Shown in pieces: positions 1 through 64,000 of a stretch of DNA of 64,000 bases. Numbering within the stretch: the first letter of the stretch is position 1; every line of letters starts with the position of its first letter. Origin of the DNA: Prorocentrum cordatum (Eukaryota); NCBI GenBank assembly GCA_963575745.1, contig CAUYUJ010000126.1:496001-560000 (forward strand), read 5' to 3'. The notes beneath the pieces were generated by a model. That model ran no database searches. It was not told where the DNA came from and saw only the letters and a program-made list of their open reading frames with translations. The position numbers and the translations under genes are program-made.

Positions 1-649
1 GCCAGGATCTTCTTCTCACCCTCCGTGCTCAGCCACTTCGGGCCCTTCCGATTTATGTCACGTCGACCTCCAGCCAGTAGAGCGTCCTCAAGTTCTTCCT
101 CCGGCTCTGGATTCACGTACAGCACTCTGAACTCCTCGTCGTCTTCCTCCGCAGCGATCACCACCAGGGAGTCCTGTTTCTCCGCGATGCGTGGCATCTT
201 CAGAGGTGGCTCCTTGTCGATATGATCCTCCTGCTTGGGCGCCTTGGTCGGCCTGATCATCTCATCCGACACCGTCCTCTTACCGACGAGGCGGCGTCTC
301 ACAGTATGCTGGTCCTGCTCCTCCGGGACCTCCTGACCGGTGACTTGCTCATCCGCCTGGCCATCTTCTGCGCTATGTTCAGACGCCGGCCCCTCTGTCT
401 CCTGCGGCTGAGCAGGATCGGATACTGGCGCCTGCCGTGCACCACCTTCTCCGCCAGGAGGTCGTTCATCAGCCGTGATGTCCATGAAGCCGCGCTGCGG
501 ACCCTGGCCGCCCATGAACTCCTTCGACAGTGCACGCAGTTCAGGTTGAACGCCCTCAGCAGCTAGCTTCTCCTCAGGCGTGGCCAAGCGCAGCTGCTCA
601 GGAGCGGCTTTGATCACCACACCAGGCATGGCCACCCAGTAGTCACCCT

Positions 650-1620
650 TCACCGGTCCCAGAACGACAGCCGAGCCTCGCCAACGGGCGTGAGCCTTTT
701 TACCCAGGACGCCTCGTCCACGTCGCCATACAACAACACGATCACCTGGTTGAAAGACGCGGCCAAGCCTCTGGGTCGGCTGTCCAGATCAACGCGAGCG
801 GCTCGGTTGTCCAAATACTCTATCACGGCCTGACGAGCACATTGGCGACGCTTCTCCATCTCGGCAAACGGCTCGTCGCGCAGGGCTGCGCCGTTGACCA
901 CCACATTCGGCGTCTCCTGCATCAGGTCGGGCGGCGCCTCCGGATTTCGGCCCAGAGCAGTATGGCATGGAGAGCGTCCGTGAACACGCAGGAGAGAGTT
1001 CTTGGCCATCACCACTGCTCTGACACACTCTGTCCAGCCGTCCTTGTTCGTTGGAGTGTTCTGGTCCAGTACCTTGTTGAGGATACCCTCAAACCAAGCA
1101 CCGTGGCATTCGACGTGACCCGCTTGTTCGTGAGCCTCACCGGCCGCGCCCATCACCTCGATGCCTTGCTTCTCGAAGGAGTCTGTAATGTCCTGCCCAA
1201 GGTTGATCCTCCCCGCGTCGCACTTCAGGAACTTGGGCGGCCCGTAGGGCATGCCCCAGCTGGTCTCGAAGATCTCCTTCAGCATCCCCCCCGCTTCCTG
1301 CTCGAAAAAGGGGGTCATCTGCTGAAGACCGCTACTCGAGCAGACCACGTGAAGAGCCTTGATCTTCATGCCCGTCTTCCAGCCGGAAAGTTCCTCATTG
1401 TCCATCTCCACCAGTCTCAATGGCGCGACCTCGGACGGAACCTTCACAGGCCGGGAGGGCCTGGGAAGCCTCCGCCCCTCGCAGACCGAGCATGAAAACC
1501 TCCGAGCCATCGCCATTGCCATCTCGCTGGCCTTCGCGTGCTTCAGGATGCGAACCATGTCCTCGTTGCTTGGGCGCCCCAGATTCGCGTGGAGCCTGCG
1601 CAATGACGATTCCAATGACA
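650..1620 (-). pseudogene. copia integrase (HHCC zinc finger and DDE core)
   Basis: LRRLHANLGRPS...FSCSVC, then VEMD, LKCDAG, AGEAHEQAGHVECHG, AKNSLLRVHGRSP in ORF 650..2437. Confidence 0.88.
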
Positions 1621-1702
1621 GCTTCCTTCTCTCCACGATCTCGGGATCCTCCGTCACTGAGAGCACCTCCGCGCAGTGCATGATGTCGTCCACTTCCAGC
1701 TG

Positions 1703-2350
1703 GCGCAGTATTGCCCCTGCGATCTTCTTGCTCAGCCCCATCGGGTACTTCTCGGAATATTCGCTTCCCCTGATGCCTTGCACGCGGTTCCAGCACCATT
1801 GAGGTTCGTGATTCCGACGACATCGCAGCTCCCGCATCACCCACTTCAGCGAGTCCGCGTTGGTTGCGACACACCACTCCTTCGACATCAGCATGTTCGA
1901 GACGGGATCGCGAAGTCCGACTCGACATCCACTCGCAGACACCATGTGGACCTCTTTCTCGTTGCACAGATTCCACGCGGGAGCGCAGCCCCAAGAATTC
2001 GCACTCGGCGGGGCTTCGATAATGAAATACCTGCCCTTCCTGACCTGCATCTTTGCCACCACTGCGCAGAATCGCAAGTGCCCGGTAGCCTCCCTGACCA
2101 TTCCCCGATGCCCCTCTGGATCTCCCCCGCTGGTCTCTGGCGCAAGATTCTGCAGGATGGACAGGGCACCGCGCGGAGGGCTCATGCCGACGAACTCGGG
2201 CTCCTCCGCGTCGATCAGACGCAGGATGCGATGCCTGTCTTCAGCTTGTCGGGCGCCCCAGCCGTTCTTCAAGTCGTAGGCGCCAAGGCTCTGGAAGCCC
2301 AGGTTCTCTAACTCCACGGTTAGCCGCGGCTCCGAACACAGCTCTAGACA
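1703..2350 (-). pseudogene. C5 cytosine DNA methyltransferase-like domain in the copia polyprotein
   Basis: CLELCSEPR (motif I-like), YDLKNGW, EPEFVGMSPPR (motif IV, PC to PR), GRYFIIEAP (motif VI-like), EKYPMGLSKKIA (motif X-like), in frame with integrase. Confidence 0.7.
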
Positions 2351-2609
2351 CTTCGGTTGCATCCCCAGGCGAGCCTGAGCTGCCCTGGCCCCCTTCACCA
2401 CCTCCTTCTTGGCCATCCTGCCCATGATATCTGTCACTCCGACGGTCCATAGCGCCTCCGACTCCTCTTCGTCGTCGCTGGCCTCAGGGCCCGGGCCCGG
2501 CCCTACCGAAAACCCGCCGTCGCCGACGCTACAAACTCCTCCAGGTCGGTCGCCTCCGATGTTGTCATCACATCTACTTCTGCCGTTTGAATATCCCTGC
2601 TCTCGCCGT

Positions 2610-3010
2610 TCTTCATCTCGCAGAGATCCAGCTGATAGTGTCCGCTGGCGGCGACCTTCAGCGGCACTGCGACGTTAATCCTGGTGAATCTGATCTCGCC
2701 CCGCTCCATGTCCAGGATGGCGCCGAGATTATTGAGCATCGGTTTACTGACCAGCAGGGGGAGTCCAGCCTGGCACCACTCACAGCCGAAGGAGTAACAT
2801 CCTTCCGCCGATGCGACACTGCATCTCCACCGAGTAAATTGACGACAGCGTCTCCTGATTTCCAAACTTGAACGTCGTGGCCCTCTCCTGCTTCATCACT
2901 TTCACCTCCAGTCCTGCCTTCCTCATCTCCTGCTTGTGCCGCGACAGGGTCTCCTCGCCAATCACTCCTTTGCCGCGTCCAATGTCCACGACGCCGTCTC
3001 TCGGCTCGTG
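2610..3010 (-). pseudogene. retroviral-type aspartic protease, frameshifted
   Basis: GVVDIGRGKGVIG (DTG-like), FKFGN, then LPLLVSKPMLNNLGAILDM and SGHYQLDL in the adjacent frame. Confidence 0.75.
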
Positions 3011-3208
3011 GGCCATCGTATTCAGCACCTCCGGATACTCCAAGTCGCCGTCCTGACCGCTCAGGCTCCAGTGCTCCTGGATGAGGGCCTGCACGTCCTC
3101 TTCCAGCTCCTCATAGGCGTCGATGACCGCGTCCATCTCGTCCACGGAGTTCTCCTCGTCGGGCTGGTCGCTCTGGTGGCTCCGCAGCTCCATTTGGGTC
3201 TCGTCCTC

Positions 3209-4186
3209 TCAGACCTCGCACTCGAAACTTTCGTCGTCATCCTCGACCGTGTACACCACATTGGCGCCTTTCTCCTTGCCTTTGCCTTTGCCGTCCCGAG
3301 TCGGCGGTCGTCGCTGTCTCTTCGGGTTCTTGCAGTCCCGGCTGAAGTGTCCGATCTCGTCACAGTTATAGCATCGCACCCGCCTCGCCATGGTCTTGAT
3401 GTCTGGCTTCTTCGGTCCGAACCCGCGTGCCAGCTGCTCCTTGGGTATCTTATTGCGCTGGTCTCGCCAAGTCACCAGAATCTCGATGGCCTCGCTCTCG
3501 TCCAGGATGTCACTCTCATCTTCGTCCTCCTGTAGGCCGGTCATCAGCGTCTCGATGTCCAGGTGGCCGTCCTCTTCGTCGTCGACCACGTGCGCGTGGC
3601 ATGTCGTCTGCTGCTGGCCAAAGTCGGTCGTACCGTTGGGAAAAGTCGTCCTCAGTGCCGATGCCACATCTCGCTCCTTGTACGACCTTGCTGAGGCCGC
3701 TAGCACCACAGCCATACATTGAGGTGGAAGATGGGTTCCCAGCAGCAGCAGGTAGCCTCGAGCCATGTCTGGCAGCACCACACCCTCGGCTTCGCCTTTG
3801 GCGAATGTCGCCTGGGCCCTGCCACAGTACGCTGCCATCGACTCGTTCTTCACCAGCTTCAGCGAGAACACCACTTGGAGCGCCTCGCCAAGCCTGTCGT
3901 GCGCCGCGACGTCCGGGAAGCGTGCATCCAACGTGTCGAACAACACCTGCTCGCCGCCCACCGTCTCTAGATCGTCCATGTCGATGATCTCCATCGCCCG
4001 CGCCGCCACGTCGTCCAGCAATGTGAACAGCGTTGGCCCATTGGCCGTCGGCGGTGCCCCTTTTGCCCGCTGCACGATGATGTACGCACGAGCCCACTTC
4101 TTCCAGATACGATAGTCTCGATATGCGTCGGCTCCGTCGCCGGCGAATCTCCTGATACCGCCTGTCTGCCCAGCGTCCGTGTTCAT
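3209..4186 (-). CDS. gag: copia Gag-like protein with zinc knuckle
   Basis: 325-aa ORF containing RCYNCDEIGHFSRDC (CX2CX4HX4C), directly downstream of LTR and PBS. Confidence 0.85.
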   Translation of the reverse strand: MNTDAGQTGGIRRFAGDGADAYRDYRIWKKWARAYIIVQRAKGAPPTANGPTLFTLLDDVAARAMEIIDMDDLETVGGEQVLFDTLDARFPDVAAHDRLGEALQVVFSLKLVKNESMAAYCGRAQATFAKGEAEGVVLPDMARGYLLLLGTHLPPQCMAVVLAASARSYKERDVASALRTTFPNGTTDFGQQQTTCHAHVVDDEEDGHLDIETLMTGLQEDEDESDILDESEAIEILVTWRDQRNKIPKEQLARGFGPKKPDIKTMARRVRCYNCDEIGHFSRDCKNPKRQRRPPTRDGKGKGKEKGANVVYTVEDDDESFECEV

Positions 4187-4250
4187 CTGTCAGCGTACCG
4201 CCGGCACTCGCCCGAGTGCCTCCCTGCAACAGTTCCTGCTATCGCGCGGC

Positions 4251-4266
4251 CGGCTCCGCTCTACCA
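4251..4266 (-). promoter_or_regulatory. putative primer-binding site
   Basis: TGGTAGAGCGGAGCCG starts 1 nt after the LTR-terminal CA; TGG pairs with tRNA CCA. Cognate tRNA not identified. Confidence 0.6.
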
Positions 4267-4267
4267 A

Positions 4268-4427
4268 TGCAGATGGCTTCGAGTGTGGGGCCCCCGCCCC
4301 ACCTTTCCTCACCCGAGGCAAGCCAAAATGCTGCAGCACAGACTCAACACGCACGGTACACAACTAGGCCCAGCTGGGCCTCCGCTACTCATCCAGAGGG
4401 AGCCCGCTAGGGCCGCATGTGTCTACA
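4268..4427 (-). repeat. putative 5' LTR, 160 bp
   Basis: Minus strand TGTAGA...TCTGCA (TG..CA, 5/6 inverted ends) abutting the PBS. The 3' LTR is outside the window. Confidence 0.6.
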
Positions 4428-4479
4428 CAGTCACTACGATTAGCACATAATTTACTTCTTTTTCGGGTAAAGTATTGCT

Positions 4480-4900
4480 TGATGATGGAACTCCCACATT
4501 TCCCACATGACAATCTAGCAACGCGAAGCGTTACGCAACTGCCGTGCGAAAGCTGTCCAGCTCTCATGCGCCAACACCAAAGCTCCCAAAATAGTGGCGG
4601 CCACTGCTCAGTTTCTATACAACACCACTCCCGGATGTCAGACAATAAGCTAATAGCAATTCCATGCTTAGCGCTCATGCTGTTTGCCAGAATGATGCTT
4701 ACTTGTAACATACCTGCGTGTGGTGTCTGAATGGTCTTGCAATTCTCTAAACGTCGATCCCACTGCCGGCTCAAGATGGTTGGTTGTAATTGGTACCACT
4801 TGTTTCTGTTTTCCAGCCATGTGAGGAGCGGCTCGGGATTGGTACCAGTCAATTGGGATTGGCCTGACATGCGATTCGAATCCGCCCCCCTCCGCCCCCT
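4480..4900. repeat. dispersed repeat block, diverged direct copy at about 6430-6845
   Basis: Shared runs such as catgaca..acgcgaagc..gcaactg.cgtgcgaa..ctgtccag and ttggtacc..gattgg..acatgcg.ttcgaa..cgccccc. Confidence 0.7.
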
Positions 4901-5289
4901 TCTCCAAAGGGGGGCTAGAACCGAAAATGGGACGGATTACAAACGATTGGGACGGATTTCAAACATGTTGGTACCAATCCCAACCAATTGGTACCGTTCC
5001 AACCGCTATGGAAGCCCCTTAGACGTTCCTTAGAGATTCCTCATTGATTCTCTCTAGATGTTCGAGATTCCTTCGAGATTCCTGTCGTCCAAGATTCCTC
5101 CGAGATTCCTCCGAGATTCCTTCGAGAATACTTGCATGCTGGGTCGTTCGGCCCCCGCCTCCCTTCCTGTGGCGCCGGGGCCTCCCAACCCACCAAGACA
5201 GCGTTTCGAATGACAGCGCGCCATATCCTTGGGAATTCCGGCAGCCCCTAGTTCTCAGTGAACTCCAAATTACAAAAAAACGAACAACA

Positions 5290-6090
5290 TGCAGCGCGAT
5301 TCCTACTGAATTCACATTGAGATAAACACATGAAATTTGAACGCAGTATGCGGGAGGTTTGGGTCAGCGCATTTCCCATTGAAATCATATAGAGTACCAC
5401 ATAGAGTACTAAAGCATTCAGCGGGAGGCTGGGATCAGCGCATGTCCTGTTGAAGACATATTGACAACACATCGAAGATTCAATAATTATGCGGAAGATT
5501 AGGGCCGACGCAATTCCTATCAAATTCCAACAGAGAAGAGCATAGGATATTCAAAATTCTGCGGGAGGCCGGGGCCAGCGCATGTCCTATTACATTCGAA
5601 CTGAAAACCGAATAAACTACTACAGAATTTTGCCAGAGGCTGGGATCAACACATTCCCGATCCGATTCCGGCTGATAAAAATTCAAAACTATTGAATTCT
5701 GCGGTGGGATGGGACCGGACCAGCGCGTGTCCTATGAATTCCAATTCCCAACCACATGCAAGATTTGATAAGTATGCGGGATGCTGGGACTAGAGAGAGT
5801 CCGGTGGAAGCCCGATCGAAAAACCAACAGCATATCAAAGAATTCCGAGGAAATCTGGGAGCCAGCGCATTTCTCAGAAAAGCCCCATTGAAATCCAAAT
5901 AAACCATTGAGCTAAGTATGCTGGAAGGTGGGGGCGGCGCATGTCCTCTTGAATCCCATTCGAAGGAATTTGCAATACAGAGTTCTGCGGAAGGCTGGGA
6001 TCGGCACATGTCTTATTCAATTCCGATGGACAAACACACCGAAAAGTAAAGAATGAAACGGTCTGCTTGGATCGGCGTATTCATAATTCT
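5290..6090. repeat. degenerate tandem repeat, about 60-70 bp unit
   Basis: Recurring core gcgggaggctgggatcagcgcatgtcctattgaattc. Confidence 0.75.
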
Positions 6091-6849
6091 ACGACACTGA
6101 AACCATCAACAATGCACAATGTGCTGCCGCATCCTATGTATCCGCAGTGCAAGAGATCTTCTGCACAGCAGTGAACAGGATGAATGACACACAGACAGTT
6201 GACTTCTCACATGAAAGAGCTTGAACATATAATGTACAGATTGCACCCGCCCCGCTCCGCAGTACGCAGGCCTTCGAGGTGCCGCGTGCCACGTGTCCGT
6301 TGGGCTGTGCAGCCTGCGCACACGAAGTTTGCTGTCTGGCTCCGCTGGGCAGCTGGAGATTCAATCTGTGCACGATGCATTTCTCGCTCGGGAAATGGAC
6401 ATCCACATTTTCCTAGTTTTGCACTGCTCGCCGATGGAATTCCCGCAGCTCTCGCATGACAGCCAAGTGACGCGAAGCTTTGCGCAACTGGCGTGCGAAC
6501 TCTGTCCAGTTCTCAATGGCCAACCGCGAAGCTCCAGAAGACTTGGCGATCACTGGACATTTCAAACATAGACAACTCCAAGATAGCAGAAAGTAAACTA
6601 ATACCAATTCCGACCGAGGCACTCATCTTGCCTCCCAGAGAGAACGTGCACTCTTAAGGCGTACAGTCGGTTGCTGAGTCGTCTCAAAATGCTCCGATCG
6701 AATCAATCCTATTGTCGGCTCAAGATGGATGGTCGTAATTGGTACCCATTGTATTCCTGGCTGGTTGAGACGTAGCCCAATTGGTTGGAATTGGTACCTG
6801 ACGGTTGGGATTGGTCCCACATGCGGTTCGAAGCGCCCCCCCGATAGAT

Positions 6850-7260
6850 TCCTGAGTGCTCGATCAAGCTCAGATATACTCCTGATATAGCTGGGCACAA
6901 ATTGTGAAACATCCTAACCAGGCTCAATCCCACTCTATCATAATCATGCAACGGCTCGAACCAGCTCGCATTGAGTCCTATTCAGGCCCGATCCAGTTCC
7001 TCTGTAATCTTTCCCTAGCCGCAGAAACTTTCAGAGCATCTTAGTCGGGCTCGATCCAACTCGACTAAGAATCCTTATGTAGCTGGATCCTGCTCCTATA
7101 GTTCTCAAATAAGGCTCGACCAAATTCGAACGTAATGCTACTACAGCTAGGTCAAGCTCTAACTAAATCCTAATAGGGCTGGACCAGGCTCTTATATAAT
7201 CTCACTAGGGTTCGATCCAGCCTTTGTAACACATAGCAACCTACGAAGGCTCGATCTTCG
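6850..7260. repeat. degenerate tandem repeat, about 40 bp unit
   Basis: Recurring ggctcgatccag-like core. Confidence 0.55.
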
Positions 7261-7650
7261 TCGTCGTCGCTGCCCGACGGCGCTGGCGCTGGCGCCAGCG
7301 ACGGCGCTCGCCGTCGTCGGTTGCCACTGGGGAAGGAGGAGGAGGGGGGGGGGCGGTTCGAATCCCCACCCCTTGCAATTCACGGGGGGGCGGTTCGAAC
7401 CCCCTCCCCCCCCTTGAGGCCGCCCCCCCCCTGTTCGAACCCCTCCCCACCTTGCAATCCAGGAATGCGGGGAGGCGGGTTCGAGCTCCCCTCCGTCCAA
7501 GCGCCCACAGGACGCGCTCTTTCGGACATGTTCGGCCCCACCGGACTCAGAACGTGTCCAATCCACCGCCCAGCGACGTCCCTGAAGATCGATTCGTCAG
7601 CCAGTGGCCCCACGGCTGCTGCTTTTCTGAGAGGCACAATCGGCCCATAT

Positions 7651-7814
7651 CATAAGAATGCGCGGTAAGATAAGGATGCAAGGGCCTGAGACGCCCATTT
7701 CCAAGCTTTTCGAGAGGGGCGCGGCCAACGAAAGTGACGAGGGATGGACCAAGGAGGCAGGGATGCAGGGATACCCTTGGGAAGGTTTCCCTTCCTTACT
7801 ATGCGGGCTGACTG
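7651..7814 (+). mobile_element. CAGTC-family MITE copy, left end missing
   Basis: Same body as 51838-52016; ends cttactatgcgggctgactg followed by TA. Confidence 0.7.
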
Positions 7815-7849
7815 TAGAGGATCAAACGGTCTTAAGTACTCTTGCCGCA

Positions 7850-10800
7850 AACGGGCCAGAAGGGACCGAAGAGGCCGCCGAGACGGCCTAAGAGAGCCTC
7901 GAGTCGTCTCAAGATCGCCCCCAGACCCCCAAGACGGCTTCAAGACGGCCTAAGTGGCATCCGAAAAGGCTCAAATGAGCACCACGTGCGGTCCCAAGAA
8001 ATCGAGAGGCCAAAATCGTTTCAATCCCTTTGGACAGATACATGTTTAGCATGTCCGTCTTTTCGGGTTGCACAACGTCCCAGGCCACCCTGGAGGCCTT
8101 CAAGATCGTCCCAAGACAAGCCCACGAGGCCCCCAAGAGGCCAAAAGGGCCCTAAGACAGTCCAAGCGGGCCCCAAGACAGCCCAGCAGACGCCCAAGAC
8201 CGTCCCAGAGGGCACCAAGAAGGCGCCCAGAGGGGCCCCACAGGGGGAACACGAACGGACTGTTTGGGCTCTCCGCCCCAGGAGACCCCAGGAGGCTTCA
8301 AGAAGCCCCGAAGAGGCCCCAAAGAGGCCCCAAGAGGCCCCAAGAGGCCCCCGAGAGGCCCCCAGGACGCGCCAAGATACCCCTCAAGACGCTCCCATAA
8401 GGCCTTAAAAACTGCCCCCCCCCCCCCCCCCAAGGCTCCAGGGAGCCCTCAGACCACAAGAAGCATCCATGAGGACTCTGACCCACGACCCAGGCATGGT
8501 GGCGGGATGAGCCGAAGGCCACTAGATCCGCCGCCCCCTGTTGATTCATCACAGGGGTTCCTGGCGTGCTGGATCCTCTCGGTTTTGGTTCGTTTTCCAA
8601 AAGAACTCCCCCTGGGGCTTCGGCCCGTCCCGCCAGCTGCCTGCCTCGTCGGCTTCTTCGCTCAAGATGGCCCAAGATGGCCTTAAAGATGCCTCCAAGA
8701 CAGCCAAGATGGCCTCCAAGACAGCTAAGATGGCCTGAAGACGCCTCCAAGACGGCCCAAGATGCACCCAAGACGGCCTAAGATAGGCTCAAGATGGCCC
8801 AAGACGGCCTAAGAGGCTTCCAAGAGGCCTCCAAGAGGCCTCCAAGGTGGCCCAGGAGGCCTCCAAGAGGTGCAAGAGGTCCCCAAGAGGCCTCCAAGAG
8901 CTCCTCCAGGAAGGTTCGTTGAGGTCAACATCTGTGATGGATCCTAGGTGTTTGAAGGATGTTGGTGTTTGCTCCTTTTCGGCCTTCCGACGGCCCAAGA
9001 CTGCCCAAGAGGCCATCAAGATCGCCCCACGAGTGCCCAAGAAGCCTCCAAGACGGCCCCAGGACGGCCCAAGAGGCCCCCAAGACGGCCCCAACAAGGA
9101 CCAAAGACAGCCCAAGAGGCCCCCAAGACGCCCAAGATGGCCTCCAAGACGGCCAAGATGGCCTCCAAGATGCATCCAAGACTGCCAAGATGGCCTCCAA
9201 AACGGCCAAGATGACCCCAAGATGCACCCAAGACGGCCCGAAATGGCATCAAGATGGCCTAAGACTGCCCAAAAGGCCAGCAAGAGGCCTCCAAGACGGC
9301 CCAATAGCCCTCCACGACGTCCTCCAGGAAAGCCCCGCAGGGTTAAAATCATGGATTTCCCGAAGGGTTTTTGATGGATGGTGGCTTTTGCTCTTCTTTA
9401 GCTGTCCGACGGCCCAAGACGGCCCAAGCGGCCCCCAACATCGACCCAAGAGCGCCCAAGAGGCCTCCAAGATGGCCCCATGACAGCCCAAAGGGTCCCC
9501 AAGACGGCCCCAAGGCGGCCCCAAGACGGCCCAAGAGGCCCCCAAGACGCCCCAGATGGCCTCCCAAACGACCAAGATGGCCTCCGAGATGCCTCCAAGA
9601 CGCCCAAGATGGCCGTGAAGACGGCTAACATGGCCCGACGATGCACCCAAGACGGCCCAGGATGGCCTCAAGACGGCCCAAGAGCCCTCCAAGACGTCCT
9701 CCAGGAAGGCCCGAAAGGGCCAAAATCATTGAGGTTCCTATGGTTTGGGGAGGATTTCTGAATTTTCTTCTTGTCAACTCTCCGACGGCCCAAGACGGCC
9801 CCATGACAGCCCAAGAGTTCCCCAAGACGACCCCGAGGCGGCCCCAGGACGGCCCAAGAGGCCCCCAAGACGCCCAAGAAGGCCTCCAAGACGGCCAAGA
9901 TGGCCTCCAAGATGCCTCCAACACGCCCAAGAAGGCCTCCAAGACAGCGAAGATGGCCCCAAGATGCACCCAAGGCGGTCCCAGATGGCCTGAAGATGGC
10001 CTTCGACTGCACAAGAGGCCCGCCAGAGGCCTCCAAGACGGCCCAAGACCCCTCCAAGACGTCCTCCAGGAGGCCCGAAAACTCAGAAACCACCTGGTCC
10101 GATAGCTCGCCCGACTCGGTGTTCCCCGAAGGCTTTCGAAACCCACTCGTGGATCGCATGGCCCGATAGCTTGGCCAAGCTCAAACCCAACTTTCGGCCA
10201 CGCAGGCGCTTCCAAAAAGACAGGAGGCGGCGGTGATTCGCCGTAGGCGTCCTCGAGTTGCCGCCCCCTGCTGATCAATCACAGGGGTGCCTGGCGTGCT
10301 AAATCCAACCGGTTTCGGTCTTGTTCTTTTCCAAAAGAACTCCCCCGGGGGCTTCGGCCCAGCGCGCCGGCCCCACGGAAAGCCGCCGAAAGGGACCAGA
10401 AACGACCTCAACGTCCGCAACAAATCGTCCGAGACCAATCAAAATGGCCTCCGAGAGGGCAAGATGGCCTCCGCGTTCGGCCGTTCTGGAGCCATCTTGG
10501 AGGCCTCTTGGGCGACCTTGGGGCGATCTTTGCGGGCTCTTGGGCTGTTCGGGGCCATCGGAAGGCCGAAAAGACGCACATGCCCAACTCCTTCAAAAAC
10601 CTAAGGAACATCGATGACTTCGGCCTCTTCGGGCCTTCCTGGAGGGCTTCTTGGAGGCCTCTTGGGCTGTCTTGGAAACCTCTTGGGGGCCTCTTGGGAC
10701 GTCCTGGCCTGTCTTGGAGGCTTCTTCGGCAGGCTTGGAGATATCTTGTACTCTTTCGGGGTTTCTTGGAGGCCATCTTGGACCTTCTTGGCCCAAGAAG

Positions 10801-12037
10801 GCCCCCAAGACGACCCCAAGAGGGCCCCAAGACGGCCCAAGAGGCTTCCAAAACACACCAGGTAATCTCTAAGACGGCCCTGGAGCACCCCAAGCCGGCC
10901 CAGAGAGGCCCTCAAGACGGCTTCCGACGGCGTCAGAAGGGCCAGGAGGCCTTCAAGACGGCCCAAGATGACTCGAAGATGACACAAGACGGCCCAAGAG
11001 GCCCCCAAAACGGCCCAAGAGGCCTGCAAGAGGCCCTCCAGAAGGCCCGAAGAGGTCGAAGTCATTGATGTTCCTCAGGTTTTTAAGGATTGCGGCGGTT
11101 GCATCTTTTCGGCCTTCCGACGGCCCGAGACGGCCCAAGAGCCCCCAAAGATCGCCCCAAGATCGCCCGAGAGGCCTCCAGGATGGCCCTAGAACGGTCC
11201 AATAGGCCTCCAAGACGGCCCCAAGAGTGCCCCAAGACGGCCCAAGAGGCCCCCAAGACGCCCAAGATGGCCTCCAAGACGGCTCTGGAGCACCCCAAGA
11301 GGGCCCCAAGTCGGCCCAGAGAGGCCCCCAAGACGACTGCCGACGGCGTCAGAAGGGCCAGGAGGCCATATCAAGACTGCCCAAGATGCCTCGAAGATGG
11401 CCCAAGACGGCCCACGAGGCCCCCAGGAAAACGCCCCAAGAGACCCCCAAGATGGCCTCCAGGAAGGCCCGAAGAGGCCATGTGCCTCAAGTTTTGACGG
11501 ATTTGGGCAATTGATTCTTGTCGGCCTTCCGATGGCCCCGAACGGCCCAAGAGCCTACAAAAATCGCCAAACAAGATCGCCCAAGAGGCCTCCAGGATGG
11601 CCCCAGAACGGCCAGACGGCCCTGGAGCACCCCAAGAGGGCCCCAATTCGGCCCAGAGAGGCCACCAAGACGACTGCCGACGGCGTCAGACGGGCCAGGA
11701 ATGCCTTCAGACGGCCAAAAAGGCCCACGAGAAGCCCCCATAGACCCCCGAGAGGCCCAAGGAGGCTCCCAAGATGCCTCCAAGAGGCTCCAAGGAACCT
11801 CCCAGGAGGCTCCAAGAGTGCCCCCAGAGGCTCCCAAGATGCCCCCTCCTCCTCCTCCTCCTCCTCCTCCTGATCTTCCCCGCCATCCTCCCCCAAGTGT
11901 TCCCCCAAATGGCTTCTGCAACGGTTGGGGGGAACACATGGCCCGATAGCTTGGCAGAGCTCTTGCCACAACGCTTGGCCACATGGGCGATTCCAAAAGG
12001 CAGGGGGCGACACTGATCCGCCGTAGGCGTCTTCGAT
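7850..12037 (+). mobile_element. head-to-tail array of three CCAAGA-minisatellite elements (about 7850-8527, 8528-10257, 10258-12037)
   Basis: Full units start ccgccgccccctg, contain (ccaagacggc/ccaagaggcc)n and end caggrggcggcggtgattcgccgtaggcgtcytcgat or a variant. Confidence 0.8.
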
Positions 12038-12600
12038 ATCAGTGGCACGCCGGCGTGGGGAACCCATCAGCATGTCAGTGCTGAAGAAACACCGGGTCTC
12101 GGGACAAAACAAGGGAGCGGCACGCTGACGTGTTCACGACGGTGACGTGTCATTGATAGTAGTTGTTCCTCTCCACTCCCAGGTGAGCCCAAGCATGGCA
12201 GGCGCGCATCCCGCTTTAGCGAGGCAGCAAGGTTCTACCCTCCATGAGCTCGAGACTGCGGCTGCGGCGGGCACGAAGGGAACCAGAGGCGCTCAGTGCA
12301 GCAGGCGGAGTGCCCGAGACGGAGCAGTAGACGTGCAAACGACGACGACGCAGCCAGGGCACTGAGACTGTTTTTTCCCCCGCCCGCGTCGTGGACAAGC
12401 CCCCGCCGTCGGAGAAGACGGCAGCGGCAGCGGCAGCGGCACGCGTCGGGCAGGCCGTGCTCGCGCCCGGGCGGCGCGTCGCGCTGCTGCGGAGAGCCCT
12501 TCGCGGGCCGCCACCGCCGAGGCGAGCGGGGGCGGCGCACGCCCCCGGCTGGCCGCCCGGGTGGGGGCCGAGCGGGCGCGGTCGGAGGATTCGCAGGCGC

Positions 12601-12736
12601 CTTGCAGGCGCAGCGGCGGCGCGTCGGCGGACGCCGCGGTGGAATGCAGCGGGCTCCGCGGCACGCCGCGTGGCCGGTGCATCGGCGAGGCGTCGCGGTC
12701 CTCCGACAACGCCGGCTCCGATCCGAACTGGGCGGC
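12601..12736 (-). CDS. possible exon of minus-strand host gene
   Basis: GC-rich block bounded by ccag|G and AAG|gc; frame uncertain. Confidence 0.3.
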
Positions 12737-13559
12737 CTGGAGACGAGCATGCCGATGGAAAGCCGCGGCCGTCGCCCCGTGCCGATTCGCACACTTCAGC
12801 TATACACCACCACCACCACTGGCCAGGGCCGCCCTCTGAACCTGGGATTGTGCGTACAGCGTCCTGGCCTCTTGTGGCATATTGGGTTCCCTGGATGCTC
12901 TCCTGGGAGGGTCGGGGTCTTCCTGCCGACACCTGCACGCCAGAGCGGCCCAAGAGATCGTCTCTTTTATTCCGGCGATCACCCAAGTTATCCGGTGGGG
13001 TGGGGGGGGAGAGGGGAGGTGCTGGCCGATAACCTGAACCTTTTCGCTCTGGACAGCCCCACGTATGCCCGCGCGCAAAAATACCGCGTTCCCCTTGCGG
13101 ACCTGAGCAGCCGACCAGGTCAGGCTATCCGGGGGCGAATGGGGGGGGGCGAGCGGGCCCGATAACCCGGGCTGTCGTCGGACCCCTCAAAACACACTCT
13201 CCAGGAGACCGCCCTGCACACCATCCCAGGGCCCACGATGGCCCTGGCCAGGGGCGGTGGTGGAGCACGGCTGCCCTCTGTGGAGCCGGACGCGAGCGGC
13301 TGGAGCGGCCTCAGCCCATCCCTTCCTCTCTGGCAGCCTCCCGCAGCAGCTCCTCCGCCCTCTCGGGATCCTCGGCCTGCCTCTCCAGCTCCGCCTCGGC
13401 GCTGGTCCGCTCCACCTCCCCGTGGTCCATCGGGCCGTCTGGCCGGGGAGGGCTCATCAGCCGCAGCCTCTGAGCACCGTTTAACAGATCCCGATCCCCA
13501 CTGGCGTGGCTTTGGCCCCACAGGCTGATTTACTAGTCCAGATGGATAGACGTGTATAC

Positions 13560-15740
13560 GGATTCACATACATAGCTATGATAGAAGCATGCATGTAGGT
13601 GTATGAACGTATGTTAGATATATAACCTATAGATGTGTATATATGTATACATGTTTGCATGCGTGTATGTGTATATGTGCGTATGTGTACATGCATGACT
13701 GTATGTATATGTATATATATATATATGAATGGTTGTGTGTGTGCTTGCATGTATGTATGTGCGTAATTATGAATATACGTATGTACGCATGTACGTATGC
13801 ATGTATGAAGGTATACATGTAGGCATGAACTTATGCATGCATGCATGCATGTATGCATGAGTGTTTGTGTGAATGTATATATACATATATGTATATGCAT
13901 GTATGTATGTGTGTGTTGCAATGCGTGTATGTGTGTATGTATGCTTACATGCATGCATGCATGCATGCATATGTGCATATATGCATATATGCATGTGTAT
14001 GTATGCATGTATGTATGCATGCAAATCAATATGCCAAGAAGTATGTCTGTATGAATACGCGAATGTGTGATTGTATGCATGTATGTAGGCTTGTATGTAT
14101 GCATGCATGCATGAACGTATACATGTATGTATGCGTGTATGGATGCTGATATGGATGTGTATGCATGCATGCATGCATGCATGCATGTATGTATGGATGC
14201 ATGTGTGTATGTAAGTGTGTACGCTTGTATGTATACATGCAGGTGTATGTGTGCACTCATGCATGCATGCACGTATGCATGAATGTGTGCCTGTGTGCTT
14301 GTGTGCATGCTTTTATGTATGCATGGATGCATGCATGCATGTATGTGTGCATGCATGTGTGCATGCCTGTACCTATGTATCTGTGTATACATGCATTCAT
14401 GTATTTGCGTATGTATGCATGTATGCATGTATGCATGTGTACATGTGTATAGTCGTATGCATACATGCAGGCATGCAGGCATGTTATGTATGTGTGTAAG
14501 TGTGTATGCATGTGTGTACGTAGGTATGTCCGCATACATGCATGCATGTATGTATGCATGAATTGATGTATACGTGTTGGTATGTATGTTTGTGTTGTAT
14601 GTATGTGTGTATGCAGACATCAAGTAATGTATGCATGTATGTGTATGTGTACGCATGTATGTATGTATGTAGAGGGCAGAAAATCCACCCCGATAATAAC
14701 CATCCCGACACGAGAGGCCTTGAGTAAACGCGCCCAAAGAAGGAATCGAACACGGCAGGGCTGTTTAGTAAACGCCCAGGGCCGTTTAAACAACGCCAAT
14801 TGTCCCGTCCGGGAGGTTTTTCCTCCCTTGAGCATGTATGCGTGCATGCATGTATGTATGAATGTGTGAAGCTGTTGTTGTATGTATGTGTGTTTGTATG
14901 ATTGCATATATGTGTGCATGTATGCATGCATGCATTCATGCATGTATGTATGTGTGCATGTGTGTATATGTGTCTGTATGTGTGTATGTATGGCTGCATG
15001 CATGCCTGCCTGCATGCATGCATGTACGTATGGATGTATGTGTGTATGTGTATGTGTATGTGTGCATGATCATGCGTGGGTGCGTGGGTGTATGTGTGCG
15101 TGCATGTATGCATGTATGTGTGAATGTGTGTGATTATGTATGTTGTATGTATGTATGAGTGGTGCGTGCATGCTGTATGGTGTATGTTGTATGGACGTGG
15201 TATGTTGTATGTGTGTATGCTGTGGTTGTTGCATGTTGTATGTTGTATGAATGTGTACACGCATGAAAGTATGTATGTGTGTATGTGTATGTGTGTATGC
15301 ATGCATGCATGTATGTATGGTTGTATGTATGTATGTATGCATGCATATATGTGTATGTGTATCGTGATGTTTGTATGTTTGCATACATGCATGCAAGTGT
15401 GTGTATGCATGCATGTGTGTATGTATATATGTATACATGTATGTGTATGGATGTAAGCATGCATATATGTATGTATGCATGTATGTGTATATGTATGTGT
15501 GTACGTGCGGTTGCTTGTATGGTTGCATGGGTGTATCTATGTATGTATGCATGCATGCATACATGCCTGCATGTGTGCATACTTGTATGTATGTGTGTTT
15601 GTAAGTGTGTGTATGTTTTTTATGGATGGATTGGTGAATGTATGAACTTATTGATGTGTATGTGAATATATATATATATATATACACATATGTGTGGATG
15701 CATGCATGGTTGCATTCATGCATGTATGTATGTGTATAGA
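13560..15740. repeat. (ATGC/ATGT/GT)n alternating purine-pyrimidine low-complexity tract
   Basis: Seen directly; source of the His/Thr/Met/Cys-rich spurious ORFs. Confidence 0.95.
14671..14830. repeat. short dispersed repeat inside the microsatellite; second copy at about 54362-54540
   Basis: Both share gaaggaatcga..gggctg.ttag.a.acgccca.ggccg...ccgggag...tttcctcccttg. Confidence 0.65.
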
Positions 15741-16569
15741 TGCCTGCTCTTTCCGGCTTCCACCTAGGAGGTTTGTTTGCGCGACCGAGATGCCCTGGCC
15801 CAGTGAGGCTGGGGATAGGCTCCCAGACCCTCGATGCCCTAACTTTTTCCATTCGGAGTCCCCAGAAATCCCAGACATTCGATGTGGGGACAGGCTTCCA
15901 GACATTCGATGTCCTAACCTTGTCCGTGCGGGGTCCCAAGAAGGCCCGCCCCCTTTCCCAGGACCGGCTTCTCATCCCGAGTTGTGTTTGACGTTCCCAG
16001 GGCCCAGCGAGGGCCCCTGGAGGCAAAACACTGGCCCCCAATCCCTCGGGCCTGCTTTTTTTTCTCGACGCGAGCATGTCTGGGTGGGGTGCTGCCAAAC
16101 CTGTAGCCCTTGTTTTCACTACTCGCGATCACGCCCGTGAGCAGCCTGGCCCCCCTCCGCCCCCCACCCCCCCTGAACACGTCACGACTCGCGTCGGTGC
16201 CGTCTGGGAAGAAGGCAGTCTTAAGCATTCCACGGCCCCAGCGCGAATTATGGCTGACCCCAAGAGGCCGACCCCCATCAGCAGGGGCAAAGAACCCCCC
16301 CGGGTCACGCCCGCATCGCAAGGGGATAAAAAACGCTGTCCATTTTGGGCGCCCGAATTGGGTACAGAAAAGACAGGTACGATGGCCACCAGCAAGCGTT
16401 ATCGAAAACTCACAGCGGCCGCTGTTGGACAGGCGGCTCTCTGTCGCCGAAAGCGACTCCTGTTCAAAGTGAGCAGGACATGCTGTCGGTCTTGATACCC
16501 ATTTCGATCGCACCGAGCCTTTAGAGGCCTCCTAGATGGGATCCTCAGGATCGCGCGGCATCGCCGATG

Positions 16570-16741
16570 CATCAACCAGCATAATAAGGATGGGCAACCT
16601 TCCCAAGGGTATCCTTGCATCCTTGCCTCCTCGGTCCATCCTTGGCCACTTTCGTTGGCCGCTCCCCGCTTGAAAAGCTGCGAAATAGGCGTCCAAGGCC
16701 CTTGCATCCTCATCGTGCATCCTTCTGATACGGACCGACTA
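16570..16741 (-). mobile_element. CAGTC-family MITE copy, inverted
   Basis: Reverse complement of the aaggatgcaagggccttggacgcc...cttgggaaggttgcccatccttat body. Confidence 0.7.
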
Positions 16742-17107
16742 TATACTTCCAGGGAAGGCGGCAATGCACAAGGTCGCTGGTTCTTCGTGGTGATGTATGA
16801 AACCGCCACCCTCCCCTGAGGCCCAGAAACAATCCATTGGAGGGCATCAATGTGTACACATATAAGCATATATATATATATATATAAGTGTATATATCTA
16901 CAAATATGGCGGACATACCCATGTCGATCGTATCGAGGGCCTCGGGGACGGATGCGGCAGCAGCGGTGGCGACGAAGGCCATGGGAGGCCCCAAACAGGC
17001 GAAATCGAGGCGAGGGCAGCAGTATGGGCACCCATTCCTCCACTGAGTACCAAAAGGCCTCGGGGACGGATGCGGCAGCAGCCCGGCGCCGGCCGCGCCC
17101 GCGTCAC

Positions 17108-17214
17108 CCGCCTCGGCGCCGCCGCCCGCAGCGCCTGCCAGCCGGCCGGCCACCAGCGGCCCCTCCGGGGCCGTGGGCGCCTCCGGCCCCGCGGCAAAGG
17201 CCGAGTCGCCGCCC
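17108..17214 (-). CDS. possible micro-exon (GGDSAFAAGPEAPTAPEGPLVAGRLAGAAGGGAEA)
   Basis: cccag|G acceptor, G|gtgac donor; phase matches the 18575-18691 exon. Confidence 0.4.
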
Positions 17215-17259
17215 CTGGGAGCCGTGGTGCGGCGGCAGTCGCCCTGGTGGGAAAGCGGC

Positions 17260-17875
17260 ACCTCCGCCTCCTCCGCCTCCTCCGCCGACTCCTCCTCCTG
17301 CTCCTCCTCCTGCTCCTCCTCCTCCTCCTTCTCCTCCTCCTCCTCGTCCTCCTCCTCGTCCTCCTCGTCCTCCTCCTCCTCCTCCTCCTCCTCCTCCTCC
17401 TCCTCCTCCTCCTCCTCTGATTAGCATTACTCTTCTTATACTTACTACTAGTATGAATATTCCTCTATGAGTATTATCATGACTGTTCTTACTCGTCGTG
17501 ATATTGATATTACTGGAATTATCCGAAGTATGCTTGAACTTGCTCGTAATAGTAGCATGATTTTTATTAAATATATTATACACATGTGGAATCGCACGTT
17601 TACTACGTGTTCTTCGTCGTAATAATAATACTATTGCTGTTATTATGAATAGTATTAACATGACTCCTCCTTCTCCGCTCCTCCTCCTCCGCCTCCTCCT
17701 CTTCCTCCTCCTCCTCCGCCTCCTCCTCCTCATCCTCCTCCGCCTCCTCCTCCTACTACTCCTCCTCCGCCTCCCCCTCATTCGCCTCCTCCGCCGCCTC
17801 CTCCCACCTCCTCCTGCCTCCTCCTCTTCCTCCTCCTCCTCCTCCTCCTCCTCCTCCTCCTCCTCCTCCTCCTCA
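17260..17875. repeat. (CCT)n and TAT-rich simple repeat
   Basis: Seen directly. Confidence 0.9.
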
Positions 17876-18574
17876 CCTACACACCGAGCCTGGCCAGATT
17901 GGTCCCGTGCCCAGGATCGTGAGCTCGCTTCGGAGCTGAGGCCCAGTGGGAGGGCGAAGAGGGGCGAAGTACGCGGGGGGGGGGCGAGTGGGGAGGGGGA
18001 TGGAGAGGTCAATCCGATACTTACTCAGCCCAGCGAGCGCTGGCTGACGGTAAGCCCAAGCCTTTTTGCCCAAGCCAGGAGTGCGCGCCCTCCCGGCTTG
18101 GGCAGGAGGGCGCATACACCGATCCTGGGCTCAAGATCGGCCTGGAAAGGGTCGGTGACGGTGTGGGTTCCCTGAGATCTAACGTCGCGGAAGAATACAA
18201 CATCGCAACAAAAACGACGGTAGCCCTAGAACACATCTTTCTGCTGCACGTTTCGAGCCAACTCGACCCGTGAGGGTCCCAGGGCCCGAAACCAGCCGAA
18301 AACACTAGTTGTGAAGGACATTGCAACCCCCAGGTCTCAAGGGTTGGCGCCCTCCGACCTTGGGGACACCCAAAAGGTACCGATGCCGCTGCTCCCCGGA
18401 CCTCTCCCAGGGGTCTGCCTGACCAGCGGTGGCGACGAGGGCCCCCCCCAGGAGGCCCGCGCAGCGAAACGCGAGGGCATCCGCTCTTCCTCCCCCGAGG
18501 CCCTGCAGTCGCCCAGGAACGCGCCCAGCGCACGCCGCGACCGCCCGCCCCCGCGGGCCGCGGCGCCCGCGCAC

Positions 18575-18691
18575 GGGTCCGCCAGCAGGCCCGTGGCGCG
18601 GGCCGAGGCGGAGGCCCCGCGGCGCCCGCCGCGCGCCGGGCCGCCGAGGAGGCCGCCCGGGGCCTCCTCGCCGGGCAGGGGGCCCGCCGCC
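18575..18691 (-). CDS. possible micro-exon (AAGPLPGEEAPGGLLGGPARGG...LLAD)
   Basis: gccag|G acceptor, gtgcgc donor, 117 nt. Confidence 0.35.
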
Positions 18692-18999
18692 CTGGCGCGC
18701 CCGAGCGCGGGCCAGGCCAGCAGCTCCAGCGGCGGGCGCGGCGCCATTGGGCGAGGGCCTCCACCACTGCGACGGGTAGGGCGGGGGAGAAGGAAGGACG
18801 GGGAGGTCCTCCTCCTCCTCCGCCTCCTCCTCCTCCTCCTGCTCCTCCTCCTCCTTTCCTTTTCCTCCTCCTCCTCCTCCTCCTCCATTCCTGTTCCTTA
18901 TTCAATAACTGCCCCCTGTCGCACCCCGAGGCCAGCTTTTAGGGCGGGCCGGGCGTTTCGCCTGAGACTCCCTCACCATTTTTGAGCCTGGAGCTCAAG

Positions 19000-19230
19000 A
19001 AGTGGCAACAGTTTCACAGATGGAGGCGCAAATTCGTTTTGAAAAAGTGCAAGAGTTTCACGGATTGAGGGCGGGTCGTTTTCAAAATGTGGCTCTCGCC
19101 TTAGCGCCGCGCACATTCGTTCTAAGCATGTGCAAGAGTTTCACGGATTGAGGGCGGCTCCTTTTCAAAATGTGGCTCTCCCCTTAGCGCCGCGCACATT
19201 CGTTCATAAAATTGGGAATAGTTTCGCGGA
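19000..19230 (+). repeat. about 80-bp-unit repeat; inverted copy at about 53375-53650
   Basis: tttcaaaatgtggctctcgccttagcgccgcgcacattcgtt twice here and as reverse complement near 53400. Confidence 0.75.
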
Positions 19231-21059
19231 TTCCCATGATCAGCGTACCAGAAATGGTCTTTTGGAACGATTCAAGAGCATGCGGGTGCAACAGTTATGT
19301 TGATTCGCGGTGTTGAGGTCCCAGAAATGGCGTTCTGGCACGGTTCCAGATCGTCAAGACGCAGCAGTCAGGTTGACCCGTTGCGTTGAAATCCAGAAGA
19401 TAATGTTTTGGCATGCTTCAGGGTCTTCAACGGTGTCTTCCAACGAGGCAACTCCCTCAATGGAAATAACACGTTATAGGGGCCTATGAAGAGGGAGCCT
19501 GGAGGGAGGGTTATTTCCAACATCGTTGATGACTCTTTCGTTTACACTGGTCCACCTCCTCCTCCTCCTCCTCCTCCTCCTCCTCCTCCTCCTCCTCCTC
19601 CTCCTCCTCCCCCTTCTCCTCCCCCTCCTCCTCCCCCCTCCTCCCTCCTCCTCCCTCCCCTACCGAATGGTGGTGGCAGATCAGCACATCAGTTGGGGCC
19701 GCGGCGCCGAGGTCGCCTGGGGCGCGCAGGGCCCCGGCGGGAGCTCGAGCCTGGGCAGCCGTCGCGCCGCGGCCGCGGACTTTTTGTCGGAGCTCGGCCG
19801 GCGCGGGCACCAGTCGGGCGGGCCCAAAGGGCAGCCCTCCGGGGCGCCACTGCGGGGTGCACACGCAACTCCGTCGCGCTGCCCGCAGGGCCCCCAGGGC
19901 AGCTGGCGCTCGCAGCCGCGTGCGGCTGTCGCGTTGCCCCTGTCGAGGTCGCCTGGGAAGCGCAGGGCCCCGGCGGGAGCTTGAGCCTCCCAGGAGGCCA
20001 CGGACGGTCCCAGACATGTCCCGGGATCTGCGGGTTCGCGCCACATGCCACTGGCGCCGCCGCGGGCAGGGGGCCCAGAGGCGGGCGGCGCCCCCAGAGG
20101 GCACGGCAGCGCACTTGCCTCAAAGCGGCCAGCCGGTCGGGATCCACCGCGGCCCCACGATTCGGGGGGGGGGAGGAAAGAAGGTCGGCGGTGGACAACC
20201 CTCCCTTTAGTAGACCTCCCCTTAGTGAAAACGGCCTGGGACCGAAACCGACGGGCCTGGACCCGCAAAAATGACGACCGCGACGCCCTCTCGCGAGCCG
20301 AAAACGGCCACTTCCTTAATCGACGTGTTAGGGTAGGAGGTCTATCCACCTCCGAAAGGCGACAACGGAGGACGAGGAGGAGAGGAGGCGGGGCGCACGC
20401 CCGCGGCCAGGGACGGCCTCGGGGATCTCTCAGGTCCGGCGGTTGTGGGGGACGCGTCGGGCGCCGCGGCCGCTCTGGAGCGTGCCGGGACGCTCCGAGA
20501 GCGCCCCAGGAGGCTCTGCAGAGCGATCCAGCAGGGGATGTGTCGACCCCTGCCCCAGGCTTCGTGGAGTGTTCGAACGGACCAGAAATTTGGGGCCCAA
20601 CCCTGGGACACGCGATGGAGGGGGGCAGCCATCCTCGATAGGAGTGCGTCCGAATACCCCCGTCGAGTAGCCCCCGTGGGGTGTATTCCAGAACTCCCCT
20701 CCTTTTCTGAGCGGCCTCATTTTCCGTCGAAAGGCTGGGGGCTTGGGGAGAAAACATCGCCTGCGACGATCTATCCCGAGCCTGGGCCTGGCCAAGAGTC
20801 TGCGGGCAGCCGCGGCGCCGCGCCCGCGAGCTTCGTCAGAGCTCGGCCACGCCGGCGGGATTCGAGGCGCGACGGGCCCTGCACAGGAGGAGGAGGAGGA
20901 GGAGAAGGAGGAGGAGGAGGACGAGGATGCTGCAGTGCGGCTGTCGTGCTGTTCCTGTGGTGCACGCGCACGCGCGCGCGCAAGGGGCCGCTCCTGCAGG
21001 CCCCCCATCGGGCGGAGCAGGTGAGGCCTGAGTTCGGGGTTGAGGGCGGGCGAGTCGGT

Positions 21060-21425
21060 GTGTGCGTGTGCGTGAATGAGTGTTGTCTTGTGTGCTGTGT
21101 GTTGCGTGTTGTGTGTTGTGTGTTGTGTATTGTGTGCTGTGTGTTGCGTGTTGTGTAATGTGTGTGTTGTGTAATGTGTGTTGTGTGTTGTATGCTGTGT
21201 GTGTTGTGAGTTGTGTGTTGTGTGTTGTGTGCTGTGTGTTGTTTTGTGTGTGTTGTGTGTTGTGTGTTGTGTGTTGTGTGTTGTGTGTTGTGTGTTGTGT
21301 ATTGTGTGTTGTGTTGTGTTGTGTTGTGTTGTGTTGTGTTGTGTTGTGTTGTGTTGTGTTGTGTTGTGTTGCGTTGTGCTGTTGTTGCTGCTGCCGTTGT
21401 CATTGTTGTTGTTGTTTGTGTGTGT
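21060..21425. repeat. (GTGTT)n-type microsatellite
   Basis: Seen directly. Confidence 0.95.
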
Positions 21426-21799
21426 GTCGGCTCTCCCTGCGGGAAAAGCCGTCCTCCAAGAGTGCCTCGCGATGGTCCCGAGAAGCTGCGGGATTCGGAG
21501 GCGGGAGCTGTAGGCACCACCGCCATGTCCGGCAGGGGCAGCCCTGGGCCCTTGAATGGTGCATCCGGGCTCCTGGTCTCAACCAGGAGGGTGCCGAAGC
21601 CATGCGGACACTTCAAGATGTTCAATCCAAACCGCGACCTCCGAGGCACCACCGACTCTCCCGAGAGACCCCCAAACGCCCACCAGAATCCCCCCCTGCA
21701 CAAAAACATCCCCCACATCTCGCTGGCGTCGCATAGTAGTCAGGAAACAAAGCTACCCTGGCGAAGGACCAAGCCATATGAAAGTGGGAATGCCGCCAG

Positions 21800-22866
21800 G
21801 GAGGTGGGACGCAGCAGGGGGAACAGCCTATGTGGCCACGAAACAAGCGAGGGGTGTACCGCGACACAGGCGGGGCGGCGCCATGAGAACCCTGCCACTG
21901 CCACCGTCGGTGGAGCTTCCCAGGGGGCCACGAAGCGTGTGAGGGGTGTGCAGAAATGGGCGGGGCGGGGCCAGACGGACCCTGGAAGTGGAGCTTCCCA
22001 GGGGGCCACGAAACGTGCGAGTTGTGTGCGGGAAGGGGGATGCGGAGGGCAGAGGTAGGGACGAGAGGGGAAGGGGTAATGAGGAGTCAAGGGGGAACGC
22101 GGGGCACGTGAACTCTGCCACTGGCGCCCTCGGTGGAGCTCCCTACTTACGCAGGACGAAAGATTTTCCGATTGAGGTGCAAATGGCGATGATAAGTTGG
22201 AAAATAATGACCGAACCCCCTTCCCCCGTAGAATCTGAACACGGTCGGATTCTGGGGTCCGCGGTTCCGATTTCTTCCGGTTCCACGTTTTCATGTAATA
22301 CTAAACTCAAAACGGGGTAGAAATCGGATCCACCGTTAAAAATAAGGCCGAACACGGATCTAGCAAATCCGAGGTCGGATCCGCGCGGACGGAAATGGGA
22401 TCCACCGCAACAAACACCAAAGCCACACTTGGATCCGCGCGAACCTCATGGGATCCGACGGCGGTTCTCTCACACGCGTCTGCTCAAGACTTCAGGCCGT
22501 CGTTCTGGGCCCAAAAGGAAAACCTGTCGTCCTGGGGATGTATGGGGCCACGATTCAGGCGAGGGGTGCACCGCAAAATAGGCAGGGGCGGCGCCATGCG
22601 AACCCTGCCACTGGCACCTTCGATTCCATGCGGCCACGCACCGTGTGAGGGATGTGCCGAAATGGGCGGGGCGGCGCCATGCGAACCCTTCCACTGGCGC
22701 CGTCGGTGGAGCTCCCTATGGGACCACCAAATGTGTGATGGTTATGCGGAGATGGGCATGCGAAGGGCAGAGGAAGGAATGGGGGGGAGGAGGAAGGAGT
22801 GAGGAGGGACGCGGGGCACGGTCTCTTGAAAACGAGGACCCAAACCCACATGGTGGTTTGGAAAAA
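21800..22866 (+). repeat. internally repetitive element (gccactggcgccgtcggtggagctccctatggggccacgaa units) split by a MITE
   Basis: Unit recurs several times on both sides of the 22146-22540 insert. Confidence 0.7.
22146..22540. mobile_element. 395-bp MITE with TA duplication
   Basis: Imperfect 24-bp TIR (cttacgcaggacgaaagattttcc / ggaaaacctgtcgtcctggggatg, 19/24), TA on both sides, splits host motif ggagctcccTAtggggccacg. Confidence 0.7.
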
Positions 22867-23149
22867 CGTGCAGCATCGAAACAAGGAACAGGTTTCCCCG
22901 ACGCGGATGTCACGCAACAGTCCGAGAAAACCAGCACCACCCTACAGCTCCCCCATCCCACCGAGCGACGAGGCAGATGTTCAAGCACGCACGATGACAC
23001 AAGGCGGGTCGGCAGAGCGCGCGAAGCGTTTGAGCGCCTGCTGTGTCTGACCTCTGGCCCGAGGTCCGTTCGAGATCTGCCCCCACGGGACCCTCCCAAA
23101 CACCATGCTGGCAAGCCCTGCGACCCAATTCCAGGCGTGGCAGAAGCAC

Positions 23150-23620
23150 ACTGGCAAAAACATCAATGAGACGGCACGCGGACCTCAAAGCGTCAGGCAT
23201 GCGACGGCAATGACTGTGATGATATTACAACAGCCCGAGAGACTGTACATACACATCTACGAAGAGATCGGCCAAGTGGGGAATACAACGGAGCCGAAAC
23301 ACTTGGGAACAGAGCTGAGCAAGGGAAATGGCAACAGCAACTTCACAGGACCGAGCCAAACCAAAATTCAACAGCATGCCAAAGCAAGCAAGTTCATCAC
23401 AAACCACACACAATGCCGGAACAAAAAGAACAGAAAAAAGGCCAGGCAATGGAAACTACCGACAACAAGGGAACAAGACCGAGGCGGGAGCGGTCGGGGA
23501 CAAGGTCGAATCAAGAAAGAGCTGCCAACCCAAAACGATAGCAAGCATGGCGGGGCGAATAGTCTCACATGAAAGTCACAGCCGGGGACATAACCCATCA
23601 AGAAAGTAACCCGGCGCGAC
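23150..23620 (+). pseudogene. possible highly decayed LINE RT thumb fragment
   Basis: KHLGTELSKGNGNSNFTGP resembles the KYLG region of LINE RTs; single motif only. Confidence 0.3.
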
Positions 23621-25168
23621 CCCAATTAGGGGAATAACTTTTGCGAGGTAGAGACATGTGCAGTGATATGCAACGAGGTGTAGCACAGGAAGTGGCAGTC
23701 AAAGCCTTGCACAGCAACGCCATGCATGGCATAACACTGTCTAGCTTACCATGGTACACCAGCGCCGCATCTTATTAGGTAGCATAGCATAAATCGTCGC
23801 AATGATGCATAACAGCACACTGCATTACATTGCATTGAAGCCCAACACATTGTGCTTCGCTTTGCATCGTCTGAAAGAGCATGGCGTGCATAGCACACAT
23901 TGCATATGGCAACATCGCACTGCATAGCATAGCACGGCATAGTACAACAACCTATAGCACAACATCGCGCGACGCTACCGTACCTTAACGTCAACATCAC
24001 CATCATATGTAGAATGTGTCTTAGCAGGGCATAACGTTAGCATTGCATAGCCTAACATGGCACATCATGACATCTGCGCGGGCGACCAGCGCACAAGTCA
24101 GGAGGAAAAGACCTGACCGAGAAGCCGAGACAACACTTCTCTCCACAAAACAAATAAGAATCCTGTCGGCAAACCGGATTGAAGAAAAAACACATCAGGG
24201 CGGATGATTGAGAAGGACTAGCCGACAAGCAGAACTCGTGGAATCAGCCGGAATCATTGTTGATCTGACCTCTGGCTAGATTTGGATGTACAGAACACTT
24301 CCAATTGTTCTGAGGGTACCTGTAATCTGGGGCAGTCGCCCGCAGTTCCAAAGAGAGGGCCCCTGCAGTCCAGGGCGGTGTAACTGCAGTTTGGGGCGGC
24401 GGAATCTGTCTGGGGGAGGAACACATGGAGTCCAACATTAACGGCGTTTTGCGCCGAAGCGCCGGGATTGAAATACTCAAACCCTCCGAGATCTGGGACG
24501 TCTTCTACTTTCGGTTCATAACTCGAGTCTGGCGCGGCTGTTCAGGACGATCTGGGCCCCCTCGGAACGCCCTCGGCGCAGCGCAGCTGCCAGAAGGCAT
24601 CCCGAGGCTGGAAACAGGCCGCGAACGGACAAAGACGCCCAGCTCGAGATCCAACGAAAGCTCCCGGTCATGTGCAAAAAGATCGCCCATCGCCAGAGAT
24701 CCAGCGACGACGACCACCGTGGAGGGGAGCGATGGGCTACAAGGGGGAACGGGCTCAGAGGGGGGAACCTCGACCTAGACTTAGCGAAACATCGCCGACC
24801 GATCGGCGATAGCCCCCCGATAGCAAAACCGACCGTCTCTGGGCGGTGTGGGCTACGGCGCCCACATCGGCGATGATTGGGCGATCGAGGGCCAGCGCGA
24901 CCCCCCAGTCCATCCCCTCGAACGTTGCCCCGGCTTTCGGAGCACGACTCGACTCCGCGGCGGCCGCTCGGGACGATCCAAGAACCCCCAATAAACCACC
25001 GAGAGCCCGTCGAAAGTTCCCGCTGCCCCTCGGGCGAAGTGCCCGAACCAATCCCCCCCTACTTGGACCGCCGCGGGGGCGGGGGGGCTAAAGAGATAGG
25101 GGGTCTAGAAGTGGATGATACAGTCGGGGCGTTGACCTAAGGAACCCTAAATAAGGAACGAGGCTCCT

Positions 25169-25960
25169 ATCTCCGGTACCTGGTTAACAGTATTTCTAGT
25201 TCGCGCGCGCGGGGCGGCCCCTGGGGGTCCCCGGACGAAAAGTACCCCGGCAAGGTCCCGGCAAGTCCCCGGCCCCGGCAAGTCGGCCCGGCAAGGTCCC
25301 GGCAAGGTCGGGCCAGAGATGCCGGAGCCCTGTTACAGGGCCCCAGGACGGGCCAAGAGGTCCCCAAGAAGCCTCCAAGACGGTCCAAGAGGGCCCCGAG
25401 ACGGCCAAAGATCGCCCGAAGACGCCCAACAGGGCCCCAAGACAGCCCAAGAGGCCTCCAAGACGCCCCAAGGGCCTTCCAAGAGGCCTCCGAAGAGGGC
25501 CCCAAGAGGCCAAAATCGTTGATTTTCATTGTTTTTTCTATGTTTTTTGCGTTCTGGCTTTTTCGGCTTCCGGACGCTCCAAGACGGCCCAAGAGGCCCC
25601 CAAGACCGCTCCAAGACGGCCCACGAGGCTCCCAAGACGGCCCCGGAACGGCCCAGGAGGGCCCCCAAGACGGCCCAAGTGCCGCCCAAGACGGACCAAG
25701 AGGCCCCAAGACGGGCCCAAGAGGGGCTCAAGAGGGGAACCGAGAACTGAAAAATCGAGCCCTCCGCCCCAGAAGGCGCCCAGGAGGCCCCAAAAAGGCC
25801 CCAAGAGGCCCCCAAGAGGCCCCCAAGACGCCCCAAGAGGCGCCCAAGAGGCCCAAAAGAGGCCCCAAGAGGCCCCAAAACGGCCCCCAAGAGGCCCCAA
25901 AACTCGGCTAGCCCACAACGGTGCGACAATATGGGCCGGCGGAATGAGCGAAGCGATTAA
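25169..25960 (+). mobile_element. single CCAAGA-type element flanked by 21-bp direct repeats
   Basis: taaataaggaacgaggctcct (25148-25168) and taaatgaggaacgaggctcct (25958-25978); tail ggccggcggaatgagcgaagcgattaaat. Confidence 0.75.
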
Positions 25961-28045
25961 ATGAGGAACGAGGCTCCTTTGTCCCATAAGTTAACCTTCG
26001 ATTTCCGGTCGAAAACATAAGGAAAGCCTGAGGCAAGCTGTGAAACACTTAAGGAACGCGGAGCCCCTCCCCAACGGAAAGGGTTCCTTCTTCAGGGCCC
26101 CGACTGTAAGGTGGGGTCTATCTGGCCTCACCTAGCTTATCAAGACGCCCGCAAATGGGCACCGTCTAGGGTGCTGCGGGTGCGGCTCTGGAGCGCCAGA
26201 AAATGAGGCCCGATCGAAAATCCTGCTCGACCTTGTTCCAAAGCTCTTTGTGGCAAATTCTGATATATCTTGGCCTTGAGGCTGAAGAACTTTCCCTGGA
26301 GGCTAAAGGTCGGCAGGTGGAGGTCGAAGGCTGAAGGTGGAAGACTGGATGGCAATAACTGGTGGTTAATGCTGGGAGTCGGAAGCTGGAGACGGAAGGT
26401 CGTTAGGCAAGGGTCGAAAACTAGAGGTGCAAAAAATTAGATGTCGTCAGCTGGATGGTGAGAGTCGGAAGTTGGAAGCTAGAGGTCGGTCAGGTGAGAT
26501 GGGAAGTCCATAGGTGGAGGGCGAGCGCTCGGAGTGGATGATTTTGAGTCGACAGCTAATGGTGGATGGTGGGAATCGGAGGCTCGAAGCTGGAGGTCGG
26601 TCATGCGAGGCTGGGGGTCGAAAATTGGAGGTCGAAAACTGGAGGTGGACAACTGGGTGGCGATAGCTGATGGCGAGCGTTGGGAGTCGGAAGCCGGAAA
26701 CTGGAGGCTGGTCAGGTGAAGCCCGAATCCGATAGGTGGATGTCTTCAGCTGGCGGCGGTGGCGGGGGTCTGTCTAAAATGCTGCCAGCGCGGCGCTGGA
26801 GCGCCAGGAGCTTGGCCCGCTCATCTGGCGTATGCCGCAAAGACTGGTGCCAAATTGACGCACGTATCTGCCGATACAAAACACAATACATGTGAAATAC
26901 CCATGTCAGCCCATCCCATCGTAACTCGAATGTACTGTCAGACGTCGTCAATCCATCTGGATTTGGGTCCCTGCGTTTCGCTTTGTAGAAGGGGTCGTGT
27001 TTCGAAGTCAACCTCTCGCGTCCACTCGTGCTCGCAGGTGTTGGCCAAGTTCTGTACTTGCGCCATTTCCGATGTCGCGATCGCACATTCGAAACTCATC
27101 ATGTGCTTTGCAGCCGCTCCATTGCCACCTCTGCCTTGCGAGTGGCTCGTTTTACCCAGTCGAACCACGGTTACAAATCTTCAACCGCGGCTTCGGCATC
27201 GCGAACACATGACGTAGGATCTGGCGTACTGTCAGCGTCACGTCCGTAGTCGTCGTCGTCGTCAGTGCTGGCGGGGATCATGTCGCTCGTCGGTGCTGGC
27301 GAAGGCCTCAGCTGCTTGTGATGCCAGCTGAGTGCTGATTGTGCTGGTGCGCATGGGCACGTGGATTAGCATGCGGAGCATCTGCCGTTGTGTGCGCCGG
27401 AATCGATTCTCTAATTCGGCCTTTAGTGTCCAGGCTTCAACCGTAGAGGATAGTCGGCGCGATGGTCCCGTTTAAGAGGCGACGCCAGTCTGTCTGTAAA
27501 TAGCCTGATGCAACCAACGCGCGGAACTTCCTCCACGCTGTGACGATACGATGTTCTATCTAGATTGCGTGGGTCGTGTAGTGCTGAACTTGTCGTCCGA
27601 AGTATTTCGTGGGGCGGTAGGGCGGCATAACCTCGACGTTCATGCCGTGTACATTCATACTGTCGGGTGCATGTTTGCCGCGGGGTGGTCGGCTGCCGTT
27701 GTGCTGAGCTGTATGTTGTAAGGGTGTTGTTTCAAACTCGCCTTGCCCGCCTCAAAAATCAAGTCAAAGAACAAATATTTGAGGTGGACGGGAGATCCGG
27801 CAAGTAGAAGGATATCGCCGGCGAAGCGTGGAAATGCCCTAAACGGTTCAAGGGCGTACGCATCTGGGCCAAGTGGGCGGAGCCCACTTATATCGGTGCT
27901 ATCTGATCACCCTAGACCACTCAGGGCACTCGTCTCCTAAGCTAGGTCAGGCCGGGTGTGACCCACAGTAGCATCCAGCTCTGAGCCCCCATTCCCCCCT
28001 AAACAAACCCCGCGGCGATCCAAATAAACACGGGCGCGGCGGCAC

Positions 28046-28132
28046 CGGCAGGCTCGCGAGGTGCACCACGCCGCGGCGATCCTCCTCAGGCGCCGCGCCC
28101 TCCTCGGGCGCCGCGGCCGCCGCCGGCGCGGC
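28046..28132 (-). CDS. possible micro-exon (AAPAAAAAPEEGAAPEEDRRGVVHLASLP)
   Basis: gcag|G acceptor, CCG|gt donor, 87 nt, phase 0. Confidence 0.45.
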
Positions 28133-28531
28133 CTGCCATGGGCTTCGGTCGTCGCTCGCGGGCTCGTCGTGCGCCGTGGTCGCTGCCGTCGTCGCCGCCG
28201 TCGTCGCCGACGTCGTCGTCGCCGTCACCGCGATGGTCGCCGTCGCCACCGTCGCCGCCGCCGAATTCTTCGCCGTCGCCGCGATGGTCGCCGTCGCCGC
28301 CGTGACCGCCGTCGTCGTCGCCGTCGCCGTCGGCGACGGCAGCGGCCGGTCGGCGCCGTCGCCGCCGCCGTCGTCGCCGCCGCCCGTGGTCGCGACCGCG
28401 GGGGGGAGGCCAGGGAATGCCGGCGGGGGGCTGAGGGCTGGCCCGGCGGGGGCGGCGCCGCGGGCGGGGAGTCTGCATTTCCCCCCCCGACGCAGCCGCC
28501 GCCGCACCAGTGCGCCCCGCAGCCTCGCCGC

Positions 28532-28567
<36 letters not shown>

Positions 28568-29936
28568 CGAAGCCGACACCGCCGCCGCCGCGGGGCATCG
28601 GGAGCGGGGGAGAGCGCGGGGGGGGGAGAAGAGGGAGGAAGGGGGGGGAGGAGGGGGCAGCACGCATTTCCTCTCTCTTGAGGTGACGCGCAGGCTAAAC
28701 GGGGGGGAAGCGGTAAGAAATCGAGATCTGAGAAACTTGGTGGTGCATGTTCCCCCAGTCTCTGAAACCTCCCCAGCCAGTCCCATGTCTCCCTTGGGAA
28801 AAGCGGCACGGTGGGTTCGTGTCGTGGCGAACAGCGCGCTGGTTTCTGACACGGCGTGATTCGCTCATCAAACTTGAGCGATGGGTGGCTTTTCGATCGC
28901 CCGCCGATTCTGAGCCACCGGCAGCGTTCGACCTCGAACGCCCGCGGGTGGGTCGACGCCACGTCGACACGACGCGAATCTACCGTCTCTTCCCCCTCTG
29001 GAGCTCGCCCGACCCGAAATGGCTCGTTCAGCTTGCCCCCCATTCTTCCCCTTCGGGGAAGGGATTCCCCCTACTCCTCCCCCTGGGTCTCGAGGGGGCT
29101 CGGGAGGCGTTGGACCCTCTACCCCCACTGTGCCACCCCCCCACCCCCCGTCCACACTCACCTCCCTCCCCCCCAAACCCCCTCCAGACCCCCCTCCACC
29201 CCTCCGAAGTTCCCGAAGAACTCCAGACCTTCATCGAAGCAACTCGCCGGTCGACTGACTGTTCTTGGCTGGGCTGGTGGGTATACGCGAAGCGTCGAGA
29301 CACGGTATCCCGTCCCACTCTAACGCTCGCCCGACCCGATCCGACGCCCTGACCATCGGCAGGATCCTGCAGGATCCTGCGCGCTGATCTGGGCCAGTGC
29401 ACCCCTGGCTCTGCAGGATCCTGCCGGGCTTCGGCGCTCTGAATGACCCCCGCTTGCACGGGACCCCGTCGCAAGGCTCCCGACGACCCGCGGCGCGCCT
29501 CCGCGCAGGGTCGCGCTCTGGCCAGAACTCGAGCGGCAGCCAGCCGTGGCGCCGCGAGCACCACGGGAGGCCCCAAGAAGCCCCACAGACGCCCAGAGGC
29601 CCCGAGCATCTCGATACTCGAGCTTCCGACGCCTCTGCGCCTCGGTGTGGAGACCCGACGAGGACAGCGCATCGTGCTCCCAGGGCCCCAACGGTGCCGA
29701 TCGCACGCAACACCCCGGCACAACCATACCCTTTGTACAATCGGCCAGGAAAGCCCAGAATCAAATCGACAAGTCAGATCGGCGATCGAAATGAATCGGA
29801 TCGGCGGAAATCGGCAGGCAAATATGCATCCAATGAGGAATCGGAGTCCAAATCGGAATCCGAAGTCGAATCGAATGGGAATCGGAAGCCATCGAAATCA
29901 AATCGAATCGAATCGGAGGAATCGAAACGAGCCCTG

Positions 29937-30097
29937 GTCGGCCCGACTCATCAGGATGCGCGATAAGGATGCAAGGGCCTTGGACGCCCATTTCGAGCGG
30001 GGCGCGGCCAACGAAAGTGGCCAAGGACGGACCGAGGAGGCAAGAATGAAAGGGTAGCCTTGGGAAGGCTGCCCATCCTTACCATGCGGTTTGACTG
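29937..30097 (+). mobile_element. CAGTC-family MITE copy
   Basis: Same body; ends catccttaccatgcggtttgactg. Confidence 0.7.
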
Positions 30098-30691
30098 TGC
30101 ACGCCGGTCGGAAGAGGTAAGTAGAACCATGAAGTAACAAGGCGGACAAAGCAGATTAAGTTCAGGCCCTCCCAGGGAGTAAGAAAACACAGCAACAGCC
30201 TATCGATTCTTGAAGTAGGAAGGCGCTTGAAATGAAGTAGATTGGGAGCCGGGCATCCAAAAATCGGGGATCTTCTGACCCGTGTCAATCCAGACCCGGG
30301 TCAGCAGGAAACCAAGAGCTGAAATGCAGGACAAAAAAAACTGCAACGCAGGTCCTCGCACATCCGGGTCGGCCCATACGCGCGGCCGCCCTCGCGGCCA
30401 CGAGCGGCTCGCTGACCCGGGTCAGCCAGAGGGGGCCTCCGCAGGATCCTGCAGGATCCGGCGCCCTGGCTGACCCCTGTTTGCGTTGACCCCCGTCTGT
30501 GAGAAAAAAACACACAGTGGGAAAAAAGAAACACAGTCTGTGGCAAAAAAAGACACAGTCTGTGTGTTTTTGTTCCCACAGTCTGTGTGTTTGTTCCCAG
30601 AGGCTCCCGAAAACATACCAACTTCCAACGACCGGCCGACCCCTCCGACGCCCGCCCGGCCCGATCCGCAAAGGCTCCTCCCACCCGGGGC

Positions 30692-30799
30692 CTCGCCGGC
30701 GTCGCCGTCGGCGGCGCCGGGCACCTCCGCGGGAGGCCGCGGCTTCCGCCGCCGGGGCGCCCTCGCGGGCGCGGCCTCCGCCGCGGGCGCGGACGGCGC
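30692..30799 (-). CDS. possible micro-exon (APSAPAAEAAPARAPRRRKPRPPAEVPGAADGDAGE)
   Basis: poly-C then gag|G acceptor, GAG|gc donor, 108 nt, phase 0. Confidence 0.45.
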
Positions 30800-31757
30800 C
30801 TCGGGGGGGGGGGGGGCGAAGGGGGCCCAGGGGCACACCACTGAACCGGCACAGATCCCAGGGCTCCCCATGTTTCCTGGGTGTTCGTCTTCCCCCTCCC
30901 CCACACATCCCCCACATCGACGATCAATAGTGTCTCTGTGTGTGTTTTCTCCCTCCTGACAAGTGGGGGGCACTGCCGCGAGCAGACTCGAAGACCGAAG
31001 GAGATTCGACACTCGAGGGTGGATTCGAGATCGAAGGAGACTCGAGACCGAGGTTCGAAGAAAATGCGAGGATCGAGGATCCAAGGCTCGATGTTCGCGC
31101 ATCGACGATCGAAGAGCCTGGGGGGGGAGGCCGCAGGCTAGAAGAGAGACTCAAGGTTCAAGGGCCGAGTATCGAAGCTTGACTGTGCGATCGGGACTCC
31201 GCGGACGCCTCCAGAACCCTCCGCGAAGACCTCTGGAGGCGAGGCCCCGGAGACCTCTGTGGGTACCACGGCAGATGGCGGCAGTGCTTGGCAGGTCGTG
31301 CTCGTGATCGCGTGCGTTCTTCCTTGTCGCGCGCCGCTTCCAGCACGGCGCCCCAGGAAGAACGGCGTGAACTCACGGTGCACAAGGCGAGAACTCTTGG
31401 CAGCTGGCGGCCGTCCCAGGAATCCAAAACTGCTCCCCCATGTGGCCATCCCCTTCCCCCTCTTCTCTCTCCTCACGCCGCCGTGCTGCAAGACATGTGT
31501 GGCCCGAGGAGCGGTACCTGGCTTCTCCGCAAACGGCATGACAAGGCGGGACGGACACGCGGCGGTCCAGAAAGTCGGTCAATCAAGGTCGGCATGGGCT
31601 GCGCGTGTGAATAGCACACCGTCAGCGTGGAGGCCACGCCGACCTCCTTCGCGGAGAGCACGCAGGTGGTCGAGGGGCGACCTGCTCGCAAAACGCAAGC
31701 CAGTGAATGCGCCTCCTGCGCGCCTGTTCCTCGTGCCGCTGCTTCACAGCAGCTTGC

Positions 31758-32960
31758 TCAGAAATCGTCACCGTCGCCCCCCTCCTCGCCCTCGCCCTCC
31801 GCCGTCTCAACGCCCACCTCCTCGCAGTCCATCTCCAGTGCCGCCAGATCCTCGCGAGCCTCGGAGAACTCACACTTCTGCATACCCTCGCCCACATACC
31901 AGTGTACGAACGCACGCTTCGAGAACACGAGGTCTAACTGGTGGTCGATACGCGACAAAACCTCCGCGATGGCGTTTGAGTTGCCGATCGTGCAGCAGGC
32001 ACGCATCACCGTGGCAAGGTCGTCAACAAAGACCACTGCGGGAAGCTGGTAGTTGATGCCGCATTTGAGACCCGTGAGGCGCCAGTCAACGAATTGGATG
32101 GTGCGTTGTGTCTTGATAGTAGCAATTGCTGCGTTCACATCCTTTGGCACTACGTCTCCACGATACATCATAGAGCATGCGGAACAAGAGCTGAAAATGT
32201 CAAAATGACCACTCCTGGCGGTGGGCTTTGCCAACCACCGCAAGGCGATTTCGTGCGTGACAATACTCGGGAACACTGCCAAGGCGGCCAGACACGCTTC
32301 ACAAACCGTCCCTTGCTCGCGGAGCTCATGTCCGCGAGGCGTGCCGATCAGATGCACCCAATGACAGCCTTCGCAGTAGGAGCCGGGACCGCGCTCCTCG
32401 ATGCGGCAAGGACTAGAAAGTCAAGGCGCTAGACCTGCACTCCCTGAGTCGACTGCCACGGACTGCCGTCAGGGTACACATGCGTCTGTTGGATGCCCCC
32501 TCTACCTCTTTGGCTTCGATGACCCCCGCCGCCTCTGGGGAACGACGGCCTTCGACATATACTGCCAGCATCAAGTTACCCCGGGCCACCACGAGGAGGT
32601 TTGAAGTACGTCCTTTGGCCAGGATCATAAAGCATGCCATGGACCTGCCATGACAAAGGTCGCATTTCACGAACATGGACGCGGCCTCGAAGACGGACGT
32701 TGTGATTTTCGTCACAGACAACTGTTCACGATACGCCTTCTCAGTAGAGATCACGGGCGCGTAGCTTGAGAGCGCGGGTGGGGCAACAAGTTGGTTTGGA
32801 ATTCGGTGGTATTCACGTTCGGAGCACCGTCGAACCGCAACAACGCAGTTAACAAGGAGATGGTCTGCGCCAGCTGCCTGCTGATACTGGTGTACGTCGG
32901 GTGCTCGATGTCCAGGTTGCGGCGACATGTGTCATACAACACTTCGTCGTTTCGTTGACA
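31758..32960 (-). pseudogene. TUBA: alpha-tubulin pseudogene, 5'-truncated (about residue 205 to end), split into 32624-32960 and 31758-32180
   Basis: [98 protein letters not shown]; frameshifting deletion and many substitutions. Confidence 0.95.
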
Positions 32961-33179
32961 GACATGATCCGCCACCGCGCATGCAACAAGTAGTTTGCCT
33001 AGGGCATGCATTGTTTGAAAATCCCACGTCTTTCGAAACAATGGTTTCTGGCACCCGACGCACCGATCCATTAGTGCGGCCCATGCTTGGCACCAAGCCC
33101 ATGCATCCCTTCCGCGCAACGAGATGTTGCCAAACACCAGGTTCCAGCATGGGCGGTCCATGGCATCCCCCGCCGCCCG

Positions 33180-33238
33180 CACACACATGCACATGCATGC
33201 CGGCATCCACGCACACACACGCGCGCGTGCATACGCAC

Positions 33239-33284
<46 letters not shown>

Positions 33285-33604
33285 ACGCACACACGCACAC
33301 ACGCGCACACGCACATTCGTACACACGCACACAAGCACACACGCACGCCCATACACCCACACAAACACACATTCGACCACATACATTCTCTCACCCACAC
33401 ACACACAGACACGCGCACACACACACACACACACTCTCGACGAGTTGTCGGAGGATCCCGAACGTTAGAGTTAGAATTAGAGTTAGAGTTAGAATTAGAG
33501 TTAGAGTTAGAGGTAGAGTTAGAGTTAGCGTTAGAGATACAGATCCCACGATGTCGCGCGCTGGAACGAACTTTCGAAACACTGCGCGAGGTGCGAAAAA
33601 AAAA

Positions 33605-33651
<47 letters not shown>

Positions 33652-34213
33652 CTCGCACACGCACACGCACACACGCGCACACACTCACACATATACGCAC
33701 ACACCAACACACATTCACACACGTTCATGCGCACGCCCACACCCACACCCACGGCACACGCACAACCATACCCACAGCCACACCCACAACGACACACCCA
33801 CACACTCACATACCCACACACCTGCACACCCACACCCACACCCACACACCAACACATACACAAAAACACACACACACACATATATATACACACCCACACT
33901 CACCGCATCCCCCCCCCCCGTGCCACACGCCCTATGCCCCGCGCCCCCGCGCCCCCGCACCCCCGCGCCCCCCGCCCCCGCCCGCGCGCCCCCGCGTTCC
34001 CGCGCCCCTACGCCCTCGCGCCGCGCCCCAACGCCCCCGCGCCCCCCTCGCCCCGCGCACCCACGCGCCCGCGCGCCCACACGCCCGCGCACCTGCGCGC
34101 CTGAACACGCACCCGCTCGCGCACACACGCACACACGCACACAAGCATGCACGCACGCGCGCACACACGCACACAAAACACACGCGCACACATGGACACA
34201 CGCACAAACGCAC

Positions 34214-34261
<48 letters not shown>

Positions 34262-34339
34262 GCACACACGCACGCACGCACGCACACACACACACACACA
34301 CATACACACAACACGCACACACATACACACAACACGCAC

Positions 34340-34385
<46 letters not shown>

Positions 34386-35002
34386 GCACGCACCCACACC
34401 CACGCGCGCACGCGCGCACGCACGCGGACACAGCCACACACGCACGCACGCACACAGGCACACACGCACACGCGAACATGCGCACGCACACGCACACGCG
34501 CACGCGCCCACGCGCACGCACTCGCACGTACACGCGCACGGGCACGCGCGCGCGCCCACGCACACGCGCGCGCACACGCACACGCACATAAACACAAACA
34601 CACACACACACAGACACATGGTTTTTTTTCAACCAGCGGCGAGGAGGGCCCTCAGCCGCAGCCGAAGTGCGAATTGTGACCGAAGGTCGTTGACGGCGCG
34701 GCGCGCAAGCAGCAGCGCCGCAACATGCAAGCGATGGGCGCGAAGGGGGAACTGCAGATCCAATCGAAGCGTACAGCGGTCAGAAAACGAGGAGATAGCT
34801 CAACTCAGGGTCAACTGAAGCGAAGGAGCCAGCGGCACATTGCGGCCACTGAATCACAACGACGGCGTTAGGCAGTGAAACGCTAAAAGAAAAACAGGTT
34901 TTACTGTTTGATCTTACTTCTACGAAAAAAAATTGCGAACGAAGCCGATGAGCAGGGTGGCAAGCACACGCGCACACGCGCGTGCACGCACGCACACGCA
35001 CG

Positions 35003-35035
<33 letters not shown>

Positions 35036-35126
35036 ACGCGCGCGCACACGCACACCCGCACCCACACCCATGCCCACGCACACACACACACACACACACG
35101 CACGCACGCACACACACACACACACA

Positions 35127-35207
<81 letters not shown>

Positions 35208-35378
35208 CCACACCCACACCCACACCCATGCCCACACCCACGCCAGCGCCCGCGCACACGCACACGCACACGCACACACGCACACGCACACGCACAAACA
35301 CACGCGAGCGCACGCGTTCACGCATACGCGCACGCACACTCGAATGCACACGCACACGCACGCGCACACACGCACACG
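33180..35378. repeat. (CA)n/(CACG)n low-complexity tracts with short unique inserts
   Basis: Seen directly. Confidence 0.9.
33464..33536 (+). repeat. (TTAGAG)n hexamer array, about 12 units
   Basis: gttagagttagaattagagttagag... Confidence 0.9.
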
Positions 35379-35400
35379 CCCGTAGTCGCCTGGGCTCGAG
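35379..35400 (+). other. degenerate dinoflagellate spliced-leader relic
   Basis: CCCGTAGTCGCCTGGGCTCGAG versus DCCGTAGCCATTTTGGCTCAAG, 15/22 ungapped, at the LINE 5' boundary. Confidence 0.6.
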
Positions 35401-38400
35401 ATGCACGCTTCCAAGGTGAACCGGGTGGGTGCCACCAGCCCGCGGCCAGTCATCAAGTGGTTTCTTTCGGCCTCCATGGCCGCAGTCCGTCTTGGGGGAG
35501 CTCCAAAGTGCGCTGCCCTCCTTGGGGGGGGCTCAACAGTCAGAGCCGCGGCGCCGCCGCCCATGGCCCCAGGCAACGCAGCGAAGGCCACCCCTCGTTC
35601 GCATCGCGGCACATGCGCGACGAGATCGAGGCGCGAGCGCGCTGTCGCACGGCACCGCAAGCACTGCCCAGGCTGGGCCAACTACGCCAGCAAGACCAGC
35701 TGCGTCAAGCGCCACCTCCAAAAGGCCGTGTCCTTCCGCGGCAGGGCGGGCCCCGAGGTGCCATCCACGCGCGCGCCGAGGCCATGGTCGACGGGGGCCA
35801 GCGGCGCAGGCGAAGCCGCGCGAGGCAGGCGGCAGGGGGGCTCCAGGCACGACGCCCTGGGAGCTGGCCAGTTCCAACGGCAGCTCGACGGGGCCCACGT
35901 AGAGAACATTCGCCTTCGGCGTCTGGCAGGAGCGGAGGGCGACGGCACGGAAGCCTGCACCGTGGACAAAGGCACCCCGGCCACGGTGCGCAAGGAGGCA
36001 CTGGGGCAAGTCGACGAAAGCCTCAAGTCCTTCGAGAAGCTCCTCGCCGCAGATCCCGACGGCGCCAAGCACCTCCAGACCCGGCTAGGGGCGGAGCGCA
36101 CTGGGCGAGACAAGCTGCAGAAGGAAACGCTGGAGGCCAAGCCCTGCGCCGCGCGCTTTTGGAGCGCCACCGACAGCGTCGAGCGAGCGCGAACTGGCAT
36201 CGCCAGAAAACCAAGAGGGCAAGGTCAGCGAGCTCGAGATGGAGATGCTCGAGCTCGAGGAACAGCGCCGCGCGCCCCTGGGAGCACCGCGCAGCCACCC
36301 GCGACGGGCGAGCAGTCTACTGGGCCGAAAGCGCAGCGCACGGTGGCCGAGTCCGCGCGCGTGCTGGACACTTGGCTTTGCAACTTCAAGGCAGGCCAGG
36401 AGCTCCGCGCGTGTCGCAGCTGGACTGCAGCTGCGCGAGGGGCGAGCCATGGGCGAGGCAGCGGCGGGGGCCGGCAAGGCAGCGGCCGCCGAGACAGCCC
36501 AGGCTGCCCAGGTCGAGGCCGACGCTGCCAAGCGAGACGCAGATGGAGGGCAGGCTGCTCACGACGTCGACATGGAGGACGCCTGCTCGGCGCCTACTTG
36601 CGGCGCATGGACCGACGGCGCCGAAGACGACGGCGCCGTCGAGAAAGCCGCCAAGATGCGCCTAGACGCCATGGATGACACGCGCCCGAAGAAGACACGC
36701 ACGCAGCCCCCTGCCCGAGCGGCTGCTGGTCCAGGCGGTAAACTCTGAGATCGCCAGCTCCGCGATGACATCGCCACTACCGCCGAGGCCAGCTCGAGGA
36801 GGCCGCTGATGGAATAACTCACCCAATGCAGCCCCCAGCAGATCGTCGCCGCCCATGAGCACTGCGCGGCGGAGGACAGGCGCGGAGGGGCCGAGGCCGC
36901 GGCGCTCGACCTCGGCGGGCGAGGAACCTGGAGCGCGGCGCTGATCTCCGGAACGGGCACAGGCAACCAAGTTGGAGCGGCCGTCCTGGCGCCTGACAAC
37001 GCGCCGACGACGGCGCGACTGGGCTCGGTTCGGCCCGTGCTGGGGCCCGGCAGGACAGCTGCAGGACAGGCGCGCGCCGCCACCACGGGCGGCCAAGTCG
37101 CGGTCGCCCCGTGCTTGCTCACAGGGGAAGGGCTCCCGGCAGAGAACCTCGGCACGCTGCGGAAGGTCGCCAAGTTCCTGAAAGCCATCCATATCCTGGG
37201 CCTGGACTGGGTGCTCATGAGAAACTTCCAGATGGCCCCGCCTGGCTTGCGGCGGAGACTGGATCCGAGTGGTGGCAGGATGCTGCGCGGCCCCGGGTGA
37301 GCCCGCGTGCCGTGCGAGCGCGCCGTGCACGGCCATCGACTACTTCCTCATGTCCGCGCACGTGCTGCCGAACTTCCTAGGAAGCTAGAAGCACATGTCA
37401 GCGCTGCTACGTGGCCACATTCGCCCGCCACGCTCACGCTGCCAAGGCAAAGCACCAGGTCTGTGCTCAGGAGCAAATGCTGCTGGAGACCAAGAAGCTC
37501 AAAAGGCCGCCGCCGTCTGGATGCGCCAGGCGCCCATGGCGGGGGTGGCGGGATGTCCTGCGCTCAGACGGGGCAGCGGCCGACCCTGTGCAGCTGGCCA
37601 TCGTCGCTCGGGGTCTAATCTTCTGGGGTATCGGCTACGAACCCATGGGCAGGGGCGCCAGTGTCAACGCCCAGGAGCAGGGGCGGCACCGGCACGCGGA
37701 AGGGGCGCCGCGGCGCGGATGGAAACACCTCAAGTGGCAATCAAGGCCCAGGCGACAGAAGCACGGCGCGGTGGTCCACGCGCGTGTCGCAGCTATGCGC
37801 TGGGCCACGCACGCCCAGGCGGCGCGGGGGCAGCTTGGCAAGCTCGCGCAGGAGGTGGAGCGACACAGACCAGCCACGGGCAACCGCAGCCTCGTGGCAC
37901 GTGTCCAGGAAGGCGACAGGCGCCACGAGGAAAGCCTGGGATTGGCACACACGCTGCTGGAGGTGCACAGGTACTTCCACCGCGTCAAAAAGGCCAGCGA
38001 GGTCCTGCAGCACCTCGCTGAAGCGGAACGCAGGCGATTCGATAAGGGGGCGGATCTGCTCCAGCGCGGCGACCTGCCAGACCTGATGGCGCACATTGCC
38101 AAGGAAGGCGAGAGGTGGCCGCGGCGAGCCGAGAGCCAGGTCATGGAAGCGTGGCAGACCTGAGCCAAGGACTCCATGCTGCGAGGCGCAGGCCTGGCAG
38201 GTCGGGCCAGCACGGTGAAGGCGCCGGCGGAGGTGCTCCCAGCCCTAAAAGGCGCAACTTCAAATACGGGGGTACACCCGTACATGCTGGTTGGCGCCGA
38301 CATGGGCAAGTGGGTGAAGATCTGGAGCGCGAACAAGCTCGAAGGACTTGCACAACCAGCCGGCGCGCACACCTGAGAGGAACTCACCGCACTCACCACC

Positions 38401-39250
38401 ATAAAGATCAGGAAGGCCATCTGCACTTTCAAGCTGAAAACGGCGAGTGAAACAACGTGTATTACTCCACTGACGCTTGACGATCTTTCGGATGAGGCGC
38501 TGGTGGTCCTCGGAGCGCTCTTCGAGAAGTGCGAGGAGCTCGGCAGCTGGCCCCAGAACAGGCTGGTGCGTGAGCTTTCCCGGCTGCCCAAGCCTGGAGG
38601 GTGCCGAGCTGATAGGCCTCCTCGACGCGCCCGTTTGCGAGTCTGGTCACGGGCTCGCAGGCCAGAGAGCAAGGCCCGGGAGAAGACGCGCGCGTCCAAG
38701 CAGGTTTGGGGACTGGGCGCTGGGCGAAGCAGTTCGGACTGCGCACTCGACCACAACACCCAATCGGAGATCGCGAAGCACGACTGGGGAACGGCCATCA
38801 CCTTGGTCATCGACCTCTGGAAGCGCCTCGAAGCGGTCGCACCGGATGCGGCAAGCGTGGATGCTGCTACAGTCGGGGGCGCGCAAACATGGATCGGGGG
38901 AGGTGCCCTCCCCAAAATGCGGCCGGTGCCGCCTCGTTCGGCGGCGGAAGTCCGCGATTTCCCATGGAAACGGGACTCGTCGCTGATCCACGCCCCCAAT
39001 GATCCATGTTCGCGATCGCCTGCTACAGTGCTTCGCGCAGCCACGAATCCTCAGAGCTTTCAACGGCGAATCCCACGAGGTGGTCAGCCATCAGGGCGCG
39101 ATCGCTGGGCGCTCGCACGCGACCACGGTGCTCGGCGTGCTGCTCGCCAGGGAGCTTCGCAGGGCGGCGGAGCCGCGGCGCCTGTCGCCCCGCGGCCGCT
39201 GGTGGCTGACGTCACGCTGCAGTGGCTGGGCAAACCTGGACCACTCCAGC
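35379..39250 (+). mobile_element. old decayed LINE (ORF1, APE, partial RT), 3'-truncated
   Basis: APE remnants QIVAAHEH, LLTGEG, WVLMRNFQM, IDYFLMS, WPHSP; RT remnants CEELGSWP, RLPKPGG, RVWSRAR, IDLWKRLE, GAIAGRSHATT, LVADVTL. Confidence 0.8.
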
Positions 39251-40429
39251 GAGGCCGACAATATGCCCCCCAAGAGAAGAGGACACAATGCGGCCCCCCC
39301 CCAAGGGCACCCTAAATGCCCCAGGAGGCCCCTGGGACTGCCAAGAGACCCCGGATACACCCCAAGAGGCTACCAAAAAGCTTTCGGATGACATCCGAAG
39401 AGACTGCGAGATGCATACAAGATGCGGCTTGCCTCTCTGTTCGCCCCCGCATCCTCATCCGCATCTGCCTCCTCCTGCCTCCCCCTTCCGTCTCCTCCTC
39501 TTTTTTTGGCCGTCCACGGCTACGCCTCAGGAATGATCTGAACCAGTCAGAGCGAGACACCCCTGCCAGGAAGACAAAAGAACTCAATCCGAATCGCTCG
39601 AAAACCGAGACGGCGGACACAACGGGGGAGCCTCGTCATCTACGCGAGCGGGCCCCCTCCTGACCTCCTGGAGCGCTCCGCTCCTGCAGGGCCCTGAAAA
39701 CAGGAACCGAGCCGCCTCCCCCTCCCCCTCCTCCCCCCGCTCCTCCGAAGCAGCGAGGGCCCCGCCTTGCGGGGCACGCTGGACAGGGGCCCGCGCGCCA
39801 CCTGAACCGGCCCCTGCTCGCGGGGGCACGTCGGGCGGATGGGGGCGGGAGGGGGGGCTCGATGGGAGGGAGATCCGAGGCGAGCCGACCGGGGGAGGCC
39901 GAGACAGGCAGACTGCACGCTGTCTCAACCACGACCTGTGGCTTGTCAGGGCGGCTGCCCTTCTGAATCACCGTCCCATTTCTGTGGCCCGTTATAGTGG
40001 GCGGTTGGCAAGACTGGCCCAGCTTCTCGACTTGGGCCCCAGAACCATAACACCTGCAGTGCAAGCACGTAAACACGAACAAATTGTCAGAACATGCGGG
40101 GGCCATGACCTCATGTCCTAACCTGTCAAGCACCGCCAAGTCCAGCCTGGAGTGGCCCCTGCATCCCCCAGGCTCAGGCTTGGACTGGACAGAGAGCCCT
40201 GAAGGCACACTCTGCATCTCCAGACATTGCCGATGAGCTCCCATTGGTGCTGCAGCCGAGAGACGGCAGGAGCAGGAGGAGGAGGAACCCGCTCCACCCC
40301 AAGAAACTCCACCCGAGGCCAAAGGGGGAGGAGAGCAGCACCAAGAGCCATCACAGCCTTGGAAACTTTAATTTTCCAGTCGGGCTCCCTTGAGAGCTGA
40401 GGGTCAAAAGGGGTGTGGCGGGCTACCGC

Positions 40430-40870
40430 TCGCTTGGCTCCAGCATCAACTAGCTCGTTGCCCCTCCTCAGAAACCTCTCCTCAGGGGATAAACCATCCC
40501 CTCCGGGGTCGAGGTGGGCAGCGACTTTGGCCAGAGAGCGCAGCTTCCCCCTCTCCAGAGCTAGACCCCGCAACATGAGCCCAGAGTAAACCCTCTTGGG
40601 AAACTTGCAAACATCGAGGCCCCAGGGAGTACTGCTTAACAACGTTTGCACAATCGCTATAGGCGTCAGCCCGACCTCCAACACAGACACCGACACCGCA
40701 GAAGGCATAATACTCAGCGGCCTGGGGTGACTGAGCATACGGGGGCCGCACAGGGGCAGAAACTTCACATAGCAAATTGGCATCGGAGCCCACCATGGCA
40801 ACGCACCAAGCGCTCCTGCACAATTCTGACACAGGGTGGCGGATGCAGGAGCCATCTATAAATAGGGCCC
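40430..40870 (-). pseudogene. LINE ORF2 RNase H domain
   Basis: LFIDGSC, QSPQAAEYYA, AYSDCANVV, KVAAH, GNELVDAGAK. Confidence 0.88.
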
Positions 40871-42079
40871 CCCAGACACCTAATTCGGGAGAGGTGGGAG
40901 CGGGCCCCTGGGACCCAGGGAGGGAGACCTCAGGAACCACCCAGTGCACGAATACTTCTCCATTACTCTCAGGCCGAGGGAAATAATCGCCAGGGTGCCT
41001 AAACGCCCCGTAGATCCAGAGAGGGGGCCCGTAGTCCTCAGCCCCCGTGTCGAGCGCACAAGACAGGACTTCGGCATCAGCGATTTCTTGCCTCTCGGGC
41101 GCGCACGAAGGGCACTCCCAGATGCGGCGCCACAAAGTGTCAACCGACCCGCGGCACAACTGGCAGAGGTCGCTGATCTGGTAGCCAGCCAGCTTCGCAG
41201 AGCTGGCCGTCCAAATAGCATTGCACGCGAGAGCTCTCATACTGGAACGGTCCTTCGGGCTGGAGGGTTTCGACCTGATTTTGGACCTGGCAATGCCCCA
41301 ACAAAGTCGGCGGTCGACCCCCATCTCCCCCCCCCCGAAGACCGTTCAAGCCCCCCCCCCCCCCCCCAGCACAGCAGCGCGACACGACACCCCCACAAGC
41401 TTCGGAGACAAGAGAAGAAGCTGGAGGGCCTCACCTAGATCGTTAACAATGGTGCAGAAGTTGGGCACTTGCCACCCTAATCGGCACAATGACATTCGCA
41501 GCGCAGAGACATGACCCCCCACGTTGGCCCAAGACCAGTCACCCCTGTCGAAGGCAACCCCCCAAGCAGCACGTAAAACCGAGAAGGGGAGGGCACCGTC
41601 AAAAGCACGCGTTTGAACGAGCCATAACTCTTTGCACCAACGAATGATGGGCGCAACGCTCGCCCCCCAAGGGGGGCCACCCTCCAGGAGGGAGAGGATG
41701 GCGAGAGAACGATGCTGAGACTTGGGGGAGATCGCGGCCATGCCCTTGCTCCTAAGCGCGCGAAGTTCACGGCCCGAGACGCCCCGTATTTCGAACCCGA
41801 AAGAAACGCCCGCCAGCGGGCCAGAGGCGAAGATTTTTACCGAGGATATACCAAGAACTTGCTTGTGCTTATCCAGGCGCCTGCACTGTCGAAAAAACTT
41901 GGCCTGGCGAGCCTTGAGTGGGCGAGCGACGACATATGTACATGCACGCCCTGCGCGGTCTTGCCTGCACGAACGTCCGCGTTGACACGCACCCCAGAGG
42001 AAGCTAAACGCGTGCGTGTACATATGTTGTTGGCCTCTGATTGAGTTCGGACACGCTTTGCCCTTTTTGGAGCCTGGGG

Positions 42080-42950
42080 TAGCGGTGCGCAATGAGCGGC
42101 CCGCCGCGCAGTCAACACCTAGGCTCACCACCGAGGCCGAGGGCTAGCCGCACAACTCTCCCAGACGCCCCTCGAGCTGAATCGCAATGGACTCGTGGCT
42201 GCACACGCAGCCGACCTTGTCGAGGGCCAGCGTGCAGCCAAGCTCCTGGGTGACCGCCTTGTGCAAACTCACCGAGGAAGAAACGAGCGCCTCGACCACT
42301 TCGGGAACCGTGCCCGTGCGCGAGAGACATGCATCATCAATGCAGGCGTCGAAGTCTGTGCCAAAAGCCAAACCTGCACTCATATGATCGAAGGCCGCGA
42401 GGGCGAACACTCTGATGAACGATGTCGCCATAGAACAGCCTGCAACGACTCCTGACTCAACCCAGAACGGGCCTTCCATGATGCCTCCTAGACTAAGGAA
42501 CCTGCACGAACGATACGAAGACAACGCAACTCTGGCGATGACAATGAGATGCTCTCGTAGTACTTCTGAAGATCTAGAAAACCGAGCCTGCGGCGAGGCC
42601 TTTGGAGACGCCCGCCTCGGCCTTGAAACTCTGCCTCCAGACAACATCGATGTCCCCCCTGTTGGCCCCCGCCGCCCAGTAGGGCCGCGCGAAACGCTTT
42701 TCCCACTCGAGGGCGACAGGCCCCCTGGCACGGCCCCAGAGCCGATGCCACGAATCGAAAACCCCGATGGACCTAAAGCCTCCTACAGGCTTAGGCAAGA
42801 GGGCCAAAAACACTACCATCATTTGATCGGGGAGCCGACCCGTAGCTTCAACGACCAAGAGAAGCCCTCAGAGCGCGGCAAGGGCGGCATCACTCAAAAC
42901 CGATTAGTGTCTGAGGTGGAAGCCGTCCACTGAGACAGCACTCTGCTTGC
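42080..42950 (-). pseudogene. LINE ORF2 reverse transcriptase domain
   Basis: AVSVDGFH, LLPKPVGGFRSIG, FLDLQKYYESI, GVVAGCSMAT, ACIDD (YxDD), VSLGVD across several frames. Confidence 0.9.
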
Positions 42951-43879
42951 GGTAGGACTTGCTTATTTGTCTGGTGTTATCTGGGGGCAACCTGGGCAAG
43001 GGTTTGACCAACTTCACGGGCCCCACGGGGGGGCCAGCCCCGAACCCCCACCATTTCTGAAAACGCTTCCCTTCAGCAGCCAAGAGAGCCCTAGGATCAG
43101 CCACGAGGCCCCCGTTGGAGGCCAACGTAACAGTGGGGGGCCAGGGGGCAGGGTCTCTGAGGATTTGATGAGCCCCGCGGCCCCCTTTATCGAGCCCCTC
43201 TTGGATCCAGGAGCGCCATCTGGCCTTGTTTTCCTTCGCGAGCTCCTTAGCAGCACCATGGAGGAGCGGGGCGAGGACTGAAAACAGCCGATCCAACTCA
43301 GCCACAAAATCAGAGAGCGCAACCGGAATCCGAAAGATCAGATCCGCCTTTTCCTGACCAAGGCCATCGAGCGCAACGGGCAAAACGCGGGGGGGAAAGT
43401 GGCCCTAGAAGGAGCCGACGCAAACGCCAGGCACGAGAGGCCAGCCAATCGATCAGCGCAGGACGCTGCCAAGCTGGCGGCTTGGCGAAAAAACTCCAAC
43501 ATGGCTCTCCCACGCCGTGCCCGGGCACGGCGGAGGCGAGCACATGGCCGTGATGCATTGTCGTGGAACTCGATGCAACAACACTTCCGATCCCAAGGCC
43601 TGGAGCTGAGAGTTCTGCCCCTGGACCCGTAAACAGGAAGGCCATGCCCAAGAATCTTGGCTAAGTCAAATTCAGCTCTATTCGCCTAGAGGCCGTAACC
43701 TTCCGAATGCAGGGCAGCGGCCCCGTCGCCACCCCTGAAGACACTTTGTCCACCGCAGCGTTGACAAGGTCCAAAACCAGATCCCAATCAGCGCTGCACT
43801 CCCGCGGCCGAGGGCCGAAAGGGGGGTCAACAGGCAGGGGCGGCGGTCTGCGGAAGGCGAGAGCCTTTAAGAAGAGAAG

Positions 43880-44560
43880 CCTAGGGTGAAAAACCAGCGA
43901 CGCAGGACGGCGGGGCTCGAGCGTCGTGCCCAGACGAACGCTGGCCCCCCTGAGGCCCTTAGCGAGAGGGGAGGAGACAACGAAATAGTCGAACTTGGAG
44001 GGAGCACCCTGGGGGGGATAGCGGGCACAATGAGGCGTGGCAACGAGAAGCCCCCCAGCGGCTTTCGCGAAACCCATGCCTTCCAAGATATCAGGGCCAA
44101 AATGGAAATCCCCTCCGATGCTGTATTCTGCCGACTGACTGCTCACAAACTCCCCCAAGTCGCTGAGGATGCCCCCGTTGGAGGCGTCGAGCCCCACGGA
44201 GTGGTGAAGATACAGCGAGACCAGCAGCAACGCGGGGCTGTCTGGGGCGCGACGCATGCAGGCTAGGCAGCGGCCCCGAGCAATGGCCGGGGAAGGCGCA
44301 GAGTAGAGCCCAAGCCACGACCTTGCAGGAATCGCCACGCCAGCACTGTCGCCACCCTGTGGCCCTGGGACAGCCGCAAGCCAAATAGATTCCCAGCCAG
44401 CACCGAGGGCCGAGACAGAGGCAAGATCAATAGCCTCGGGATCCCTGAGTCGATCCTCTTGGCAAAGAATGATGTGTGCCGAGCAGTTCGGATCCTCCGA
44501 GAAGTCCTTCATCGTACCCCACTTGTTACAATTGATGGTCCAAACTTCCAACGCGGCACT
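43880..44560 (-). pseudogene. LINE ORF2 APE endonuclease domain
   Basis: WTINCNKW, ILCQE, SAGVAI, VSLYL, IGGDFH, FDYFVVS, PRRP in ORF 43661..44641. Confidence 0.9.
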
Positions 44561-44889
44561 GCCAGCGCCCCCTGAGCACTCCCCTGGGCCCTGGGTCCTG
44601 GAGGCCAGAGCGGGGCAGGGGGGGGGGGGTCGGCCTTGCACTCAGGTCGCAACAAAATCTTCTGCGCCTCGGGGGCCGAGGATTCCAAGACAGGGCTACA
44701 CTCCCGTTTCAGCCTCCCGCCGGTGGCAGGTGTGTAAAAACTCTTGGGAAAAGCACTGGGAAGACGCATGCAGGCGTGGACCTCCAATATAAAATTGTCG
44801 AGCTCGGCAGAACTTCGAAACAAGAGAGGCCAGGCGCCTCTCACATCCAGGAAACCACTGACCCCCTCCCTTCCCAGGGAGGGGGCATG

Positions 44890-46042
44890 GATTTGAAAGC
44901 TCAGCTGCAACCTGCACGCGAATGTCGGGCTCAGAAGGCTCAGCCTGCGAAGCTGATGCTGAAGACCCCGACGACGCCGCCCCAGCAGCCTGACCAGCGC
45001 CTTCAGCGCCCCCAGCTGCTTCGCCCCCGAGCGTAGCTGCGTCCGAGACGTTGCCGACTCCAGTCTTGCGCTTCTTGCCGAGCCTCTCGAGATGCTTGGC
45101 GCGCTGCTCCTTTGCTTCTTTGGTCTTCGCCAGGACATCTTCAAATAACGATGTGGCAGCCTCGCGAACCTTGCCAGACAACTCATCCTTGCGCTGCTGC
45201 ATCTCCTCGCGGTCTTGCTCCTCGAGCTCGTAAGCGTCATCGGCGACCTCGAGCACACCTGTGGAGATGATCTTGTCGATGGACGCCGACCCGCCCACCA
45301 GCTGCTCGAGTGTGACTTGGGCCACCGCAGCAGGAGCTGGCTCAGAAGGCACCTGCTGCTGCAGCCCCAGCACGACCATTTGTAGTTCGCATCTGCCTCA
45401 CCCAGTTCAGCGTGAAGCTCAGCCACCTTCTTGCGCTGCTCCTCGAGCTCCGCCCTCCACTTGTTGAGCTTGGCGAACTCGACCTGCAGGGCACCCTCCT
45501 TGCGACGAACAGCGGCGTGGGCTGACTGGACCTGCTGCTGGAGGGACGGAGCGGGGGCCCTCTCAGTCTTGTCCAACGAGGCCGCGATGGCACGGTACCT
45601 GGCGGCAAGCTGCTCTTCTCCACCCTTGGCGTGCAACTCGGCGAGCTGCTTGGCCTCCGTGGCGGACAGGCGAGGTACAGGGCCAGGTGGTAATGCTCCA
45701 GACTGTTCTCCAGGGAGAGAAGCTGCCAGCTTGCCTTTGCCATGCCCAGCGAGCACCGAACCCTTGCCTTTTCCCTTTTTGCCCTTGCCCTTGCGCCCAC
45801 CTTTGCCGGAGTAGTCTCCCAGCACCATGGCGCCAACCTCTTCGTCGACTGACGAGTAGCCGCGCGACCAAGCTCCAGAGGCAGGCTGTGCGGGGCGGCC
45901 TGGACTTTCGGGAGTACGGCGTGGCAGTGCTTGCACCAGTTGAAGTGAGCCAAGGTTGCGGCGACATCCGCAGTACGGGCAGGCACTCTTCGAAGGCGGG
46001 GTGCGATGCGAGGGCTCACCTCCTCCCACTTGCCGAACCCAT
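44890..46042 (-). pseudogene. LINE ORF1 (Cys4 zinc finger, GK-rich tract, coiled coil), frameshifted
   Basis: CPYCGCRRN joined by a frameshift to HFNWCKHC; GKGGRKGKGKKGKGKG; long E/K/Q/L-rich helical segment. Confidence 0.7.
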
Positions 46043-46203
46043 GGATTGTAAACCCAGCCGCCAGCACCGCACGGGTACGGGGAATGCCTGAAACGAACGT
46101 GATGGAAAGAATGTTGGGGCAAGGCCCAGTAAGAGTACCAAAAAAACTCTGAAGATCGAGGGTGGGGCCGCGAATCCCCTTATGCCAAAAACCCAGAAGT
46201 CCC

Positions 46204-46222
46204 CCTGAGCCACCGCTACGGA
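46204..46222 (-). other. relict spliced-leader copy
   Basis: TCCGTAGCGGTGGCTCAGG directly 3' of the intact leader; central CATTT replaced by GG. Confidence 0.75.
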
Positions 46223-46244
46223 CTTGAGCCAAAATGGCTACGGA
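46223..46244 (-). other. intact dinoflagellate spliced leader sequence (22 nt), retrocopied
   Basis: Reverse complement reads TCCGTAGCCATTTTGGCTCAAG, 22/22 to the DinoSL consensus. Confidence 0.97.
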
Positions 46245-47384
46245 GCTTCCGTCTCCTCCTCTCCCTCCTTCCTCCTCCTCCTCCTCCTCCTCCGCCTCCT
46301 CCTCCTCCTCCTCCTCCTCCTGCTAATCCTCATACTCCTCCTGTTTCTCCTCCTCCTCCTCCGATTCCCTCCCCCTCTATCCTCCCCCTCTTGGGGTATG
46401 ACTGGACGTCTTGCCCAGCCCTTTGTTCCACTGCGTTCTCCTCCAAGTTCATGGTCACGCCGTCTCGCCTGAGCATCGTTTCTGGATGGGTTTGCGGGGA
46501 TACGCGAAGCGTCTATGTTCTCTATGTGTCCCTCCCTTTATTTCTTGTTGTTGTTTCTCTCTCTATGTATATGTGTCGCCCTCTCTGTCTCGTTCTCTCT
46601 TTCTCTCTCTATATATGTGTATACATCGGAATCTACATGTGTATATGTATAGATATATGTTTATGTAGATGTATAGCGCTCTCGCACTCATTTGTGTTTG
46701 TTCTCTCTCTCTCTCTCTCTCTCTCTCTGCACACACATATACAGATATAAGCATGTATCGCTCTCCTCCTCTCCCGCCCTCTCTCTCTCTCTCTCTCTCT
46801 CTCCCGTCTCTTGTCTCAATTGCTTTGCGCCTGGTGTGGTTGTTTCAACACTCCCCGTACCCCAAGGTGTGAACCACCGCTAAGAAGGCGATGGCGGCCT
46901 CGGCTACAGCAGTAGCCGGCTCTCGACGAAACTCCCGTTTACTTCTCCGATCTTTCTTTCCCGCCCTCTCCTTTTTGTACTTCGCTATCTATATATATAT
47001 ATATATGTGTGTGATATGTGTGTGTGTTCCTCTATCTCTTCTCTCTCTCTCTCTCTCGTCGTCCTCCTCCTCCTCCTCCTCCTCCTCATCATCATCATCA
47101 TCATCATCATCCTCATACTTCGCCTCATCCTCCTCCTTTTCCTCCCTGCCTCCCTGCCTCCCTGCCTCCCTCCCTCCTCTCCTCCCTCATCCCTCCTCCC
47201 TCCTCCCTCCTCCCTCCCCCCTCCTCCCTCCTCCCTGCTCCCTGCTCCCTCCTCCCTCCTCCCTCCCTCCTTCCTTCTCCCCCCCCCCCTCCTCCCTCCT
47301 CACTGCTCCCCCCTTTCCTCCTCCTCCCTCCTCCCCCCCTCCTCCCCCCCCCTCCCCCCACCCGAACCAGGACCCAACCCAGGC

Positions 47385-47447
47385 CTCGGCGAGCGGCCCA
47401 CCAACCTCCGCGACAGCGGCTGCCACAGCGCCGCCGCCGCTGCCGGC
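47385..47447 (-). CDS. possible micro-exon (AGSGGGAVAAAVAEVGGPLAE)
   Basis: ccag|G acceptor, GAG|gc donor, 63 nt, phase 0. Confidence 0.4.
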
Positions 47448-47471
47448 CTGGCTACGACCGCACCCTCGTTA

Positions 47472-50350
47472 CAGTCAAAACTGACGGGAGGGATGCGCGA
47501 ACCAAGAGGCCCCATGGGGCCCCCAAGAGGCCCAAAAGAGGCGCCAGTCCAAAATCAGAAATTTTCCGAAAGTGTTTGAAAGATGTTGGCATGTGCTTCT
47601 TTTCGACATTCCGACGGCTCTAGACGGCCCAAGAGGCCCCCAAGATCGCCCACGAGGCCTCCAAGATGGCCCCATGACGGCCCAAGAGGCCCCCAAGACG
47701 GCCCCAAGAGGGCCCAAGACGCCTCCAGACGGCCAAAATAGCCTCCAAGACGGCTAAGATGGCCCCAAGATGCCTCCAAGACGGCCCAAGACGCACCCAA
47801 GACGGCCTAAGAAGGTCTCAAGATGGCCCAAGACGGCCCAAGAGGCCCCCAAGAGGCCCCCTAGAGGTCTCCAAGACGGCCCAAAAGGCGTCCAGGAGGT
47901 CTTCCAGGAGGGCACGAAGATGCCAAAATCATTGATTGTCCTTGGGTGTTTGAAGGAGATTGGCATTTGCTTCTTTTCTGCATTCCGACGGCTCAAGACG
48001 GCGCAAGAGGCCCACAAGATCGCCCAAGAGGCCTCCAAGATTGATGGCCTCATGACGGCCCAAAAGGCCCCCAAGACGGCCCCAAGAGGGCGCCATAACG
48101 GCCCCACAGGCCTCCAAGACGCCCAACATGGCCTCTAAGAACCTCTGAGATACCCCAAGAGGGCCCCAAGACGACCCAGACAGGCCCGCAAAACGGCTTC
48201 CGACGGCGTCAGATAAGCTAGGAACCCCTAAGACGGCCAAAGAGGACCCCAAGAAGCCCCCAAAGGCCCCAAAAAACCATCCAAGAGGCCCCCAGGAAGC
48301 TTCCAGGAGGCCCCAAGAGTGCCCCAAGAGGCGCCCAAGATTCTTCCTTCTCCTCCTTCTCATCCTCCTCCTCCTCCTCCTCCTCCTCCTCCTCCTCCTC
48401 CTCCTCCTCCTCCTCCTCCTCCTCTTTGTTCCTCATCCTCCCCCTCCTCCTCTTCTTGCTCCCCCACGCGTTCCCCGAAGTCTTTCCAAACGGAATCGGG
48501 GAACAACTGGCCCGATAGCTTGGCCAAGCTCTGGCCCGGCTGTCGGCCACACAGGCGCTTCCAAAGGGGCAGGGGGCGGCGGTGATTCGCCGTAGGCGTC
48601 TTTGATCCGCCGCCCCCTGTTGACTCACCCGGCGTGCTGAGTCCTTTCGCTTTTGGTTTTGGTTCTTTTTCCCCCCCCAAAAAAAAACTCCCCCTGGGGT
48701 TTCGGCCCCGCCCGCCGGGGTCCAGGGATGGCCTGGAAACGGTCGTTCCAAAAGCTTTTCATGCTCCAGATGGCTCCAAGATGGCTTACAAGAGGGCCTA
48801 TATGGGCCAAGATGGCAGGTTCGCCCAAGATGGTCCAAGATGGCCTCCAAGACGGCCAAGGAGAGTCCCAGATGCCTCCAAATTCGTACAAGAAACCTCT
48901 CAGACGGCCCAAGACGGCCCCAGAGGCCTCCAAGAGGCCTCCAAGGCAGCTCAAGAGGCCTCCAAGAGTGCCTCCACGAGAGCCCGAAGAGGTCAAACTC
49001 AACATTTTTCTTAGGTTATTGAAGGAGTTTGGCTTTCGTTATTTTCGAGCCTTCCGACGGCTCACGACGGCCAAGGAGCCCAATAAAGATCGTCCCCAGA
49101 GCGCCCAAGAGGCCTCCAAAATGGCCCTATGACGGCCCAAGAGGCCCCCAAGACGGCCCCAAGAGGGCGCCAAGACGGCTCCAAAGGCCTCCAAGACGCC
49201 CAAGAAGGTCTCCAAGACGGCCAATATGGCCGCTAAGACGGCCAAGATGGCCCCCAAGATGGGCCCGAGAGATTGCCCTAGAGGAGTCCAGGAAGGCCCG
49301 GGGGAGCCACAATCGTCAATGTTACTTGGGTTTTGAAGGATTTGTGCTTTTCCTCGGTTTTGGTGTTCCGACCGCCTGAGACGGCCCAAGGAGTCCCGAA
49401 ACTAGTCCCAGAGGCCTCCCAGATGGCTCCAGAACGGCCCAAGAGGCCTTCAAGCCAGCCCCACGAGGGCCCAAGACGGCCCAAGAGGTTTCAAAAACGG
49501 CCAAGATGGTCACAGAGATACCTGAAGACTGCCAAGATGACCTCCAAGACGACCAAGATGGCATCCAAGACGGCAGAACTATTCCCAAGAGAGCCGAAGG
49601 TGGCCTAAGAGGTGCCCAATATGCCTCCAAGACAGCCATTGACGCATCCAAGACGTCCTCTAAAATCTGTGATTGTTCTTCGGTTGTTGAAGGATGTTTG
49701 CATGTTCTGCTTTTCAGCTCTCCGACGGCCCAAGACGGCCCAAGAGACCCCCAACATCGCCCCCAGAGCGCCCAAGAGGCCTTCAAGATGGCCCCATGAC
49801 AGGCCAATAGGCCCGCAAGAGGGCCCCAACAGTACCCCAAGACGGCCCAAGAGGCCCCCAAGACGCCCAAGATGGCCTCCAAGACGGCCAAGATGACCTC
49901 CAAGATGCCTCCAAGACGGCCAAGAAGGCCTCCAAGACGGCGAAGATGGCCCCAAGATGCACCCAAGACGGCCCCGGCCCAAGACCCCTCCAAGACGTCC
50001 TCCAGTAGGCCCGAAAGCTCGGAAACCACCTGGTCCGATAGCTCGCCCGACTCCGTGTTCCCCGAAGGTTTTCGAAACTCTCTCGGGGAACGCGTGGTCC
50101 GATAGCTTGGCCAAGCTCAAACCCAACCTTCGGCCACGCAAGCGCTTCCAAAAAGGCAGGGGGCGGCGGTGATTCGCCGCAGGCGTCTTCGATAGTAAGG
50201 ATGCGCGATCGAGATGCGAGCCAATTGGACGCCCATGCCGAAGCTTCTCGAGAACGGCTAGCTATCGAGGGTGGTCAAGGATGGACCGAAGAGGCAAGGA
50301 TGCAAGGGTGCCCTTGGGAAGGTTACCCATCTCGTACATCGTTTCGACTG
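47472..50350 (+). mobile_element. CAGTC-family MITE (47472-47500 and 50191-50350) split by a CCAAGA array
   Basis: TA|cagtcaaa at the left, ttcgactg|TA at the right; MITE body resumes right after the array tail. Confidence 0.6.
47501..50193 (+). mobile_element. two-unit CCAAGA element array (47501-48606, 48607-50193)
   Basis: Same head, minisatellite and hairpin tail as 8528-12037. Confidence 0.8.
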
Positions 50351-50382
50351 TAGGGGGAACGTTGCACGCACGCCACATATCG

Positions 50383-50383
50383 T

Positions 50384-50445
<62 letters not shown>

Positions 50446-51108
50446 GCATCAGCATCATCATTATCATCAGCATCAGCTACATCATCACAACCATCATCAT
50501 AATCAGCCACCTCAACACCATCATCTGCATCAACATCGTTGTCAACATCATCATCGTCATCGTCTTCACCATCACCGTCATCCTCATCCTTACCCTCACC
50601 TCCATCACCCGCATCAAAAGTATCATCAACAGCGTTATCATCATCACCATCAGCAGCAGCATCATCAGCATCATCATTATCATCAGCAGCATCGTCATCA
50701 ACATCATCATAATCATCATCAGCATCAGCATCATAACCATAATCAGCAGCAGCAGCATCATCATCACCATCAACAACAACAGCAGCCGCATCATCGTCCT
50801 TATCCTCCTCATCATCCTCCTCATTCTCATCGTCTACCTCCTCATCCTCCACCTCCTCATCCTTCACATCCTCATCCTCACCATCATCACCTCGGGGCCG
50901 TCTCGTCACGTAATTGTCAGCAGAAATATACAATCCTCATAATCACCACCACCATCATCACCACCACGATAATCGTCATGATCATCGCCGTCATCACCAC
51001 TACAATAATCATCATCATCATCATCAGCAGCATCATCATCGTCGTCGTCGTCGTCATCGTCATCATCATCATCATCATCATCGTCATACTCATCGTCATC
51101 AGCATCAT

Positions 51109-51140
<32 letters not shown>

Positions 51141-51210
51141 TAATCATCATCATCAACATCAGCATCCGCATCCGCGTCAGCATCACCATCACCATCACCA
51201 CCATCATCAT
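50383..51210. repeat. (CAT)n degenerate trinucleotide repeat
   Basis: Seen directly. Confidence 0.95.
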
Positions 51211-51837
51211 CCGAAAGCTGCATGTTGTCACACCGGGCGGCTCCGCCCGGGTTTCAGGCCTCAGAGATCGATCTGGCTCGAGGCATGCCACAGAAAGATA
51301 ATGATACTTGGCCTGGGGCTCCGGCAGCCATGACTCGTGATGCCGCATCTGTTTGGCAGCGGCGGATCTCAGGTGTTGGGCCTCCTCGCACCTCGGGCTC
51401 GCCACCCAGACCCGATTTGTTCGAGCGCGTCCTCACCAGGACCTCTACGGGGCAGGCCTGCAGGCCATGTCGGCGCGTGTTCGAGGACGACGGCCTCCCG
51501 TCCTTCGCCGTGTCGAGCTCTTCCCTCCTCTCCGCGCGGCCACCCAGGGGGGGCCTCCTCCTCCTCGCCCATCCGGCACGCCAGCCCTGGGGACAGCGAG
51601 CAGTGCCGCAGCTGAGTCGACGGAAGCCGCCCCATTCCCTTCGATCCACTCCTCGCCAGAAGGGAGAGGTGGGGAGGGGGAAAATCCCGCGGAGGCCACG
51701 GAGGGGGGGTCCCCGGAGGGAGGGTCCCCGGAGGGAGGGTCCCCGGAGGGAGGGTCCCCGGAGGGTCCCGGGGAGAGCACCACCCCCACGGCCAAGGGAA
51801 AGGGCGCTGCACCCCTTGATGTCTTGTCTCCCTCAGG

Positions 51838-52016
51838 CAGTCCAAACGCATAAAGAGGATGCGCGGTAAGGATGCAAGGGCCTTGGAATGCCATGGTGAC
51901 GTTCTTCGAACGGGGTTAGCCAGCGAAAGTTGCCAAAGACGGGACGTAAGCGCAAGGATGCACGGATGCACGGGTAACCTTGGGAAGTTGCTCATCCTCA
52001 CTGTGCGCTTTGACTG
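51838..52016 (+). mobile_element. CAGTC-family MITE, about 180 bp, near complete
   Basis: cagtccaaacgcataaagaggatg ... catcctcactgtgcgctttgactg|TA; CAGT termini with TA resemble Tc1/mariner-pogo. Confidence 0.7.
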
Positions 52017-52840
52017 TACCCCTCGAGCTCACAGGTAACGTGATTCGGAATCCAAGTCTCAGGGGCCCGTGCTGGAGCCGTCTTGAGGGTCTCCTGGGCC
52101 CTCATGAAAAAGCTGTGTTGTTGTAATGCGATGTTAGACTTCACTTGCTTTACCTTCAGAAGGCCCACCGAATCGCGCGACCGTCAGACCGTTGCTAGCC
52201 CCCCATCCGAGAAACCCCCAAGGGGGTTCTGAGCGGCCTCCAATAGCTGAAGGCAACGTGCAGGAGCCCTGCTCAGAAGCCTTCAGAAGCTCCGCAAGTT
52301 TCCCAAGCGGCCCCAAAAACACCCCCGACTGGATCCCACAAAAACACAAAAAGGCATCTAAAAGGCCTCTGGTCCACGTCGCCCGCACGATACCAGGACG
52401 GTCCAGATTCGCTTTAATCCCCCTGACGTAATTCAAAGCAACAGGGACCCAACAAGCGCGTTACCACCAACCAGAAATCTAGCAATACCGTAATGGAGTC
52501 GAATGGGGGTCATTCCCTTTAACCTCTCCCCCCGCCCCCATACCACCTCTTCCGTCCTTGCGAATCCCTAGTGAGGGTCGGCGGAAGGAACCGTAAGACA
52601 GAGACCTCCTGCTCCTCCTTAGACGTGGACGGCGAGGATGACGACCGACGGCCGCGGCCGTCGGCGGCGACCCCAGGACACGTCCCGGGGCGCGTCCTGA
52701 CCAAAATTTCCAGGCGGGTTCGGCTAGAACTGCGAGGCCCTGAAGACGCCTAACATCACCTATCTTCGAGCCCCGATCCGCGGCAGCCGATCCTCGGCGG
52801 CGGCGGCGAAAACAACGACAACCACGCGGACGACGACGCG

Positions 52841-52878
<38 letters not shown>

Positions 52879-52896
52879 CTCGCGGGGGCGCCAGGC

Positions 52897-52968
52897 CTTG
52901 GGCCGTCGCTTCCGCCGCGGCGCCTGCGCGGCCTCCCCGCCACCCGCGCCCGCGGCGTCGTCGGGCGC
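52897..52968 (-). CDS. possible micro-exon (APDDAAGAGGGEAAQAPRRKRRPK)
   Basis: cccag|G acceptor, AAG|gc donor, 72 nt, phase 0. Confidence 0.45.
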
Positions 52969-53784
52969 CTGGGCAGCGAAAGGAGGCACGCCCAGGCGGC
53001 GGCAGCAGCTTGCCACGGAGGAGCCGCGCGAGGCTCCGATGGGGGGGGGCGCCGCGCGCTGCCGCGGGACCGGCGGGGCGCACACGGGGAAGACCTGGAG
53101 GGTCTGGGAGGTCTTGAGGAGGAGGAGGCGGAGGAGGCGGAAGGACCAGTGCAAACCTGGGACGCATCAACGATGTTAAGACAGGACCCTCCCTCCAAGC
53201 TCCCTATGCATGGCTCAGCGGTCCCTAGAAGAATATATATATATATATGCATATATATATGTATGTATATATGTTCGTCGCGGGTAAGGCCCCATACAAG
53301 ACAACCGTATGAGGATCTCCGACTGTGCCAAAACACTGCTCCTGGGAATTCCAGATACGGCAACCTTACGACTCCTTGAAACCGCTGTAAACTTTTGAAA
53401 CGAATGTGCGCGGCGCAAAGCGAGAGCCACATTTTGAAAATGAGCCGCCCTCCATCTTTGAAGCTGCTGCCAACTGTTCCGAACGAATGAACGCGGCGTT
53501 AAAGCGAGAGGCACAGTTGGAAGCCACCCGCCATCTATCCTTGAAACTGCTGCGAACTGTTTAAAACGGATGTGCGCTGCGCTAATGCGAGACACACACG
53601 TTGAAATAGAACACCGCCCTCCATCATTGAAGTTGTTGCAAATTTCAAGCTTCAGGATAGAAAAAAGGGCGAGGAATGATTAGGGGGTGCGCCCGTCTCG
53701 CCCTACTGACCCGTCGGGGATTACGAAAGGGAGGAGCTGCTCAGAAGGAAAAGGCATGGAGGACCAGGGTTAGGCTCTGAGGCG

Positions 53785-53819
<35 letters not shown>

Positions 53820-55283
53820 CGGTGGCGGCGGCGGCGGCAGCGGCGGCGGCGGCGGAAAGGACGACGGCGAAGACGAGGACGTGGACAAGGGAGGGGTAGC
53901 CCGCTTAAATGAAAAGTGGAAAGGAGGAGGAGGAGCAGAAGGAGGAGGTCGGAGGAAAGGGAAGGGAGGTGGAGGGGAAGGAGGAGGAGTAAGGAAGAGG
54001 AAAGACAGAGAGAGAGAGGAGGAGGAGGAGGAGGAGGAGGAGGAGGAGGAGGAGGAGGAGGAGGAGGAGGAGGAGGAGGAGAGGAGCAGTAGGAGTCAAG
54101 TTAGCCAGGTCCAGCGAGTCAGAGGGCCCCGCCTATTCCAACCCTCCCTTCCATAGCATAAGAAGGAGGAGTAGGAGGAGGAGAGACGAAGGAAGGAGAG
54201 AGGGGGAGAGGAGGAGAGGCCTTCGGCAGGAAGGGGGAGAGAGGGAGGAGAGGAGGAGGGGAGGAAGGCAGAAGGCAGGAGAGGGAGCAAGAGCAGGAGG
54301 GGCAGCAAGAGGAGGCGGCCCATGACGAGGACGTCAACGAGCGCCTCCTGCCCGGCAGACTGTAGGGAGCAATTGTTTTTCTCACAACAATAAAACCTCA
54401 CGAGAAGTAACCCGACAAGGAAAGGCGCTTAGTCAACGCACCCGAGGAAGGAATCGAGCAGGGATGGGCTGCTTAGCAGACGCCCAAGGCCGCTCAGCAA
54501 ACGCCAGGTATGGGGGTCCGGGAGCTGTTTCCTCCCTTGGCTCTGGACCCGAACGGCCCGCCGCCGAGGCCGAACCCGAGGGTGCCCCTTCGTCGCCGCA
54601 GTCGGTCACCGCCAGTCGCCCCCGAGATCCGACGCCGCCAAAAAACTTCAACACCACGAGCAACCACGACCGGGGCACCAGGCTGAGACGAAATCAGGAC
54701 GAGGACCTAATCGGGCGAGGATAATCCGACAATCTCTGAGATCCGGCGGCTCTGGAGGACGTCTGGGGCGCCGCGGCCTCCTCAGAGCGCTCCAAAACAC
54801 TCTGAGAGCTATCGGAACACGCTGGAAAAGGTTGATCCTCGTCCCAGCCCCATCCTTCTGCGGCACCACTTGAAGCGGATCCATCCGAGATGGCCCCGGG
54901 ACCCGAAGCGTAGCGAGATCAACCTTTGCACAACGGTTGCGACGCCCGTCAGGGGGTGCTAAAGGTGCCCCTGGCCCAGGGTGCCCCCAACTTTTCGCTC
55001 GATTTGGGAGCCCCTGGGGCCCTCTGGGCCTCGTGAGGGGTGCCCTGGAGGCCGTGGAGGCCGTCTTGGAAATCCTGGAGGCACCCTGGGACAGGGGCAC
55101 TTCTAGCAAGCCCCGAGGGGGGACAGCAGGAGGACGAGGACGAGGACGAGCCAAGCACGACGACGAACGGAAGAAAAAAGGAGGAGGACGAGGACGAGCA
55201 CGAGGACGAGGAGGAGGAGGAGGAGGACGAGGAGGAGGAGGAGGACGAGGAGGAGGAGGGGAAGGAGGCGGAGAGGGAGGAGC

Positions 55284-55388
55284 CTGGATCTCAGGGGCCG
55301 TCGGCGCCGTCGGCGGTAGGCGTTCGTCGGTCGGAGGTGGCCGCCGCCCCCGAGGCGCGGCGCCTGCTGCCCGGCGGCCGCCGCCCTC
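55284..55388 (-). CDS. possible micro-exon (EGGGRRAAGAAPRGRRPPPTDERLPPTAPTAPEIQ)
   Basis: gcag|G acceptor, CAG|gc donor, 105 nt, phase 0. Confidence 0.35.
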
Positions 55389-55513
55389 CTGCGGGCCCGC
55401 CGCGGCCCGGGCGGCGGCCCGCCAGCGGACGCCATGGGCCCAGCGCGGGGGCGGCGGGCTTCCCGCGCGTCTCCCGCGCGGTGCGGCGCCGCGTCGCGTC
55501 GGGCTGCTGCGCC

Positions 55514-55551
<38 letters not shown>

Positions 55552-55597
55552 CCGCCGCCGTCGCCGCCGCCGCCGTCGACGCCGTCGTCGCCGCCGC

Positions 55598-55650
<53 letters not shown>

Positions 55651-56689
55651 GGCGAGGGACGGTGGGGCGCCGATCAACGCCCCCGGGGGGGAGGGATCCT
55701 GTAAGAGCCCAGCGGTGGCGCGAGAGGGCCAGATGGCACACAAATCTGCCGGAGTGGGCGAAGCAACGCATGTGCTCCAGGAGGGGGAGGAAGGGAGAAG
55801 GGAGGAGGGAGGAGGAGGAGGAGGAGGAAGGAGGAGGAGGAGGAGGACGGAGGACAAGGAGGAGGAGGAGGAGGAGGAGGAGAAGGAGGAGGAGGAGGGG
55901 GGAGGAGGGAGGAGGAGGAGGAGGAGGAGGAGGAGGGAGGGGGAGGGAGGAAGAGGAGGAGGAGGAGGAGCAGGAGCAGGAGTAGGAGTAGGAGGAGGGA
56001 GCGAGGAGGAGGGAGGGGGAGGAGGGAGGGGACGGAGGGAGGAGGGAGGAGGACAATCCCGCATCAAGGCCGTCCACCGCGACAGCACGGCCGCAGGCCG
56101 ACCGAACCGCGGACACCCCTGTGACGGGGGGCACGGCAAACTCAATATCTGGCGATGTTGGATTTCCGACTGGACCAGCACTTTGGGGGCCCACTCGGGG
56201 ACGTACGATGGATGGGCGCACAGCCTCGATAGGAGTGCGTCCCCACAGCCCCCCCCCTGGGGGTACTCCCGAGCTCGCCTCTTTTCTCTGAGCGGCCAGA
56301 TTCGGAGGGTGGGGAACATGGATGGGGGGAGAGGGAAGGGGGGGGGGGGGGGGGGGGGGGGGCGAGACGTCGCCTGCGACCCTATGGGCCCCCAGCCCTC
56401 GGCGGCTCTCCCTGCCTCCTTTCGTCTTCACCTCCCCCCCCCCAGGGCGCACAGGAGCTTCACTCCCAAATCCCGCCTGCCATATGGGCTGAGGTGGCTT
56501 AGGGCAGATCCTCTTCCAACCCCCTTCGTCCCCGTTGGGGAGGGGTTCATCTCGACTCCAGATTGATCCGCCACCGTGCCTACACAGAGTGGGCGTGTAG
56601 GCTATTGGGGGCTAGTTCCAACACTAACTTGCACAAAAAACAAGAAGGGGCCGAAAACAAACTTCCCCGATGGGGGGGGGTCAAAACAG

Positions 56690-57000
56690 GCCCCCTGGAG
56701 GGGCGCCCAAGAGGCCCCAAGAGGGCCCCCAAGTGGCCCCCAGGAGGCCAGCAAGAGGCGCCCGAGAGACCCCTAATGGGGCCCCAAGGGGCCCCAACAG
56801 GCACCCAAGAGGCACCCAAGACGGCCCAGTACGCACTGAAGACTGCTACGAGGCCCTCAAGAGGTTCCACGGGGCCTCCAAGAGGCCCCCAAGTCGGCCC
56901 AAGAGGCCCCCAAGAATCGCCAGGCCCCCAAGACGCCCCAAGAGGCTTCCAAGAGACCCCGAGAGATATCCCATGAGACTCCGAGAGGCGTCCAAGAAGG
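56690..57000 (+). repeat. CCAAGA-minisatellite fragment (another at about 58200-58370)
   Basis: ccaagaggcccc runs without recognisable head or tail. Confidence 0.7.
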
Positions 57001-59659
57001 CTCTGGCCCACGGAGGTTCCCCGAGCTCTTCAAATGATGTCCCGCTCCCCCGATGGACAGCACCCCTGGGCATCCTTCCTGGATGAGCTGGTTGGGATGA
57101 GCAGAGCGCTACGTGGCACAGACACGATGCCTGGGTTTGCCGCAGACAGCACCCCCTCACCCACCCGCAAACAGCACCCCCTCACCCCCCCTTGCACGCT
57201 CAGCCTCCGGCCACCTGTGCCGGCAGTATCGGACAGGGCGGAGTTTTATCGACCCCATCTGCCCTGTTTTTTGTTTGGAATGTAAGACCGTGCTTCGCAC
57301 CGACATCTTGCCTCATATACACACCTACCAGCGACAAACCATGAACAATGCCAACCCATAGCATCCATGTCAAACAAAACCTGGATACGTTCGGCAATCA
57401 TCTGGATTATGTTCGGGCGCCCCGCGATAAGTTTACATTCTTCGTTGTGGCAAAGACGAGTGCGCAGGGCATCAAATCGGTTGACGCGTGCAGGCCCATC
57501 ATCCCTGTCAGAAATCATTGGGATTTCCACGGTGCCGCAAACTTGGACCATGCGCGGGCGTCCCGCGATCAGTTTTCACTGTTCTTTGACGGGAGTGATG
57601 GACGGGCCCTGGCACACGCGGCGCACCTCGTGGGCGATGCGCACCTGGCTGGCGTCTGCATTGGTTCGCGTTGGCTGTCGATGACGGCCCCTGCCTGTGC
57701 TGAGACTCGGGTGCTACGTGTGTCGCGGGAGAGCGGGTGGGGCTGAGCGAGACGACCGCACTTCGAGAGGGGGGGAGGGTAGCTTGATCACTGCTCCTCA
57801 TGACTACACAAACCCCTCCCCCACCCGACGGTCGACACACCCAGGATGGTGCGCCCCCCCCCATCCCTGTCAAAAAGCCAAAAGCAATGCGAAGGGCGTT
57901 TTTACAGTAAAATCTGGACCGTGCGCGGGCGCCACGTGAACACCATGATTTGCTTGTTTGACAGGGGCGGCGGGGGAGGGGGGGCCTCATATTGCCCGCC
58001 CAAAACCTACCGCCCTTGAAACAAACAACACCATGTACCATACTACACGTTGCGGCAACATCTGGACCGTTCGCGGGCGTCCCATGATCACTTCGCATGG
58101 GCTGCTGACAGGAACGGCGGCGGCGGCGCCCTCAACATGCCCGCTCTGCGCAGACCAACCCTCCGCGTTGCTTGAACATCCCCCCTTCTCTGGTCGATAA
58201 CCTCCCAGGTGCCCCAAAGACGGCCCGCCAGGCCCCCAAGAGGGTCCCAAGAGGCACCAAGAGGCACCCAAGAGGAGGCCCCCTAAGAGGCCCCACTGAG
58301 GGACCGAAGACGCCCCCACATGCCTCCCAAGAGCCAGCCCGGGGCTCCACGACGTCCCAAGAGACCTCTCAGAGTTCAGGGCAGCTCCGCTCGGCATTGT
58401 GCCTGGATGTGCTGGTGGGGATACTTGTTTGATCGCAAGCGCACCCGAAACGCCAGACGCCGTCCGAAAATCGCAACTAGCAAGCTACGGCCTAAATTGC
58501 GCCAGCAGGAAGAAGAGGGAGACGACGAGAGGATAGCGGAGGAGGAACAAACAGGAGGCGGGCCTCGCTGCCGCTTACAGAACGGCGCCGTCGACTGGGG
58601 AGGAAGCCGCCAGTCGGAGTGCAACGCAAAATGGCGGGGGGGGATTCTAGTTGGGCGACTCCGCGAGCGTGCCGGAGGCCAGGGATCACCGGCTCGTAGA
58701 CGCACCACGAGGAGCAGGCGCCAGTGGTCAACGGCCACGCCGTCACGCGGGCAGCGGGCGTACTTCACGCGCTGCCAGCCGTCAACCAACCCACGTGCAG
58801 GCGCTCGACGGACCAAGGTCCAGATCGCCAGACACCGTCGAAGACTGATGTCGAGGCCGCGTTCACGAAGCGGGGGATGCGGACGGACGCGCGCCCACCA
58901 GGTTGGGATCGATCCAGGCGATCGAAGGCCCCGGAGCACACCATGGAAGCGTCCAGCCGCGAGCGTGTCGGATCCCACTTGGGGACCGTCGGGAGGACTA
59001 CCCGCACGGTGGGGGTTCGACCGAGAGGTCAGCAGGCCGCAGGCCGGTGAGGGAGGTCGCAGCAGGCCACGAGCCGCAGGGGGCGGAGAGGCCGAGGCGG
59101 AGAGGGGGCAGCAGAGGGCGGGCGGGCGACCCGAGGTGGCGGCCCGCGCCGGCCGTGCAGCAGGAGGTGGAGCCCAGGCGGCGCCTTTGTGCGGAGCATA
59201 GGCATAGGCCGCTGGGCGGGGGCGCCGTGGCGAAGTAGGCCACGGCAGTGAAACGCCTCCGACGCGTCTGGGACCCCAGAGCCGGTGGCGGGGGCAGAGC
59301 GTCGAAGGGGCCCCGAGCGGCCCACGCTGGGCGGGGGGCAAGGGGGGTGGCCCGGCGCCAGGGAGCGAGGAGCCACAAGCTAGACCGGTGACAAGGGCGC
59401 ACTGGTGGGCAAGGCGCGAGCCCACAGCCCCAGCCGGGGGGCGGGCGAGGGGACCAGCAGGCAAGGGCGGGGGGGGAAGAGCCCGAGGGCGAGGCGCGGA
59501 AAGCGCGGGAGGCCTGCCGTAGAGCTGGCGCCTGCCAGGGGGGGCGACAGAGCCGCAGCGGGGACGGACGAAGAGGCGACTAACGGTCGCAAGCGTATAG
59601 AATGTGCATTTCATGGTCTGAGCTTGCACTCAGGAGTCCCGCCAGGATGAATTCCCCGA

Positions 59660-61240
59660 ATTCCTCCTCTCCCCCTCCTCCTCCTCCCCCTCCTCCTCCT
59701 CCTCCTCCTCCTCCTCCTCCTCCTCTCTCCTCCTCCTCTCCTCCTCCTCCTCCGCCGCTCCTCCTCCTCCGCCTCCGCCTCTCGCCTCCGCCTCCGCCTC
59801 CGCCTCCGCCTCCGCCTCCGCTCCTCCTCTCTCCTCCTCCTCGCCTCCGCCTCCTCCGCCGCCTCCTCCTCCCCTCCTCCTCTCCTCCGCCTCCTCCTCC
59901 TCCTCCTCCTCCTCCTCCTCCTCCGCCTCCTCCTCCGCCTCCGCCTCCTCCTCCGCCTCCGCCTCCTCCGCTTCCTCCGCCTCCGCCTCCTCCTCCTCCT
60001 CCTCCTCCTCCTCCTCTTCTTCTTCGTCTTATTCTTATTGTTTTTCTTATTATTCGAAGTATTCGTATTGTTCGTCTTATTACTCGTATTGGTATTCCTA
60101 TTAGTATTCTTAGTCTTAATATTCTTCTTATTATTAGTATTCTTATTCGTATTATTCTTCTTAGTATTAGTATTATTATTAGTAGTATGAGTATTATTCT
60201 TATTCGTCTTATTATTATTCTTATTATTATTAGTATTCTTATTCTTATTAGTATTATTATTATTAACAGCATTATTATTATTAATAATAATATTAGTACT
60301 ACTATTATTATTAGTATCAGTATTATTTTTATTATTATTAATATTATTATTAGTATTAGTATTACTATTGTTATTATTAGTATTCTTCTTATTATTCGTT
60401 TTATTATTATTCTTCTTCTCCCTCCTCCTCCTCCTCCTCCTCCTCCTCCTCCTCCTCCTCCTCCTCCTCCTCCATCCTCCTCCATCCTCCTCCATCCTCC
60501 TCCATCCTCCTCCATTATTATTAATAATAATATTAGTACTACTATTATTATTAGTATCAGTATTATTTTTATTATTATTAATATTATTATTAGTATTAGT
60601 ATTACTATTGTTATTATTAGTATTCTTCTTATTATTCGTTTTATTATTATTCTTCTTCTCCCTCCTCCTCCTCCTCCTCCTCCTCCTCCTCCTCCTCCTC
60701 CTCCTCCTCCTCCATCCTCCTCCATCCTCCTCCATCCTCCTCCATCCTCCTCCATCCTCCTCCTCCTCCTCCTCCTCCTCCTCCTCCTCCTCCTCCTCCT
60801 CCTCCTGCACCTCTACCTTACTCCACCTCCCTCCTCCTCCTCCTCCTCCTCCTCCCTCCTCCTCCTCCCCTCCTCCTCCTCCTCCTCCTCCTCCTCCTCC
60901 TCCTCCTCCTCCTCCTCCTCCTCCTCCTCCTCCTCCTCCATACTATTATTCGTAGTATTCTAATGTGTCTTCTTCGTGTCAGAATTCTTATTGTTATAAA
61001 GTATCAGTATTGCTAAGCTTCGTATCGTATCAATAGTAGTATGCTTATGCTTCGACGTGTTATTACTATTATTATGTGTAATCGTATTAGCCTCCTCCTC
61101 CTCCACTGCCCCTCCCTCCTCCCCCCCTGCCCTTCCCTCACTCCCTCCTCCCTCTTCCTCCTCCTCCTCATCCTTCTCCTCCTCCTCCTCCTTCTGATCT
61201 TCCTCCTCCTCCCTCCTGCCTCCTCCCTCTCTGCCCCCGC
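59660..61240. repeat. (CCT)n and (TAT)n simple-repeat block with an exact 240-bp tandem duplication
   Basis: 60274-60513 repeated at 60514-60753. Confidence 0.95.
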
Positions 61241-61299
61241 CTCGGCGCCCCTCCACCAGCACAGCGGGCTCGAGGCGCTGCTGAGCAAGCTCCCCCCTC

Positions 61300-64000
61300 C
61301 TTGCCCCTCAGCCTACTCCAAGATTGTACTGAGCATACTGTTGTCGGTTCGCTCCCTATGGGCGGACCCAGCCCTCAGGCCACTGTTCTACTGAGCTGCG
61401 CAGATTCGAGAATCATGCGCCTTCCATCCCCATCATCATTCCAGCACATCTCGGCTCATGAATCAGCAGCACCAGGCCGGGGTCCTGGGGACAGTCTTTG
61501 ACGCTGATATCGTTCGCTTGGGGGTGTACACGAATGGGTCAAGAGGTTCGGACTGCAAGACGGTTGGAGGCCCACCTGCGTGGGCTCATATTGCGTGCGG
61601 TGCGACCACGAACAACCGATGTCGGTTGGAAGGTTACTTGGCAGGCCCTGGCCCCAGCTTGTGAGAGCAATACGACAGCGCGTCAGGAGCAGCAGAGTTC
61701 ATGGTAGCACTGTGGTATGCATCATGCTTATTGCAGGCGCTTGAGTGGTATCGCTCCCCCAAAGTACAGTGTAAGCTGATCACATGACGGAAGTAAGAGG
61801 CAGCCGCAGGAGTTGCTTCTGGCTCGTGTGGGCAATTGCCCAGGTTGCTAGGCGGTCCAACTAAGCTACTACGCAACTCTGTGGCGCTTGCTTGGCTATA
61901 GGCTGCTGGTCACTCTGATGACCCACTCAACGAACTGGCTGGTACACTGGCTAGGTTGGCTTCAATGGGCTTGGCTCCAACGAGGCATACGATGTGCCCT
62001 GGGCGCCCCTACAAGGAGATCTGGTTGCGGTTGCTTGGCATTGGCTGGCAGATCGGGTTCACAGCGGGGCTCGGATGCTGCCAAAAACTACGCGTGCTCG
62101 GTTGCCTCCCCTGTCAGCACCAGCGCCGCCGCCTGCCAGGCAAGAATCAAGGTGTGAATGATGCCGGCACGCCTTTTCAGGTGTCATTGTGTCAGGTCAG
62201 GCTTGCAATTGCGAATGCGCTTACGCTACGACCGAGGTACTGACCCACACGAGGAGGTGGTAGACGGATCAGGTGCACTTACTGAGATGTAGCAGGGTGA
62301 GACGTACCAGGTAGGATGCTGGCCTTGGCACACCAGTTTCACGATCGTGAGTACCTCATCGTGGGCACGCTTAAGGCTCGCCGGAAGCACAATGCATGTC
62401 GCAAGGCAGGCGAGGCTCGCTGGAAGCACAATGTATGTCGCAAGGCAGGCGAGGCACGCCGGAAGCACAGTGTACGTCACACAGTAGGCAACCCTCACGT
62501 GCTTACGGCAGCTGCGGAGCGCATTTGGCAATACGGTGCAGGACGGTGGCTCAACATCGGACACCAGACATCGGACATCGGCCTGCATCATGCACCGCGT
62601 GGGTGCTGGGGGGTGGTGCCGAAGCACCCATCAAATGCTAGCAAAAGTGAAGCAAGTACAACCACAGTAAGACAATGTAGTCATCATCGCAATGTGATAA
62701 AATGCATGACGAGGATGACTCGGGCTCAACAGTGACTTGAAACATCAGCCAGGCTGCAAACTTGCACGCGGACGCGTACGAGTACTGCCATACGACGCTC
62801 GACACACGCTTGCAGCAAGACGTGCACCTGGCCTGTACGTATGAATTTCCTGGCCGCGCACGCACCACGCACGCGCAACGAGGAGGATGAGACGGCGGCT
62901 TGGTGGGCACGCATGCAGCACGCGGTACTAGCAAGTCCAGATCCAGCCTCACTGTATCTCGCGATCGCTCGGACGTCCATTCCCCGTGCATGTTTCGATT
63001 GCGTGCGTTTTCTTTTCTCGTCAGATGAACCTGCTCGATGGACATCGCTGCGAAAAATGCGCACGTTCGAACGATGCCAAGGCATTGTCCCTAGGACGCT
63101 AATGCTACCACTGGTGCAGTAGAATCGACGTGTGCTGGGAGCGCAGGAGCAGAGGAGGAGAACAAGACGGGAGCGCCCGTTCCACCAACTCATGAGAACC
63201 AACGGACAAGCTGCTGTTCCGACTTTCGCACAACCATACTACGGCATCCAAGGGACGTAAGTATAACCAGGCGCAAGCCCGCAGCATCCGAGGAGACGCA
63301 TCGATTCCGCCACCTTGCGTCAAGCCTCTGTTGTGTCCGTCGGGCAGCGAGGGGAAGATCCAACAGTCGGCCCGTCAATGAGAGCTGACGACCACTACGT
63401 GGTAATGGCGGAAGTTCCAAGTCGCTAGTCAGATATCCAAGGACCTCGGAAGTTCTGGAATCGGGTCTACCACGATCCACAAAAGATTTCGGATCATGAA
63501 TGTTCAGCCCGCTATGTCCAGGCGATCAGAGAAATTCCGGAGCCAAGTTTTGAATGCCATCCGGATGACCATGCTAACTTCTTAAATCAGGAGCTGGCGA
63601 AGAAAGCTGCAAAGTGTTCCCCTGCGAAATGCTCCAGCTCAGGAAGAACGACTAGGCAGACATGGATCCCCGAGCTATCCCTGGGGCTACAGGATCGTAG
63701 GACGAATGGTAGGCACGACCTCAGAAGGTGTCTCCGATCCTAGCTAAACCAGCTACTCTTGGCAAGAAGGAAGAGAAATGGTTGTAATACAAGAAATATG
63801 CATGGAGATCCGCCACCGTGCCTTGAAACACTCTGTAGGGGCGGACCCCAAATTCTCAAATATATCGGGACTTCCCGTGTACCATCTGGGCTCCCCCGCG
63901 GCTTATCGCATGAATGGTTCGACCCAAGAAGGCCCAGGGACGGACCATAGTGTGCAAATTACCGCTGCTGTCTGTTGCCATGATTATTTCCGTGCCGCGG
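61300..64000 (+). mobile_element. decayed LINE fragment, RNase H then APE then linker; probably continues past window end
   Basis: RNase H: VYTNGS, AAEFMVA, GHSDDPLNELA; APE: LAIANALTL, QFHDREYLIVG, AHAP...WW, EEENKTG, VPTF, RRID, DDHYVV; linker RQTWI. Boundaries approximate. Confidence 0.75.

Follow-up and report, generated by a model that had tools for sequence, protein, structure and literature searches.

A dinoflagellate LINE copy that begins with a perfect spliced leader, probably made from a trans-spliced RNA

Spliced leaders and retroelements

NeSL-1, SLACS and CRE/CZAR insert into spliced leader (SL) RNA genes via a restriction-like endonuclease. Retrogenes tagged with the dinoflagellate leader (DinoSL) were reportedly described by Slamovits and Keeling in 2008 as 'mRNA recycling'.

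In the retrogene literature, retrocopies are described as starting with a DNA copy of the leader, with stacked leaders marking repeated rounds (PMC12014239, PMC6050394, PMC5585692), and older relics are typically cut at the internal AG of the leader, giving CCATTTTGGCTCAAG or CTCAAG forms (PMC12014239). According to PMC6050394 and PMC5585692, it is not known which reverse transcriptase is responsible, and LTR elements are the preferred candidates. The L1Tc/ingi/RIME elements of trypanosomatids are LINEs with an internal promoter, Pr77, in hosts with trans-spliced mRNAs and polycistronic transcription; their transcripts are reported to start at +1 and to be unspliced, and it has been argued that these LINEs keep their RNA full-length by evading trans-splicing (PMC1874656). 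Symbiodinium harbours SymbioLINE-Dnmt and DNMT-less LINEs, which are described as having Exo_endo_phos, RVT_1 and RNase_H domains in this order, TSDs and conserved UTRs (PMC5890265, de Mendoza et al. 2018); neither 'spliced leader' nor 'DinoSL' occurs in the main text of PMC5890265 (0 occurrences).

The locus analyzed here lies in a 64-kb stretch of Prorocentrum cordatum DNA (hereafter, the window) and combines known kinds, namely, a LINE and a DinoSL-tagged retrocopy; an explicit description of a LINE beginning with a host spliced leader was not found in the literature. The locus resembles the DinoSL-tagged retrogenes in its copied and stacked leaders but differs from them in that the copied RNA is the retrotransposon's own, that the TSD and A-tail are visible, and that the inner leader relic begins at leader base 1 rather than in one of the truncated forms. 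With the Symbiodinium LINEs it shares the domain order, TSDs, UTRs and a dinoflagellate host. Those LINEs are described without a poly(A) tail, whereas this element has A6-7 (a comparison by description only), and SymbioLINE-Dnmt carries the DNMT in ORF1, whereas the frameshifted ORF1 remnant of the element shows no Pfam family (PMC5890265). The element shares its setting with the trypanosomatid LINEs but is their opposite in that its RNA was copied together with the leader (PMC1874656). Like NeSL-1, SLACS and CRE/CZAR, it is a LINE physically associated with spliced-leader sequence (PMC4640811); unlike in those elements, the leader lies inside the TSD of the element, and the domains of its relatives are an N-terminal Exo_endo_phos and a C-terminal RNase_H.

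Anatomy and coding regions of the element

The LINE copy occupies positions 39502-46244 of the window on the minus strand (6,743 bp, 61% GC; Table 1). The initial annotation had proposed a 6.7-kb LINE bounded by a 17-bp TSD and oligo(A), and this description is borne out by the exact TSD, the tail of A6-7 and the homology to LINEs. On both strands of the window, the 17-mer CTTCCGTCTCCTCCTCT forms the sole exact pair, with 2 matches at up to 1 mismatch and 3 at up to 2. The pair is extendable by 0 bases on either side, and 39484 (C on the plus strand, before the left copy) is unlike 46245 (G on the plus strand). The T-run on the plus strand spans 39501-39507, so that the tail consists of A6 plus one A common to tail and TSD. 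No LTRs were found for the element, and no second copy was detected inside the window by blastn or tblastx; the similarity between its 5' and 3' ends is not significant, the score being reached by 363 of 3000 random draws. Within the 3' UTR, positions 39541-39781 attract very high contig depth, as usual for simple sequence.

Table 1. Features of the LINE copy, from its 5' to its 3' side, in window coordinates
Feature	Positions	Strand	Description
TSD, 5' side of element	46246..46262	.	CTTCCGTCTCCTCCTCT on +, 17/17 identical to 39485-39501
Extra nucleotide between TSD and leader	46245..46245	-	C on sense strand
Perfect 22-nt DinoSL	46223..46244	-	TCCGTAGCCATTTTGGCTCAAG; first 22 bases of element, 22/22
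Degenerate second leader	46205..46222	-	TCCGTAGC-GGT-GGCTCAG; starts at leader base 1
Remaining 5' UTR	46012..46204	-	Met of relative P0153 aligns at ~46011
ORF1 remnant	44858..46011	-	N-terminal CxxC...CxxC zinc-finger-like motif, K/G-rich stretch, coiled coil; frameshifted
AP-endonuclease (Exo_endo_phos-like) domain	43805..44554	-	tblastn range against relatives
Reverse transcriptase region	42206..43308	-	core ~42206-42789; three frames; stops 42906, 42870
ORF2 C-terminal part	40199..42205	-	zf-RVT-like stretch; RNase H ~40428-40882; stops 42146, 41348
3' UTR	39508..40198	-	includes C/T-rich low-complexity stretch; homology to relatives stops at 40199
Oligo(A) tail	39502..39507	-	six A; seventh if 39501 counted
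TSD, 3' side of element	39485..39501	.	exact 17-mer pair

The identification as a LINE derives from homology to relatives, not from direct Pfam matches on the broken ORFs: among 9 ORF fragments of the element, no Pfam family was matched at E<=0.01 (the best was a weak zf-RVT, 0.16), and a phmmer search of PDB with two of the ORF fragments returned nothing relevant. The endonuclease ORF (43661-44641) has 1124 relatives at E<=1e-3 and an Atlas score of 0.96 to Exo_endo_phos clusters; by eye, its motif reads GDFH versus GDFN in the consensus of the relatives. When 20 relatives were scanned, Exo_endo_phos (PF03372) was found in 15, RVT_1 in 8 and RNase_H in 7, and an intact relative (L120) contains RVT_1, zf-RVT and RNase_H, in that order. 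The tblastn matches to relatives are collinear over 44554-40199, and a profile built from relatives matches human LINE-1 ORF2p (E=1e-5). Judging by sequence features, namely, the N-terminal endonuclease, downstream RT, TSD and A-tail, lack of LTRs and membership in a repeated family, the element can be classified as an APE-type non-LTR retrotransposon.

The ORF1 remnant is 73-87% identical to the relatives P0153 and P0154 and contains at least one frameshift (~45377), with the zinc-finger stretch read in another frame and the Met position not conserved. No Pfam family was detected at E<=0.01 in this frameshifted copy, and this ORF1 has no homologue among the N-terminal extensions found in 16 relatives. 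ORF2 is interrupted by 4 in-frame stops and changes frame at least 3 times, so that the copy, lacking an intact ORF, is a pseudogene. The initial designation 'full-length' thus holds for the structure but not for the coding regions, given the stops in ORF2 and the frameshifts in both ORFs.

The leader, its inner relic and other copies of the family

As the initial annotation had it, the element starts with base 1 of a perfect 22-nt DinoSL (46244-46223), 1 nt off the TSD and within the TSD-bounded unit. The DinoSL 21-mer has 1 match in the window with up to 3 mismatches allowed, versus 0 in 100 shuffles. The leader is followed by the dinucleotide TC, not by a GT donor, and the sense-strand sequence upstream of it is purine-rich, a poor polypyrimidine context. 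Directly behind it stands a degenerate second leader, absent from the initial annotation, whose first 8 bases (TCCGTAGC) are leader bases 1-8 and whose local score against the leader is 21, whereas 5000 random 38-mers drawn from the element scored up to 20. This inner leader has lost 3 bases and changed several, whereas the outer one is perfect; unlike typical older DinoSL relics, it is not cut at the internal AG of the leader. A worn leader right behind a perfect one shows that the lineage acquired the leader at least twice. The AG dinucleotides at leader positions 6-7 and 21-22 are consistent with the proposal that copied leaders supply AG acceptors; the inner relic, however, begins at base 1 and does not have the usual AG-truncated form.

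The family is multi-copy, as indicated by 1386 contigs of DNA run X1 (perhaps the window's own sample) that cover all 30 bins of the element, with 80 contigs at >=99% identity, 113 at 95-99%, 888 at 90-95% and 305 below 90%. The ORF1/5' region is repeated as much as ORF2 in this run and hence belongs to the family rather than to a host exon. The initial annotation had taken the element to be co-oriented with a putative host gene, but no host gene was found around it: 16 of the 17 long flanking ORFs are without a Pfam match, and the remaining one is a zinc knuckle 35 kb away. In run X2, which carries the label 'RNA?', a guess, one 231-nt contig begins inside the leader at 46235 and reaches 46160 with 7 mismatches and 4 gaps. 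Fifteen contigs of this run match down to 46213, from where their consensus resembles the UTR of the window with a score of 20; among 5000 random 43-mers, 24 score as high, and among 5000 shuffles, 75 do. By their sequence, these contigs are hints of the same leader junction in other copies. The leader joints to 45454, 45117, 40288/40290 and 45947 seen in X2 probably belong to other mRNAs, since what the leader is joined to there is K/E-coding or CCT-rich simple sequence; they were rejected and kept out of the evidence.

The element itself is the only genomic copy seen with its 5' end, and no RNA runs containing it are on record. A metagenome scan with alignment A2 as the query (alignment A1 being too diverse) yielded 7 related loci, none of which (0/7) has DinoSL at up to 4 errors and none of which clearly reaches the 5' end. 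Leader-derived peptides occur in 0 of the 150 predicted proteins of relatives, a single AILAQ being an endonuclease motif, and the leader plus 5' UTR translated as a protein query gave 0 matches. In the prokaryote genome collection, the ORF1 protein query found 0 relatives; the 18-mer spanning the leader/relic junction had 22 matches there, all by chance, with flanks alike at 2-6/14 and 2-8/20.

Origin of the leader and its implications

We conclude that the element is probably a structurally complete, decayed APE-RT-RNase H LINE copy that was made from a mature RNA with a trans-spliced leader and poly(A). The anatomy, that is, TSD, 1 nt, leader base 1, element, A6-7 and TSD, points to a trans-spliced, polyadenylated LINE RNA as the transposition intermediate. 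This supports the mechanism initially suggested, on the strength of the leader located 1 nt from the TSD and followed by TC, its uniqueness and the second relic. The template for target-primed reverse transcription would have been a mature LINE RNA that began with the trans-spliced leader of the host and ended in poly(A), and the second leader shows that the lineage of the copy went through at least 2 rounds of transcription, leader addition and reverse transcription. This copy is dead, and another copy may have supplied the proteins that mobilised it: the leader and TSD are perfect despite the many disabling mutations, which is compatible with trans mobilisation of an already defective RNA and also with decay once the copy had inserted.

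The same combination of 4 in-frame stops and several frameshifts with a perfect 22-nt leader and two perfect 17-bp TSDs also favours an incidental tag, whereby the RNA of a dead LINE located in a transcribed region received the leader as any host RNA does and was retroposed by the proteins of another element, with the leader having no role in the cycle of the family. Leader tagging does seem to be generic, because about 1/5 of Symbiodiniaceae genes are reported to carry leader relics (PMC5585692, PMC6050394). We nevertheless regard such a tag as unlikely: the worn inner leader at this 5' end implies a repeated event in one lineage, contigs of X2 appear to share the leader, relic and UTR, and X1 shows the same degree of repetition for the ORF1/5' region as for ORF2, so that the 5' part is not a host exon. 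Alternatively, the leader could have been captured once and transcribed ever since from its own first base, with a TTTT motif as the dinoflagellate TATA substitute, so that the RNAs mimic trans-spliced mRNAs without trans-splicing in each cycle. A promoter function of retroposed DinoSL has already been hypothesised for retrogenes (PMC6050394, PMC5585692), and giant-virus bins carry a DNA-encoded leader behind a viral AT-rich motif, although, unlike the element, with no TSD or tail. This scenario is quite improbable, given that only the outer of the two leaders is perfect, the inner one being worn, which argues that the outer leader was added later as RNA rather than co-inherited as DNA; moreover, a leader transcribed from DNA would come without the leader's own cap unless re-spliced.

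A template switch at the end of reverse transcription would account for the precise junction, and SL RNA is abundant in the nucleus, but a jump onto SL RNA would also copy its intron part, and in this locus nothing separates the 22-nt exon from the element; a free leader exon is a short-lived intermediate, and the chance that this occurred is very small. Non-LTR elements specific for the spliced-leader exon do exist (PMC4640811), so that the element might have inserted into or beside an existing leader, be it an SL RNA gene or the 5' end of a retrogene, in the manner of NeSL/SLACS/CRE, or the leader might be a chance match. Such an origin is improbable in the extreme: the leader is inside the TSD and is the sole one in 64 kb even at 3 mismatches, and the endonuclease is of the APE type and N-terminal, not restriction-like. 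No SL RNA gene was found in the window and no Rfam family matched, which, together with the unique leader and the TC in place of GT after it, rules against the flank being an SL RNA gene, as the initial annotation had considered. With the leader inside the TSD and no SL RNA gene present, an insertion of the NeSL/SLACS type is contradicted by the anatomy of the element.

Under the reading that we prefer, retrotransposition of a trans-spliced RNA, a DNA-encoded leader would let any transcript running into the copy re-make the next RNA; the initial annotation had proposed host read-through or intronic RNA as a possible source. Trans-splicing at the terminal AG of the encoded leader would restore an identical 5' end, trans-splicing at an AG in the flank would stack one more leader, and the 5' end of the element would be set by RNA processing rather than by an internal promoter. 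We tentatively extend this to the possibility, somewhat less than evenly likely, of a LINE family with the host leader as its canonical 5' terminus, in which trans-splicing at the DNA-encoded leader of the parent copy, or next to it, yields each productive RNA, the element can do without its own promoter, and the thousands of DinoSL-tagged host retrogenes stem from the same machinery. If so, the family would be expressible from any co-oriented transcribed region of the dinoflagellate unidirectional gene arrays, and a machinery that copies leader-capped RNAs to the very 5' end and leaves 16-17-bp TSDs would be the long-sought retrogene source. If family-wide, this LINE would solve the 5'-promoter problem in the opposite way to that described for trypanosomatids (PMC1874656). 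The element, as interpreted here, shows an APE-type LINE pathway reverse-transcribing leader-capped RNA to the first base and integrating it with a TSD and A-tail. It also suggests that LINE copies have been counted among the 'DinoSL retrogenes', for which enrichment of the GO term 'RNA-dependent DNA replication' is reported (PMC5585692).

Transcripts of dinoflagellate +ssRNA viruses and integrated viral genes with DinoSL resemble the element as cases of a genetic parasite bearing the host leader (PMC9651163). The host leader on genetic parasites possibly serves translation or passing as host RNA. In IMG/VR, the DinoSL 21-mer was found at 119 loci, of which 0 encode a LINE relative, the relic 18-mer had 0 matches, and protein or alignment queries retrieved 0 relatives; one giant-virus bin searched whole gave 0 matches. 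In giant-virus bins, DinoSL occurs 132 times, preceded by A in 126 cases and followed by GT in only 3.

Termini of the insertion

The termini show that the insertion is the product of an APE-type, target-primed event, in which the plus strand was nicked at CCTCCTCT/CCCTCC and the T-run was primed from its 3' end, and that the copied RNA ran from base 1 of the spliced leader that dinoflagellates use (DinoSL) to poly(A) at its 3' end. The 17-mer CTTCCGTCTCCTCCTCT (plus strand) occurs exactly twice when both strands are searched (39485-39501 and 46246-46262), still twice with up to one mismatch and three times with up to two, and its identity ends abruptly at either side of both copies. The flanks are CCT-rich simple sequence, and the initial annotation had considered a chance match in such DNA; this is not credible because the 17-mer has a non-repetitive CCGTC core and its sole partner copy directly adjoins the oligo-T run. 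The first T of that run (39501-39507) can be assigned to the duplication, giving either 17 bp and A6 or 16 bp and A7. The enclosed span of 6,743 bp (61% GC) contains no long terminal or internal repeats save the simple sequence of the flanks. The 21-base DinoSL core has a single match in the 64-kb window, with up to three mismatches tolerated, and none in 100 dinucleotide-preserving shuffles. The annotated architecture, a 6.7-kb unit bounded by a 17-bp target site duplication and oligo-A, beginning at base 1 of a perfect 22-nt DinoSL one nucleotide from the duplication, thus stands.

Features of the LINE insertion and repeat stretches of the window
Feature	Position	Strand	Sequence or basis
Duplication, 5'-side copy	46262-46246	minus (5'->3')	AGAGGAGGAGACGGAAG
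Extra nucleotide C, duplication/leader boundary	46245	minus	
Leader, DinoSL	46244-46223	minus	TCCGTAGCCATTTTGGCTCAAG
Element body, 6.7 kb, behind leader		minus	
Endonuclease	44554-43805	minus	alignment to six long relatives
RT	begins 43308	minus	alignment to six long relatives
C-terminal part including RNase H	ends 40199	minus	alignment to six long relatives
3' end		minus	GGCC then AAAAAAA
Duplication, 3'-side copy	ending at 39485	minus (5'->3')	GAGGAGGAGACGGAAG
Repeat stretches	7800-11800, 25300-25900, 47600-49900; also 13600-15000, 17200-17900, 50300-50900, 59600-60800		

Coding capacity and decay

None of the broken ORFs of the element is directly recognized by Pfam. A search of 1.84 billion representatives with the 326-aa ORF at 43661-44641 finds 1124 relatives at E<=1e-3, of which 12 reach E<=1e-30; in the 20 relatives scanned, Exo_endo_phos was found in 15, RVT_1 in 8 and RNase_H in 7, and one protein (P0072) contains all three, in that order. 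Six long relatives are collinear with the element, the alignment crossing four reading frames, and in the PDB a profile built from ten relatives picks up human LINE-1 ORF2p (E=1e-5) as well as exonuclease III. The ORF of a metagenome relative (L120:865-5313) is a single open frame of 1483 aa with Exo_endo_phos, RVT_1, zf-RVT and RNase_H, so that intact members of the superfamily exist in environmental DNA.

The homologous stretches of the window copy contain in-frame stops at 42906, 42870, 42146 and 41348, and its endonuclease motif, compared by eye with the consensus, is GDFH versus GDFN in the relatives. At two sites, most of the contigs of a DNA run (X1) that lie there carry an extra base, A after 42574 (4 contigs) and C after 40187 (2 contigs); the window copy changes frame at the former, so the frameshift near 42574, at least, is confined to this copy or to the subfamily it belongs to. 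ORF1 is family-specific, with two environmental proteins (P0153 and P0154) 73-87% identical to that of the element, which place its start in the family ~233 nt from the 5' end (~46011), with a CxxC...CxxC motif. In the window copy, ORF1 changes frame near 45377, the zinc-finger residues matching the relatives come from another frame, and there is no Met at the relatives' Met position. Thus, "full-length LINE" holds for the structure, termini to termini, but not for the coding sequence with its four stops and frame changes: the element belongs to the LINEs, yet this copy of it is dead. P0154, a coiled-coil relative of ORF1 (45816-44858), is labelled 'archaellum component FlaC' in one source; since it is 80% identical to a LINE ORF1, the label most likely arose as an artefact of the coiled coil.

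The second leader and other copies

TCCGTAGCGGTGGCTCAG (46205-46222) directly adjoins the perfect leader on the element side; its first eight bases are leader bases 1-8, and its GGCTCA corresponds to bases 15-20. Its local alignment score against the leader is 21, the maximum among 5000 random 38-mers of the element being 20, and of the 132 times that the leader occurs in IMG/VR contigs, just 1 shows a leader-like score of 20 or more in the next 30 bases. To judge from this alignment, it is a worn older leader and, lying behind a perfect one, implies that the lineage gained a leader at least twice. The relics that transcripts are reported to carry begin where the leader is cut at its internal AG, leaving CCATTTTGGCTCAAG or the shorter CTCAAG (PMC12014239). 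Compared with these, the relic in the element is unusual in retaining the first bases of the leader, suggesting that the acceptor used for the earlier leader lay immediately upstream of the old one, in flanking DNA, as would be expected of a precursor starting outside the element. The window copy has an AG 1 nt upstream of its leader (GGAAG-C-TCCG) and others within the leader at positions 6-7 and 21-22; trans-splicing at the last of these would recreate exactly the RNA behind this copy.

The 64-kb window holds no second copy. Contigs of X1, possibly the source sample of the window and hence not independent, cover all 30 bins of 39300-46500 (1386 contigs; 80, 113, 888 and 305 per identity class), indicating that the family is repeated and diverged. 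In X2, a run from another organism tentatively classed as RNA, a 231-nt contig starts inside the leader at 46235 and tracks the element as far as 46160; the alignment has 7 mismatches and 4 gaps, at least 5 of the mismatches and 3 of the gaps falling at 46181-46204. Fifteen X2 contigs match down to 46213, from which we infer that they span the entire leader and the next ten bases; their onward consensus scores 20 against the window UTR, a value also reached among random 43-mers (24 of 5000) and shuffles (75 of 5000). These contigs hint that leader, relic and UTR may recur in diverged copies or transcripts. DinoSL is found at none of seven loci of metagenome relatives, none of which demonstrably extends to its 5' end, nor in the 864 nt upstream of the L120 ORF, where the contig probably stops short of the 5' end; searches of the IMG/VR and prokaryote collections yielded nothing related.

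Origin of the leader-capped copy

There is good support for the element being the retrocopy of a LINE RNA capped with the leader, an event that happened at least twice in the lineage; the mature trans-spliced intermediate proposed initially agrees with the copying from leader base 1 to poly(A) between the duplications. Most confidently, the copied RNA would be a bona fide trans-spliced LINE mRNA; with less confidence, the family would pass repeatedly through trans-spliced RNAs; and, most tentatively, the DNA-encoded leader could provide an acceptor that restores the 5' end, rendering an internal promoter needless. A promoterless life cycle would, on this scheme, be plausible. Caution is due for this mechanism: there is one copy only, the context upstream of the leader is purine-rich on the sense strand, and a heavily damaged body lies between a perfect leader and perfect duplications. 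This last feature fits mobilization in trans of an already defective RNA, so that the leader would be an incidental tag on a pseudogene, one of the two main rival explanations, but also fits decay after insertion. The other holds that the DNA-encoded leader is a start site or promoter, as has been published for retrogenes as an idea (PMC6050394 and PMC5585692) and is echoed by leader cassettes of giant viruses in IMG/VR.

The flank is not an SL RNA gene, as the initial annotation had allowed: the exon is followed by TC, with no GT donor, the leader is the only one in 64 kb, and there is no Rfam match window-wide. Insertion into a leader gene in the manner of NeSL/SLACS/CRE elements (PMC4640811), from which the element had been set apart, is excluded by the leader lying inside the duplication and by the APE-type endonuclease. 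A template jump onto SL RNA is improbable because the intron part would have been copied too.

No LINE with DinoSL as its 5' end is described in passages of papers on DinoSL, retrogenes and non-LTR elements, the supplements of which may bear on this claim (PMC12014239, PMC3942190, PMC7245778, PMC3229502, PMC5585692, PMC6050394, PMC8045281, PMC5890265, 10.1101/783902, PMC11453091, PMC9651163, PMC4640811, PMC1874656). A leader on LINE mRNAs of a trans-splicing organism might be what a specialist could expect. DinoSL-tagged genes are enriched in the GO term 'RNA-dependent DNA replication' (PMC5585692), and the SymbioLINEs of Symbiodinium have duplications without poly(A), the leader being unmentioned in the main text (PMC5890265). 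For trypanosomatids, the explicit argument is that LINE transcripts go unspliced so that their full length is retained (PMC1874656), in contrast to the leader-capped RNA copied here. Besides this contrast, the explicit anatomy connects the APE-LINE pathway with leader-tagged retrocopies and turns the question into one that a genome-wide count can test directly.

The exact DinoSL 21-mer is present in 119 IMG/VR stretches, mostly giant-virus bins, with 132 distinct occurrences, 126 of them preceded by A and a recurring AT-rich motif and only three with GT behind them. They resemble leaders that the viral DNA encodes at the starts of genes; none of the 119 loci contains a LINE relative. Elsewhere in the window, an ORF with a CCHC zinc knuckle (3209-4189, minus strand; E=2e-7) is followed by a protein-like 674-aa ORF with no Pfam match (650-2674, minus strand), possibly a second, unrelated retroelement heading towards the window start (650-4189); this pair carries no leader. 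Simple and short-period repeats dominate the window, comprising 11/21-nt-periodic arrays of CAAGACGGCCC-like units, TG/CA-rich microsatellites and long CCT/CCTCC tracts, within one of which the LINE sits.
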